DNA of 63,578 bases, the filler included, from Porpidia crustulata (Eukaryota): NCBI GenBank assembly GCA_964255105.1. It is 4 parts of 4 records of this genome, joined end to end, with 100 filler letters (N's around TTAATTAATTAA, not from the genome) between each part and the next. Parts side by side here need not be neighbours in the genome. Positions count along the whole stretch, not along the records: positions 47,839 to 63,578 come from CAXUWE010000283.1; 3 more parts are not named here. One strand, written 5' to 3'. Positions 1-63,578 of the stretch are shown here, piece after piece (within the stretch, counting starts at the first letter, position 1; each line of letters opens with the position of its first letter). The notes below the pieces were generated by a model. That model searched no databases, was not told the DNA's origin, and worked only from the letters and a program-made list of their open reading frames with translations. Position numbers and translations under genes: made by a program.

Positions 1-399
1 AATCAATCCCCCACCCACATCCTCAACTACACCATCGAATCCACAACCACGACAAGCACAAGCACAATCTTAACACCAAGCTTTGAACCCCATAATACGT
101 TCAATAATATGGAAAGCTCAAAAGCGCAATCGAATTTGGCTGGCTGACGGGTGAATGAATGAATGGTTTCAGAAACGCCAGTGGTAAAAGTCGTATCAAG
201 TGTGTTTTGGGGGGATGTATTGCGTTTTCAAGAGGGCAAGGTGACAGGCAAAGGGGTAAAGGGGTAAGTTCGCTAGCTACTAAGGGGGGTTTATGAACGC
301 GACGTTGCGATGGAGGAAAGGGCGGCGAGCGCCTTACTTTGGGGAGTCGTGCTGGAGGTGGAAAATTTATCTACGTTTGGTTTATGATTTGGGTGAAAT

Positions 400-1375
400 G
401 GATAAAGAGGGCAAGCAAGCAGCAAGCGAAAGCTTGGACCGGATCGCCGTCGACAGAAGAAGTGTTCTTCTACACGAGTCCAACATGAAAGCTCCTCGTT
501 CTTCTTCTTCACAGCCGTCTGATTATTAGCTCCGACGGTATTCACACAAGTCAAGTGGACCTCAACAAAACATCTTAGACCGCATCCCCGTACACAACCG
601 TCATCATGGGTGGTGATTACGTAAAGAACGGACTCGGGATCCTTGGTGTTGCGCGAGGGGATATTGACACGATTGGCCGCGACCAGAGCGAGGCCGTGAT
701 CGCGCTCGGGTCTTAGGGTGACAGGATTCCCGTACAACTGGCGACGAGGCATTCGAACCTAGCAGCGGTCGAGCGAGGATATCGCCTCATTTTCCGTTTA
801 CGGCCCCAGCGCATGAAGATGGAGCGTGATCGCGTAAAGCGTCGACCAGGCTGTTACATGTTTGCAGTGATGTTGGGTCTGTTGCGCTTGTCATCGTCGA
901 TGATTTTGTTCCAGCTCGTCATAGGTCTGGGTGCGGAGATCGTTGACGCAGGATAGGGTAAGGGCGTCGTTGCAGGTTCCTTGGTCATACTCCAGAGCGA
1001 TGCCGGGAGAGCGAAGTTTGGGCGCAATGCCCTGGAAGAATAGCGAGCAGGCTTCTTTGGGCGAAGGGCTTGATTGCCGAGATTTGAGCGACGTTGGCGT
1101 TCCGAGGGAATAGTCCCGCTGAAGGTGTTGTTTTGCTCATTGAGGAGCTGGACTGAAAGTGTCCAAATCAAAGGTTGAGGCGTTGAGAGCAAGCTGTCGA
1201 CGGATGTGACGCCGATAGCACGAGCAGTGCTGTTCCCGATCACGCATTGGGGCTGGTTGTATTGATCTAAAGGGCAGTTCACGGCGTCGCAGCTGAATAT
1301 CTCGGCCAATGAAGTGTAGGAAACGCGATTATTGCAAGTATAAACGCTGGCCAGCGGGGTGTTGATGTACCGCAT
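400..1375 (-). pseudogene. Frameshifted remnant of a Cys-rich secreted/GPI-type fungal hypothetical protein
   Basis: A coherent protein emerges only by switching frames: FSCDAVNCPLDQYNQPQCVIGN..NEQNNTF / RDYSLGTP..EACSLFFQGIAPKLRSPG..DQGTCNDALTLSCVNDLR / CNSLVDALRDHAPSSC..GK*GDILARPL..SCHP / LVAANRVNIPSR..EVHLTCVNTVG. Several frameshifts and an in-frame TGA. Confidence 0.65.
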
Positions 1376-2184
1376 GCCGTATTAAGAACGTAATCGAGGT
1401 TTTTTGGAAAATCGGATGATGCTTAAGGCAAGGTGTCAATAAGCCGATGAGACGGTAAGGAAGCAAAGGCAACTGGAAAATAAAAGAATGATATGAAGGA
1501 GGTAGCATGCGCAGACTCCGAATAGGTACATATGTAGGCACCCGGTGGAAATATTCTTTCATTATCCAAAACGCTGCTGGGTGCCTGGAGGTTGATATTT
1601 TCGGCCCCATGAACACAATTGCAATTTTAAGGTCGTGGAAAAGACGTACAACACGACTCAGACTCAGGAAGCAATGGATTTCCATTATGGGCCGCAGTAC
1701 CGAGCGCAAGCAGAGGGATCGCGAAATTATCAGGATGACAAGTCGGTCAGAAAAAGTGAATCTTTCGCTGCGCTTTGCCTGCGGTCCAACGTTGCAATAG
1801 CTTAGAGGGGTGAGAAACAGTTGCATGAAGTAACATGGGACTCACTTCGCCGCATTGAGATTGCTTCAGAAGATGAAATTTGACAATTTCAGGATCATCG
1901 TAATCGCAAAGTGCAACCGTGAATGTTGGCTTGTTGTCTCCTCAGGATGCTTGGCTCTGGATTCTCAATCTGAAGATATAAGTTACGAGTCCGCACGAAG
2001 GTCTTCTCCTCCAGAATCATCACGCACAGTTCAGTATCTCTTCTGTCGACAAAGAACAAACACTTTCAATCTTATCTCCACGATCAACTAAGAGCCACGT
2101 ATACCTTCTCAGTCATCCTTCAAGCTAGTCTTTTCAAAAACTTCATACCTCCCTATTCATCGATCTCTTACACGAGAGCCAACC

Positions 2185-3303
2185 ATGGCGACAGCGGTTA
2201 TCGAAGTCATTGGCGCCCTTGCAGGCATCGTCAGCATTGGCATGATGATTCCCGGACTGATACCCGACAAGGACGAACATAACCCTATCGTAAGGATCGC
2301 AGCTGGTTTGTCAACTAATAGAAGCGATGATACAGCTGGCAACATGCCTGGTGTTGCCCTTTACAATATTATGGGTCGAAAGGTAGGCTCAGTCAAAGGC
2401 AAAAAAGACAAGATCAAAGATGGCGCCTTCATTGACATCAAAGTGCCCTTCGAAAAAGGCATTGGGGCGCAGCCATCGGAATATATAGCTGTCAACGATG
2501 GAGGTGACGATGCCCTATGTATTGCGTACATTGCGCTCACCAACCCGGATGGCATCAAAAAGGCCTGGTATGGCGATGTGGGCAAGTCTTGTGGTGCGGA
2601 CTGATATCATTCTATGTTGAAAACTGGTGACGACGATTATCAGCCATCCTGTACTTGGATTGATCGTAATCGCAGTAACGGTCTTCGTTATCAGGGTCTG
2701 GATCTGCACATCTTCGACTTTGCGGCCACAGAGGAGCGGGCTCAGCAGTTCAACGAGACCAGAGATCTGATGTGCAAGGCTGCCTCGAGATTTCGAATGT
2801 ATGAAAACATGAATTCCGAGGATTATATTTCATACTTCGATCCCCCATTGAAGATGATAGAGAAGACACTTACCGACAAAGATCCCAGCATAGTCATGGA
2901 CAAAGCAACATGGAAATTGCCCAAAGAGGGGAACAACATTAAGATAGCCACCATTCAGACGGACCCCAAGTCCAGGGTCCGTAGGGATACTCATTCGCCA
3001 CAGGGGCTTGCAAATGTAACTACGACCGTTGTTATTATCAGTACGAGCCCGCAACACAGTGCCAGGGAACTCTGCGAAAGCCAAACTTCATGGGGCCATG
3101 ATTTCGTATCGGCCACCGAGAACTTGTTCTGCGACATGAACGCTAAAAAACTTTGGCCAGTGTGTGATACTAAGACGAAAGGCGCCTGCTTCGACACGAT
3201 GACGAGTACGATGAGGGCTGGCAATGGGCTGAGAGGGAGAGACTCACGGTCGGGCCAGGTGCCGCCAGAAAAGTCTTACGGGAAGACTATACGTTGGGAC
3301 TAG
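2185..3303 (+). pseudogene. Intronless Cys-rich fungal hypothetical protein (~372 codons) interrupted by one in-frame TGA (2602-2604)
   Basis: ORFs 2185-2604 and 2614-3303 are in the same frame and read KSCGAD*YHSMLKTG. Hydrophobic N-terminus; C-terminal Cys-rich motifs (HSARELCES, SWGHDFVS, FCDM..KKLWPVC). Confidence 0.75.
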
Positions 3304-3669
3304 GAGCAGTTGAGGAAGCTGGATGCGTGGTCTTTCCTTCTTGCTTTTTATCATGTTTAATCACCGTCATGCCTTGTGAGGGTTTTACCGCAAGGAATAG
3401 GGTTGCGACGTTGATTTAATTATGCTAGTATGCGACCAGAGACTTTGCACTTGAAAGCTCTGGAAAGGGACTTGTATGATAACGTTTGACTTAGCCTTCG
3501 TCGGAGAATAACAGACGTACTGATTGTAGCGCAAAAGCATGATATTGCAAATTTTTCAGGCTTGTCCACGTATTTGACCGTCGCTTGTCATGCTCAATAA
3601 TGCCTAGTCGTCCGAATGTTTGAAATCCCAACGCCAGTAGTCCAGGTCCTCTTCGACAAAGCCATCTTG

Positions 3670-4894
3670 CTAATTCAAGAACTCCTTGTCATATTCCTTT
3701 CCTGTATCGATCCGCTCCCGCTCGTTGGACTTCTTTGACTGCCAGAGAAGCTGCGCCAGAAAGTCAGTATCGTAGTGAGAGAGCATCTTTCTCGTACAAG
3801 CTTTGAAGCCTTGGACATGACGTGGTAGCACCCTTGATATTTTTTGGACCCTAACATGCCGATGAGCTTGCGCTTGAAAGTGCTTGTCACACTGCTTATA
3901 GAAGATCAATAGCCCCCGATGATCCTGCGTTGGCCTGATGTTGTAAGTCTCAAGTATAAGAGCAAGGCCATCAGTGTGGGCCAAGTATATTTGCCTATTG
4001 TACCAGTCTCTCTCGAAGTGCATATTCCAACCTATCCCATCACTGTCGAAAAGCCGTGCCCCATGACCTGAGCCATCGATGTGCTTTAAGAAACGACTCG
4101 ACCGCGAGTCTGTCAATGTCAATGCCATCTTCCCCATCACTTTGAGGTTTCAAGAATATGGCGGACTATTTTACCCTAAGGCCCTGGTCCTTCGCTGGTC
4201 GTGGTACATATCTCCTGTGAAGGCCTTTAGATCCCATCCAGCCGGAGTTGACCTCCAGGCGGGAGAGGCTGGCGCCGAGCTCAAACCTTCCAAATTCAGC
4301 TTTGTTTTGGATTTTGAAAAAGGAATGCCAATTGGTAAGCTATCTATAAGTGACCAGAAAACCTTCATCTTCTCTTCACTCTTTGCTTTCGCAACTTTCT
4401 GGATGTTCAGGCCCATCGAAGAGGCCAAACGAAGGGTCTGGTCCGATTCACGAGATGTTAACTTGGTCTCGAGCACGTACCGATACCAATGAAGCCTCCA
4501 CCGGAGATTACCATGCGAGCCAAGAACATACCGTGCGAGCGTGGGTATCAAGTACCGATTTGACACTCCAAAGCCTTGGAGGGCGGATTGGAGTGCAGAC
4601 CCCAAGCCGGCGAGCTTCATGCCAATGCTGACTTCGGGGTTTCGTTTGAACTTGGCCATCGTATCGGAAATCGTTCTGAAAGATTGTCGGGCGGGGACTG
4701 CCTATCTGAGAAGGCCTATACTCCGGTCTTTGGCTGGACAAGATTATGGTTGTTGTATTGGCGACCGCGTCTTTGTTAGGAACGTCTACGGACAAGCAGC
4801 AACAACGTACGAGCAGCGGTTCCGCCACAATCGGCAAGCTAATATGAGATGCAAAAATCTTGTCGCTGGGCTCATCGGGGCAAGGTCTCGGCAT
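3670..4894 (-). pseudogene. Degraded hypothetical gene with multiple in-frame stops
   Basis: ORFs 4171-4659 and 3670-4140 are in one frame, separated by ALG*NSPPYS*NLKV. A further TAG lies upstream (IGLLR*AVP). No family recognised. Confidence 0.4.
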
Positions 4895-6725
4895 AAATCT
4901 TTCCTTGGCGCTAAAGCTGTAGGCCGGATCCCAGAGGTGCTCTTAATGGAATAGATAGCAGAACAGAAGAAGCTATCTCGTAGGCTATGGCTGCGGGTTT
5001 ATCTACCTACGATCTTCGTGATTCTCGAACTTTTTTGCGGCTGTTACTCTTACATTTCGTTGAATCCTTGTGGATTTTACAGGATCAGCACCAGCTGTAC
5101 AAGACTCAATAGAAGGAATCAAAATTTGCTCTTTTTCTCCTGCGGCTGTTACTCGTGGCGATTCCAGGCAGTCACAGTAAGTCCAACACTAGAAAGTAGA
5201 GGACGATTTAAGAGGTCTCCAAACCCGTAAGTTACTCAAAAGTTTCCAAGAATCAGGGAAACATCCCTTCAAAGAAATGATGTGAAGTATTACGGAAGCT
5301 TCGCAGCGGATAGAAATAATTCCTGCGAGTAAATTTCGGCACTACATGAGCAAGACTCATGGAGAACACCACAAGTTCTGCTATGTGAGATACCAAGTTG
5401 CCGGTGCAGCCCTCCGATACGCAAAAGGTTTAATTGTCAAGTTACTATTTGGCCTGCGCAAAACGCAGTGTACAAAGGCGCTTAGTCCCAGCTTCAAAAC
5501 GGCCGAAGGTTATTCTGTGCCAATAAGCAAGGGTCTAGCACCAGTCCAGATCGCAGGATAGCAACACGGCCATGCTAGTCGCCAGACTCATCATGGTGTC
5601 TCGCGCAGCGCCATGCGGTCCACCGTCGTTTATGTAGTACACACAAAAAAAGTCTAGAACAAAGACGATATCCTCGATCCAGAAGATCTCGTAAATTCCG
5701 GCATGCAGTAACCTTTAGAAGCACGCTGTCGCTTCAAAGGATCCTAAGGGAGTTGTATAGCATGGAGTTCATCCATAGCAAACAAGGCGCAGTTACCCTA
5801 TTGTCTAGGGTGCTGTCAAGAAAGGAGCACGGAAGGCATGGCTATAAGTAGAACCAAGAAAGTGATAGCCATACCGGATTCACAACTGGATCTTTGGGGT
5901 TCCAGCCCTTAATGTCGCAAGTCATGGACTTCGGAGATGTGAATCAGTAATGCCCACGTCGGTCTTCTCGATGTTGGTGTGAAGCGGAAAACCAAAGATA
6001 TTGATTGGGCTCTTCATGCGCTGTAGGCGTCTTATATTGCAGTGTTCAGTCACGATCGACCAGGTTGTACAATCTGTCAACAACGCGATAGACACGACGT
6101 ATGAAATGAGAAGGTCACCTAGAACCTGACAGAACTGCAGTCTTTGTCGCCAACCCCACACAATCCTGCCAATTTACCGTAATTTACCTTACCTTATGAT
6201 GCGATATATGCATCTAGTTTTAGCTTAATAGAGTGTTTTATCCGCCAGAATTAGCGTATGCTACCATAAGTAGGTACATGGAGACAACACATCCCGTCGC
6301 TAACAGCCGCACAGACAAGTGCACCTGAGAGAATTTGCTGGGGGTTGGAGGCGACTCGTGGTGAATGGAAGTCATGTGGGAATAATCCAATCGGTAGTGT
6401 TGTCTTGACCCAAGTGAACAGCTGTACAGCCCGTACCCGCAATTGACAACACCCAGACCACGGACATGGGTGCTTAGCCTCCATCTGCTGCAAGAACACC
6501 GAAAGGTTTATGCACGCTCGAAGCCTCCAACCAAAAGCTACGGATCAACAGTCCAAGTTTGGCATTCGGTATCTTAGTGTTAGTAATTCATCTAGAACCC
6601 ATCAAAGCACCTCTTAAACAGCTTCGAATTGTGCTCTTGCCCTCCACCATTTCTCGTCCATCACCCATCACAACATCACAAGTCAAGAAAACTTTCTTAG
6701 ATTTCTCAAGATGTTAATCAAGGAA

Positions 6726-7777
6726 ATGATCATGGACCCTGATCTGGGATATCCTGCGGAGAAGGAAGAGAAAAAGGTACTCGACCTATGGTCTGAGAGC
6801 ATGTCCTTGGCTCGCATTGTGAAATATAGGGGACGAAGCGCACTGTGAATCACTGACGTTTTTGAAAGGTATCTCTCGAATCTCTGCGCTCCCGCTCCTT
6901 TGCATACCATCTGTACAGCGTATGGCTGTTTACTTTCAGCGATCTCAAGACCATAGTCTTCCCAAGCACGACTTTTGGTGTTGCTACAGCAATGTCTGGA
7001 GATGTCCTGGTCGTTAATGCCGCGCCTAGCGATCTCAAGACGTTGCTTCGCTTACCTCTGGTGGCCTTCTGGGTCTGGTCGAACTTGTTGCCGTTTGCCA
7101 TCAACAATCAGCGCCAACAAAAAGCAATCCAAGAAGATGAATTAAACAAGCCATGGCGTACCATGCCATCGCAACGCTTGACACCGGACGAAGCAAAGAT
7201 TCTGATGCTGATTACCTACCCCGCGGCTCTGGCTCTCAGCATGTATCTTGGTGCGACCAAGCCTTGCGTAGCGTTGATCTTCTTCGGTTGGGTATACAAT
7301 GACCTTGGCGGTGCCGATAGGGATCCTATCGTTCGGAACCTCATCAATGGGATCGGGTATCTATCCTTTGCTTGTGGTGCCACTATTGTTGCAGGCAGCC
7401 ATCAACTGTTCAATGAAATGATATATCGATGGATCCTAGTCATCGGAGCCGTGATAATTACAACAGTCCAGCTCCAAGACATGACGGATCAGGAAGGAGA
7501 CAGTATTCGAGGAAGAAAGACAGTCCCCTTGGTGATTGGTGACGGGCCTGCGAGATGGACAATCGCGGTCCCGGTCGTTCTCTGGAGCCTGTTATGCCCG
7601 GCATTCTGGTCTTTCGATGTAATAGGTTTCATACTCCCAGTGACTATTGGCGTCTCCATCAGCTCTAGGATCCTACTGGTCCGGACCCTCGAGGCAGATA
7701 AGTCGACCTTCAAGTTGTGGAACTTGTGGGTCATGATCCTGTATTTCCTACCATTACTCAAAAGGTGCAGCAGGTGA
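6726..7777 (+). CDS. UbiA-superfamily integral membrane protein, Fma-TC-like (UbiA-type terpene cyclase/prenyltransferase)
   Basis: Exon 1 6726-6776, GT-AG intron 6777-6868 with CTGAC branch site, exon 2 in frame with ORF 6992-7777. Motifs YHLYSVWLFTFSDLKTI, NNQ..EDELNKPWR, YNDLGG, QDMTDQEGD..RGRKT; several transmembrane segments. Confidence 0.85.
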
Positions 7778-10700
7778 TATCAGTGGCGCTAAGGCATGAA
7801 TTATGAATTGTTCGGGGACGGTACTCCACGTAGCTGCCCCAGTGGTTGCAGAAAGGAGCCAACTTACGCATTACAGGGCACCTTCTGGTGATGTGGCTTG
7901 TGAGCTTAATAAAGAGCACAGCACCACCATACTTGCACACCGCTGTCTGCATTGACAGGCATAGGAGTCGCTATTACAAATAGAGAAATTATAGCGGTGC
8001 TTATGCAGCTCAGTCGTCTGTTTCTAAAGCAAGCTCTTATCTCCTTAAGTGTGCGAATCGCCTTCGCATTTCAAATCCGTAAAAAATGGTGAAGGTCCTT
8101 CGTTTGATGCTGTCTCAGCTTAGTTCCATGTTCCCTATCCCTCCTCTTATCATAAGTTCTGGAGCATGCAAAGACGGTGAGAAATCGGAGATCAGTACGT
8201 GAAGTAATGATAGGCGATAGATCAGCAAGTAGACGTTCACTCGCCAACATGACTTCAGTAACGTAGTTGCTTCTCATCCAAATACTTGGCTCGTGTGCGT
8301 AAGTAAAATCTAGCAACGTTAGTTCATAGCTTCATATGCGATCTCGCGATCACTAGCATTAGTTACAGCAGTACCGGTCAGACTCCAACATCAACACACG
8401 TTTATCACTTCTGATTCGCAGCACTCATTAGTGGAAAGTATGGTTAAAACCTCCATACCTGAGGATGAAAATGTAAAGTCTCAAGCCGAGCGGCTTGGGG
8501 CGAATAGGGTGGTGGTCCAGCGGACCTCTCACATCTAGCATGAATTGTTCTAAGGTAGTCGTACGATCGTTGGTGTAAGACGGGTTAATCATATAGTGTA
8601 CTGTAGATGCAATTTCCCACTTTTTGAAGACTTGCAACTGATCTTAGTTCAGCGTATCCATTCAAATAGGGATTCCACGGAACAGAGCATGTATGTCCAT
8701 GGGATATGGTGAGACGGGCAGCGGGGAAAGTAGTCGACTCCACGAGTCTACTCTATCCCTGATTCTTCTCGAGTAGTCGGGTCTTACTAGAATGCGAATT
8801 GTAAGCCGATCGGGCTCCTCAGCAGAAAAGTATGCGGTTTCCTGTTAATTGTCATGTCAGTTGCCTTATCGAGATTGGTGAAATCCTTTGGCTATCCTGT
8901 CGGCGATCGTAACTCGTACAGCTCAGAATTGGAATCTCTAGCTGAAGTCAACTTAATGAGAAAAAAGGCGCGAAGTTTACCAATATATTTCTCGTTGTTC
9001 GGTGTGGGAGTTTGTTGACATGGGTTATAAGAAGTCGGCGCCACTCCATGCTGCATTAGGATATACACGATAAACGTCGGCACCCGACACGTTGCGCCAT
9101 GCAGAAGAAATGGTCGGCCCGCATCTTTTTCCAAGTTGGGTTTAGTCAATTCTTTTGTTATTCAATCCAGCTATCGTTGAGTCACTTCATCGAAAGACTG
9201 ATTAATCGAAAGCTCCAATATGTTGTAGTGGAACTAAGTACGGAGCTTTTTCTTCCATGCTATGTGTGCCACCGGATCGCACGGCGCACACGTCATTTAA
9301 CCCATAATTCACAATTGTTGACCGCAATTTGCGCCAACAGCAACAAATGTGTACGATAACAAGATTTGTTTTCTATAGGGAGTGCGTTCCCCAATTTCGA
9401 CCATTGAGAAAGACATGTACCTGGTACGGTTTATTCTTGCCAAGCATATGCGTACAGACCCACATGTAAGGGCTTCATCATGTTGCCTCATCGCCTATCT
9501 TTGACCTCTCCTTTCAGGAGCATGAGCGATTTTTTTCTTTTTTTGCTAGCTTTTCATATTTGTTGAGCGCCCTGATCCGTGATTGCAGTAGATTGTCGAT
9601 CCTAGGTTGTTTGACATTCTGCCCAGGAATTGTGGTCTTAGCACAACACGAATAAATCTTACTATTGTATGCTATTCGACCTATTTGTCTATGAGTAAAG
9701 AGGAGGCTTTTTGTGATCGGAAGAAGTCGCCTGCTCGCAGTGACGGAATCTTCAAACATCGATGGTAATCATGCTTTGCATTTTCGCTACTCCGCTTCCG
9801 TATGCTTATGGAATTTCAGACCAACACCTGCTATCCCATATCAGCCCCGGCGGCCATGTCCTGAGTCGGGTCATCTCGCTCTATGCTTTTACACCGGAGA
9901 GGCTGGAATTGCGTTGTCCGTCAATACTTTCCTGGTCATATGCGCATGGACTGCTGGGATAAAGACCGAGTCTTGCAGCGTACACACTGCTAAAGGTTCC
10001 CCGAAGCCAGGCTTGGTAGCTAAAGAGAAAGTTATTTTTCCTGTTTCTCGGTATAACTTATTCCGCATGTGTGTGATTGTCCTTGAAAACCCGTAGTGAC
10101 GAAAGGTAACAGCTTTAATATTTGCTGAAGCCGAAACTTCACAATCAGAGTAATTGTCTCTTTGGTCTACCGATCTCGCAGTTTGTTTGAATGACTGAAT
10201 TGTGGAAGAGAGTAGATTGCAATATCAATCATCCTCTACCGTATTCTGTATACCCACGTGTGAGATTGAACAATGAAAAAGACCATTCTATGATAATCAA
10301 CTCTGAGATGATGTATCACGCCGCAGGAAAAAGTTCGTCAGCAGGCTATCAAAGCCTTTGCTTCCTCGCGGCTATAGACTGAGCTTACCAATTAGCGCTA
10401 GGCTATTTTCATATGCGAAGCCTTCGAGGTACTTTTATGTGAGAAAGTCTAAACATCTCCTTGCAAGATCGGTGGAACTAAGTACGGGATTGGTAATCAC
10501 AGATCTCAAACAGCTGACTCGCGTCGAAACCTTCATCAATGGTCTTCTGATTTGAGCTCATGGGGAAGGGGGATCTTAGGTGGATCTTTTGAATATAAAC
10601 CTCGATGAGGAGAATAAAATTGTCCAAAATAGGTTGGGAAATACAAATCAAAGTATAGTGGAATCTACTGGTACCAGCGATTTAGAGCCGCCGGAAGGGA

Positions 10701-10927
10701 GGCGCCTGGCGCGAGACCGCCCGGAGTTTATTTAATCCGGAGTGTTTGTGGGGGAGCGGGGCAGAGAATTTTATGTACACAGGCTGACAGGTAATCAATC
10801 TCGTTGTATTCAAGTTGTGATGCACCGGTCAACCTCTGTATCAGCTGATCACTGGTACTTTCAGCGCGGCAGTAATATGGTCTCTGAGCGTTCAATCAAT
10901 GCTGGCACGACGATATCCCAAACCTGA

Positions 10928-13366
10928 ATGGGTGCAGCGGCTGCTTTTGCCTGGGCTTCAATGACGCAGAGCACGCCTTCTAAGCGGGCAATGCCTATCA
11001 TTCCTGCGATACCACGAAGACTTGAGACCAAGCTATTACACAAAACGAACGCTTCAGCCGTCATTGATCTCAAGGTGGAGAACGCAGAGCAACGGGGAGT
11101 AGACACTGGCAGACATGAAAGTCGCATCAATGATACCCTTAGCCGGGTTGATCCGGAGAGCGCACCAGACGATGCCCCAGCGCCACAGCTTGGAGCCGCA
11201 GCCTGTTTTCGACCACGAGCTGGAGGTAATATAATATAGACTCTCTAAAGCTCAATTACTCCAGCTAATTCCATATCAGATCTGAACAAGGATTCAACCT
11301 TCTCTTCCGAAGATTTTGAAGCTAAGAAAAAAGGACTTCAATCACCTACATCATCCTACTTGGCTCGATCTCGACAAGCGTCACTACCTACCACGCTCCT
11401 TGAATCGATCGAAGCCACAAACTTATCCGTCCGCGTACCTGATACAAGTGTAGTTGATGCTGGAGTCTTTGCAGTAGAGGAAGGTTACTCGGGGTTTACG
11501 GGCCCTTCGCATCTAGAAACGGCTTCTCCACACCATGAAGACCGTATGACTTCACTCGATGCTGTGAGCTCCTCTCCAGATCAGTCCGCGTATCAAGGCT
11601 ATGGCCACATCCAAAGATCGCATGTCTATCCCAAGCCGACTACCCCTACAGCAGCTTCAAAACCTCCAATACAGTCCACGAACGCGTGTGATAGTCTTGC
11701 CAATTCAATATCTTTCTATTCACCACCTAGCTCGTCGTTCAACGATACTTCGCCTCCTACCCAATCTCCTTATCAAGGATACACTTACCATACCTATCCA
11801 AATTGCCGAACCTTACCTTATACCCTGGGCATTCCGCCGCAACAAGGTGTCCTTCCATTCGGAATGGAGTATGTCTCAGAGCAGCCATATTATAGTCAAG
11901 CACCGGCGTTTTCTCCTATGGGAAGCCATCCGCCGCTTACACCTTCCGCGACCCCCCTCAATAGTTCGACGAAAGAGAGTACAGATAATTCATCGGGTTT
12001 TCTTGACTCTACAAATGGAAGTACGAGCACGGCAAACACTTTGCCTAATCATCTCGAGTCCCCACATCTTACTACCTCTGGAAGCACTGAGGAATTTGAT
12101 AATACCCCACCTTTATCCACTAAAGCAACGATTCATTTGCCGAGCGAAACACTGAAAAGAGACCATGCATTTGAAACCTGGCGTACTGCAACTTTGGAAA
12201 ATCTGGAGACTATGTTACCCAACACATCACCAGCTGAATCTTCGTTGGCTATTTACGTACTTCAACATTTCAACACCGACAATACCTACACCGATTGCTG
12301 CTTACAAGTCACGCACAAGAATCATCGTTTCAAAGGTACAGAGATCTGGCTTCATCGGATTCTGGTAGCACAGAGTCCGACTTTACGTACCTTACTGGAC
12401 CGTTCTGAAGCTGGAGCTGGTGGGAAGAGTGCTATATGTCTCGAGGTAGATGACCGTTATTCCACACTCGGCGCAATCAATTCTGCGCTTCGGGTCTGCT
12501 ATGGCGAATCTCCTCTTAGCTTTACAGGCTACGAAGCACATATCGAGCCTTCGAGATCTAATTCCGATGTGTTGGTGTCTTGGATGAACGATGCCTTGGC
12601 ATTCACGGCTGCTGGTCGGTTATTACAGCTGCCTTTGGTCATAACCAGAGGTATACAGATCGTATCCGCCATCTTGAATTGGGATACTATTGAGAGGGTT
12701 CTTTCATTTAGTCTGGATTTTGGCCTTGATCGAATATTCGATGAACTGCCTTCAATCCCGCCTCCAACAAATAACGATGATGTGAGCTCTCCTTCAAACA
12801 CTATTTCTACAGCCGAATTTATACCATCTTCCGCCACACTTGACGTCACGGGGGATAGCAAATGGCAAAACTCATTTCCGGATCCGTTCGAGGATCTTCT
12901 GTACAAATGTCTAGATTTCATTCTCACAAGTTTTCCAAGCTCTTGGAACACTCACGAATCTGCCAGACCTCTCGCAGATTGTGATAGACTACCCACAGTC
13001 AAAGAGAATCGATCACCAATGTCCAAGTCCCGGCTTAGTCGGATTCAATTTGGAGATCATCCACCCGAGAACGCTGTGAATTCAGATGACCACAATATTG
13101 TTTTGTCAAGCATCGTACTTTCATTACCATTTACTACTCTCCGATACATTCTTGACCATGTCGAAGAACCCATCAGGCGCAGGAATATCAGAATAATAAT
13201 CGCTGAGAGGGAACGAAGGCGACAAAGAGTTTTGAAGAGCGAGGACTTTTCTGCTGCACAAAAGGATACTGCTACTGAAGAGTTGGCAGAAGTCGGATGG
13301 AAGGAGTTTGCTCTCACTGAAGGAATCTCCGACCACTCAATTGCGAGGGTATGGACTGGATTCTGA
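10928..13366 (+). CDS. Conserved fungal hypothetical protein: Ser/Pro-rich N-terminal half, BTB/POZ-like C-terminal region
   Basis: Intron 11226-11279 (GT..CTAAT..CAG) joins ORF 10928 in frame to the 668-aa ORF. Motif DCCLQV..LHRILVAQSPTLRTLL is BTB-like. The true start may be the upstream ATG at 10878. Confidence 0.75.
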
Positions 13367-13966
13367 GTTTTAGTAGTTCATCGAAGTTATGTTATAACGC
13401 AGGATTAGGGTGGGTTTGATATGGTCTCTGGAAACCAATAGGCGTAACTATGATAGCGCACAGCGCCCTACATGCATCGCAAGCGCTGGCGTACGTTCGA
13501 AGTCGGGTATGATATGAAAAAGGTTTGTAGATACTATGCATGTCTACAGCACGATTGGGTCACTTCACAAGCATCAGTCCTTAAACCTGGTGCTATGCGG
13601 AAAATCATTCAATTGTGGTAACAAAGTGCTGACGTTGCGTCAGATAGTTTGGTCATAAGAGATGTTTTGTTTTACAGTGAAGCGTTCTGGTATGATTGAA
13701 TGTAATCATCGTTTCTCCCGCATCAAACATGCAATAATCCACGAAGTTTCACTATGGGCCCTGTTCCTTCCTCTCTGGACTCCCAGTCATCAAGTCCTTC
13801 CATATTCTCTAACTTGTCAATTCATTCCTTCCTCTGATGCATCATTTTCTCTCCATTCATCTTTTCCAGCGTCATATACAAATACCTCTGCCTCTAACCT
13901 TCAGATAGCTCGACCACTCCCCTAATTATCCTATTCCTGATTTTTATCTTTCATAAATAGGTACCT

Positions 13967-15320
13967 ATGTTCGCTACGATCCCTCAGCGCGAGCAATCGC
14001 TCACTGTGGTTCATGGTACCCGCCGTCGCCGACGCCGAGGCCCAGGAAGCAATGTGACTTCTTCCGCTGGTCGGGATGCGAGCGCAAGTGATGAGGTGTT
14101 TGCAGTGACGGATGCTGCAGAAGACAAATACGGCATGTTCAATGGTGAATATTCTCTAAGTCCAAGACCTCGTTATGCAGACGTCGATTCTAAACCCGAC
14201 TACAGAGAACCGATTTGCGTTTCTGTCTTCAGCAGAGCCAGCGCCTGGAGCAATAGCGGACCAAAGCGCTGACAAGCTGTCACGGCCGACGTTAGCCATT
14301 GCGTCTGTGGAGCCAAAATATACGGCTTCTTTCACCACGGAATCCACCAAGAGCAAGCGGCGTCGTCGCCCAGCAAAGCGTGAGCTGCGGATTCCGCAAG
14401 TCGAACCATTGATACTACAACCAGCTCCCAGCTTTGCGCCCAAGGTAGCTGAGTTCGGGACTCTTACTATCAAAGAATGGCCTGGTATGGAAATATTGCC
14501 TCCCGCTATGATAAAGCATAATATCAAAGAGCTAGCCAACTATGAGGTCCAGCCTCTCAAACAACCACACACGGCGGCAACTAATCCCCACCTACTCCCA
14601 CATTTGTTTCCGTCTATTGCCCCATTGACCAATGCCGAGCCATCGTGGACATCGCCTACGCCGCCAGCCAGAGCTACCGATGGACCTACCATATTATCTC
14701 CTCACGGCTCCATTCCTGCTACTCCCTTGACACCACCTGCCACGCCACCTTTAGCGATGTCCGCGGCTGAATCTGCCAAACTACCATCAGTCATAGCGGA
14801 AGCTTGGCCAGGTCTTTTCGCAATGTCCTCAGACAATGCATTGCCGGAAATTGCAAACGAACCGATGGCGCCAGCGACTAAAGACCGCAAGTCGAGATTT
14901 TTTCCGCGTTCCACAACCATCGTACCTTTCGCTACCACCGAAGCCACCACCTCTGAGCACAATACAAGCCACGTCATTGAGACCTACAAGAAAGGAAGAA
15001 TGTCCCCGCCATCCCCGCTGGACCTCGTGGGCATTTCGCTGGCAAGTCCGATCCACGGTGATAGCCCTGTACTCGTACATACCGACACGAGCAATGATAC
15101 CCGAGGTGAAACCCGGAAGAATTCCGCATCGTGGAGAATGTGGGGCAACGACATGTCAAACCTGCGTTTGAAAACGGCTGGATTCATCAACAGTGAAACC
15201 TGGGCGTCGAAACTAGAGGAGATGGATACCGGCGCCGACGAGATTTATGAATTACTCGTAGGGGATGGAGATAGGAAGTGGAGTTTCGGGGAGGAATGGG
15301 AGGTTGTTGAAGTGGAATAG
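13967..15320 (+). CDS. Pro/Ser/Thr-rich hypothetical protein
   Basis: 381-aa ORF 14175-15320 plus a probable first exon from ATG 13967 (candidate intron 14096-14180). Pyrimidine-rich 5' region upstream. Confidence 0.55.
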
Positions 15321-15899
15321 GGGGGTTGATGGGCGAGAGATGACGGGGACGGGAAGGTCTAGGTGGATAAGAGCGAGGTTTTGAGTTAGTAACGTGAGAG
15401 ACTTGGCCGCCTGGCCGAAATTGGTTGGATTGATTTTGAAAAGGGGGCGAGGAAGTTCAGATTGGAAAGATTCGAGGTTGGAGACAAGGATGCAGTGGAG
15501 GTAGGTGATTATGGAGATTGGAATGGGGGAAGGTTAATTAGTATGCAATCAATTCATTGTGTCTGAAATGTTTCTCATGACCGGCGTGCGTGCATCCGTC
15601 TCGCCGATAGGTGTGTATCAATACCGAGAGCCAATCTTATGGAATTTCTTGTTATTGGCCTTGCACCGCAGGAATTCCTCTCACGCCCCGTACATCCCTC
15701 CAAGCACCTCACCCAGAACACCGAAACCAATCCATCGATTCCTCAACCACCGCCGAACCCCTGACATCATTAGTGTTTCCGCAATAAAAGCTCTTCAAAC
15801 TCCAGCACAAATCCCAGTCTCTCACTCCACCCAACCCAACCCATAAAAACCCTCCAACTTCCCAAGTAAGCACCCGCTCGCTCGCTCGCTGTCCACACC

Positions 15900-15999
15900 N
15901 NNNNNNNNNNNNNNNNNNNNNNNNNNNNNNNNNNNNNNNNNNNTTAATTAATTAANNNNNNNNNNNNNNNNNNNNNNNNNNNNNNNNNNNNNNNNNNNN
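15900..15999. other. Artificial contig spacer N44-TTAATTAATTAA-N44
   Basis: Exactly 100 bp; the 12-mer gives stops in all six frames; identical to the other two spacers. Confidence 0.97.
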
Positions 16000-17704
16000 C
16001 TTATCCTCCACTTGTCGCTCCTCCCCGTTTCCTCCTTCCACAATGATCTCACCTGAATCCGAAAGATAAGCTGAATCCATCGCATCTGTCATTGCACGCT
16101 CATACTCCTCTTCGTCCCGAGTGTGCGATGTAGTCATGTCAACGCTGTGAGGGAACGAGTGTCGTCGATATGATGCTGCAGACTCGGTACCTATATCGTC
16201 AAAGTTGATAGTCGTTGGTGGATTACGATAGATACTGTCGTTACCTGTCGCTTGGGGATGAGGAAATGTCCTTGCTGGCCGATAAGAACGGCCTTTCTTT
16301 TCCTTCATTGGCCCCCTGAGATACGGCTTAGAATTCCATTCCCGTTGAATTACGCGACCTCCTGGAAATTCATTCCAAGTGTTCAATGAACGAGCTACGA
16401 CCTCTAGACCAGGGAGATGGTTTACTGATTTAATGAAGTCAATAAAGTGATACGCATTTTTGTCTGGAAGTCGATTCCAGGCACGAGTCGGTACTGAAAC
16501 GATGACCAGGGTAGAATGACTTTCATATACAGATTCTATTCGCGCGTCTAGATTAATAATACCAGAGGGAGTATTGCTGGTCAGCCAGGTCAGCCACTCA
16601 GCATGGTTTTGGTGAGCATTGGTAGCAATCGACACTGCTAGGAGGACTCGTGTCGCTTGAGTCGATGCACTTCTGGTATTATTAAGTGTACTTTCCGTGA
16701 AATTGTTTCTGGGATCTTCGATGAACGCACCCGGAACATGTTCTCTAGGAACATCAAGGCCGGGGCTATCGTCCATGGAAACGTCCACAATCGGAAGCGG
16801 GGATAGCTGGATGCTGGTCCCACCGTGCTCTGACAGAAGCGCATAAACTGGTGTAAAAGCAAGTCTCCATCGCATGGTAACCAACCGTGCGTGAAGCATG
16901 GCTACACTGAAGGGAACAGTACCGAAAGCCCGAAGTTCTTCGATAAGTGCTGAAGTGAAGGACCGTATACCTACACCCGAGGTTGGATTTTCCCGACCAC
17001 AAGCGGCAAGTATCTCTTTTGTGCTCCCATAGGTGGTGTCTCTTGCTGCATTTGCGGCAAAGCAGCAGTCAAGGATAATGAGTATATGAGGAATTGCATT
17101 CTCCAGTAAGTGTTGCAACGACGACCAGGTCAAGGACGGGCTATCAGCTTGCTGATTACTAAGGGCTTTCAGTATTCGAAGCCACTTGGTATGGTAGCTA
17201 CAGAAAACAGAGTGATGAAACCGCGAAAGGAGGGTCGCATATGAGGCTCCATTTGCTGGTTTACCAAGTAGGAGAAAAATTAAGCCTGGAATGATCATGT
17301 ACTTACGCTCGCCAGATACTTCGACCTCGTCTATCGGCTTCTCCATGACCCCCATAATAAACAATTAGTAATTCGGACTCGTTTTGATGAGCATGCTGAA
17401 GTTCGAAGAGCTTATATTGCAGCGATCGTGTGGAATTGCTGCTCGGTATCTGCCATTCTTCGGTCTCAAAACGAAATTGTTGCTCGAAAACTTCTCTCAA
17501 TTGATCAATTTCGGATTGGACATTGAGATCATCTTCAGTCCATCGTAGCATCAAAACATATACAGCAGTGTACGGATGGGCGTTTAGAGGAAATGATTCC
17601 TTCAGAGCTTGATTCAGGTCATCAATAAACACTTGGAAGTGTTCCACGTGTTCATGGTCGAGTTTGTCTGGGTGGATTCTAGAGGACTCTGTGCTGGCAT
17701 ATCC
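16000..17704 (-). CDS. Caspase-like (peptidase C14 fold) domain protein, 3'-truncated at the contig edge; 5' exon unresolved
   Basis: LLIVYYGGHG (His) and ILIILDCC (Cys) dyad motifs, joined across a GT-AG intron (~17306-17159: WRA|NQQADSPSL). Also EILAACG..SFTSALIEEL. Confidence 0.8.
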
Positions 17705-18969
17705 CTAAGATCCCGGATCAGCATATAGAAGATATTACCGAGGTTCCATGGTCAGAAGACAAAAGATTTCGCTTTGGCGCTATGGGCCTTTCGGAAGTGG
17801 AGCGAGATAAAGGAGGGCGGTCTGATCCTTCAGCCTGATAGTCCAAAAGAAGCAACGGAAAGCAAGCTTTTGAATTCAATTTTGTGAAAACCGTAACCTC
17901 ACAGACAGGACTTGGATATTTGACAAGACTGCCGTAATGACAAAGGAATCGATCGTGCAAGGCGCTCGAGCATCAGGCAATAGCACAATTTTAAAATCCA
18001 CTCACTGAATCATCGGTAGAGCTCACGTCATCCATCGCCACACTTTAAGCAACACTCTTCGTATATCTAAGGTAAGAACATTGTAGCTATGACAAGAAAA
18101 ACAAAGGGAGATAACTGGTACTCGTAGATGTGCAACAAACTCTTTCTTTTCGTCTTGAATTGCGCAGGCGAGGCTGAGCAGGCTGCTGCAGGTTACACGG
18201 CGATAGCGGTCCAGAGCTCAGAGTGGCCATCGATATTTCCAATACATGCGAGGCCACCACAGCCTTTCCATCTCTCCTACGACACATTGCTTCGTAGATG
18301 GGCTTGCTTGACGGATAAGGCATTCATGAGAAAGACATGGCGTTCCCACCAAGCGCCTACAACTTTCACAGTAATCGGTTGGTTGGTAGCAGGCTGACAA
18401 ACTCCATTCGCGGAGTGTAGAAAACGAACCCTCCAGTATTTTACATGTAACAATACCATACGAGTAGCGCCCCCAACAAACCTCATGTTTACCTCCCTAT
18501 ATCTTCCACCAGAAGCCTCTACTCTTCATAACGAATGAGCTGAACATACACCTCCCTCTGTAACTGCTATTCACGACTTGTCCACCTCATCGCTCTTTCC
18601 CCATCTGCATCCGACGTTTAGTCTTTCCGGAAGCCCCAATATGATACGCATTCTGATTCTTGTTTCGGATACACTGTTTGACTATCTAAATTGAACGTAA
18701 ATCTACTACGGAACGAGTAAGTTGAGATGCTGAAATGTGAGCGGAGCGGTGGAGTAACAGGGAGGTAGGAATAATGGGTTAGGTAGTAAGCTGCACGATA
18801 TGTGTGGCTTGGCAGCGAATCTCGATTATTTGAGAATAAAGATCGTTCGTTTAATTCAAAGGTCGAAGTAAAGACTGCCAATCGAACAGTACAGCTGACT
18901 GTACATATATATCCATATTTACAAATGCGCTTCAACTCTCTTGTTCTTCGCCTCGCAACGTATTGGTTG

Positions 18970-20094
18970 CTACGCCAGCAAATAACTCGCGGCATGGTTC
19001 ACATGATCGTCTGCGAAGGAAGCCATGGTGAAGTAACTATGATCGTAGCCATCCTGCCACCTCACGTTCACTTTGCCCTTGCCCTTGCCCTTGCCGTCTG
19101 CCGCCTTGACGAAATTCTCTGGTAACAGTTGGCCCTGCTTGTAGAAGTCGTCGGCCGTACCCTGTAAAGTTCTTACGTTAGACTCGAGTTCTGAAAATCG
19201 GAATTGACTGTGAGAGCGAAGACTGAGCACGGGGAACATACAACGTCAATCAGCACATCCAGTGGTTCTCCGTTCCACTTCTTCACCAATTCTGTGGCAT
19301 CATGTTCCGCCCACTTCTCCTTCTCCTCCGTTCCAAAGTAACCCGAAAAGGCTTTCTGTCCCCACGGGCATTCCATAGGGTTCGCTATGGGTGCGAACGC
19401 AGAAACAGACTTGTACATTCCAGGGTTTTTTAGGAACTAGATCCGCATCACTGTAAGTAAAATACTTTACAGGTCACCTTCATCTCCCGGTAACCCACCA
19501 AAGTCAAAGCGCCATGACCGCCCATACTGTGTCCCATTATACTGACTCTCTTTCCATCGATCTGCGGAAAGTTCGAAAAGACGGTCTTGGGTAGCTCGGA
19601 TGTAACGTAGCTGTACATCTTGTAGCCCTTGGACCATGGCTCCTTCGTCGCGTCGACATAGAAGCCCGCGCCGGACCCGAAATCATAGGACTCGTCCTCG
19701 CCCTGAATTTTCAAACCTCCTACAATGGGGATAAATTAGTATCTTGGGTTTCACAGCCCATTTGAATCGCCATGAATGCTTCTCTCTCCCTCTCGGAAAA
19801 AAAGCACAACGAAAATGGCGACAGCTCACGTGGACTGGTATCGGGATACAGCACCGCTACGCCCTTCTCACTCGCAGCATGCTGAAAGAAGCCCTTCTGC
19901 GCACCATTGTCGCCCGTGCACGTCAGACCGGCAAGGTATACCAGCAGGGGCACCTTGTGCAGGGGATTCAGCGTCGCTTGGGGTGGTAGGAACAGGTTGA
20001 ACCCCATTTCGCAATTAGTGGTCGAGGCATTGTGGGTCAGCTTCAGCAATTTCCCACCGAAACTGGCGATGGTAGCTTTTGTTGTGACAGACAT
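18970..20094 (-). CDS. S-formylglutathione hydrolase (esterase D family)
   Basis: Multi-exon. Motifs [27 protein letters not shown], nucleophile [33 protein letters not shown]. Confidence 0.95.
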
Positions 20095-20492
20095 TGTGAG
20101 GACTGGGAATTTTTGGAGTCAACAATGGAGGGGTTGATGTTGAGGTAAAAGTGATAGACATGACGTGCGGGCGCGGGGATGATTCCGCCCACCGCCCCAT
20201 TGCCATCACCTCGCGAGGATTGGAGACATTAGAGACTGATCTCTCTTTCTGTCCCAATTGGCAGATTGAGGCATAGGCTACCAGAAACAAAGATTGATTT
20301 TGGGTATCCGCAATAAGAGCATACAGGGTTTGCCAGAGAAACACTCAGCATTGAACACAAAAAGCGCCACGAGAAGCATGCAAAAACATGCCGAAGGCAA
20401 CATCAAATGACAGATGGAATTTCCAACCAATGGCTAATAATACCAAGTGCGCAAACAATCCAATATAGAAAGTCTCAAAACACCATCCAATG

Positions 20493-23400
20493 CTACTCCT
20501 CACCGGAAAGAAACACCGGAACACCATACAACACCGGAGCAGCCCCATTTAGATACTTTAATATACAAGAGTCTCGTCCTCGGGCGACCGCTTCATTCAA
20601 AGACGAAGTCTTGCGTTCGATATTCCTGACCGTTGTAGTCTTCTTTCCGCCTCTTTGTTTGGCTCCTCTCTTCAACGCACTACCCGAGCATTCGGTCGGA
20701 GCCTCTTGAAGGAGGCCCCACTCCTCCAAAACAGTGTAAGAGAATCTATCAATATCTTTATCTGTAACATCCCATAATGTTGCCAATAAAGCCGGACATC
20801 CTGCGTGCATATAGTTGAGCGGTGTTCCGTATGGCTCGAACTCTCCGACTTCGGTCAATGTACCGCTGCTGCAGCCCATGAGCAGAGCAATGGAGCACTT
20901 ATCAAGCTTCTTAATAATACTTGAACGAATATACTGCCCGCCGCTACCATGTCCAAAGTAGAGGAACACAGCACGACTTTCTAGGTAACCCTTGATCTCA
21001 TCCTCGGATGGCTCACGTTCTATGATAGATTTCCAACCCGGTAATCCCTGTAATGGCTGGTCGAATTTGGCCTGAGTGGCTGCTAAGTCGCCTGCAGGAT
21101 TGAGCACGTACGCTCCACTTTGTCGATTGATTTCCCACCTCTCGTTTGAGGACTTTGCTCCTGCTTGCTGCTGCTGTCGTAGAATTCTGTCTCGAAGACA
21201 CCCAAGCGAAGGCAGCCTGGAGATAGCGAGACCGCTCATACAGGGGAGAGACTCCCAGGGAAAGCCATGTAAAGCCTTATCAAGTATGAGAATAGTGTGT
21301 TGGTTTCTAACACCACCCTTACTAGCCTTAGAAGCATGGTGATAGTGCCGAAGGGCGTCCAAGGTCTCAATTGCAATCTAGTATACGTCAGTATCGTGCC
21401 TTAAGCTATTAAGGATATCGAGTACCGAGTCGAAGTCGATTTCGTCATAGGCATTTCGTTCCCCGTTGAATTGGAGAATGTCAATCACGAAATAGAGCAA
21501 GTCCATTAAAGGCTCATCCAGATCGTCCATTCCATCGGGATCACCCATCTCGATAAAGAGCTCCAGAATTTGTGCGTCGAGCAAAGTCTCATCGGACTTA
21601 CGTCCATTGCCAGACTTTTGTCGGGACGGCAAATACCTGTTCAGGATGTTGTGTAAGGATTGCTGGAACCGGGACAAGAGGTCTGGACTGTGGGTTTCTT
21701 GTGTGAACACGCCTCGGAACCCACCGAGCCAGACACTCTCGATATTGATCAGCAGATCTTTGAGGCGAGTATCTAGAGCCGTTCGAGCCTTCCACCATTC
21801 AGATTTGGCTCCTTTGCGTGACATGTCTTGTGCACCGCGGGTAGAGTAATTGCCCAACCCAATGATATCTTGTAATTCATTTTTAGCCTGATTGAACCCA
21901 AAGATTTCTTCATCGGGATCTCGAGAATTGTGTCTATTCAGTGGCAGAGCAAGGATGAATGGAGTTTGCCCAGACCGAATCTTAGCTATTCTGATTTCCT
22001 CTTGTGATTCGCTCAACGACAAAGAGATTACATTCCATGACGCCGGGATTATATCAATGTAGTCTTTCTGGAAGTCAGCAAATCGCAGAGATTTGTCGAT
22101 TTGCAGGCCCTGAAGGGCAGCGCCGTCATCGTCCTTGGGCCAACCAATTATGTCTTGAGCAACGGCTAATTGTTTATCAACTTGAATTACTTGGCTTTCC
22201 CTGATCATAGCGACTGTCCTACTCAATTCTACACACGTTTAGTAAATACAACGTCCAGAAGCCTCGGAGCATCTCACCTGCCATGTAGACTGTGAAATTT
22301 GGACTTGTAGCAGTATATCGCCTCGAGTTTGTTGTGGCAGAGAGCATCATGAGCGTCTTTGTCATGATATCTGTCATCGAGTGCATATTTGCAGTTGTAC
22401 TAGCTGTCGCTGTTAGCATACATACTTTGTTGATGCTATCCTGCGCTTGACGAAGTAACTCGATGAAGTTGGCAGGCAAAGGACTACGCGATCGCCTTGG
22501 TTTTCGGACTGACGGCTTCAAAGGTCGATTCCTTGGAGGCGTTATAACATTGGGCTTTTGAGGGCTTTGATCCAGTAGACCTCCTGTAGATATTGTGGAC
22601 GGATGAGAGACTGTGGACTCAGGGAGAACGCTGAAAATAGGATCGCTGGCCATCTCCTCCAGTCCTTGGCGCAGACTCAGACGGGCGGCCACTAGTTCTT
22701 GGGAGATGTGATCGTGTGTTAATTCGGCATGTATCGCCGATTCAATTAGAAGATTAGCCGCCATCTCAGGATCGTGTCTATACATTGCTATGATAGCACG
22801 CTGTCGAAGAACATCACCTCTCAGTCGGGACAACGTGGACGTTGCGATGGTGGGCACCTTTTTGGAAGCCGAATCAGCTGATCGTGACTGCAGGACTGAC
22901 TTGCCCACAGGTTTTTTGACTGGCAATCGCCGTGTGGAACGTGGCCGCTGAGCTGACGTCTTGTCCTGCAAGTTCAGTTGGCGCATTTGAACCTCTATAC
23001 CATGAGAAATTGGCACTTGATGATTGAGACTATTGATAGAGCCGGCCGAAGTGAGGGCCTCAAGTGTCTGTTCGCAAAGAGCAGCAGCAGACTCTCCAGC
23101 GCACCAATCCCCTTGCAGAGTGTGCGTGCGTGATAAATACAGCTGTAGGGCAGCAAAGTGTCGGTCGCGTTGTAGAGACGATGTGACATCTTGAGCTTGC
23201 TCTAAAAGCTGAAGTCCTTCTCCATAATCTCTACTGCCGACAAGATAATTTCCGGATTGCGCTAACGATTGGCTCTTGAAATTGTCTGCTTTGACGGCTT
23301 CCGCAATTCTCTGACACTGCTCGGAGTAGTATTGTGCTTCGGGTAATAGCCCCTGACGACTATAAATCTCAGATAGGCGGTAGAGACCTTGGAATAATCG

Positions 23401-26400
23401 TGGTACGAGTATCCAGAGCAGTACACCTTGCAGAGCAGTATGAGTTGTAGACATATACTGCACGGAAGACTTGGAGATGGAAATTTCCGACATTAAATCT
23501 GTAAGCGCTTCATTTGAACGTTTTGGGCGATTCGGTATTGCTGCCTTGTTTTGTGAATGCTCCAAGATTGCCCAAGCTCGGCGGTTGAGTTTTACACTCT
23601 TTCTCGAGAGCAATAGTGCTCTCCAACTATGACCCTTCGCAGCAGCTAGGGATGATTGTAGTTCAGCTACTTCCGCAAGCATCTGGATCAATCTACTACG
23701 GTCAACGGAATTTGTCTTCTCTGTACTTGTGCATTGTGCTCCAGTTTCGAATTGGTTTTGCGCCTCGCTGAGGTGCTGTTCACTATTTCTTGTCAGCGAA
23801 ATTAGAAGCCAACGGTGATGTTCTCGGACCTTTTCCCGACGTTACCAATTTCTAGACTATATCTAGCATAGGCAAGATGCCAATGCACGTAGACTGCTGA
23901 TGCGCTGCCTCCAGTATCAACATATTGTTCGGCTTTCTGGAGGACCCGACCGGCTTTTTCAGGATAACCTAGTCTTACATACTGCGACCCAAGCGCAGAT
24001 AGACTGAGTATAAGGGCATTCGAGTTCGTGGTTGTCGCCGCTTCATATATACTGACGAGCACCTGTAATACGGATAGTCTTGTAAGGTCCAGTCCCTGCA
24101 TCGCGAGGTAATCTGAGAGAAGCTCAAGCTGACCCAGCCAACTAGACATGTCGCTTACTCGGGTCTGCAGCGATGCCCATTCATGATGCTCTTGTAATAA
24201 TCTCGACCACTCTGCGAGTCTGATTTCGATAGATTGCATGTTTGGGGTATCTGCACAGAGTACGAGAGATATGTCCCGGGAAGCGACCAAATGTGATGCA
24301 AATTTCTCTAAGCCTAGGTCAAACCGAAAGGATTTTATGTCTGATGACACAAGATGCTCGTCCAATATTTGATTAAGCAGCCCACCATCAAACGTCGTCG
24401 GGTGGGTTGACTGTATGTGGAGACCCTGATTTACAACACGGTAACGACGGATTGGAAACTCCGCCTTCGTATATACCTTTAAAATTGAGGACAGGAGCTC
24501 CTGGACAGCCACACGTAGCCTTTCCGATACGCCTTGCATGCGCACTATAGAAATCACAGCAATGAGCTGCTGCTCGAGCAGCACACCTCTTTCACTCGAT
24601 GGCAGCGTACTGTTGTCGAATATTAGGGATCGATACGACATTTTGTCATCGATCCTCGTTGTTGCCCTTGCATATGCAATTAATAGACGGCCAAAGAGAA
24701 GTTGGTCGCTGTCGCTGGTGAAGATCATTGACACAGCTTTGGCGGCTGCAGCTTTGGCTGCAACTTGAAGGCAGCCATTCTCTACCTGTACATGTAGAGC
24801 ATCCGCATACGTATCGGCAGCTTCTGGGAACTTCCGAGCTGATTCGTGTAGCAAGCCACACTTTTCAAGTTTTATCGGAAGATTTGCAGCGATCCTTTCA
24901 GCGAGAGAGCGTGTTTTGACGATATCTATAGATGCTTGTAGACTCCTACGCAGGTCCTTCAGATTCGTTGAAGATTGTTTCAAATGGAGATAACGATACC
25001 AATAAGCGTTGGATAACAGCACAAAGATGGAATAGTTAGAGTCATCCTTGGGTATGGTTGGGGCTCTGAGTGACCCGGAGCTGTCCAGGGTCACGGCAAG
25101 CCTCAGACAGTTTTGAAGTCCCCGCTCAATTTGCTCCCAGTCTTCCACACTGCTCGCGCTGGAACATCGTGCTAGTACAGAGATTGAATCAATGAAGGGA
25201 TTCGAAACTTCCTTGACCAGCTTCAAGCGTTGCAGATACCTGACCATTACCTTCTCCGAGCCCTCACCCGGGTCTTCGCCAATATACCGAACCAAGAATC
25301 GGACGCCGTGGAGCAGGATTTTGGAGCTCTGACCAACAACCTCCGCTGACCACATCTTCTCATCCGGCTTGAGTGATGTATATGCCTCACGTAATATTGA
25401 TGTCGCCGCTCTCCGTAGGCTCGATGTAGCCAATACCAGGTCGTCTAAATCTGTTGAGTCGCCTGATAGATCACCCTCAAGATCCCTAGCAACTCCCTTG
25501 AGCGTAGATAGAAGGCAATCTTGTGGCTGCCTTCCTATTCGAATCTGTAGAGCTGCCGTTCGACAAGCCAAGGCGCACGTGCGGGCAGGGGAGGCCCCAC
25601 TGCTTGTCGATATTTTGGAGGAGTTTGTAATCCAGTGTAAAGCTTCGTCGAGTAACAAGCTATCTTGTGCTACGTCTGCTAGTAGTTGATACAAGGTGAT
25701 TAGTGATTTATGGAGAGACGGATTCTCTGGGCATGCGATGATATCAGCGTGCGTGCAAAATGCTTCAAACGCGGCCTTTATGGTATTGTATTTTGCTTCG
25801 CAACCCATTTTGGAGCGTCGACGAAAGCACACTAGATACCGGGCAAGTGGTTCGAGTATCTCTTTTGCGACATCACCTCGATGCGTGGCTAGCTTCCACC
25901 ACTTCGAACGTATCTCCAGAGCTAGTAGTTGGACTTGAAGGGTAGGCAAGGGAGACATGCTCTGCAAAGTAGCCCCTCCGTCATCATCTGCGGACGAAAT
26001 GCTAGGGCAAAGAGACAACAATAATTGGGACAGCGACGCTAATTGCTGGGCTCCTTTGGCTCGCGATACGGACAGGTTTCTGTCTATTTGAGCTTCGATC
26101 AAATTTGCAGGTGAGTAAGGTACGGAAGGAAGGAGATGCTCAATCGCGGCCTCAGTAACCCTAGTATTGGCCTTGGAGGCAATGAGCTTGAGTGCTTGCA
26201 ATTGCGAAGAGATTACTAATGCTATGAGTGGTTGACTTGCACCCACGATCTGGATTCTGAGCAGGCCCGATAGTGTCTCCTTTTTGGAAGAGTCTTCTTC
26301 AGCTAAGGAAAGGCTTCGGCTACTCTTTACACCCCTATTCTCTAGTGGTGTGGATTTCGAAAGGATGTCCAGCCTGCCCTTCAAAATTCGAAGCTCTTTC

Positions 26401-27095
26401 ACGGCCAAATCATCAAGGCCCAACGCTATGAGCTTGCCGATCAATGCAGACATGCCAGTCTCTAGTTGAAGATAAGGGGTCTCGAGTCCAAGGGCTTTTG
26501 GCACATGTGTCGTTCGTAAGGTAGTAAATGCTATGCGTGCACATTCCGCTTGAGCTATAAGGCCTGCTCGGTCCCTCGAAATTTTGTCGGAAGCTGAGCG
26601 TCGCGATGGACGTGGTTTCTCGGGAGTGCTCGAAAGACGATTGGGACACAGTGGCTGTAAAGGTATGTGACTCCCGGCTTCATGATTTGTAAGGAGGGAG
26701 GAACTTGACGAGCTCCTTTTCATACATGGCTTGGTGCTTGGAGCGAGCGGAGAGGATGGTCTCTTGATAGCGTCGGTGAGGGCCTTTAGAGTTGTGTTGA
26801 TGACCCCGGTAGCAAGTTTAAGTCGTTCTTGTGGAGAGAAAATAGTCGTGGTCTCAGGGACCTCCAAAATCGCAACCTCGACTACTTTCTTAGACCTGTC
26901 ATACGGTGCCTTCGTATTTCGCGTACCCTTTGTTCCTCGGCCGGTGGTGGGAGGCTTTTTTTGTTGACCCAGAAACATCTTCTCTGGTAGCAGAATCGAC
27001 CTCAAGGAGTCTACTGTTGCTTGAGTACATGTTGCTGTTGACACCAGAGAACGATTGATATTTGCTGCCTCTGTTGGCAGCTCTTTACGGGTCAT
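20493..27095 (-). CDS. ESP1: Separase (peptidase C50; Esp1/Cut1/BimB ortholog)
   Basis: ~2100 aa over several exons. C-terminal catalytic motifs FPWESLP, SRLPS, YVLNPAGDL, YFGHGSG, LMGCSSG, LWDVTDKDID, LNGAAPVLYG. Confidence 0.95.
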
Positions 27096-27327
27096 AATAG
27101 TCGCATAAAGGATAAGAATTCAGAGAGAGATCTGGGCCCCAATGCGACGGCCATCTTCTCATACATATTCTGCAGCGTGGAGATAACTTGAAGTTGCAGC
27201 AGTGACTTCCTTGAATAAACAAACAATGATAGGGCTGAAATAAGCTCTCGGTAGAAATTGCCCCCATAAACATCGTGCTTGAACCGAGACCAAGTCTACG
27301 ATTTTCCCCTGATAGAGGCCTTCACCA

Positions 27328-28073
27328 ATGATTTCTTTCCAAATACAGCAACGGTTGAAGGCCTTCCCATATCTATTGGTTCACCTTTCAAGACCCTCAA
27401 ACTGTCATACAACCTCTTTGCCGTCTTTCCCACAGCTCTACAGAAAGTATTCCTCAACCACTGAAACTCTTCCTCGAGTCACCCAGCCGTCGATATGGCA
27501 ATCAATGGTCCCGAAATTCCTTCGAAAATCTCAGGCATCAGGTATGTCGCTGAAGACCAAACGTACTAAGGAGTGGAATCCCGCGACCTTTTTCATAGTC
27601 ATTTTCATGCTTATTGGGTCCAATGCTATTCAAATGATTGCACTGAGGCATGAATTCATGACTTTCAGCCGTAAGGCTGATGCCAAGATTGGCTTATTGA
27701 AGGAAGTCATTGAAAGGCTGCAACGAGGGGAAGACGTAGATGTTGGAGGATTACTTGGCACAGGTAATGAAGCCAAAGAGAGGGAATGGGAAGAAGGTAG
27801 GCTCTCTATCCTATTGTCAGCCTCAGCAAACCCATAAGGCGTCGGTTTTGTCACAGATTGAGCTTACCTTTGAATATAGCCTTGCGTGAGATTGAGGAGG
27901 AGGATCGTCTTTGGCAGTCCAACGCGGAAAAACGCCAGCGAAAGAAATTAGCAAAAGAAGCGAAGAGCAAGGAAGCAGCAATTGCTCCAACCGATCCTGA
28001 CACCGATAGCACTGCTCCTTCTGATGATAACAACCCGAAAGCAAGTGGAGCAAGACGCCCAAGCTTCTACTGA
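27328..28073 (+). CDS. DUF5321-like small single-pass (probably mitochondrial) protein
   Basis: Presequence-like basic N-terminus; KEWNPATFFIVIFMLIGSNAIQMIAL and KADAKIGLLKEVIERLQRGEDVDV; one intron (~27797-27879). Confidence 0.8.
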
Positions 28074-29063
28074 ATCGATATACTGTCAAATAAAACAAAG
28101 TTAATCTTAATCAAGATACGCGAGCCCACCTATCAAACTTGTTGATACCAGGACATATTTCTAGATGACCGTAAGGTGGTCACGCTTCCGATTCATGCTA
28201 CGATGTCTGGTTATTAACTAGGCTAGTGCTAGGCAATTCGTCACGATTATGCTGCCCTTGGGAAACCTCTCAGCTAAGGGCAAGGCGTATTTCTCCAAGC
28301 GCAGGAGAAGGGCTTTGACACACCTTGGCTGAGGCTAGACTTCCATCCTGATGCAAATTAGACTTCACTCAAGCACATTTTGACAGCATTAAAACAAAAT
28401 TCGGGGAGGTGATCAAAGTTGACATTTACGGCCAGAAATATCATTTCCAGAAAAACAGATGCTGCTGGGCCGCAGATACTGGTGACACAGCGTTGAGCTC
28501 GATAGGAGATGTCCGCAGAAATCTCGTCATACCTTTGTGATACCGTTCTGGAGCGAACTGTTCAGCGTTGCGCGCCAGCTTCCCAACCCATTCAGCCCAA
28601 TCTGAGCGTCCATCGCAATCATCAGAATTTGCAATCAGAGCTATGCTGAAGGCACAAAGCTTTGAAGCCCAGAGAATTTTACAAGAATGAGACAGAAATA
28701 GATTACAACCTATGAAACGTACAGGCCTTGGTGTGAGAGTGCAGCCAGCGACATGCTTAACGAAACGATATGTAGCTGGGAAGAGTAGACCCCCAATCAA
28801 CGGGTTAGCAAGGCTCGAAGCCTTCGGTCCAATCAAGACCCTCGGACTGTAGGCCAAAGATACTCGCGCGTGCAAAGAAACTTCGAAGATTGAGACATCT
28901 GCTCCCTAGAATTTGCCACCAAGCCGGCGATTTCAATATTCTGTAATCTAGAATTTGGCTTGAACAAACGATAATGATCCACACTTCCATTGTACTATAG
29001 TGCGGGAAAAACAATGGTCATACACTCTCCGAGAAACCCGTCATCATATTCCTTTAAGCTAAC

Positions 29064-30074
29064 CTACTTCTGATCTTGCCGCTCCACGCCTTCCCCTCCC
29101 ATAACACTTCCTACAAAGTCTCGGTACCGAAACACATCCTCTCTTTTCCCTAAGCCGGACCCCAGTCCCTTCGAAAATTCTCTCTTTCCCCTGAAACCTC
29201 CGATGACCTGCTCGACTTCCCTGTCGGTCAAAGCCCTCTCACCCACATCTGGACTTGTGTGCAGCAGAGCATCTCGTAATTCTCCTACGTTGATCTGTCC
29301 GCTGTCGTCGTCATCAAAAGCTGCAAAGGCATTTAAGAGCTCATTTTGAGAAGAGAGAGGCGTGAGGAGAGAGGACAATGTGTGGAGGAAGGAAGGCATG
29401 TTGAGGGTCTGAGGGGTACCAGGGAGAAAAAACTGGGAGATCGTTTGTGGTGTGGAATCTTGGCCTTATCGGGTCAATCTTGTTAGTATACATGTACAAA
29501 AACAAGATGGGAGACAAGGAAGAGAAGAGTGGGCTGACCGAGGCTCGTAAGCACATCCACTACGTCTTCGCGGTTCACCTGACCATCATTGTCCCGGTCT
29601 AAAATCTCAAACCCTTCTCTCATTTCGCGTACTTGAGCCGGTGGTAGTCTAGCTAGCGCATCGCCTGTGATAGTCATCCGATTCATTGTCCCCGAAGCCA
29701 GAGGCGGCGTGCTCGAAGCCACACGCGTTGGCGACAAGGGAGGTTCGCGCGCTGGGATTTGAGAGGGCGTGAGAGCTCGAGGCGTCCAGGTGCCATCGTA
29801 AGAAGTTGGTGTGATGGCGTTCTGTTGGAGCTTGGAGGGCGATTGAATTGGAGTATGCACTTTCGTTGGGGAGGGTGTAGGGGTGATGGGACGAATAGTA
29901 CACGAAGGCGAGGCGGGGGATTCTGGACGGCGGAATGGTGAGGTACGGGGGGAGCCAAAGGAGAGGGGAGAGGGTTTGTAGGATGTTGGTAGTGACTATA
30001 GGTTTAAGAATGGTCAGAACTGGGAGCCTTTCGCATTGATCCGACGCTAACGATGATTGAACGTTACGCACCAT
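29064..30074 (-). CDS. EF-hand protein, myosin regulatory light chain-like
   Basis: ATG-only first exon 30074-30072, intron 30071-29996, then SLPTSYKPSPLSFGSPRTSPFRRP. EF-hands DRDNDGQVNRED and DDDDSGQINVGE. A second intron lies near 29540-29470. Confidence 0.85.
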
Positions 30075-30547
30075 CGTGACGTTTCCGACCCTAGTACTAT
30101 ATAGCCTCTGAGAGTCGATGCTTGCGCCCTGTTGAAAATTGTGATACCGAAGCAAGCTCGGTGTTGAGTATCATCAAAATCAGATGGATTTGGTCGGCCA
30201 GGTGGATAATCATATCAACAGTGACGAGTGTAAACAAAAGATATGATCCCTGATCCCTGTTGCGGCTCCAACCTGTTGTCCCTTGCAGTAGCTCCCTTTC
30301 ACGTGCTTTTCCCTCAACGTTTCCCAAAGAGTACGGTTGCGCCCATAGATTACCTGTCCTCATCGAGTTGCATCAGTTGGTAGATGAGATTCCACTTCAA
30401 CTGAAGTAAAGTTTCTGTCCTGTAGTAGAATAGCGTTGTATAGGAGTCTACGATAGTACGGTATGACTACTTCCCCACCTCGATGTTCCACCTAGCATTC
30501 ATTCGTCCACGATATCTCCATCCGGATGATCACCTAATCTTTATATC

Positions 30548-31887
30548 ATGACTTCTGTACTTTCTTATCGACCTTCCACGAGCGGCTCTACTACCGCTTC
30601 CAAACGGCGACCGTCACTGTCCTCCTTCCCTTCATCGCGGACACCTTCAAATCCGTCGGCGCAGAATGCAGCGCCTTCGGCAGCACCTCGTATCCCGATT
30701 CGTCGCGGATCCACTAGTAGCTCGCGCACTCCATCAAGCCCCTCCTCTACACCTCATACAGGCCAAAGAGCAGGTATATTACAACGAACTGGTCAATTGA
30801 AGTCTCAATACCCTGCGGAGTCGACAGAACGCCATGTCGAGTATATACTCGTTGCATCGTTCCACGTTGATCGGGGCCCAATTATGGAACATCAATACCC
30901 AGGGGCAATCAGTGGAGATGAAAATATGTTGGCCGAGCTCATGCTACCTGATCAAGCGCACATGAGAAATGAAGATTGGACCATATTCTTCTTACACAAA
31001 GATACCAGTGAAGACGATGAGAAGGCCGAACAAACCGCCGAGAGAAGAGAGCGGAGAAGGGAAAGGAGAGAAGGCGCAGGACCGACTGGGGTAGGTGATT
31101 CGCAAGAAGGCACTGAAGATGAAGAAGAAAGTGATACAGATACCGACGCCGACGAGGATTTAGATGAGGTGGAAGGTGGAGAAGGGCCGCCGTTGATATA
31201 TGTTTTAAATTTAGTGAATACAAAGCAAGACACAACAGCAAAAAGGTTCCGCCCGTTGTACCCGCTGTGTTATGAATATGAATCTAACTATGCGCTCATG
31301 TAGAGGCGCGGTTGTCAAGGCTATGGCAATATGTACACGACATTCATTCCTTCATATATACAAGGTAGCCGTCAGACGAATAGTGTCCTCTGCACATCAA
31401 AGCTAATATGAAACTTAGCCATTATTACTGTTAGCACTTGAAGAATATTTCAGATCACCATTTCCAGAAACATTAGCGTCATTGTACGATGCAGTCAATT
31501 CAATGGATCTCTCCCTAATGCCTCGACTATCGATTCTCGAACGTCATATACTCCAAGCCAGTGATACCAAAGATTTGTTTGTGGAAAAATTCGAGCAAAT
31601 GATCCAGCAGCGCATGGCCGAAGAATCCAGATCTAATTCCATAACATCTCCAGAATCCCCCTCAAAGCCAGCACTCGAACCCAATAAACATGGGCAAAAG
31701 TATACCGTTCCCCGCGACACACATGAGTTTGAATCCAAAGTCATTTACAACAACATCCCCATCCCCATCAAAGTTCCTACCGGCATCTCCCCCGAAACTG
31801 TGGGCGACTTCTCTCTCATCAAACTGATCCAAGCCTTCTCCGCCCCCCACGCATCCTCCCCTCAACCATTCATGCTGCACCCGCATC
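30548..31887 (+). CDS. mesA: Polarity protein MesA / Afi1-like (DENN-related), 3'-truncated
   Basis: [78 protein letters not shown]; introns ~31246-31303 and ~31365-31418. Confidence 0.88.
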
Positions 31888-31987
31888 NNNNNNNNNNNNN
31901 NNNNNNNNNNNNNNNNNNNNNNNNNNNNNNNTTAATTAATTAANNNNNNNNNNNNNNNNNNNNNNNNNNNNNNNNNNNNNNNNNNNN
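31888..31987. other. Artificial contig spacer N44-TTAATTAATTAA-N44
   Basis: Identical 100-bp spacer. Confidence 0.97.
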
Positions 31988-32422
31988 ATTGAGTCGGTCT
32001 AGCTACGTGTCTATAGATCGGAGGTCAGGTGATCTTACTAGCATAAGCACCCCGAACACCTAGTCGTAGGACCTAGATGCTCTGTTTTCAACAGAACTGA
32101 TTGTATTGACTATTACATGAGTTGAGCACGAAGCTCCTATCTAAGGAAATGACCATCATTATATAGACATAGGAAATTCGTACCAAGAGCCTATGCTCGC
32201 GATGCTCGCTCCATGATCTGCACGATCATAGCGAGCATCCTGAGGGGTACGCTTCCTGGGCGTAGTTCTGATACCTTCGCTAAGCTGGTGTTAACAAGCT
32301 CTCAAGCAGCGATAGACTCTGAACTATTGTTTGTTAGCAATTAAATAAATAATTATAGATAGATGACGAGTGCTTAATCGAAAACATCATAGATTTTTTA
32401 TTAGTCTATATTTAAATCCCTA

Positions 32423-32460
32423 TAACCCTAACCCTAAGGCTTAGGGTTTTCGAATTAGGG
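32423..32460. repeat. Short interstitial telomere-like motifs (CCCTAA x2, TTAGGG x2) in inverted arrangement
   Basis: TAACCCTAACCCTAAGGCTTAGGGTTTTCGAATTAGGG; contains the perfect inverted repeat AACCCTAAG-G-CTTAGGGTT. Confidence 0.6.
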
Positions 32461-32763
32461 GTGTAATCGAATGAGGCGTGAATACAGGTATGGCAATTCT
32501 ATATCTCACGTGATCCGGAAGCCACCGAAAATTGTTTGGATGAGAGAAGCTGATTCGCATCTTCGTAATTTGCTATATATCTACGGCCATCTTCCGGCCC
32601 GAAAACAGCAAAGCCATGCTATATAAATGTACCGCGTAGCGAGCGTGAGAGGGTATCAGCCTTGCGAACCAAAACAAAGTAGTCATTATCTGAAACCAAA
32701 GTGTGCTGAAAATTGTTCCCCAACCCATAAGCCCCGGATATCTACTCAAGAAAGTAAACCCCT

Positions 32764-34684
32764 TCAAATTTTCACCCTTTTCAAATTGCCCGACGTCTCC
32801 TGGCCGTCGCCTTCCGGGCTCTTCCTCTTCCGCTCTCCGTCTTCGTCTCGCAGGAAGCTTGGTCCGTTGCCCATCACCGGCGTCTGGAAATTCAGCGGGC
32901 TTGGGAGCAGGTTGTTCTCGCCCCCTTGACGGCCAAAACCCCACTCGGGGTAGAAGGATGAAGGTGAAGGCAGCAGCCCGTCCGCCACAAATCGTGATGG
33001 CAGGGCGGAAATCGGAGTTTCGATATTGTTGTTGCCATAGACTTGATTGTTAGGGTTGCTGTTGCTCATTGGAGGATGTGGCCGAGCGAAGGGATTAGGG
33101 GGACCTTGTGCACCAGCGCTGAGGATAGCACTCGCACTTGGTGACGGTGGTGGCAAAACTACACCCGAAGAGTGACTTGCTTCGGTGCTCGCTTTGGCCG
33201 GTGTATCGCCTGCTGTACCGCCCGACTCCCTAGGAGACGACTCGGCAGTAGCACTGCCGCCGTCAGATTGCTCGCTCGGGATTTGAACCTTCAGCCTTGG
33301 CCTTTTTGCTCCGACATGTGCGCTGTTCGTTCGCGACGGGGGAGGAAACTCCCCAGCGACTGAGGGTTGATTTCTTTGGGACATCGAAGGCACCTTGGGT
33401 GCTCTTATTGGTGGCGGTGTGGGCGCAGACGCTTGTTTCCTGTCAACTGTCCCCACATCGACTGACTGCGATCGATGATCTTTGTTTCTTTCGCTTTTAG
33501 CCTCATCCTTCTTGGCCGTCCCAACTCCCCAATGTTGAGCAAGCAACGACCGACTATCATCAATGGGAGTGAAGATACTTCGAGATTTGGCTGGTGCAGG
33601 TTTTGGGATTCGATTAGGTTGGTTTTCTTCGGAACGTTGCTGGCGTTCGGGGAGCGGTGGTGATGGTGTTTGTTGTTGTGGCTGCGGGTGCTCTTGCGAT
33701 GGGAAAGCTGGTGGCATGGACTGTCGCCTTTGCTCTTGGATGAACGCCTGCTGCATCTGAGGATGTTGTGGCGGTGGTGGTGGCGCCTGCTGTTGCGGTT
33801 GAGAGTAGTATTGAGGCTGCGGGCCTGGCTGTTGGCCATGGTGCGGCGCAACTGGCATACCATGGGCCGCATGAGGATTGTAGACTGGTGGATTAGGCAT
33901 ATAAGCATATCCATTCGGTCCTTGGGGTGCCTGGGTCTCTTGTTGCAGATGTGAAGGACCAAGGTTTGAGCTCGGCCGGCGCACAGCATTTCGGGACCCT
34001 GGACGCGAGCCCATCTGCGGTTGTGGAGTGTGCTGTCGATGATGAAACGGAACACCATTTGTCATCGGCGGGGATGCAGAAGGTGCGTGTCTTATGTGCC
34101 CGAAATTATGCTGATCTTGCAGATGAGGAGGGAGTGCGTGTTCTGGGATACTATGGTCTTGTACAACTTGATCTTCAAGCGGAGGAGTACCCAAGTCATC
34201 CTCGTCATCATCATCGTCCATGTTGCTTCGCCCATTGAAATCCGAGGGTCCTTTGTGTTCGTGCGCACCTCCATACTACGAGCAATCAGTCTCTGGTGAT
34301 ATGCCTGACTAAAAGTCTATACGTACGTATTGAAAGCGCCCAATGGTCTCATTGATATCGCCAGAGGAGAATTCGTAGAGCTTTTTGTTGTGGCCAAATA
34401 TGATGACCGCCACGTCGACGGAGCAGAGGACGGATAGCTCGTGCGCCTTCTTGAATAGACCGCCTTTTCGCTTCAAAAACGTGCTGCAGTATGTGTCAGT
34501 GATACTTTTGTAATTCCTGCAGAGTAATCGCGATGCGCGTTATAACTTTTCCCGTTATCGACACCAAGCTCCCATATGAACGACAAGGCATTGACACACA
34601 GATAATCGCGATAGCTTCATTTACTTACACGGAACGGTTCCTGTCATCCTTGATCGCCTTGATCTCAATCTTGCGCCTGCCCAT
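32764..34684 (-). CDS. rlmA: MEF2-type MADS-box transcription factor (RlmA/Rlm1, cell-wall integrity pathway)
   Basis: [49 protein letters not shown]; Gln/Pro-rich C-terminus with [48 protein letters not shown]. Confidence 0.93.
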
Positions 34685-36828
34685 GATCGCGACACGCTGG
34701 GGCTGGATGGTAGTTATTGATGTACAGTGCAGACTGGATTCAGGATGTGGGCGAGAAGGACCCCAGGAGGCTGAAACCGTTTTAACTCGCTCAGAGAATG
34801 ACCAGTGGACAATGCAATAAAGCGTCCGATACTGTGGGGTAACAATGCTGCAGTGGTTGACTCTAGTGAGTGTCAACAGCGGATCGAAGCTCAACCATAT
34901 ATCAGAACCCTAACATGTCAAGTACCCAGTGGCAGCGTGGGTCAGGTTGGTGGGTTGACGTGCAGTGGGATGTTCTAATTATAAAAGGAGGGCGACTTGA
35001 GTGCGACCGGGGGAGGGAAGATATTCACTTCTTCGATCGTTTATGGAAATTAGGAGCATAATTAGTCGAAGAAAACCAACAGATAAAGGTAAAAATAGCA
35101 CTGTAACGGGGCGTGATCTGCTGCTGAGGTTGCCTGATTCAGCGATCATCCGTCTAAAATGCCTCTTTCGTCCAATCATGCCACGCCCAGACTTCTAGAA
35201 AGACGGCTAATTAGCTTGTATCAGTCATCCTAGTCACAACTCGGTGCTGGACCATGATTGAACTTTCTGAATCCTTCGGGTCGTTCCTCAGCATTGGGCC
35301 CTTGGGTCGAGGCTCTTGGTGGCTACAATATTCGAGCCTCAATCGTCACGACTTTGTTCGCGATCGTCTTTGCATACTGCATTGCTGATCAGATGAAAAG
35401 GGTCAATACTTCCCTTGAAAGTTCTGGTCGTGCTCAAACCGACCTTTACGTCGTCGCCCACGAGATCTTCTACAGGCCACTTCTATCAACAAGGCTAGGG
35501 GAGGGTAAACTTTGATTGGTGAGGAGGACCGAGTCTCACTCACTAGCTGGCACAGCCGACATCAATCTCTTAACGCACTTACAACTGAGGGGTGGGTTTC
35601 AGATCCTGAGGTTCATAACTTCATACAGATCAGCGTCCGCAGACAGCTTGACTTCCTCGCGAGCTTTCCTCCCGATGCCGTTGGAAGCAATGCCACGCCG
35701 CAAACCTGTTCCCTGAGAAGCTGAGTGTCTGACCTCATCTATCTCCATTGTGGCTAAGGTGTTTGCGAGAAGGAACGCCGGGGCGAAATGCGGCTCTTTG
35801 CGAAACTGAAACCCTAACCCACTAGTGCGGCTGTATGACTATTTTTGGCTCCCACGTTCACTGTCGGTCGGTATCAAGGTACGGCTCAGGAAGCCCAGTC
35901 CTCCAAGCCCCATCGTCCCGTCTATGGATATGCTAAAGATGTTGTTACTCGTCGTATGTCCAGCCATTACTCCCGCAGTTGTACCGTATGCGACTCTAAT
36001 CTACTCTACAACGAATCTTTGCGTACCTCGAATTCGATATCTGACATTAGTATGTACCTTAGTCGATCAAAGGCCGATCGCGTATCAACCAATGACGACC
36101 CCACAATGAAAAGCTCTCCTGGCCACTCTATTAGAACTCCTAAACATCTATAACTTCAGCGACTACTAGCAAGCTCAGCGTAAAATTTTCTCTTGGTGAA
36201 AGCAAATCATCGGAAGTACATCTGTTCACCCTTTGCCTTGGAACTGATGACAACTGTGGTCGTGGTCCGTTGCCGTCCAGCGATAAAGCTACAAATCTTG
36301 GGCACGGACTCAATCGATGAAGCTCCTCACGTGTGAATTGGCGTGTGTTCTTATTGGATGAAGCTCTCACTCAATAAATGCTAGTTGCAATTGGAAATAA
36401 ACACCGGTATTGTTGAGCAGTGTCTCGCATGATTACGATATCCAAATCGACATTGGATTCCCCGAGCCTTGGCTCCGCTTCATCGGTAAGTATTCCATAA
36501 CCTGTGAAGCTTATCGTTCAACTTTTGTATTCACCCCTATAACTATGCAGCTTGTTATTCCCCTCGACGTTCAGCCTTCGATCTTTATATTTGATCGGCT
36601 CTCTAATTAGCACCGGCTTCTCGATTACGTAGTAAACGTTACGTCAATGACAGGAGCGAATATTGAGATAATTGAGTCGTGACTAGGGCTATAGCACGTG
36701 GAATATCTGAGCGATCAACCAGAAGCAACGAGAAGGTAGATAAGTTAGCTGCATAACGTGATAAATGAGCGAGACGATTTTTGTTCTATCTGCGTATACA
36801 AATTTCTATCCTGTAATCGGACTGCATT

Positions 36829-37356
36829 CTAAGTCTTTTGTGCATCGTGACCCCAATTCTTCAACGATTTGTAGCTCTTACTATTCGTATCTTTCTTGGC
36901 CTTCTCTTCTTGGGCGAGATGACGCTTGCAGTACTTCATTTTTGTCAACGTCAACGGCAAATTCTACACTCGAAGATACGCAAAGCTACACGGACTTACC
37001 GCAACAACTTTCCTCATATGGCCGAGATCATCTTCGTCGTAATTATCTGGATCTTTACTTGGGTTCCTCTTCAATATCTCAATAATCTTGCGTCCACTGA
37101 TCGAGATGTTTAGACATGCTTAATGAAGAGACAACAGTGAATAAAAGGAAATTACCTTTCGTGGCCGATGGTTTCACCCGATCCGTCGTCCTTTGACCAT
37201 CCTGCGCCTTCGGATTGTTCCTCCTTAAGCCAAACTTCGAGTTCCTCGGGAGTCATGTTAACGAGTTCGTTGAACTCTCTGTACATAATTCAGCGTGCCA
37301 GCGATATTGAGGTTCTGGAAATCGTACTCAATAACGGTCTCATTGTCTTTCACCAT
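36829..37356 (-). CDS. Small DUF3140-family protein (4 exons, absent from the ORF track)
   Basis: Manual splicing over three GT-AG introns gives MVKDNETVIEEFNELVNMTPEELEVWLKEEQSEGAGWSKDDGSGETIGHESGRKIIEILKRNPSKDPDNYDEDDLGHMRKVVAYCKRHLAQEEKAKKDTNSKSYKSLKNWGHDAQKT*. Confidence 0.88.
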
Positions 37357-38784
37357 GGTGCATAGATTTGCCAACAATTTCCAGCGACGGCAAGGAATTT
37401 TCTTAGTGTTGTACCTCTTGATTCTTTGTACTGGATGCTTTTACTCTTTTACTTGGATACAGATGGAAATACGATGATCGGAAGTGTAGCAATCACAAGC
37501 GCTCTGTGGTGCGCTCTATGACATCATCATCATACATTGACACACCACATGGTGATGAGTTTTTCAAGATACCCGACTCATGCGATACACCTCACCCTTC
37601 TGATGTTTTGAGTTGCACCACATGGAGAAGCCATCCAAGGATCTCACCATCGCACAGCATATCTCAGGTCTCAACGACCGCTACCTCGAGCTCGCAGCCA
37701 AGTGCTGGTTGAGTCTTGGTGTTCTTACTGCTCTTCCCGCTAGCATAGTTCGTACGGGCGTTGTTGATGTTATAATGGCCTCTGGAGACTGGGAGATGTC
37801 CCGACATCTTCTCATATCGTAACGTAAGTTCCGCACTGTAAGATGAGAGTGATACAATAGACGTTACGATAGACCCCGGCACGTCGAGTAGCCCTAGGTC
37901 GGCTGATCGCAGGCTTGGCGTGGGAGTACCTTGTAAGCTGTAACTATGTGTTACCCATCGTGTCATCGTTCACGTTCAGTATGGATACTTGAATGATTTG
38001 CGACAGGTCCTAGGTCCTTGATACTTTGGACCTTGCATACAATATCTGCAGCCATTTGAAATGGGTCAAATGATGGTTCTGGGTAAGGGCATGAACCTTC
38101 GGATTGGGAAATGAGACAGGCGCCTTCTGGTACGAATAGGGAGGGTGAGTGCTGAATAGGTGAAGATCAGGGGTCTCAGGGAATAAGGGAAGGACATGAG
38201 GGACGATGGCGTTCCCGGGGCAGATGCTTGAGCGGAACCCAACGGAGAATTCGATAGGCCGATTCTCTAGCGGGGGAGGGGCTTTCGCGTATGTAGTAGC
38301 ATACTAATTAATTTGGAGTGGACGTGTCAAGCGTGTCTGTTGATGACTGGTAAATTAGCTACTTCCAGTAGTAACAATAATTAATACTTATTGGATGTTC
38401 AGGGGATTCTCATAATATTGAGAACAGTGTCATTGCGTTCATGAAGTTGATCTCTTCTTATGATTTCACATGTACAAATCATCGTGAGGTCTCAGTCTAA
38501 CATGATCCACTTGTGATGGATATCCAAGATTAGAAGATCGTCCACCCAAGATCGTCAATGCTTCGCTGGCGCCGACCATTTCGAACCAATTACACAAAAG
38601 CAAGATCTTGTTGTCGCTGACCTCAATTGCGAAGGCGAAGGCGTCCTAACCTCGACCTTCTCATCATTCATACTTCCGCTCTGTGCGAAAGCGCTGAAGC
38701 AGCTTACAGCACTGAATCGATAAAGATAAGATACCATAGACGTCATTAAGTCCCATCCACATATGATAATCTTGGGACCTCACA

Positions 38785-41700
38785 ATGCCTTTCTTTTCGA
38801 AAGTCTTCAGGAGTAATAAGGATGGGTCAGGTGCAACCTCGAAATCGAAGAAGCATGCACCACAAAATGGCGCCGTTCATTTACCACCTCCAAAACCACG
38901 TTGGGACGATGCATGGCTCCGAAAGGACGTCGAACCCGAGGAGGTTCAAGAGCTCCTCAGAGGCTGCATTCAAGAGTTGAAGTCCAAAGGTACACACTCT
39001 GCCAATCCGGCCAAAGAATTTATGGCACCTGAACAGCTGGACTAATCTAATTTCTGTTCGTAGCACTGGATATGCCATTCCTACTTCTACCTTTTAGACC
39101 AGCTTCAGATCCAAGTGCGGCACGCTCGTTCATTCGCAACTATTTCGATGCTGACAAAAACCTCTACCTTCTGGGCGAGGGCCTGGAGCAAGAGCTCCGC
39201 TTGACAGAGCCAATGGTGAGCAAGAAGTATAAATGCGATACCAGGCCCTTACTAATATTTCTAGGTCCTCTGCAGCATCGTGAAGTGGTGTTGGAGCAGA
39301 TTAAGTGGAGGCGTGGTGACCTGGGAAGCCTATGAGCTGTTTCGCATTGGAGAGCAAGGTAGGACAGATGCGACCCTCAAAAAGCATTGGGCTTACTCGG
39401 GATGTAGATTCGGACATGGCCCGTGATGCCTTTGCTACCTTCATACCTATCAGTGTTGAGTCCGACGCACGGACAAAAATCATCTTCGATTTCTTTGATC
39501 TGATGGCTGCAATAGCTGCGCATGGTAAGAACAACGGTATGGGAGGCCGAAAGCTGTCCAGATATGCGGGGTGGTGGGCGTTCGAGCAATTCGATGGTGG
39601 CAATGGTTTCGACGGAGGCTACAAGTCATGGGCAAGGTTGGTTGGAGCGTGAGCCTCAGCCTAACAAAGCTGACAATACTGCAGAGCCGCCGATGCTACA
39701 AGCCACCTATTCTTTGCTTACCTTCGTTCGCTTTCCCCTGACTCTGTCCAAGGAACGAACGGCATCTCAGCTTTGCCGCTTTCTTTGCAAAATCTCGTTC
39801 AAGCGACCGAATATCCGCCCGAGCAGCCAACTCTTAGCGCGGTATCTAAAGTGGTAATGGTTGTAGACTCTGTTTCCCCCACGCCCTTCGCTTTACTACG
39901 CCGTGCCAAGCATTTCGAATACCGGGACGATGATCAAGCGCTTCAGCAATTTTCCAACTACGAGGACCCTGTGCAGGCATTGACTGACGAATGTCGCCGA
40001 GTTCTCAAGAGCATCTCCTCCACGAATCAATCAGCAGTATCCAATTCTAAGGCATCCACCAGCCTCCGTGATGCATCCTGGTCCCGATTTGAAGATATTG
40101 GATTTGGGGGATTGGGTGATGACTCGGATAACGAGGATCCTTCCGCCTTTGGTAGAAAGAGAAATGGGCCGCAGGGCTTGAGATCGGCCCCACAATCGAG
40201 GACGCACGACCTTGGCAGGCCTACGACCCCTTCCTGGGCCGATTTCCTATCAGCTGGTTTTGTCGATGAGCCAGGAAAGGATCATCCTGCGAAACTAAGT
40301 CTACCTGCTGACAAGATGCTGCCGCCCATTGATACCCGAAGAGGACAAAGTTCACAATCGTACCGACGTCCACAAAATAACGATGAGGATCTTGAGCCAG
40401 GTGAGCTTGCTAGTATCAATTTGCTCCACTTTGACGATGCGTTTTGGTGGGTTTGGATCAGTAGCCTGGCTGGAGAAGAACTTGCGGAACGTAAGGGGGT
40501 TTTCGGACGTTGTGCTCTGATCGAGACCAATATCCGCGGAGGGAAATGGCTTGTTCTCGAGGAGATGGTCAAGGGAGCTGCGCCAGAGCCGGAAACGGGT
40601 GCATACATTGCGGAGAAGAAGAGTCGATTTGGGTTCAGTAAGAAAAGCAGACTAAATCGGACAAAAACTAGTTCGAAAAAGACTTCACCTGTGCCTACGC
40701 CGGAGACGTATCCACGAAGCAAACAGCAATCTCCGATGAGCAAAACTAGCATCGGTCCCGACCAGCACGCGCGGATCCAGGCGGCGGCGGCAGCCCTCCA
40801 ACAAAAGCATCGAGATCAAAATAGCACCGAGCAGAAGAGAGGCAGGATGGGGGACGCGGCATCGACGAAGACAAATAGTGTCTTTACGCTACAACCGGTC
40901 ATCATGAGCGAAGCCGGCCCTGCCATGAAATGGGCAAACAGTTATGACAAGAACACCGTTCGAGCTGCGTACTTGGGAAATGACTTTACAGGCAAAGGAC
41001 AAGCGACCAATCTGGGATCCAACCGGCTGCACAATGTTCCGAGTACGAACGGCTCGATAACGCCTATAGTTCGGAAAGAGCCTCTACAGAAAATGGAGTC
41101 GTATGGTTTCCCCAGCCAAGATGCGGACAAAGAGAATCTCCCCCCGGTCCCTGATAAAACAGAGCCTCCTCTACCGCCAGAGCCACCGGTACAGCAAATC
41201 CAATCACAGTCTATAGAGAAAAAACCACCGCCACCTCCTGCTCCTTTACCAGCGGTACCATTCAAAGACCTGCATCCTGCCAACCGGGCTGTCGTGGAGG
41301 CATCTCGAGTCCCTCTACCCGCCGCAACACCTTGGGAACAGCCTCGCCTGGCCGAGGTGCCTCTGCCGGCTGCTACGCCTCCAGAACGATCTCATTCATC
41401 TGGAGAGCAATTTGTAGCTCCTTCAGAGTTGCCACCGAGGGTTGACAACAAGCCGTTACCTCCTATCGAACCGGCAATCGAGTCAACGCCGACGCTGACT
41501 CGGGAAGCCACACAGGAGCCGAACGGCGCCTCATCTACGGCATCATCACCTGAAGTAAAGAAGGCTGGCAAAAGGCTCAAGAAGAGTCAGCCTGGAGGCT
41601 TTAAAGGGTTCTTTGGAAGGAATAAGTCTGGACCAATTGCACCTACTCCACCACGGCCAGCAGATAGCACCGCAGTTGCAGCGGCCAAAGCCGCTTACGA

Positions 41701-42426
41701 GGGGCCTCAAATGAAAGCCAACTATATCGCTCCCGAGGTTCCTAAGCTATCCCGTCGTCTTTCAGGCATGGGACGGAAGAAAGCGCCACTTCCCATCCCT
41801 ATTACAACTTTGCCACCCACTCAGGTCTACAATGAGCCGGTGACAAAGTCAATGGAACCGTCTCCGCTTGAGGCTCCTCATCAAAATTACGACGACTACG
41901 GCTCTCATGCCAGCCTCAGTCGCGTTGACTCGAGCGAGCAGCGCCACGCTGACCGCGAATTTCAGACATTCGATCAAGGTCCGATGACGGATCAGCCAGC
42001 CTTTGTGCCTGAAGACGAATACGAAAGGCGCTCGGGTTCTGCTACTCCACGGCAGTATGAGCCTGAGCCTATTCAAAGGGCATATGAGCATGATCCGATG
42101 CAAATGCCTTACGAACCTCAGCCAATCCAGCAACCATATCATCATGATGATATATCCGAGGTCTCGGAGGAGGAACAATCGAAAACGCCGCCACAAGATC
42201 GTTGGGCACAGATCAGGAAGAACGCCGCAGAGCGTGCTGCAAAGCAAAGCCAAGACCGTGAGAGGACAGATGAAACCGAGGAAGAGGAAAGTGGGGAAGA
42301 GAGTAAGTCATCGCAGCAGCATGTTAAACCAATACTAAATCTGTTCTAGCAATCGAATCACGAGTTGCTCGCATCAAAGCTAAAGTTGCAGAACTGACGA
42401 GCAACATGGACGGCGTTCGTGCATAG
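38785..42426 (+). CDS. Msb1-like morphogenesis protein (DUF1708 / RhoGAP-like N-terminus, long Pro-rich C-terminus)
   Basis: Multi-exon. LDMPFLLLPFRP, KWCWSRL.GGVVTWEAYELF, DFFDLMAAIAAHGK.NGMGGRKLSRYAGWWAF, SWSRFEDIGF, DDAFWWVW; last exon IESRVARIKAKVAELT. Confidence 0.85.
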
Positions 42427-44304
42427 CCTAAGAGACACCATCGAATGACTGATTTCCTATGTTTACACTTTGCATTGCGCGATCCCTTCACGATACCCTT
42501 ATTCCAGGTAAATGCGCAGATTGATACCATGTCGCGAGCGCTGTATTTTTCCGGGTTCCCACTTTTTTATCTTCCATTGATGAGTCGGCCGTGCAAGCAG
42601 GGCGTTGAAAATAGGTACGATGAACTACTGCAAAAGAGGATGTAATAATGGAAATCGTGGGAGCTGTCGCTGGCGAGCAGAGGTCTTGGTGCCTGTCTAA
42701 TAGAGGAATGGTAGATGTAGAACATAGCTCCAACTTGCTTTCCGGTTGCAATAACTATAACATCCACTTCAGTTGATAAAGATAGTCTGATAATGAACCA
42801 TGCTCTACAATTCACTCAATTGTCCAAGATATCGCTGAGGGAGTTATCTGAGATTGTTACGCTGATAGACTGAGAGACTACCAATAACGGGGGCGGAATT
42901 TCTTAAGTCCGTGCGAAGATGTTTCAAATATTTTGAGGACTTTCCACAGGAGCTCGAACAGTGGATGACGCGCAACGATGACCTCAGAATAGGTCTGTTG
43001 GGAGTCTTTAGTTCGATGGTCGAAACGTTCCTCTAGCCCGTGAATCAGCACAAAGCAACGCATCCGCTGAATAAACATTTCCATGTCCTGGATTTTCTCT
43101 TTCACACCTCGTCTTGTCCCAACTTACTACATGAGCCAACCCCGTGCCAGAACAAACCATTTGCTTGCATGCCGTAAGGTGAGATCTCTACTCTCTTTCC
43201 TACTCTCCACGTACTCTACGATGATGACACAAAACAACCCATAAAAGCTTCAGGAAGAGCCGGAAAAGGCATGGCAGCATCGCCAAATGCTGCTGTCGAT
43301 GCTTACGATCGGGTCTCTGAGCATGTGTGCTGTTGCGAAGAATTTTTCCGCGGTTATAATGGAGAGAATTCTGACTGACAGCTTGTGTTGCGACCAGGTG
43401 TATTGAGCGCTTGAACGTTGCAACGGTGGAGGAAATTTGCAGCAATCACAAATTTGCCTTTGGGAGCTTGTCTTTAACTTATCTAGCCATTGATTCGTAT
43501 CGGTAGCTACAAGCAGAGTTCCAATATTTGAGGGGAACCAACACGCCGCGACGGAGAGGAATGAGACCAGCTGTCAAGCCAGAGGCGGAGGAATGATAGC
43601 ACCATCCCATATCCCCTCACGGTATACACACTCGCTGGCGTTACTAGAGCTGGACATCAAGCGTCAGAATCTCTCGTGCCCCAAGTCTCTGAATGGGACA
43701 ATGCTAGCGGTCCCTGTATGGGTGACCTGACAATGTGATTGAGTTTGAGGCTCTCGGGCGTCTCAACGTGACACTGTCCTTACGTTTTCGTTTTTGCTGA
43801 CCTACCTTATTTTAAATACTATCACCCTCATAAATTCGTGTACCTGATTGTGTAAGATTAGCACTCTCACACGCGCCGTCACGACAATGACCAGGTCCCT
43901 CCCGTTCTACGCAATCATGGATCATCTGTACTACTGATAGACAGCTAGCTTCTTGCTCCAACAATATTCTTACGATCAATCCATTTATTTAATAATGCTC
44001 TCTCAAAATTTAGTGCATCACTATTTGGATATTTGAACTTTCCTCACAACTCAAAGAAATCTGTGACCATAAAAAATTTGAGCGTCAGCACTGATGCCCG
44101 AACTGGAAAGCTCGATCGAAGTCCTGTTCTATACATGCTTTGTCTTTCACCTTGATTCTATCCTGATCGTAGCTTCCATCAGAATCATCAACTGCTTATA
44201 ATATCTTGGTTAACGTCCAAGAATCGCTTTGCTACTCGGTCGTCATTGCATCTCGCTATTCAAGGACAATTCTCATTTTCTAGTTTAATCCATCCGTGTA
44301 GGAT

Positions 44305-47300
44305 ATGGCCTTTAGTCGCAGTCTGATGGCTTCAGGTGCTCGCCCATCACCAAGAGCTGCGATTCGAGATTGGCTGGCTTGTAACAGCGAGGCGTCAGGG
44401 ACTCCTGCGCCTAGACTTGATTTCACAGAAAATCTCCAGACAGAACGAGTGCCACAAGAACAGCCTCGAGTGAGATCACATAGGGACGCTAGTAAAGCTC
44501 CATGGGAGCCAGGCTCAAGAATATTGAGAAACCGTCAGAGTGGCCAGAACGATAGTGTTCGGGAACGTCCTGGTATGTGGCTACATCCACTTCCAAAAAT
44601 TATAGTTTTGACTTTGTGAGCTGATCAGACGCGATCGTAAAAGGCCTACACGATGACGGTGGTGTGAGCCTAGTCAAACGACTGAACTTGCATGCACCAT
44701 TTCGTTCCTTCGCAGATGGGAGTGACTTGGAGGACCGCCACGCAAGCCAGTCAAATCGCGTTCGGAAGAGACGTCGTAGCCCTTCGTCCACTGGCTCTTA
44801 TCTTGAGCCTGCTGTGCTTCCGGTTAGAACAATTACTAATCACGAGGATCGCAAAGCGTCCGAGAGGCATATGCACCATCAGAGTCACGACGGTACCGTA
44901 TCAGAGTCGTCTTCTCCACCCCTACAATCCTCAAACGAATGCTCGGACCCGCCTGAGAAACAGATGATGACTTATGAGAAGCGATCAAGGCATAAGACGA
45001 AGGAAGACCGATACGAACTCAAGCCAGGCAAGTCAAGGGTAGAGGAAAGGAGGAAGAAGGAGAAGAAGGGCGCAGACACCAAGAAAAGAAAGAATTCGAA
45101 GCCTCAAAGAACGTCTGGTAACGCCTTGGTGCACGATTTTGCGGCACGGAACGTAGCACCAGATCGGCTTACGGCAAGATTTTCGCACAATGGCTTCCCA
45201 AGCCGTCTTAGCTAGCCTCTGCTAATTGTTTGCGATAGTTGAAGCCAGCAGCATCGACGGGCCTTTTCAGGAGAGGCCGAGCGTCTTCGCCAGTCAGGAG
45301 GAGAGGATGTAAGTATTCAGGTGAACAAGCCACATTCCTGTGTTATGTACTAATTGAGGCAAAATACAGTGCCTGATCTTACTTTCTCCGAGATGACATT
45401 CCTTAATACCCGAAGAAACAAACCAGAGGATGTGAGCGAACCGGCAGGGAAGAAGAGAGGCGGTAAGAGAGATAAAGCTGCGGACAACGAAGCCGAGCTA
45501 TCAAGGTACTTTGCCTCAACTAAGTCTCGAGACGTTGGAATTGCAGTCGTCCAAGATGAGGTCCATGGCATAACTATCGCCGGTCCTCCTAAGAGATATC
45601 ACAATCGAGATGGTACCGGTATATCTACTTATCAAGGCCGGTCAGCTCCACCGCCAGTAGAACTACCGGAGACGCCATTTTTGGGTTTTGGTAGCGTTGG
45701 AGGAAGTCTTGTTTCGCCAGTGCGAAGGGTTGAATCCCCAGCTTCGCCGCCTTATCAATCCCGTGCAAAACAGGGCGAGTTGTCCCCGGCTCGCTCAGCA
45801 AGCTATTTCACTTGGTCCAGAACTCGATCACCTTCGCAACGCTCTAGCCACCACAGGGATACAGAGAGTATGTCACGGCTTCAGGCGAGCAAGCACCCAA
45901 ACCTAAAGGACTTAATCCGCAATAGAGACGATGGTAAAAGGACTACCTCAGGGGCCACTGTTCCCCATCAAGACGGCATCAGCGACGATCGGCCCGGCAT
46001 GGGATTCGATGAAGTCGATGAGCATATGGAAGACATGGTCAAAATGCCTATCGGTAGAGACAGCCGTGATGCCCATGAGCAAGCTCCACATCCGCCTTCG
46101 GTTGACAAGTGCCGTGGACAGAACCTTAGGCCTAAGTCGACTACAAATGGCGGAATCGAACAGCCCTCTCATGTTGATTCGGTGGACAAAACATATAGTC
46201 AAGTAAATGATGCAGATCAAGTTCTCACGAGATCGATTGAATCACATTCTAGAATGCCAGAAGATCTCGTCAACGCAACTTTGAAGCTTCTTTTGGAAAA
46301 GTACGGCGCCAGTATAACAAGCACTCTCGTAGAAGTTGCTACTGCGACTGACAAAAAGCCGAATTTGTCTAATGCCGCCATTAATCAAGAAAATCAGCAA
46401 GTTTCGGAGCCTCTTGTCCCGGCCGATCCCAGAAGCAGCGAAGCGATAGAAGAGCGCTCAGGCCAAAGCCAACCACAGGAGCAATTTAAGAACCCACGCC
46501 CTCTTTCGCGACGCACGCTCTGTAGTGAACCTCCGACAATTGACAAACCGTCTCCAGTGGAGTGCCCTTCGAGTGATGAAACAAGGCGGCCTCTCGGTGC
46601 CCAAAGAAATCTGGGTGATTTACACATACGTCAAAGCTCTACAAGTAATCCTCCGCCCTCCTCACTTCATGCTACCGATGCTAGGAGCGCATGGACTGGC
46701 TATGATGCTATATACGAGCAACAACATCTGATATCCGAAGATCTTCCACTCGATGTCCAAGGAGACCAAATACAACATGGTGCTATAGTCAATACAAACA
46801 TGACAGACGATACTGTTACAGTCTTAGGCTACGATACTAAACATATGTATGAGTCGGGCCTAGATGCTGTGTACGACGATTATGGTATCGGCAATATCCA
46901 TAGTCGCAACGTGTATGCTATACGACATGCGACACAGAATCATCACAATCAAGCATTCGGGAATGAAACTCAAAATCCACAACGAGGAGAATGGTTGAAT
47001 TACCAACAATCGATTGGACCACCAAGTGAAAGGTATCTCGACTATGAAGATGAGCATTTGCCTAAGATGGATCCTACCTTTACGGACTATGACCCAAGAC
47101 ATGCTGGCAGCGCTCCTACCACCAGAATACCTGACAAGTCTGAGCATGGAGCGCAGACTGCATTGACCGACCAAGGTGGTGGTGAATATCTGCTTTCCCA
47201 AAGAGAAACGCGCAGAAGAGAAGTTGGAAGAGAATTGCACTCTCGTCCACTTTCCCAAGGTATCGATAACAATTTCAGCCAGCAAAGCCTTGTGATACTA

Positions 47301-47360
47301 CCAGATCCAAAAGAGGATGCTTCACCATCCGACTTCTGGAAACCGCACATGTTATACTGA
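44305..47360 (+). CDS. Conserved fungal hypothetical, largely disordered protein
   Basis: Four exons joined in frame, including a GC-AG intron at 45174-45238: YEKRSRHKTKEDRYELK..VAPDRLT|LKP..GLFRRGRASSPVRRRG|LPDLTFSEMTFL; ends FWKPHMLY. Confidence 0.75.
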
Positions 47361-47704
47361 GAGTTATCAAACGTCTTCATCGATAACAGACGCTGGCATT
47401 TAAATCGTGGCTGTTGAGAAGATAATCAAAGATATCTTTGTGAAGATCGAAAGATATGGCAGAGTTGCCTTTGTATCCAAGCCATCAGGGGCAGCCGCAG
47501 CTTATAATTTAAATCTCACTGTAAACACCGTCCAAAAAGTTTAGGGCATACATGGAGTAATTATACAGTGCGCAAGGCTACTCAATGGCGATGAATAAAT
47601 GCATTGGGGAGATTTGCAATTTTTGATGATGTTCTATATCGAGCTAGCTCGGCGGCCGTTCGATGATCATCAGCCCTACCCGCAGCCTTAGGAGTATTCC
47701 CGGG

Positions 47705-47738
47705 CCCGTGCACGTTCCGGTCCCGTGCACGTTCCGGT
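47705..47738. repeat. 17-bp tandem repeat (CCCGTGCACGTTCCGGT x2) at the contig end
   Basis: Two exact copies run into the spacer. Confidence 0.8.
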
Positions 47739-47838
47739 NNNNNNNNNNNNNNNNNNNNNNNNNNNNNNNNNNNNNNNNNNNNTTAATTAATTAANNNNNN
47801 NNNNNNNNNNNNNNNNNNNNNNNNNNNNNNNNNNNNNN
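47739..47838. other. Artificial contig spacer N44-TTAATTAATTAA-N44
   Basis: Identical 100-bp spacer. Confidence 0.97.
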
Positions 47839-49544
47839 CTTACCAACCATGATGAAGCTGATGCCGTAGGACATGTCTGTCATGTCGACGACGGTGAGGA
47901 TGGTGCCGTAGCTGGCTTGGCAGTAGGAGCCGCTACCGATGCCGAGGAGGATGGTGTAGCCGTAGATTTTGGCGGTGGAGGTATCGACAGTGATTTGGGC
48001 TAAGGGGATAATCCGGCTTAGCGATTAAGAGTTTCAAGCTGGTGGGGAAGGCAGGGCGGATGGGAGGATGGTAGGGGATCGACTTACACATGAGGACACC
48101 ACCGATGATGCCTAGGATTGTACCACAAACGTACCAGGGCTTGTAGTAGCCCGTTCTTGACATGAAAGCTCCCTGTGCAAGGATGCAGGCACTGAGGACG
48201 AAGATAAATGGTAAAAGCCGGACGGCAGCTTGGAGGGCAGAATCGCCACGTGTGAATTGAAAGTAAATGGGGATGTAGTAGATTGGGACGAAAGCTGCGG
48301 TGGCACCTGTGGCCATTAGGAGGAAGAGTAAGATGGCCTCTCTGCTCTTCAAAAAGTGGACTGGAAACATGCGATCCTTGGTCGTGGTAAAGAATGCCAG
48401 GTACTGTTGAGTAGCAAAGGCAATCCATACAACGGCTCCAACAACGAACAAGGCGATTATTTGAGCGCTATTCCAGGCGTATACTGCACCACCAAAGCTG
48501 ATGGCCATGATCCAACAGACAAAACCACCGATGCTGAGGACCGCTCCGAGATAATCGAATCCTGATGCTCGCTTGGAGTAAAGGGTGCCTGGAGCGGGAT
48601 CGAACGATGGGAGGATAAAGATATAGACAGGAAAGAAGATGCCATTAAGTATCAGATTGATGTAAAAGGCCCATCGCCAAGTGACCTTTTCAAAGCCGCC
48701 ACCAACGACTGGGCCGAGGACAGTGCCAATGCCCCAGAGCAGGCCACTAGTCGCTTACGTTAGGCACTCCTATGATTTTAGCAGAATGTACTTACACTAA
48801 GCTCAAGTATGCCGGGCGTTCTTTGTTTGTGGTATTGACCGAAAGCAGAGTCAAGACACCCAAGTACATACCATTCCCGCCTGCACCAGCTATAACACGG
48901 CCTACAATCATAGCGTTCATATTGGGAGCTGCACCGCAAAGGGCCGATGCTGCCAGGAAGAGTACGCTCGAGATGATGTACAGCCATTTGGCATTATAAA
49001 TGCCGTAAAGTTTCCCGAAAGGCATGACCATGGCAACACCACCAATCATGAATCTATGAGCCACGTTCGTTGGTTAAATGAACGGATCGACTTAAGTTTG
49101 ATGGTGATGACTCACCCAACGGAAAGCCATGGGAGCTTTTCAACACCTTTTAAAGTATTTACGATTGCCTGCGATATCTTAGCTGGCGAAGTAAAGTCGG
49201 ATTTTCGTCGGAGATTGCGCATGAAAAGTGCAACAAGAAACGCAAGAAAGCAACTCACGGGAACAATGTCGGCAACGATGGTATTGTCGAGGGCATATGT
49301 GAAGATGCTTGACACAGTACTGACAACGATGAGGAACCACTAGAGGAATTCAATTGACGCGCATGGTAGAAGAGCTCCGAGAGCTGGTGAAAAGTACAGC
49401 AAGACCTTGAACCTTCCTGGCTGGCTCAGCAGCGGCAGGCGACAGATCTTTCTCAATATCAGAATGTGGGTCGTTGACGCTTCCTAGACCGGCCACGACA
49501 GTACTGGGTAGAGGCTCTTGTTTGGTTTCCATTGTCACGTCCAT
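47839..49544 (-). CDS. MFS DHA2-type (14-TM) efflux pump, 3'-truncated
   Basis: Multi-exon. ALDNTIVADI, LPWLSVGF, PFGKLYG, SALCGAAPNMNAMIVGRVIAGAGGNG, GTVLGPVVGG, WRWAFYINL, YYIPIYFQF. Confidence 0.92.
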
Positions 49545-50559
49545 CAGGATAGCCTAGAAATAGCAGGTAGAAAAATGGTCCGCAGCTATAGCCTTATGGT
49601 TTTCAAGTCAATTGGGAAGAATAATTGGGAAAGCAGAATGAGCAGAATGGAAAAGCTACTGTATTATTCAGTGTGTATGGTATGAAGAACAAGCACTGGA
49701 AATCAAGGAGTTGTGCTGTGCAGTCATTAGCTGTCATTCTGATTTCAAAGCAATTTGCACAATTCCAGGTTGACAGTTAGGATAGTTGGGATCTGCATAC
49801 AATCTAGATGATCGGTTGTAAACAATCAAAGCTGTAAAGTATCAAATAGAGTACCGGGTCTGTATAATTAGCTTACGTGAGCACGCGCGGCTCGATTAGG
49901 TTCGGTCCGGGCCCGATACAGAAGTTGATCGGCGCATATTCGCGGAAGGCTTCCGTTATGGGTCCACCCGTGCCGCGTCCATTTGGTCGTTGGGTGAATT
50001 GAGGCGAAACGCTCGCGTAATGTGTCATACCATCACGCAGTTCCAATGAGACGGCGAGTGAGGGGAGCGCGTGCCGGTCAATTCATGCACGAGAATCGCA
50101 TCACAGCCCTAGATCCATTTTGTGGAGTGCTCCACACGCCGGAGGCTCGTCCGATCGTCCGTATTGCAGAGTAAAGTACAGTAAGGTACTTGCCGTAGTG
50201 TTAGCCGCACTTTCATTCCTCTAGCCGAAACGCGGGGAACGCCAGGGAAAGCGGCTCGGCGAAAGCTTCATCGATCTCCTTCAACTTCAATGCACCAACA
50301 CCAAGTGTCAACAACGTACGGAGTGCGCTGTCAACGCTTGTACCGATCAGAAGCGGTTTGGCGACTTGTATGGCACCTTGGTCATGTTGATCGTCTTGAT
50401 GCCACGCCATCTAGCATCTAAGGCGTTGGTTGGAGTCGATGGACTGACTGTTCTTTATGCCTACCCTCAGCCTCCGGCGTTGCAATCTCATCCTCCCAAT
50501 CCAGCTGCCACATTTTTTCCTTCTTCAAAACAAACAGGAAAGGAATCAAGAGCCGCAAC

Positions 50560-51183
50560 ATGACATCTGCCCCCCCAAGTCAAGTCGAGAAAGCTCCTCA
50601 GACATGCCTCGTCCCATATCTCGACCCAGAAATCGCACCCGAAGCAGTGGCTGCTAAGCTCGCACAGCTGCCTTATAAGCGGAACATCTTTCTGCTACTG
50701 GGACAGTCCTCGGGTCTTTTCCCCCCCTTGATGAGCGTTTATCAAGCCTGCTTCAATGGAGAAACACGCAAGATCCCCCTCCTCGAATGGCAACTTGTCG
50801 TCCTGCGAATCGCCGCCCGCCTCGATGCTCCGTACCCTTGGGATGTCAACGAACCCGTGGCGAGGCTGCAGGGGATGAGTCAAGAAAAGGTCGACAAGTT
50901 GCGCGAGAGTGGCGAGTCCATCGAGGCCGATACGGAGGGCCCATGGACCGAGAGAGACCGCGCCATCATTAGTATTGTCGACGAACAACTCAAGTCATAC
51001 ACTAACGACGAGGGCACTATCAAAGAAGCCCGCCGTCTCTTAAGCGTCGAGGAATTGGTCGAGATATTCATCATCATCGGAATATACACACTCATTGCAC
51101 GTATTACCAAGGGACTCCGGATTGACTTGGACGGCGAGATCCCCGGTATGGCAGAGAAACTGAAGGCTCTTGTGACGAGTTGA
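50560..51183 (+). CDS. AhpD/carboxymuconolactone decarboxylase-like protein
   Basis: Intronless, 207 aa. NIFLLLG, WQLVVLRIAARLDAPYPWDVN..VARLQGMSQEK, WTERDRAI, EELVEIFIIIGIY fit the CMD-like helical fold. Confidence 0.7.
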   Translation: MTSAPPSQVEKAPQTCLVPYLDPEIAPEAVAAKLAQLPYKRNIFLLLGQSSGLFPPLMSVYQACFNGETRKIPLLEWQLVVLRIAARLDAPYPWDVNEPVARLQGMSQEKVDKLRESGESIEADTEGPWTERDRAIISIVDEQLKSYTNDEGTIKEARRLLSVEELVEIFIIIGIYTLIARITKGLRIDLDGEIPGMAEKLKALVTS

Positions 51184-51982
51184 GCGTTTGAGTTGGAAAG
51201 GACGGACTCGGCTTCGGGAAACCTGGATGAGTGGGGGGACAAGTTTGTGGGGGTCTAGTAGTGGATCTTGACTTAATTTGTGCACATGAGAGACTCTTTC
51301 TTCTTGGAAATGAAAATCAGACCGTGAAACGGTAATCCGTGGTGCCGATTGCGAGAAAACTGCCTTCATTCAGTGACGCGTTTGCAAAGTGAAAAATTGT
51401 TCACACCGTAGTCGGACTCTCCAACACCAGCAACGAAACGTCCAATGTCGCCCGTGCTAATCGCAGAAAGTATGCTGGACTTGCTCAAACAGCCTTCCAC
51501 CCAGCTAAGAATCAATGAGCACTAGCACATCCTCCCTAGACTCGTAGGCCTCTACAGCAAAGAGTTTGGAGAGATGACTCGAGCTATTGATCTTCCTCGT
51601 GATCCAATCGCGGAATCACACTGCAGGCTGATGGTCCGACGGCCAGACGCTCTTTCTTGGCATTTTTGCCTGCGTGGAAGGGGCAATGCCGACCTTGACT
51701 AAGAGAGACCAGCAACGGCTGGAATGTAACCATGGCGATCTCTATGAGGTATTGCAGCATGAGAAAGGCGTGTCGCAAAGTACGAGGAGTCTCATGCACT
51801 GCAAACGCACCTGCATGCATCTGCACGCGCCCTGCTATGCTTGAAAGAACTCGCCTACTCAGGATCGGCCTTGTTAATCTTGACAAATTTTCACAGAGCC
51901 CTTGGCATATCAGCAAAACCCCACTTAAGATTGATTTTCCCCATACTGAACGAATCGTCGTCCTGTCCTCTCACCATCAACC

Positions 51983-53086
51983 ATGGAATCCACCAAAACA
52001 CTCAGCAATCGACCAAAGTCTTTCAACGCCAGCGCTCTGACTTTTGCAACGCCAGCAAAACAGGCAGCTACCGTTATCAGACTTCAAACATATCCTGTTC
52101 CAGCTCCTGCAAACAACGAAATTCTTGTTCAGCTTCTTGCAGCGCCAATTAACCCGCAGGACTTCCTGATTATTGCTGATCTCTATCCGATCAAGCCCAA
52201 CTATCACATATCCGGGGAGGCCATTCCTGGATATGATGGTGTTGGACGTATCATCGAAGTTGGGATCGAAATCCATAAGTTCTCTGTAGGCGATCTCGTC
52301 ATCCCCAGATCTCAGGGGTTCGGAACTTGGAGGACACATGCCATCTGCGATGAAGAAAGTCTTATCAAAGTCCCAAATGGTCTAGATATACACTCTGCAT
52401 CGATCCTCAAGATGACGGTCTTGCCGGCGTATTTTCTGGTAGAAGACATGCGCGATCTAAGACCCGGAGATTGGATCATACAGAACGCGGCCACGAGCAC
52501 CATAGCCCAGATGGTTTCTCAATTTGCCCGGCTGAAGGGAGCCCACACTATCAGCATTTTTCGAGACTCGCCCTCTGCAGTTGATAATGATAAGACCAGG
52601 AAGTCTCTGTTACAAAAGGGAGCCGATGTTGCTCTTTCCGAGTATGAATTAGCTGCCACCAACCAAATCGATGGGAAAAGAATCGTGTTGGCACTAGACT
52701 CCGTGTGGGGTGCTTCAGCGGAGAAAATAGCTGCAAAAATGCCCAAGGGTGGTTCCTTTGTCAACTTCGGAGCGCTAAGTGGTGGTGGTCAGATGTCAAC
52801 GATTCAACTCACATGGGACGATATCTTTTGGCGATCTATTGCATTGAAAGGTTACAAGTCAACTGAGAGCCTAGCTCGGAGGTCCCAAGAGGAGGTCGAT
52901 GACCTAGTCAAGTGGCTAGTAGGCCTTTTCGACAAGGGAACGTTGGTCATGCCAAACTATACAAGGATTCCTTGGAGTTTAAGTATGAGCGAGCCTGAGC
53001 AGCTTGAGCAAAAATTGAAGACTGTACTTGAGAGTGCCCAGGGAGTGCAGATCCGGAAAAAGAAGTACATATTTGACTTTTGTTAG
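51983..53086 (+). CDS. MDR-family trans-2-enoyl thioester reductase (ETR1/MECR-like)
   Basis: Intronless, 367 aa. LAAPINPQD..LYP, PGYDGVG, GDLVIP..GFGTWRTH, GDWIIQNAATS. Confidence 0.88.
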   Translation: MESTKTLSNRPKSFNASALTFATPAKQAATVIRLQTYPVPAPANNEILVQLLAAPINPQDFLIIADLYPIKPNYHISGEAIPGYDGVGRIIEVGIEIHKFSVGDLVIPRSQGFGTWRTHAICDEESLIKVPNGLDIHSASILKMTVLPAYFLVEDMRDLRPGDWIIQNAATSTIAQMVSQFARLKGAHTISIFRDSPSAVDNDKTRKSLLQKGADVALSEYELAATNQIDGKRIVLALDSVWGASAEKIAAKMPKGGSFVNFGALSGGGQMSTIQLTWDDIFWRSIALKGYKSTESLARRSQEEVDDLVKWLVGLFDKGTLVMPNYTRIPWSLSMSEPEQLEQKLKTVLESAQGVQIRKKKYIFDFC

Positions 53087-53718
53087 TATTAGTTAGTCAA
53101 TATCAAGTTGAGGCTGTTGTCGAATTTTCCCGAGGTAAATCTCCGAGATAAGACCAATTCCAACCTCGTAAGCTGTACTATACATCCTTCCAAGGATCTC
53201 TGCCGCATAGTAGACATTTGAATCTGAACGATTGACTGCCTGGGTTAAGCCATCTAGAAAGGGCAATCCTCTGGGTAGCCTAACTCCTGTTGGTATATAT
53301 GGGCCCCACGATTATGCCGAAATGTGACCCATGTGTTGCCACGTCGTCAACCCACCTATTCCTAAACCCCCATATTCCGACTGCATAGCTTCACGGAATT
53401 ATACCGCATGGCAAGCTTGAGTCGGACGTAGAAATTCGCCTAAGCTTTGTTCCAATTGGGCGCTTTCACGTCCACACTCAGGTTGTCCTTCTTCGAAACA
53501 GCTAATCGTATTCTGGGGCAAGGCCTCGTATCTGACAGTACGTACTAATGGAATACACAGCGTAAGTCAAGATCTACAGAAGATTTCAGAAGCATAAATA
53601 CCTCATCTTCTGGCTGGATAAGATCAAGAACCAGATCTAACTCACCAGAATACCTTGCGTTTTCCCCTGTCATACAGATCTCAGCGATCGAAGAGGCCTC
53701 TCAGATTTATTGCCCATC

Positions 53719-54700
53719 ATGCTGGGAAGTGTTCTACCGTTCACGGTACGTTATAGCCTTATCGGCACGATAAAGTTTGCTTGTGATTAGTCATCGCAAC
53801 TTCCTCAATTTCAACCTCACTCCATTCAAACTCCGCATCTCGCTAGGATTTCGAGTGGAGTGCTTCATGTTTTCTTTACGACCAAGGGCTAATTCGTCAT
53901 GAGTGGCAGCCACAAGTCGCCGAAGTGGTGAGCCAGTATTGTGAAGATCATTCCTCCAAGCTTCCCCCAAGCTTGATCGAGAACTGGGAATGGACCTCCG
54001 AAAGTTTCGGAGATGCGGACAAAATGTCTTCCAAGCTGCAGGTCGGTTGGAAAAAACCGATATGCCAAGTCTTCCTATGCTTACGAATTGACTGTAGGGC
54101 CAATGGATGATCTTCACTGCCCAAGACCGCAAAGCAAAGCGCGTTCTTGAGTTCGGATGCTATAGTGGCTACAGCGCCCTAGCATGGTATGAAGGAACGA
54201 AGATGACCGGTGCTGAGATCGTTACTCTAGAGCTCAGCCAAGTTATGATCGATGCGTCCCGCAAAGTCTTCGACAAATACAATGTCAACGATCGCGTCAA
54301 ACTAATCGAAGGTCCAGCCGACAAATCGCTTGACACCTTGACAGGCACGTTCGACATTATCTTCATGGACGCTAACAAGGACGGATACGAGGGCTATGTC
54401 AAAAAGATCTTGGACAAGAAACTTTTGTCAGCAGATGGCATCATCCTTTGTGACAACGGTAAGACCAGGCAACCCAGATCAAGAGCCAGACTAACTAATC
54501 CATTTTGCCTAGTTTTCGCTCGCGGTCTCACCATAGGCAAAGACGTCAGCCCTCACCTGAGCAACGCAGTACGACCTTATTGGAGCAGCTGTGGCAGAGC
54601 CCTTGCTCAGTTCAACAATTTCGTGGCACATGATCCAAGGGTTGACGTAACAGTTCTTCCTTTGTTCGACGGTGTCAGTCAAATCAAGTGGAAAGAGTAG
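53719..54700 (+). CDS. SAM-dependent O-methyltransferase, family 3 (CCoAOMT/COMT-like)
   Basis: Four exons. RVLEFGCYSGYSALAWYE, IVTLE, FDIIFMDANKDGYEGY, ILCDN|VFARG, LPLFDGV. Confidence 0.9.
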
Positions 54701-55687
54701 ACATTGCTGTAGATTAGTGCGTACGCACACTAAGGGACAATACACGGTTTCTTGTTCTTTACATTGCTTCTTTTCTCGGCCATTAGGCTTGATCCAGGAA
54801 CAAACTCTACAATGTAGCTGCAAATTCGGCTAAGTCGTCCTCCATTGGTCCGGGAAAGCCACTGCTGTCTATGCTGCTGTGCACCGTCGATCATCTACAA
54901 ATCATCCTCGGTTGTGCGTGCTGAGTAGTCAATATCTGCTTGTCAGAGACTATCCTACCCATGCCATTCGTTTTCTGATGCAACGTACCACTCGAAGATC
55001 CACCACATGCTAGAGCACATCGCTTGTGATTACCACGTTGACATCCAATGACGGATCGAGACGGGTGCTCGTTGGTCTTGCCACCATGTCTCATATTTGG
55101 ATTTACCCAGCTGCTCGGGGTAATGGATGGGTTGTCATTGCAATATCTGCATTCTTTTAAGCGAAACACGGGCTGAGCAGCGCCAGCGAACTCTTGTCAC
55201 CTACCTTATGGGTATCCTACGGCTCAACATGACACGTCAGGCTAACTCTTGCAATCACTAGCAGTTATTATTTGTAACAGTTGCCGCGGTAAAAGTGGCA
55301 TTGATTTGATAGTAAGCCTAACGCCCAAATCTCGCAGATTCATCTAGCCTTGGAAGCATACATACTTTGGGACTAGACAAGCGAAAGACTCAAGATATCG
55401 TCAGTCCATAAAGCTGACAAGTTGTAAGTTTTTGCCTAGAATCTATTTATGATTATTGATTTTCCTCAGACACGAGTACCAAATGATACAAGTGTAACAT
55501 TTCGCCAGTTTCCCAGCTTGGTTTTCCTTTAACAATGTTTATCCACACAAATTTCCTTAATGCCCTGTACGTCGCTCTTCTACTTTCGTATCTCCCATCT
55601 TTAGCTTGCTTCACTCTCAGATAGAACTTGGAGCCGCCAATTAGACCTTGCGTCTATATAATTTATTGGGTCAAACGAAGTTCAGCC

Positions 55688-58600
55688 ATGTATGTAAAGG
55701 AGAGTTCTGGTATTGAGACTGCTTTGCCTGGGTTTGATGATGCGGTCGAAGCGGAATTACCCTTGACGCCAATCCAAGAGGAGCTTATCTTCAAAATTGC
55801 TCGTTCGCCTGATTCCGAAACAATCGAATTTCAGCTCTATCTACCTGATCGCGTATTCTCCAGTTTCGACCTCATTCAGCACACATGGCAAGCAGTTGCA
55901 AGCCATAATCCGGTTCTTCGGACACAAGTTGACCTATCCGACATTCTCACATCTCCTACCAAAGGTAAACAGCGAATCTTGAAACGGGTATCCCTGCTTC
56001 AACTCTTTCGGCCCATGCTCTCTCAGCAAGGAATATTTCACGAAGCTGCCCAATTGGTCATCAGGACTCACAAGGGGCGACTTACGGCTTTTGTTCACCT
56101 TCATCGCGCCTTGATAGATAATGAATCTATACGTCTCATTCGGAGAGACTTCGAGCTGTTTTATAACGGACTGGCGTTTGATAGACACCCAAGAACTGAG
56201 AAATTCTTCAGGCGTACGTGTTTAAGGGATCGCGAGGTTGCTAAAGTCTTTTGGAATACCAATCTCGAAGGCCTAGTTAGCACGCCAATTCATGGCCTTC
56301 CAAGCAAGGTTACAGCACCGGACCTTTGGGCAACAGCAGCTCTGAGCCGAGATACCTCATATCAGGTACAGAATCTTGCTGCTAGATGCAAAGTACCTGT
56401 CCGAACGGTTTTTCATGCAGCATGGGCGTCTACTTTGGCGTGGCATACCGCAGCTGCGAGCAATTCCATCGTGTTTACGGCCACCGGACGAGATCTCTCT
56501 ATGCCCCAGAATCGTTTGGTCGTCGGAAATGCCGAACAATTTTACCCGCTTAAAATCGCCTCAACACAAGAAACCTTGATTAGTGACTGGCTCAACGCTA
56601 TCAACGATTCTGACATCGAAGCATCAAGACATGCATTCATTGGGTACGACTCAATTATGTCTGAAGGTTTTGCATCTATCGGGCAGACATTGGTAACCAT
56701 TCGCTCAAATGAAGATAACCCCACGAAAAACGTGAGTTTCTCCACCAATCGCAAATAGATATCGATTTATCACACTACATGCATAACAGAATCTCTAGAA
56801 GCTGACTTCTGACGATAGTTTCAGGTATACTCCGACAATTTCGCACTGATTCTGGAGATCGTTGTCCTAGAAGAGATCACCCTAACGTTGCATTATAGCC
56901 AAGAAGTTCCAGATGGTCAGGCTCGCATCCTTCTAAACCACTTCGAAGCAGCCATAACCAGTATATCCGACGATAAAGTACAGCGAATTAACGATATCAG
57001 ACTCATCTCCGCGTCTGAGAGGCGATATCTTCTAGATTTAGCACAACCTACGACAGAACCTGCCGGAGGCCTTGTTCATCAGTTATTTGAGACTCAAGTC
57101 CATAAGACTCCAGATGCATCAGCGGCACAATTCGAGTCTGATAATCCTTGGTCCTACTCAGAGCTCAATAAGCTTGCTAACGCAGTTGCTCGCCAACTGA
57201 AATGCGGACGAGGATCCTTTGTGCCTGTGTGCATGCACAGATCGATCAACCTCGTTATTTCACTTCTGGCCATCCTGAAGACTGGAGCTGCGTATGTTAC
57301 ACTCGACCCCGATGTGCCTGCACAGCGAAATGAGTTCATGTTTCGGGATGTTCGCGCCCCCTTTGCCTTAGTTGATCAAGCATCGAGAGGAAAGCTTCCC
57401 TCCGAGGTTATCATTGAGAACTTGATCGAGAGAGCACTGTACCAAGATAATTCGGATCTTCTAATTGAACAAAGCTATGACGATGCTGTCTACGTCATCT
57501 ACACTTCTGGCTCGACGGGTGAGTGAACTTGGAAGATCTGCTCGGGTTATCGTCAGCTAATCTTGGCTACCTTGGAAAGGCCACCCGAAGGGCGTTCCTC
57601 ATAAACATCGAGCTGCTTACAGCGGACTTGCAGCGTTTCCGTCTATACCAGATCTTCGCCAGCTCTTATTCCACAATCCAGTATTTTCGGCGGCGCAGAG
57701 GTCGATTTGGTCTACGCTGAAGCAAGGCGGCTGTCTGTGTTTGGCCAGTAAGAAAAACCTCACGGTATTCATAGGAAATACCATCAATTCAATGGAAGTA
57801 GGTTCAGGGGATCTCAAAGTCCACTTAAATAGAAACTAAAGCGACAGGCTGCAGATCAACACGATTGACGTCACACCGTCGACAGCCACTTTGATTACGC
57901 CTGGATCTGTGCCAAATCTAAAGCGCATGACGGTTGCGGGGGAGCTCATCAATCCAGCTTTAGTTCCAGTCTGGATTGATCGATTGGAGCTGATGAATGC
58001 ATGTGAGTAATCTAATATCAATGCCTTCGTGGGTTCTTTTTAAATGCCGATAGATGGGCTGAGCGAGAACACCCAATTTAATTGGCGTCATGTTATAAAG
58101 AAGGGCCAGAACGCCCAGATCATTGGTCGGCCAACGGATACGACAACTGCATACGTCTTATGCCCAGGCACGACCCTACTGGCTCCGATTCTAGTTCCAG
58201 GAGAGTTATGTCTTGGCGGGCATCAGCTCTCGCAAGGCTATCTGAATCGCCCAGAAAAAACACGTGAAGTTTTCATTGATAATCCTTTTGGCTTGGGTAA
58301 ACTGTATCGAACTGGTGACCTGGTTGCTACACACGCAGATGGTAGCATCGAAATGGTTGGAAGAATCGATTTTTCAATCAAGATCAACGACCAACGCGTC
58401 GATCCTGGCGAGTCCAATTCGATCATTCAATTGCAGCCCTATGTCCAGGACTCTGCGGTAGTCGCTGCTTCAATCTCTGGACGTAGACGACTGGTGGCTG
58501 TTGTGGTACTCAAGGATGAAAATGCTTACACTTCACCGCTGAAAGTGCTCCGCAAGCAATTAGAGGACCAGTTGCCACATTATATTGTCCCAACATACTG

Positions 58601-61600
58601 GGTCATTCGTACAGAACTTCCACTTAACATCAATGGCAAAGTTGATGTCCCCGCTCTGCGTAAGATCTGCGAAGATTTAGGCAGAAATGGCGTTATGCAG
58701 AGACAGAGCGAGTCGGCCGATCCCAAGTCCGAGATACTCTCTCCCGTTGAAGAAAGTCTCAAACGTCTTTGGTCTTTGGCGCTCTCAATACCTTCCGACG
58801 AAATTTCTAAAACTGATTCTTTCCTCGCAATCGGTGGGACTTCATTAGACGCCATCAAGATATGTTCTGCTGGCTTAGAGGCTGGCCTCCGAATAGATCT
58901 TGCACAGCTCCTCCAGGGATACTCCATCTCCCAATTAGCACAGGAACATACACTACAATCCGATGTTGAAATAGCTCCGACTCCCAAGCCGTTCTCTTTG
59001 GCGCCTAAACACTTTCCGATCAATTTGGATGAAGTCGAAGATTTATTCCCAGCAACTCCATTACAAGAAGGCTTGATCGCAGACTCGATACTTGGAAAAA
59101 CTGACTACATGTTTAGGAAAGCTTTCAGCTTCAAGGGTGTCCAGACTTCTCGCCTACGCGATGCTTTCGAGGTGGTCGTCAAGGAAAACCAGCTTCTCCG
59201 TACGGTATTTGTTGCATATGGCATCTCGTTTCTCCAAGTGATCCGGAAGCACATTATACTGCCGTGGTCAAACATAGACATGGATCTGGATACTTACCAG
59301 AGTCGAAAACGCCACGATGTCGAGTTTGTTGCTCTAGACATGCCGTTGCTACGAATTACAATCTTAAGATCAAGTGTAATGGTTGTTGATACGCATCATG
59401 CACTATTTGACTTCTGGTCTACCCAATTTCTCTATGAGGACATTCGAGCCGTCCTCAAAGGTCGGAAACATATTGTACGCCCGCCTTTCAGCATATTTTG
59501 CCACTACCTCAACAGTCAGGATAAGACCATATCTCGCCAATTTTGGAAGACCTATCTTGAAGGAGCAAAGCAAACTTCGCTCAAAGTCGTTCCGGGTGAG
59601 GGGCTTTATTTGGAAGCGGACCTCAACTTTGATCTCAAGTCTGCCGTATCTAAGAATAAGCTGACCGCGGGGGTCCTGCTCTATGCCGCTTGGGCGATCA
59701 CCCTTTCTGCCTGGAACTCTTCGAATGATATTGTTTTCATAGTCAACATCTCCGGTCGTGAAGTCCCAATAAAAGGCATCCTGGCATTGAATGGCCCAAC
59801 CTTAGCTACGGTACCGATGCGAGTAAGGATCAAGAACTCAGTCGACGTGCTCGAGCTCGCACGGACGCTGATTCCAGAATTTTGGAGGCTCGCAAAGCAT
59901 GCTCATATTGGTTTAAGGAACGTCCTCCAGGCTTCGGGGCTTCCTTCATCCTTCATCAACAGTGCAAGCAACTTTCTCATAACTTTAAGGCAAGATGAAG
60001 AGTGTGACGTATTGCAACCTTTGAACATCAAACACACAAACCACACAGACTATCTGACGCTAGAGGTGGAAGACAGGAACCTTCATCGTATTAAAATTTT
60101 CTCGAACAGAAGGTTCACTAGCGCCGATAGAATCCTCCAAGACGTGATCGAAGTTCTGCGAGTGACCGTAGAGGAACCGCAGACCAAAATCAACGATGTT
60201 TTACTGCGAATTGGACCTCATCATCCGCGTTTGCCAAAGCCCATACCTGCAAAGCTGTCTCGATCAAGTGATGTATCAAAGCCAGTATTGGCTAAGGTTC
60301 TCCAACCAGACGACCACCATACACAAGTCATGGATGATTGGTGGAAAAGTTACGTTGCAGACTATACACCATCGGTACTAGTCAGTTGTCCCGGTGAGCA
60401 GCAGACTACCATCAAGGAATCCTTGTCGGTTGATGTGGAGGCAGCAGCTACGAAATTGGGAGTCTCTCAGGAAGCTCTATGGTATACATCTTGGGGTGTA
60501 GTGCTGGCTCAACATACCAACACCCAAATTCCTCTGTTCGGTGTCATTCGTTCCGATAATAACATTTCCACAAAGCATGGTAAACCCTTTCTACACTGCA
60601 CACTGGAACGGGTGACTTTGTCAGAGGCCCAAGACCTGTTGTTGGAGGTCGTCAATTCTGTTCATCGGGAACTGTGCAACAAGACTGATTCCAGCGGTTT
60701 ACGAATCGAACAGATATTGGAATTTGCCTCTAACAATTCGAAACCGTTTGACACTTTCCTTGAATTGAGCATTGCCAATTTCGAAGATGAGAGACACACG
60801 TCGGATTTGAGTATTTATGGTAAAGCATTCGGTTTCCAAAACACTTTTCTGAGAATTGACTGTCGGCCTCTCAAGACAACAATGACTATATGTAGCAAGA
60901 TGGAGAAAATCCGCGCCGAATTCATCCTAGATCAAATGTTCACCATAATCCAAATCCTAGTCGAGAATCCAGACTTACCCACTGGATCGGTCAACGTAAT
61001 TGGTAAAACGGAACGAAATCTACTCCATACTTTGGCACGTTTCACGACCCCCGAGGTACATTTGGTACACAGTCTGTTTGAGGAGCAGGCTCGTCAAACC
61101 CCAGATAGATTAGCTTTGCAGTGGGAGTCGTCCGAGTCGCTGACGTACAAAGCGCTCAACGATCGGGCTAATCGGCTTGCCAGGTATCTGATTTCCATGG
61201 GTACCACCTCGGAACAGATGATACCGCTGCTGTTGGATAGATCGATCTACACGATCATTTCCATCCTGGCTGTCTTGAAGACTGGAAGTGCGTATGTGCC
61301 AATGGACCCCGAGAATCCGGCCGAGCGTAATCTCTTCATTCTTGATCAAGTTCAAGCCAAGATCGTCATTACACATAGCTCGTACACAGATTTTGCTGCT
61401 TTGCACAGCTCAAGGTCAATTTTTATAGACCAGCTACCCGATCTTGATTCATATTCTACCACCGATACACATATTGGTCATGTCAATAACCTAGCCTACT
61501 GCATCTATACGTCAGGCTCGACGGGCGCTCCTAAAGGCGTCAATATACAGCATCGTACAATCTTGGTCGCAGTTGAGGGAATGATCATAGACGAAGGCAT

Positions 61601-63578
61601 GCAGCCAGATTGGAGATTCCTCTCATTCGCTAATTACGTATTCGACGTCTCTGTTCATGACATATTTTGTGTCCTGAGCACAGGTGCAACTCTCTGTATG
61701 GCCTCCTCGGATAGGCTGATGTCTGATCTTGCGGGTGTCATCAATGAGACACAAGCCACTCAGACCTTTTTGACTCCGACTGTGGCTAGACTGATTTCAC
61801 CTGCCGACGTCCCCGGATTACAGACTTTGATATGCAGTGGAGAGGCAATGACAGCTGACATAATTCGATCCTGGGCATCGGAACGGACACTCATCAACTA
61901 CTACGGACCAACGGAGTGTGCTGTCAACGTGACAATCAAATTCGTTGGTCCAGATACCAGTCCAACCAACCTAGGAAAGCCGATCCACACTGCATCAGCT
62001 ATGATTATCGAAAGAGCGGGTACTGACTTGGCTGTTTACGGTTCAGTTGGCGAAATCTGTATCGGTGGCGGTCATGTTGGTCAAGGCTATGCAAGTCTCT
62101 CCCCTGCGCCAGATTACTTCCTGACACCGTCTAACAAGAGCCAATCCGCAGATGAATAGAGAAGACCTCACTGCAAAAGTTTTTCTGCCCAGCCCCATCC
62201 CAAGTGTAGGACGCATGTATCGGACAGGGGACCTTGGCCGATGGCTCCCTGGTGGAAACCTGGAATACCTAGGTCGCATGGATCATCAGATCAAGCTTAA
62301 TGGTCATCGGATAGAACTTGGAGAGATCGAGCAAGTCATCCTTAGGAGCGGTCTAGTGCAAGATTGTATAGCAATGGTACTGGACGAATTACGCAGGCCT
62401 CAACTCGCGGTATTCTGCATCTTTGAGACTTCTACCGAAATAGCTATCGAGGAACCTTTCAAGTACACCTTCAACTTGCTCCAACTCAAAGGAAGTCTCG
62501 GTAGTCTGGCACATTACATGTTACCGAAGTTTGTGTTCCCTATGGGCCGCTTTCCACGCTCGTCAGCGAATAAAACAGATAGACGGCGGCTAGCAAAGCT
62601 CGCAGAGGCGATTGGCACGTCCAAGCTCTCTCAATACTCTTTGGACGTGGTGGGTGTCGAGGTAAATAGTTTCAAGTCTCCTATATCTGTAGAGGAGATT
62701 TTCCTGCAGAACAAATGGTCGGAATTATTTCAGATTGATAAATTTGATATTGGTATGTCACTCTTTTACCCTACTTTCACCATGCTTCCAATGGTCCAGT
62801 CATCGCATTTCAGCCTTTAATTGACCACTAATTCCACTTGTGTAGGAGCTGAAGCCAATTTTTTCGCTTTGGGTGGTGATTCCATTGCAGCCATCAATCT
62901 GGTGAGTTTGTGCAGGAAATCGAGTTACAGTCTGCTTGTCAGCGATGTCCTTAAGTTGGCAACACTCGGTCGCATCGCAACCCGTTTGACAAAGGACTCA
63001 CTCCGAGTAAATGGCTTATCAAAACTTGTGGAAAAATATGTGCCACCGACTGCCATCCACGGATTACTCCAAAAACATAGCATTAAGCAGTGGTGTATCG
63101 AATACTTTTACCCGGTTCCACCAGGTCAGGCAGAGTTTCTCACCCAAGGAGCTAAGGAATCCCAGATCTGGGTAGTAACCGCTGGTCGGCCCTTCGCAAC
63201 ACATCACAGCATAGAAAAATACAAAAACCTCATTCAAGAATTGACAAGGATATATGATATCCTTCGCACGACCTTTGCCAACCTAGAAGGCCACGGCTGG
63301 GTGGGCGTAGTCTTCAAAGAGCCAGCGATGGACTTCTCCACACGGGAATGCGTAGTAGCTGAGAGAAGCCAGATCATCGACGAGATCCAGAAGTCGCGTT
63401 TCGTCTTCGGGGAACCATTCATCAACTACAACCTGCTCGAGTATCGTGATAGCCCCTGGGAAATCGTCATCAAAATGGACCACGGCCTCTGGGATGGTAC
63501 CTCCCTCCGAATATTAGATGACGCCATTCTCACGCTCCAAGACTCCGGCATTCGGGGGGGCGGGGGGCGGGGGGGGGG
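55688..63578 (+). CDS. Non-ribosomal peptide synthetase, C*-A1-T1-C-(half C)-A2-T2-C..., 3'-truncated
   Basis: Spliced over six introns, including GC-AG 62091-62151. A1: YTSGSTG.PKG, YRTGDL, NGKVD. T1: GGTSL. C: HHALFD. A2: [27 protein letters not shown]2: GGDSI. Last C: MDHGLWDG. Confidence 0.95.

Follow-up and report, generated by a model that had tools for sequence, protein, structure and literature searches.

The fourth contig of the window (the whole stretch of DNA analyzed, 63,578 nucleotides from Porpidia crustulata) carries a nonribosomal peptide synthetase (NRPS) gene and four neighbors that we consider fairly probable to form a SidE-type cluster, in which a C4/C5 dicarboxylic acid-loading adenylation domain (A1) is paired with an amino acid-loading one (A2) to yield an N-(dicarboxyl-acyl) amino acid. 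Because SidE makes fumarylalanine, the product is best read as a C4-dicarboxylic acid joined to one amino acid. SidE (Afu3g03350) of Aspergillus fumigatus is reported to be the fumarylalanine synthetase in works citing Steinchen 2013, one of which states that it yields fumarylalanine "but not siderophores" (PMC4162504). SidE, which uses fumarate, is the only assayed member of its clade, and the citing works describe it as acting without helper enzymes. The earlier note had found no match to a characterized pathway. That stands for the product but not for the components, given that both the SidE NRPS family and the PaMTH1 O-methyltransferase (OMT; PDB 4QVK and 4YMG) have been described.

Gene content of the cluster

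The window comprises four contigs separated by N spacers at 15900-15999, 31888-31987, and 47739-47838. The cluster occupies the entire fourth contig, which is fungal and 15.7 kb long (47839-63578), and includes the following genes:

47839..49544, minus strand: MFS transporter, several exons, truncated by the contig start (Pfam MFS_1)
50560..51183, plus strand: AhpD/CMD-fold protein, 207 aa, single exon (homologues, predicted fold, ESM Atlas)
51983..53086, plus strand: ETR1/MECR-type enoyl (thioester) reductase, 367 aa, single exon (Pfam ADH_N, PDB matches)
53719..54700, plus strand: PaMTH1-type class-I (Methyltransf_3) OMT, 234 aa, four exons (PF01596)
55688..63578, plus strand: SidE-clade bimodular NRPS, seven exons, 2,491 aa present, 3′ end off the contig

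Open reading frames (ORFs), Pfam, homology, and fold thus recovered all five genes that the earlier note had placed on the contig, with four co-oriented on the plus strand and the pump divergent on the minus strand, as it had described. The note had also regarded the cluster as cut at both ends, with more modules perhaps missing. The MFS gene (at the contig start) and the NRPS gene (at its end) are indeed incomplete, but further modules are unlikely, since alignment to 2,700-aa relatives leaves only ~265 residues of the last condensation (C) domain absent. The MFS_1 match covers ORF pieces 47936-48754 and 48795-49073; the start near 49544 was taken from the ORF list, and the exon borders are approximate. 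Orthologous MFS pieces (50 to 73% identity) adjoin AhpD-like genes in metagenome loci L002, L003, L004, and L009.

Architecture of the NRPS

The NRPS gene model was guided by tblastn with P0002 (2,710 aa), of which the contig covers residues 21-2435; P0002 continues for about the length of the missing end. The spliced model is free of stops, with introns of 51 to 93 nt, one of them of the GC-AG type (62091-62151). Pfam and motif mapping gave the domain order C*-A1-T-C-A2-T-C, with the final C domain only partly present:

55688-56731, 56825-57518, 57580-57797, 57855-58002, 58054-62090, 62152-62752, 62846-63578, plus strand: NRPS exons (tblastn-guided model)
55688..56980, plus strand: C* condensation-like domain (Pfam Condensation, partial, E = 9e-10)
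57068..58739, plus strand: A1 adenylation domain, predicted to take a non-amino acid (alignment to GrsB A domains)
58752..58964, plus strand: T1 carrier domain (Pfam PP-binding; IGGTSLD, Ser present)
59037..60200, plus strand: central condensation domain (Pfam Condensation, E = 1e-26)
60207..61049, plus strand: insert between C and A2, ~255 to 290 aa (spacing comparison; no Pfam family assigned)
61077..62685, plus strand: A2 adenylation domain, predicted to take an alpha-amino acid (code DVHFISYVNK)
62713..63003, plus strand: T2 carrier domain (Pfam PP-binding; LGGDSIA)
63061..63578, plus strand: terminal condensation-like domain, beginning only (N-terminal part of Pfam Condensation; DHGLWDG at 63478-63498)

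The synthetase had been thought to begin with A1, but the degenerate, condensation-like C* domain precedes it. The C* motif reads HRALID (56096-56119), with Arg replacing the second, catalytic His, and HHxxxD is intact in this domain in just 3 of 36 aligned members of the NRPS family. In the central C domain, the motif HHALFD is intact (59391-59411), and HHALFD[FYH]WS is kept in relatives. Between this motif and A3 lie 704 aa in the window NRPS versus ~440 to 450 aa in 2,500-aa relatives, the spacing from which the insert was recognized; among the relatives compared, the insert is restricted to the subclade of the window NRPS. It aligns with residues 1198-1301 of its own synthetase (24% identity over 105 aa, pairwise E = 5.5e-6) and, judging from this alignment, is a weak partial repeat of the second half of the C domain.

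Bushley et al. (2008/2010) describe a SidE clade that is likewise bimodular with a terminal C domain, giving its architecture as "C-A-T-C-A-T-C except Afu3g03350 and Afu3g15270" (PMC2644324). SidE itself also takes an alpha-amino acid in its second module but lacks C*, whereas the window NRPS has both C* and an insert of ~255 aa before A2. The A2 code is likewise different, and reductase, AhpD-like, OMT, and MFS genes flank the window NRPS. The link to SidE rests on published phylogenies and source-given names, the sequence of Afu3g03350 not being among those compared. A SidE homologue (PMC2823734) is the NRPS of the A. fumigatus NRPS7/PesH cluster (Afu3g15240-Afu3g15290), the product of which is "not known" (PMC5144971, PMC3689640). 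NRPS7 orthologues carry the same A1 signature (their code is SARDVGSQLK), with 48 to 52% identity to the C-terminal half of window A1 plus T1; in contrast to the window NRPS, this NRPS has no full C* and an A2 code of DGYNAGSICK.

Substrate codes of the adenylation domains

Codes were read by alignment to the four A domains of GrsB (P0098), for which the alignment returned Pro, Val, and Orn codes in agreement with those we take to be established. The A1 code is SARDTAAQFK (S235, A236, R239, D278, T299, A301, A322, Q330, F331, K517); FSAAQR (57684-57701) is the A4 region, and intron 4 interrupts the A5 motif YGLSEN. Replacement of Asp235 (here S235) with retention of Lys517, the pattern by which acid loading was judged, is found in A1, and we conclude from the code that A1 most likely activates an acid lacking an alpha-amino group. 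S235, A236, R239, Q330, and K517 are common to all 36 A1 domains compared (the window plus 35 relatives, selected by position regardless of signature), and T299 is present in most. The same signature occurs in P0215, named "nonribosomal peptide synthase side" at its source, and in P0203, P0208, P0225, and P0239, named "nonribosomal peptide synthetase 7." In a FastTree phylogeny of A1 domains, which did not include Afu3g03350, the window sequence groups with these source-named SidE and NRPS7 proteins, one long branch away from GrsB. Short SidE-like proteins carry E278, G301, and L331 where window A1 has D278, A301, and F331, differences from which its acid could differ from that of SidE.

A2, in contrast to A1, keeps both Asp235 and Lys517. 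Its code occurs in no other of the 57 family A2 domains compared, and the A2 code is variable between relatives. The earlier proposal that A1 takes a dicarboxylic acid and A2 an alpha-amino acid therefore gains support on both sides: A1 has lost Asp235, has Arg239, and belongs to a synthetase in the clade of the fumarylalanine maker, and A2 retains Asp235 and Lys517.

Candidate tailoring enzymes

The OMT is encoded by four exons, of which the first, small one is the least certain (53719-53745, 53910-54041, 54098-54458, and 54513-54700, plus strand). Pfam PF01596 matched with E = 3e-22 (79 bits versus a cutoff of 22), and the solved structure of PaMTH1 (PDB 4qvk/4ymg) matched with E = 2.5e-77, with 127 of 182 residues identical by hand count (~70%). 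The N-terminal exon matches PaMTH1 as well. The stretches DANKDGY and ILCDN, which we take to hold the Asp/Asp/Asn metal ligands of CCoAOMT-like enzymes, are identical in the two proteins. We identify the window OMT, on this similarity, as the orthologue of PaMTH1. For 25 years, work on PaMTH1 has treated it as a free-standing "longevity assurance" methyltransferase of catechols. One study describes in vitro methylation of vicinal hydroxyls of polyphenols and location in the cytosol and mitochondria (PMC2806012). In contrast to the stand-alone enzyme of that literature, the OMT here sits in an NRPS cluster, and our literature search found no paper tying PaMTH1 to a SidE-type NRPS cluster.

The closest solved relatives of the reductase are human MECR (PDB 7ayc/2vcy/1zsy, E = 6e-42 over residues 27-351) and yeast Etr1 (E = 1e-29), well ahead of quinone oxidoreductases; the Pfam match was above the cutoff for ADH_N and below it for ADH_zinc_N. 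From this full-length similarity, the protein is assigned to the ETR1/MECR subfamily of the MDR superfamily. Its ADLYPIKP aligns with QGNYGLLP of MECR and keeps the Tyr, presumably the active-site residue. The window reductase differs from mitochondrial Etr1p/MECR in that NASNSGVGQ, which we take to be the nucleotide-binding glycine stretch of MECR, reads NAATSTIAQ, with two glycines replaced, and in being a cluster-linked paralogue. Cluster-linked orthologues are present in L003, L004, and L008, and the cluster reductases form a paralogue group whose members are 34 to 43% identical to one another.

Pfam assigned no family to the 207-aa protein, even at E ≤ 10. Among 71 fungal homologues, however, PF02627 is found on 10. 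The AlphaFold model has a pLDDT of 78, lower for residues 1 to 70, and Cys16 lies in a poorly modeled N-terminal segment. At E ≤ 0.001, Foldseek gave 15 matches, of which the ones listed belong to the AhpD/CMD family (top matches 2gmy, 2prr, 2oyo, 6k40, and Bmp8 6ohj; probability 1.00; TM 0.55 to 0.68 query normalized and 0.71 to 0.77 target normalized). The nearest ESM Atlas cluster (score 0.98) is CMD-like, and in the two nearest clusters 61% and 12% of the members carry PF02627. By its homologues, predicted fold, and Atlas clusters, the protein is CMD/AhpD-like. It shares a predicted all-helical fold with Atu0492 (2GMY), the AhpD-core proteins 2PRR and 2OYO, and the debrominase Bmp8 (6OHJ), but differs from that superfamily in lying beyond the reach of the Pfam CMD model and in having a single invariant Cys. 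Cys16 is invariant in an alignment of 36 AhpD-like sequences; Cys62, the only other Cys of the protein, is not conserved, and the protein has no CxxC pair. AhpD alkylhydroperoxidase proper was rejected as an identity on account of this missing active site. Five Arg residues (R41, R70, R83, R132, and R181) are invariant in the family.

Conservation and expression in other fungi

The window cluster is syntenic with Pa_2_7870-Pa_2_7920 of Podospora anserina, where genes for an NRPS (Pa_2_7870, listed among SidE homologues in PMC2823734), PaMTH1 (7880), a trans-2-enoyl-CoA reductase (7890), an MFS transporter (7900), an AhpD-like protein (7910), and a P450 (7920) are consecutive (supplements of PMC3869774). 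Pa_2_7910 (PODANS_2_7910; P0143) is 57 to 60% identical to the window AhpD-like protein, and this similarity marks the two as orthologues. The loci differ in gene order and in the P450, which is not seen on the cut window contig; neither a P450 nor the missing NRPS end was found on the first three contigs of the window. P0105, a Sordariales relative of the Podospora NRPS, has no insert and has the A2 code DAFMLCGILK.

NRPS and AhpD-like accessions are two to four steps apart in all four named genomes checked, and 18 of the 71 AhpD-like homologues lie on contigs equal in size to that of an NRPS homologue (manual comparison). Eleven metagenome loci collected through the AhpD-like protein include an adjacent NRPS in four, a reductase in three, an MFS gene in four, and an OMT in none; L005 (20.6 kb) and L006 (8.1 kb) carry the AhpD-like gene without other cluster genes. 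The NRPS, reductase, AhpD-like, and MFS genes recur jointly across fungal classes in differing order and orientation. The earlier note would have abandoned the cluster if its genes were neither co-conserved nor coexpressed; co-conservation is borne out by the run of all five gene types plus a P450 in Podospora and by the NRPS/AhpD-like pairing in 4/4 genomes and 4/11 loci.

In the Podospora grisea mutant, expression drops from 964 to 16.7 tpm for Pa_2_7870 and from 5,272 to 334 tpm for Pa_2_7880 (supplementary tables of PMC3495915). During aging, the six genes follow no common course (MFS, ×0.19; OMT, ×0.38; P450, ×0.65; NRPS, ×0.92; AhpD-like, ×1.5; reductase, ×1.8; supplements of PMC3869774).

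Proposed pathway and alternatives

In the proposed pathway, A1 would load T1 with fumarate or a related C4/C5 dicarboxylic acid, by homology to SidE, with Arg239 holding the distal carboxylate. A2 would load a single alpha-amino acid onto T2, the central C domain would make the amide bond, and the terminal C-like domain would free the N-(dicarboxyl-acyl) amino acid; the catalytically degenerate C* probably has a structural role. Either tailoring of the scaffold or preparation of its acid may fall to the reductase, the AhpD/CMD-fold protein, and the OMT. As a guess, the reductase could turn a fumaryl (trans-2-enoyl) thioester or amide, carrier-bound or free, into succinyl. The roles that the earlier note suggested for the OMT (methylating a carboxyl or hydroxyl group) and the CMD-like protein (decarboxylation or detoxification) are guesses of the same kind. 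The MFS pump would export the product.

It is also conceivable, but rather unlikely, that A1 loads another non-amino acid, a 2-oxo or 2-hydroxy acid (2-oxoglutarate, 2-hydroxyglutarate, or malate), and that the product is a depsipeptide, morpholinedione, or other scaffold whose acid is made or trimmed by the reductase and the AhpD/CMD-like enzyme. Loss of Asp235 tells only of a missing alpha-amino group. K239/D278 occurs in a bacterial Glu code and R239/N278 in the aminoadipate code of ACV synthetase; R239/D278 of A1 resembles both, which would be consistent with a C5 or C6 diacid. The departures from the short SidE-like proteins at 278, 301, and 331 also speak for another acid. A different chemistry is also hinted at by the reductase and the AhpD-like protein, constant companions of the NRPS here, whereas SidE is said to need no helpers; the five invariant Arg residues would suit a carboxylate-rich substrate. 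Against such an acid, the whole clade has the same residues at positions 235, 236, 239, 330, and 517, which argues for one shared acid type, and its only assayed member uses fumarate. The HHxxxD of the central C domain is ordinary, moreover, and the contig has no ketoreductase for a 2-oxo acid.

Two further readings concern the cluster as a whole. That the neighbors share no pathway, with the OMT detoxifying catechols, the reductase and AhpD-like protein doing mitochondrial or redox housekeeping, and the NRPS alone making a fumaryl amino acid, we judge improbable. It would accord with the in vitro activity and location of PaMTH1, the accounts of SidE working by itself, the 0/11 metagenome loci with an OMT, the isolated AhpD-like genes of L005 and L006, and the diverging aging profiles. 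It is at odds with the joint recurrence of NRPS, reductase, AhpD-like, and MFS genes over fungal classes, with the reductases being cluster-linked paralogues, with the drop of both NRPS and OMT in grisea, and with the patchy distribution, typical of cluster genes, of the PaMTH1 homologue, which is absent from Sordaria macrospora (PMC2851567). Very improbable, in our view, is a metallophore cluster making a siderophore-like or copper-binding product under metal starvation. The SidE module-1 A domains are sister to those of ferrichrome synthetases (PMC2644324), and Pa_2_7870 and PaMth1 depend on GRISEA, the regulator that senses copper and activates copper transporter genes as well (PMC3495915; PMC3869774). 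Yet the contig has no hydroxylating or N-oxygenating gene, and the SidE product is, on the account quoted above, no siderophore. Motifs that we take to be of the Mac1 copper-response type show no enrichment in the window and do not occur in the cluster intergenic regions. Finally, PaMth1 transcription in grisea did not recover when copper was added (PMC3495915).

SidE-clade synthetases rank with the most broadly retained NRPSs of ascomycetes, with relatives in Aspergillus, Penicillium, Histoplasma, Blastomyces, dermatophytes, Podospora, Xylariales, Botryosphaeriales, and lichen fungi; a product is known for just one of the synthetases. Many of them travel with an enoyl reductase, an AhpD-fold protein, and an MFS pump, to which a P450 or an OMT is often added; given this fixed helper set, the chemistry of the family is probably richer than fumarylalanine. 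More tentatively, PaMTH1 may be a tailoring enzyme of a SidE-type cluster, its native substrate a GRISEA-controlled N-(dicarboxyl-acyl) amino acid product that affects life span. Its orthology with the window OMT offers a testable answer to what its natural substrate is and to its dose effect on life span, and Podospora, which already expresses the NRPS and OMT strongly, is a genetically tractable organism. If this possibility is true, the cluster product, reduced, oxidized, and methylated by the neighboring enzymes, would act on redox or metal balance and thereby on the life span of Podospora.

Gene content of the cluster contig

The 63.6-kb window comprises four contigs of ~15.8 kb, separated by N spacers (15900-15999, 31888-31987, and 47739-47838) that contain a TTAATTAATTAA stop linker. 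Because it consists of four joined contigs and not one stretch of genome, feature-to-feature distances across contigs are meaningless. Its introns are short (51 to 164 nt) with GT-AG borders, and the DNA is fungal. The cluster under study is the fourth contig in full (47839-63578), for which five gene models were built by Pfam searches of stop-to-stop open reading frames (ORFs) and homologue-guided splicing.

Gene models of the cluster contig (coordinates, strand, product, basis)
~49544 to contig start, minus strand: MFS transporter, cut at the contig start (Pfam, ORFs)
50560-51183, plus strand: 207-aa AhpD-like protein (ORF)
51983-53086, plus strand: MDR reductase, 367 aa (Pfam, ORF)
53719-54700, plus strand: O-methyltransferase (OMT), four exons (Pfam and homologue-guided splicing)
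55688 to contig end, plus strand: nonribosomal peptide synthetase (NRPS), seven exons, 2491 aa without a stop (homologue-guided splicing)

An earlier note had described five genes here, four co-oriented and the pump divergent; it was right, since Pfam and homologue-guided splicing yield five genes so oriented. The three other contigs carry ordinary fungal genes.

Genes on the other contigs
6866-7774: UbiA prenyltransferase
20496-27119, minus strand: separase (Peptidase_C50)
30530-31300: Afi1-domain protein
39674-42346: Msb1/Mug8-domain protein

A bimodular NRPS with a constant first and a variable second adenylation domain

The top full-length relative of the NRPS is a 2710-aa protein of Neofusicoccum ribis (database match P0002), to which it aligns with 36 to 49% identity over P0002 residues 21-2435. 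The model therefore falls short of the end of the last domain by only ~265 residues and describes a bimodular enzyme with the domain order C*-A1-T1-C-A2-T2-C. The N-terminal condensation-like domain, C*, carries the motif HRALID, compared to HHxxxD in active condensation domains; since the second histidine is kept in just 3 of 36 aligned family members, C* is probably noncatalytic. The corresponding motifs are HHALFD in the central C domain and DHGLWDG in the terminal one. Between central C and A2 lies an insert of ~255 to 290 aa (60207-61049), seen in the window NRPS and otherwise just in its nearest relatives, P0002, P0008, and P0024. Pfam assigned this insert to no credible family. Because it weakly resembles the latter half of the preceding C domain (24% over 105 aa), it may be a partial duplication of that domain. 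Intron 5 (62091-62151) is the sole GC-AG intron in the NRPS model (GCAAGT...CAG); splicing from the other possible donor, a GT, would insert four extra residues into the conserved stretch GxGY-xNRxxLT.

Adenylation codes were read from an alignment of A1 and A2 with the four adenylation domains of GrsB (P0098, found in the NRPS search); the GrsB Pro, Val, and Orn codes obtained in this way match those expected from the literature. A1 reads S235 A236 R239 D278 T299 A301 A322 Q330 F331 K517, and A2 reads DVHFISYVNK. The serine at position 235 leaves A1 without the aspartate that binds the alpha-amino group. For comparison, A1 domains were chosen by position, not by signature, in the window NRPS and in 35 relatives between 2400 and 2800 aa long (relative P0097 yielded no A1 under the extraction rule), and S-A-R, Q330, and K517 were present in 36 of 36. 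Asp235 and Lys517 of A2 are kept in every relative, and the remaining A2 positions vary: the 57 A2 domains compared gave 24 distinct codes, with that of the window occurring once. A constant A1 signature combined with variable A2 codes suggests that this NRPS family joins an invariable acid lacking an alpha-amino group to an amino acid that differs between members.

Placement in the SidE clade

In SidE, the Aspergillus fumigatus fumarylalanine synthetase (Afu3g03350), A1 reportedly prefers fumarate and A2 alanine. A search limited to the C-terminal half of A1 and the T1 region recovered two types of shorter relatives. Those of ~2350 aa, from Aspergillus section Fumigati, bear the source name "nonribosomal peptide synthetase 7" and the A1 code SARDVGSQLK; those of ~2050 to 2150 aa are without C*, have the A1 code SARETGAQLK, and include one with the source name "nonribosomal peptide synthase side". 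A FastTree phylogeny of A1 put the window and both shorter types on a single long branch separate from GrsB, with P0002 and P0008 as sisters of the window sequence. Published work agrees with this position: Bushley and Turgeon (2010) count Afu3g15270 and Pa2_7870 among the homologues of SidE (PMC2823734). The window NRPS can thus be assigned to an already described clade. In the literature consulted, neither the Podospora locus nor the A. fumigatus NRPS7 cluster is listed with a known product, papers on pesH/NRPS7 since 2015 name none, and a literature search on SidE and fumarate activation added nothing useful.

Helper proteins

The OMT matches Podospora anserina PaMTH1 (PDB 4QVK, 4YMG) with an E value of 2.5e-77, 127 of 182 aligned residues being identical by hand count, and is an orthologue of this structurally solved enzyme. 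The reductase can be aligned over its full length with human MECR (E 6e-42) and yeast Etr1; it retains the tyrosine aligned with the presumed catalytic tyrosine of MECR, and its glycine-rich stretch is altered relative to MECR.

Pfam gave no match for the 207-aa protein. Its 71 fungal homologues include 10 with PF02627, and several are named AhpD-like. A structure predicted from a 36-sequence alignment (pLDDT 78) matches AhpD-core and CMD-family structures, as well as the debrominase Bmp8, and the nearest clusters in the ESM Atlas are CMD-like. True AhpD has a CxxC, whereas the 207-aa protein is without it. In the 36-sequence family alignment, Cys16 and five arginines are invariant. This cysteine lies near the N terminus within a conserved TCLVPY motif (residues 14-21; window 50560-50640), a segment modeled with moderate confidence only and offering no second cysteine for a CxxC pair. 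Four homologues of ~200 to 210 aa (P0147, P0150, P0179, and P0183) carry the source name "trans-2-enoyl-CoA reductase" or "mitochondrial enoyl reductase"; these names may reflect gene models fused or merged with the neighboring reductase.

Conservation of the cluster

The ageing-transcriptome supplements of P. anserina describe six consecutive genes, Pa_2_7870 to Pa_2_7920 (PMC3869774).

Podospora locus (PMC3869774 supplement)
Pa_2_7870: NRPS
Pa_2_7880: PaMTH1
Pa_2_7890: putative trans-2-enoyl-CoA reductase
Pa_2_7900: putative MFS drug efflux transporter
Pa_2_7910: unknown function
Pa_2_7920: P450, pisatin demethylase-like

PODANS_2_7910 (P0143) is 60% identical to the AhpD-like protein, and the Podospora locus equals the five-gene set of the window plus a P450. 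No P450 is present on the cluster contig, which stops inside the MFS gene, and neither a P450, the missing NRPS end, nor the MFS tail was found on the three other contigs. Accessions of the NRPS and the AhpD-like protein lie close together in four of four genomes checked (two steps apart in N. ribis, Acarospora aff. strigata, and Sclerophora amabilis; four in Lasiosphaeria hispida). For 18 of the 71 AhpD-like homologues, manual comparison found a source contig of the same size as that of a listed NRPS homologue.

Eleven metagenome loci (L001 to L011) were retrieved with the AhpD-like alignment, three of which (L001, L007, and L011) do not extend far enough for neighbors to be assessed. The AhpD-like gene is adjoined by an NRPS in four (L003, L004, L009, and L010), by a reductase in three (L003, L004, and L008), and by an MFS gene in four (L002, L003, L004, and L009). 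A P450 was found in all three loci whose gap beside the AhpD-like gene was inspected.

P450 genes directly beside the AhpD-like gene, matching Pa_2_7920
L003 7523-9169, minus strand
L004 4181-5661, minus strand
L008 1490-2773, minus strand

L003 also encodes a GMC-type FAD oxidoreductase (22-1250, minus strand) ~3 kb beyond its MFS gene. Counting against co-conservation, the AhpD-like gene stands alone in L005 (20.6 kb) and L006 (8.1 kb). Likewise, the OMT occurs in 0 of 11 loci. The cluster core thus consists of the NRPS, AhpD-like protein, reductase, and MFS transporter, with OMT and P450 as frequent extras.

Expression in Podospora and copper-response elements

In the copper-regulator mutant grisea, transcripts of Pa_2_7870 fell from 964 to 16.7 tpm and those of Pa_2_7880 from 5272 to 334 tpm, according to the supplement tables examined, which cover these two of the six genes (PMC3495915). 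Copper addition failed to restore PaMth1 transcription, which the authors read as GRISEA dependence. In the ageing series (PMC3869774), expression changed by factors of 0.19 (MFS), 0.38 (OMT), 0.65 (P450), 0.92 (NRPS), 1.5 (AhpD-like), and 1.8 (reductase). Coregulation of the NRPS and OMT is shown in one comparison but is not general, since the six genes differ across the ageing series. For the organism of the window itself, a search of sequencing runs listed a single DNA-type run, which may be the source sample, and no RNA run. Two putative copper-response elements were not enriched over the window: TTTGCKCR had 7 matches versus 10.3 expected, and TGTGCTCA had 2 versus 2.8 expected. A single TTTGCKCR match falls inside the cluster, in the reductase coding region.

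Proposed pathway and relation to PaMTH1

In the most likely mechanism, A1 would adenylate a small di-acid, with fumarate the first choice, and load T1; A2 would load an alpha-amino acid. Amide formation would fall to the central C domain, and release of the product to the terminal C-like domain. Homology stands behind this NRPS logic only, and the roles suggested below for three other enzymes are guesses. Fumaryl thioesters are of the trans-2-enoyl type that Etr1/MECR use as substrates, so the reductase would most simply turn the fumaryl group into a succinyl unit, either while it is carrier-bound or once it has been released. Equipped with arginines and one cysteine, the AhpD-fold protein may bind a carboxylate-rich intermediate or isomerize it. 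The PaMTH1-type enzyme might methylate a hydroxyl. PaMTH1 acts on vicinal diols in vitro (PMC2806012), as would suit an aromatic residue that the P450 had hydroxylated.

In the literature consulted, we found no description of PaMTH1 inside a conserved SidE-type cluster, nor of SidE-clade synthetases usually accompanied by a reductase and an AhpD-fold protein. Titles and opening lines of abstracts on fungal NRPS clusters with carboxymuconolactone decarboxylase held nothing relevant. A passage of PMC3495915 on the NRPS stands in its siderophore section, and the Sordaria genome paper reports PaMth1 as absent from Sordaria (PMC2851567). A tentative and rather doubtful proposal, directly testable in Podospora, is that PaMTH1 has the compound made by this cluster as its native substrate, and that this compound is under GRISEA control and plays a part in ageing.

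What the first reader, a model, noticed from the sequence alone, without database searches (positions are those of the whole stretch)
57580..58110. A1 domain lacks Asp235; manual specificity code S-A-R-D-T-A-A-Q-F-K
In exons missed by the ORF track, the A4 motif reads [10 protein letters not shown] instead of FDxS (Ser codon at 57687). Asp235 binds the alpha-amino group, so its loss indicates a non-amino-acid substrate, and Arg at 239 could bind a distal carboxylate. From memory, an S-A-R start is also seen in the fumarate-activating A1 of Aspergillus fumigatus SidE; this needs verifying. The P-loop and catalytic Lys (NGKVD) are intact. A2 is canonical (approximately D-V-H-F-I-S-Y-V-N-K).
Basis: partly seen in the sequence, partly recalled or inferred. 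Interest (0 to 1): 0.75.

Follow-up and report, generated by a model that had tools for sequence, protein, structure and literature searches.

The report
Fungal diacid-starting peptide synthetase cluster
The odd binding pocket is real but is the shared mark of a known fungal enzyme family that attaches a small dicarboxylic acid (fumarate in the two studied cases) to an amino acid; this copy sits in an unstudied gene cluster that the ageing-model fungus Podospora also appears to carry around its lifespan gene PaMth1.

Summary
Observation confirmed. After splicing, A1 of this fungal two-module NRPS reads S-A-R-D-T-A-A-Q-F-K, with Ser (codon 57687) where the amine-binding Asp235 normally stands. 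It is no private oddity: 199 of 455 related A domains begin S-A-R, always in the first module. That clade holds both characterised fumarate-loading domains of Aspergillus fumigatus: SidE A1 (SARGTVSQLK, 41% identical) and, closer, NRPS7/PesH A1 of the ftp cluster (SARDVGSQLK, 57%). A1 most likely loads fumarate (about 0.6) or another small diacid (about 0.27); nothing was assayed. The added value lies beside the gene: an O-methyltransferase, an enoyl-thioester reductase, a CMD/AhpD-like protein and an MFS pump. Podospora anserina has consecutive, highly expressed genes of the same five kinds (Pa_2_7870-7910). One is the longevity factor PaMth1, orthologous to the window's methyltransferase. 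Its NRPS neighbour has a 9/10 identical A1 code, and both transcripts fall sharply in the grisea mutant. PaMTH1 may thus be a tailoring enzyme of an unknown diacyl-amino-acid metabolite. A2's substrate is unresolved, and the gene's 3' end is cut off by the contig end.

The parts
55688..63578 (+). Two-module NRPS gene, C*-A1-T1-C-(half C)-A2-T2-C, six introns, cut by the contig end inside the last C domain (about 260 aa missing against P0298)
55688..57060 (+). N-terminal C-like domain, motif HRALID in place of HHxxxD (probably not catalytic; same in closest relatives); intron 56732-56818; end approximate
57086..58640 (+). A1 adenylation domain, code SARDTAAQFK; introns 57519-57579, 57798-57854, 58003-58053
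57687..57701 (+). S235-A236-A-Q-R239 of the altered A4 motif
57867..57869 (+). Asp278, shared with NRPS7/PesH A1, Gly in SidE A1
58755..58943 (+). T1 carrier, GGTS
59037..60200 (+). Internal C domain, canonical HHALFD
60321..60990 (+). Extra C-terminal half of a C domain (about 230 aa; A1-A2 spacing 1279 aa against about 1030 in most relatives); borders approximate
61077..62574 (+). A2 adenylation domain, code DVHFISYVNK, amino-acid type, substrate unresolved; GC-AG intron 62091-62151
62846..62988 (+). T2 carrier (main exon), GGDS
63103..63545 (+). Terminal C domain, DHGLWD as in SidE (DHGLYD), incomplete
53880..54700 (+). Cation-dependent O-methyltransferase (Pfam Methyltransf_3), orthologue of Podospora PaMTH1; introns 54042-54097 and 54459-54512; start not fixed
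51983..53086 (+). 2-enoyl thioester reductase of MECR/Etr1 type; a second, 33% identical gene of this type lies elsewhere in the genome
50560..51183 (+). Carboxymuconolactone decarboxylase/AhpD-like protein (Atlas feature score 0.98; no Pfam or NCBIfam hit)
47839..49532 (-). MFS efflux transporter (DHA2-like), cut by the contig start

Best explanation
A1 is the starter domain of a SidE/FtpA-type NRPS and loads fumarate. Lys517 holds the carboxylate that is adenylated, Arg239 at the pocket floor holds the far carboxylate, and Ser235 leaves no amine-binding site. Fumaryl-S-T1 is condensed by the internal C domain onto the amino acid loaded by A2 (small and polar, Ser-like, or Pro-like), and the terminal C domain releases an N-diacyl amino acid. 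The neighbouring reductase, O-methyltransferase and CMD-like protein tailor the product or protect the cell from it, and the MFS pump exports it. Shown: code, clade, domain order, intact motifs, neighbours. Inferred: substrate, role of Arg239, product, roles of the neighbours.
For: S235, A236, R239 define 200 of 457 domains; Q330 is in 199 and K517 in 197 of these, and all 199 relatives are first A domains. The window's A1 nests in the clade that holds both SidE A1 and NRPS7/PesH A1: SH-aLRT 100 for the S-A-R clade and 98 for the Asp/Glu278 subclade with PesH (quick tree); UFBoot 86 and 94 with the ten code columns removed. AFUA_3G15270 = pesH = nrps7 lies in the ftpR cluster cited to the paper on aromatic fumaric acid amides; SidE makes fumarylalanine. 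PMC10549243 ties the Asp-to-Ser change to fumaric-acid-activating domains, citing those two papers. Every polar pocket residue of the window's A1 occurs in one of the two fumarate loaders (D278 in PesH, T299 in SidE). An enoyl-thioester reductase next door fits an unsaturated acyl thioester.
Against: The code matches each characterised domain at only 6 of 10 positions; A301 with F331 is in neither. I found no characterised member of the SARDTAAQ subclade (55 relatives, 63-82% identical). SidE A1 and PesH A1 are themselves only 44% alike, so the bracket is wide and subclades could have shifted. The reductase, the PaMTH1-type methyltransferase (in vitro it methylates vicinal hydroxyls) and the CMD-like gene are not explained by plain fumaryl-amino-acid chemistry. 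The two primary papers were not readable; that their A1 domains prefer fumarate in vitro, and the name FtpA, are recalled.
Confidence: 0.6

Rival explanations
1. A1 loads another small diacid (succinate, malate, tartrate, maleate, mesaconate/citraconate, muconate type). The CMD-like protein makes it (for example by decarboxylating aconitate), the reductase saturates it on the carrier, and the methyltransferase caps a hydroxyl or carboxyl; the product could be an imide of the versimide/pencolide kind (compounds recalled, not checked).
For: Four code positions differ from each fumarate loader. The same methyltransferase accompanies SARDTAAQ domains with three different A2 codes: window DVHFISYVNK, L001 DAQIIGVMVK and Podospora DAFMLCGILK. 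This points to the shared A1-derived part as its target. Reductase and CMD-like annotations recur in Podospora.
Against: No assay or metabolite; three loci only; no pocket residue foreign to both fumarate loaders is polar; CMD/AhpD-like proteins have many roles; a methyltransferase can also cap fumaryl carboxylates, as FtpM does.
Confidence: 0.27
2. A1 activates an amino acid or an aryl acid despite Ser235.
For: PlmJ A1 (SIVIVTAGTK) activates Met; McyG has Val at 235 and is described as Phe-activating; Alb01 A1 (Ser235) loads pABA. A catechol-type methyltransferase next door would suit an aryl acid.
Against: None of those has Arg239 or Gln330. The aryl-acid A5 motif QQVxFMAEGL is absent; A1 has NAYGLSE. 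The tree places A1 between two fumarate loaders.
Confidence: 0.06
3. The gene or its A1 is decaying or inactive in this organism.
For: A1 departs from 9 of 183 columns conserved in at least 90% of its subclade, the joint highest of 57 domains, and GVPHKH after the P-loop is unique in that set. The 3' end is not in the assembly.
Against: No stop or frameshift in 2482 codons; most departures are conservative; Pro at that place occurs in the solved enzymes CytC1 and Thr1; carrier serines, HHALFD and K517 are intact; the break is a contig end in a G-run, not a lesion in the gene.
Confidence: 0.07

Closest known systems
Aspergillus fumigatus NRPS7/PesH (AFUA_3G15270; FtpA by recall), aromatic fumaric acid amides, ftp cluster
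   Same: Two modules behind an N-terminal C-like region; A1 S-A-R-D...Q..K, 57% identical; same supported subclade; methyltransferase and transporter in the cluster (AFUA_3G15250 as MFS and 3G15280 as FtpM are recalled).
   Different: A1 positions 299, 301, 322, 331 (T-A-A-F against V-G-S-L); A2 code DVHFISYVNK against DGYNAGSICK (39% identical); longer N-terminal C region and an extra half C domain; methyltransferase of PaMTH1 type (about 240 aa, whereas FtpM reaches at least residue 274); reductase and CMD-like genes here.
Aspergillus fumigatus SidE (AFUA_3G03350), fumarylalanine synthetase
   Same: S-A-R, T299, Q330, K517; terminal C motif DHGLxD; member of the 'SIDE' group of Bushley and Turgeon together with Afu3g15270 and Pa2_7870.
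   Different: A1 only 41% identical, Gly at 278; no N-terminal C domain; A2 DVYFTGGVLK.
Podospora anserina Pa_2_7870-7910, uncharacterised cluster holding PaMth1
   Same: NRPS A1 SARDTAAQVK, 69% identical; adjacent PaMTH1 matches the window's methyltransferase at E 2.5e-77; next genes annotated as trans-2-enoyl-CoA reductase, MFS efflux pump and a peroxiredoxin-activity GO protein.
   Different: A2 DAFMLCGILK (42% identical); no extra half C domain; last two genes in swapped order; Pa_2_7890, 7900 and 7910 compared by annotation only, and adjacency read from locus numbers.

Membership tests
SidE/FtpA ('SIDE') diacid-starter NRPS | First A domain with Ser235, Ala236, Arg239, Gln330, Lys517 | tested here: met
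SidE/FtpA ('SIDE') diacid-starter NRPS | A1 groups with SidE A1 and PesH A1 independently of the code columns | tested here: met
   (UFBoot 86 for the clade, 94 for the subclade with PesH)
SidE/FtpA ('SIDE') diacid-starter NRPS | A-T-C-A-T-C core with intact carrier serines and internal HHxxxD | tested here: met
   last C domain cut by the contig end
SidE/FtpA ('SIDE') diacid-starter NRPS | A1 adenylates fumarate and the product is a fumaryl amide | not testable with these tools
   needs assay
FtpA/PesH orthologue | A1 code SARDVGSQLK and A2 code of DGYNAGSICK type | tested here: not met
   6 of 10 in A1; A2 39% identical with another code
FtpA/PesH orthologue | FtpM-type carboxyl methyltransferase in the cluster | tested here: inconclusive
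   window enzyme is PaMTH1-type and shorter; FtpM sequence not obtained
SidE orthologue | Starts with A1, codes SARGTVSQLK and DVYFTGGVLK | tested here: not met
Podospora Pa_2_7870-7910 (PaMth1) cluster type | SARDTAAQ NRPS next to a PaMTH1 orthologue | tested here: met
   also locus L001
Podospora Pa_2_7870-7910 (PaMth1) cluster type | Enoyl reductase, MFS pump and CMD-like gene follow | tested here: inconclusive
   same kinds by annotation; Podospora sequences not compared; no matches in the 10 kb upstream in L001
Podospora Pa_2_7870-7910 (PaMth1) cluster type | Same second amino acid (A2 code) | tested here: not met
   DVHFISYVNK against DAFMLCGILK

The most novel reading that the evidence does not exclude
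The SARDTAAQ subclade is the core of a widespread, uncharacterised five-gene pathway (NRPS, PaMTH1-type methyltransferase, enoyl-thioester reductase, CMD-like protein, MFS pump). It builds a methylated, possibly reduced diacyl-amino acid or imide from a diacid that need not be fumarate, with module 2 swapped between lineages. PaMTH1, studied since 2000 as an ageing and oxidative-stress factor with only plant flavonoids as test substrates, would then be this pathway's tailoring enzyme, and its lifespan effects would run through an unknown endogenous metabolite.
Probability: 0.4. Interest if true: 0.7.

Novelty: new variant of a known kind. Interest (0 to 1): 0.45.

Why it matters
The pocket itself adds little: fumarate-loading fungal A domains with Ser235 are in print. 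Two things matter. First, the family is wide (lichen fungi, Onygenales, Sordariales, Eurotiales, a few basidiomycetes), keeps one diacid pocket and carries dozens of different A2 codes, so it marks an untapped series of diacyl-amino-acid metabolites that code-based predictors can miss when they expect Asp235. Second, the cluster links to PaMth1: if its native substrate is the product of the neighbouring NRPS, an open question in the Podospora ageing field becomes testable with one gene deletion and LC-MS.

Tried and rejected
Private mutation or mis-splice as the cause of the missing Asp: rejected. First splice trials were off by one base and gave stops; corrected. Direct alignment with GrsA-PheA: 1AMU was hit but not displayed; Thr1 D212 served as anchor. 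Primary papers on SidE and the ftp cluster: not held; supplements of PMC9307002 and PMC11253843 not readable and may hold FtpM's sequence or code tables. A2 substrate: best matches 6 of 10 to bacterial DVWHISLVDK and DVQFIAHVVK (their reading as Ser and Pro codes is recalled); no match in the 44-domain table; no code table in the passages found in PMC3672099. Missing 3' end: not found in the own genome. Expression: no RNA holder listed; the one run laid is a single contig identical to the window up to 63446 and may be its source, so no independent support. The careful tree did not finish; one search is a smaller bootstrap tree of 36 hand-picked domains. Metagenome scan gave only 3 loci from 408 candidate stretches; only L001 reaches upstream genes, and its MFS gene does not match the window's. 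Paracoccidioides supplements had no neighbour list. Earlier scan findings: none. No structure model or complex job was run.

Full report
Setting. The window is four contigs joined by N linkers (15900-15999, 31888-31987, 47739-47838). The finding lies on the last one, 47839-63578 (G000:C283), in a 22.9-Mb assembly with intron-bearing fungal genes. Genes left of 47839 are not physically linked to it.

Observation. Splicing six introns gives a stop-free 2482-aa NRPS from 55688 to the contig end, with order C*-A1-T1-C-(half C)-A2-T2-C. It aligns end to end with an annotated Acarospora protein, P0298 (64%), which supports the gene model and shows about 260 aa missing at the 3' end; these were not found elsewhere in the assembly. 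A1's A4 motif is [10 protein letters not shown] with the Ser codon at 57687, and the code is SARDTAAQFK; A2 is DVHFISYVNK. The Ser stands against the Asp of FDxS in A2 and against D212 of the solved Thr1 domain (counted), which binds the amine (PMC11253843, passages).

How common. Three homologue searches (best 120 listed each) gave 430-odd stored proteins with cluster members; 225 of them were taken forward (the hits, P0298 and selected fungal hits; most bacterial hits and other cluster members were left out). They yielded 455 A domains longer than 250 residues, plus the window's two. 200 of 457 begin S-A-R, 250 have Asp, and 7 are truncated, misaligned or other. All 199 relatives with S-A-R are the first A domain found in their protein; 199 of 200 have Gln330. 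Twelve relatives have exactly SARDTAAQFK, and 55 have SARDTAAQ at 63-82% identity. The searches were seeded to find this family, so these are not frequencies among all NRPSs. Named carriers include lichen fungi, Histoplasma and relatives, Podospora, Chaetomium, Elsinoe, Aspergillus, Penicillium and, with S-A-R-G codes, three basidiomycetes.

Known members. P0182's cluster is A. fumigatus 'Nonribosomal peptide synthetase 7'. nrps7 = pesH = AFUA_3G15270 (PMC6737921 and PMC5423626, table passages), which lies in the ftpR cluster cited to Kalb et al. 2015 on aromatic fumaric acid amides (PMC13068945, passages). P0350's cluster holds 2109-aa A. fumigatus proteins and relatives named SidE/NRPS3; SidE makes fumarylalanine. 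Their A1 codes are SARDVGSQLK (57% identical to the window's A1) and SARGTVSQLK (41%). [quoted passage not shown] I could not read either primary paper; the name FtpA and its in-vitro fumarate preference are recalled. Bushley and Turgeon group SidE, Afu3g15270 and Pa2_7870 as 'SIDE' (PMC2823734, passages). In a 74-domain quick tree the S-A-R domains form one clade (SH-aLRT 100) and the window's A1 falls in an Asp/Glu278 subclade with PesH A1 (98). With the ten code columns removed, a 36-domain tree gives UFBoot 86 and 94.

Mechanism. By that bracket A1 loads a small dicarboxylic acid, most simply fumarate: Lys517 for the reacting carboxylate, Arg239 for the far one, no Asp because there is no amine (inference). 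T1 and T2 serines and the internal HHALFD are intact; the N-terminal C region has HRALID and is probably structural; the terminal C has DHGLWD like SidE's DHGLYD. The product would be an N-diacyl amino acid. A2's amino acid is unresolved: 6 of 10 matches to bacterial codes recalled as Ser and Pro, none in a 44-domain table (supplement part 5). Against over-reading: the code agrees with each characterised domain at only 6 of 10 positions, Ser235 alone can go with Met, and the window's A1 has the joint highest number of departures from subclade-conserved columns (9 of 183, among 57 domains).

The cluster. Upstream lie a Methyltransf_3 O-methyltransferase, a MECR/Etr1-type enoyl-thioester reductase (a second such gene lies elsewhere), a CMD/AhpD-like gene and an MFS pump. 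The methyltransferase's best solved relative is PaMTH1 of Podospora anserina (E 2.5e-77). PaMTH1 is Pa_2_7880 (PMC3495915, passage); Pa_2_7870 is the NRPS P0281 with A1 SARDTAAQVK, 69% identical. Supplement rows of PMC3869774 annotate Pa_2_7890 as trans-2-enoyl-CoA reductase, Pa_2_7900 as MFS drug efflux transporter, and Pa_2_7910 as unknown with GO:0051920 (that this term marks CMD/AhpD domains is recalled). These five genes run at about 830-10,200 tpm, against 18-40 tpm for Pa_2_7850 and 7860, though their age profiles fall in different clusters. In the grisea mutant the NRPS drops to 0.02 and PaMth1 to 0.06 of wild type (PMC3495915 supplement rows). A third locus, L001, has SARDTAAQFK, A2 DAQIIGVMVK and the same methyltransferase upstream (60-72%), but an amidase and an unrelated MFS gene in place of the others. 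So NRPS plus methyltransferase recur in 3 of 3 loci whose upstream region I could see, with three different A2 codes; reductase and CMD-like gene recur in 2 of 3, in Podospora by annotation only. PaMTH1 has been assayed on flavonoids with vicinal hydroxyls, and its deletion shortens life (PMC5945814 and PMC2851567, passages). Term searches in PMC5945814 found no mention of NRPS or cluster, and library searches listed no paper linking PaMth1 to the NRPS; subscription papers were not searched, so the link may be in print.

Module swap. The window, P0298, P0163 and P0149 carry an extra C-terminal half of a C domain before A2 (spacing 1230-1279 aa against about 1020-1046). It resembles the C lobes of SidE (E 6e-16) more than its own neighbour C (E 9e-5), and their A2 domains form a supported clade (99) inside the DAQIIGVMVK group. 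This fits a recombination that brought in a second module together with half of its C domain (inference). Across the family one A1 pocket type is paired with dozens of A2 codes.

Verdict. The flagged feature is real and correctly read, but it is the family mark of known fumarate-starter NRPSs; the gene is not an orthologue of SidE or FtpA. It represents an uncharacterised subclade with its own A2 and a different tailoring set, shared with the Podospora PaMth1 locus. Substrate odds: fumarate 0.6, other diacid 0.27, amino or aryl acid 0.06, inactive 0.07. Interest 0.45.

Noticed in passing
window 53880-54700 and 47839-53086: The methyltransferase is an orthologue of the Podospora longevity factor PaMTH1, and the five-gene set recurs as Pa_2_7870-7910.
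   Followed up: yes
window 60321-60990: Duplicated C-terminal half of a C domain, shared with three close relatives; possible scar of a module-2 swap.
   Followed up: partly
window 62091-62151: Intron with a GC donor (GC-AG) inside A2.
   Followed up: partly
window 57582-57605: GVPHKH after the P-loop, where most relatives have GVLLEH; unique among 57 subclade domains, but Pro occurs there in two solved bacterial enzymes.
   Followed up: partly
window 63551-63578: Contig ends in a G-run in mid-frame, probably a sequencing or assembly artefact; the rest of the gene is not in the assembly.
   Followed up: partly
window 15900-15999, 31888-31987, 47739-47838: N linkers (the one read holds a TTAATTAATTAA spacer): the window is four separate contigs.
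   Followed up: yes
L001 2342-3859 and 4900-6200: An amidase and a PaMTH1-type methyltransferase upstream of a SARDTAAQFK NRPS.
   Followed up: partly
proteins P0212, P0213, P0225: Basidiomycetes (Amylostereum, Taiwanofungus, Rickenella) carry S-A-R NRPSs of an otherwise ascomycete family; transfer not tested.
   Followed up: no
G000:C5 15244-36406: Two long NRPS open frames (3099 and 4661 aa) on another contig of this genome.
   Followed up: no
window 6866-7777, 30530-31943, 39674-42349: UbiA prenyltransferase, Afi1 and Msb1/Mug8 family genes on the unlinked contigs.
   Followed up: no
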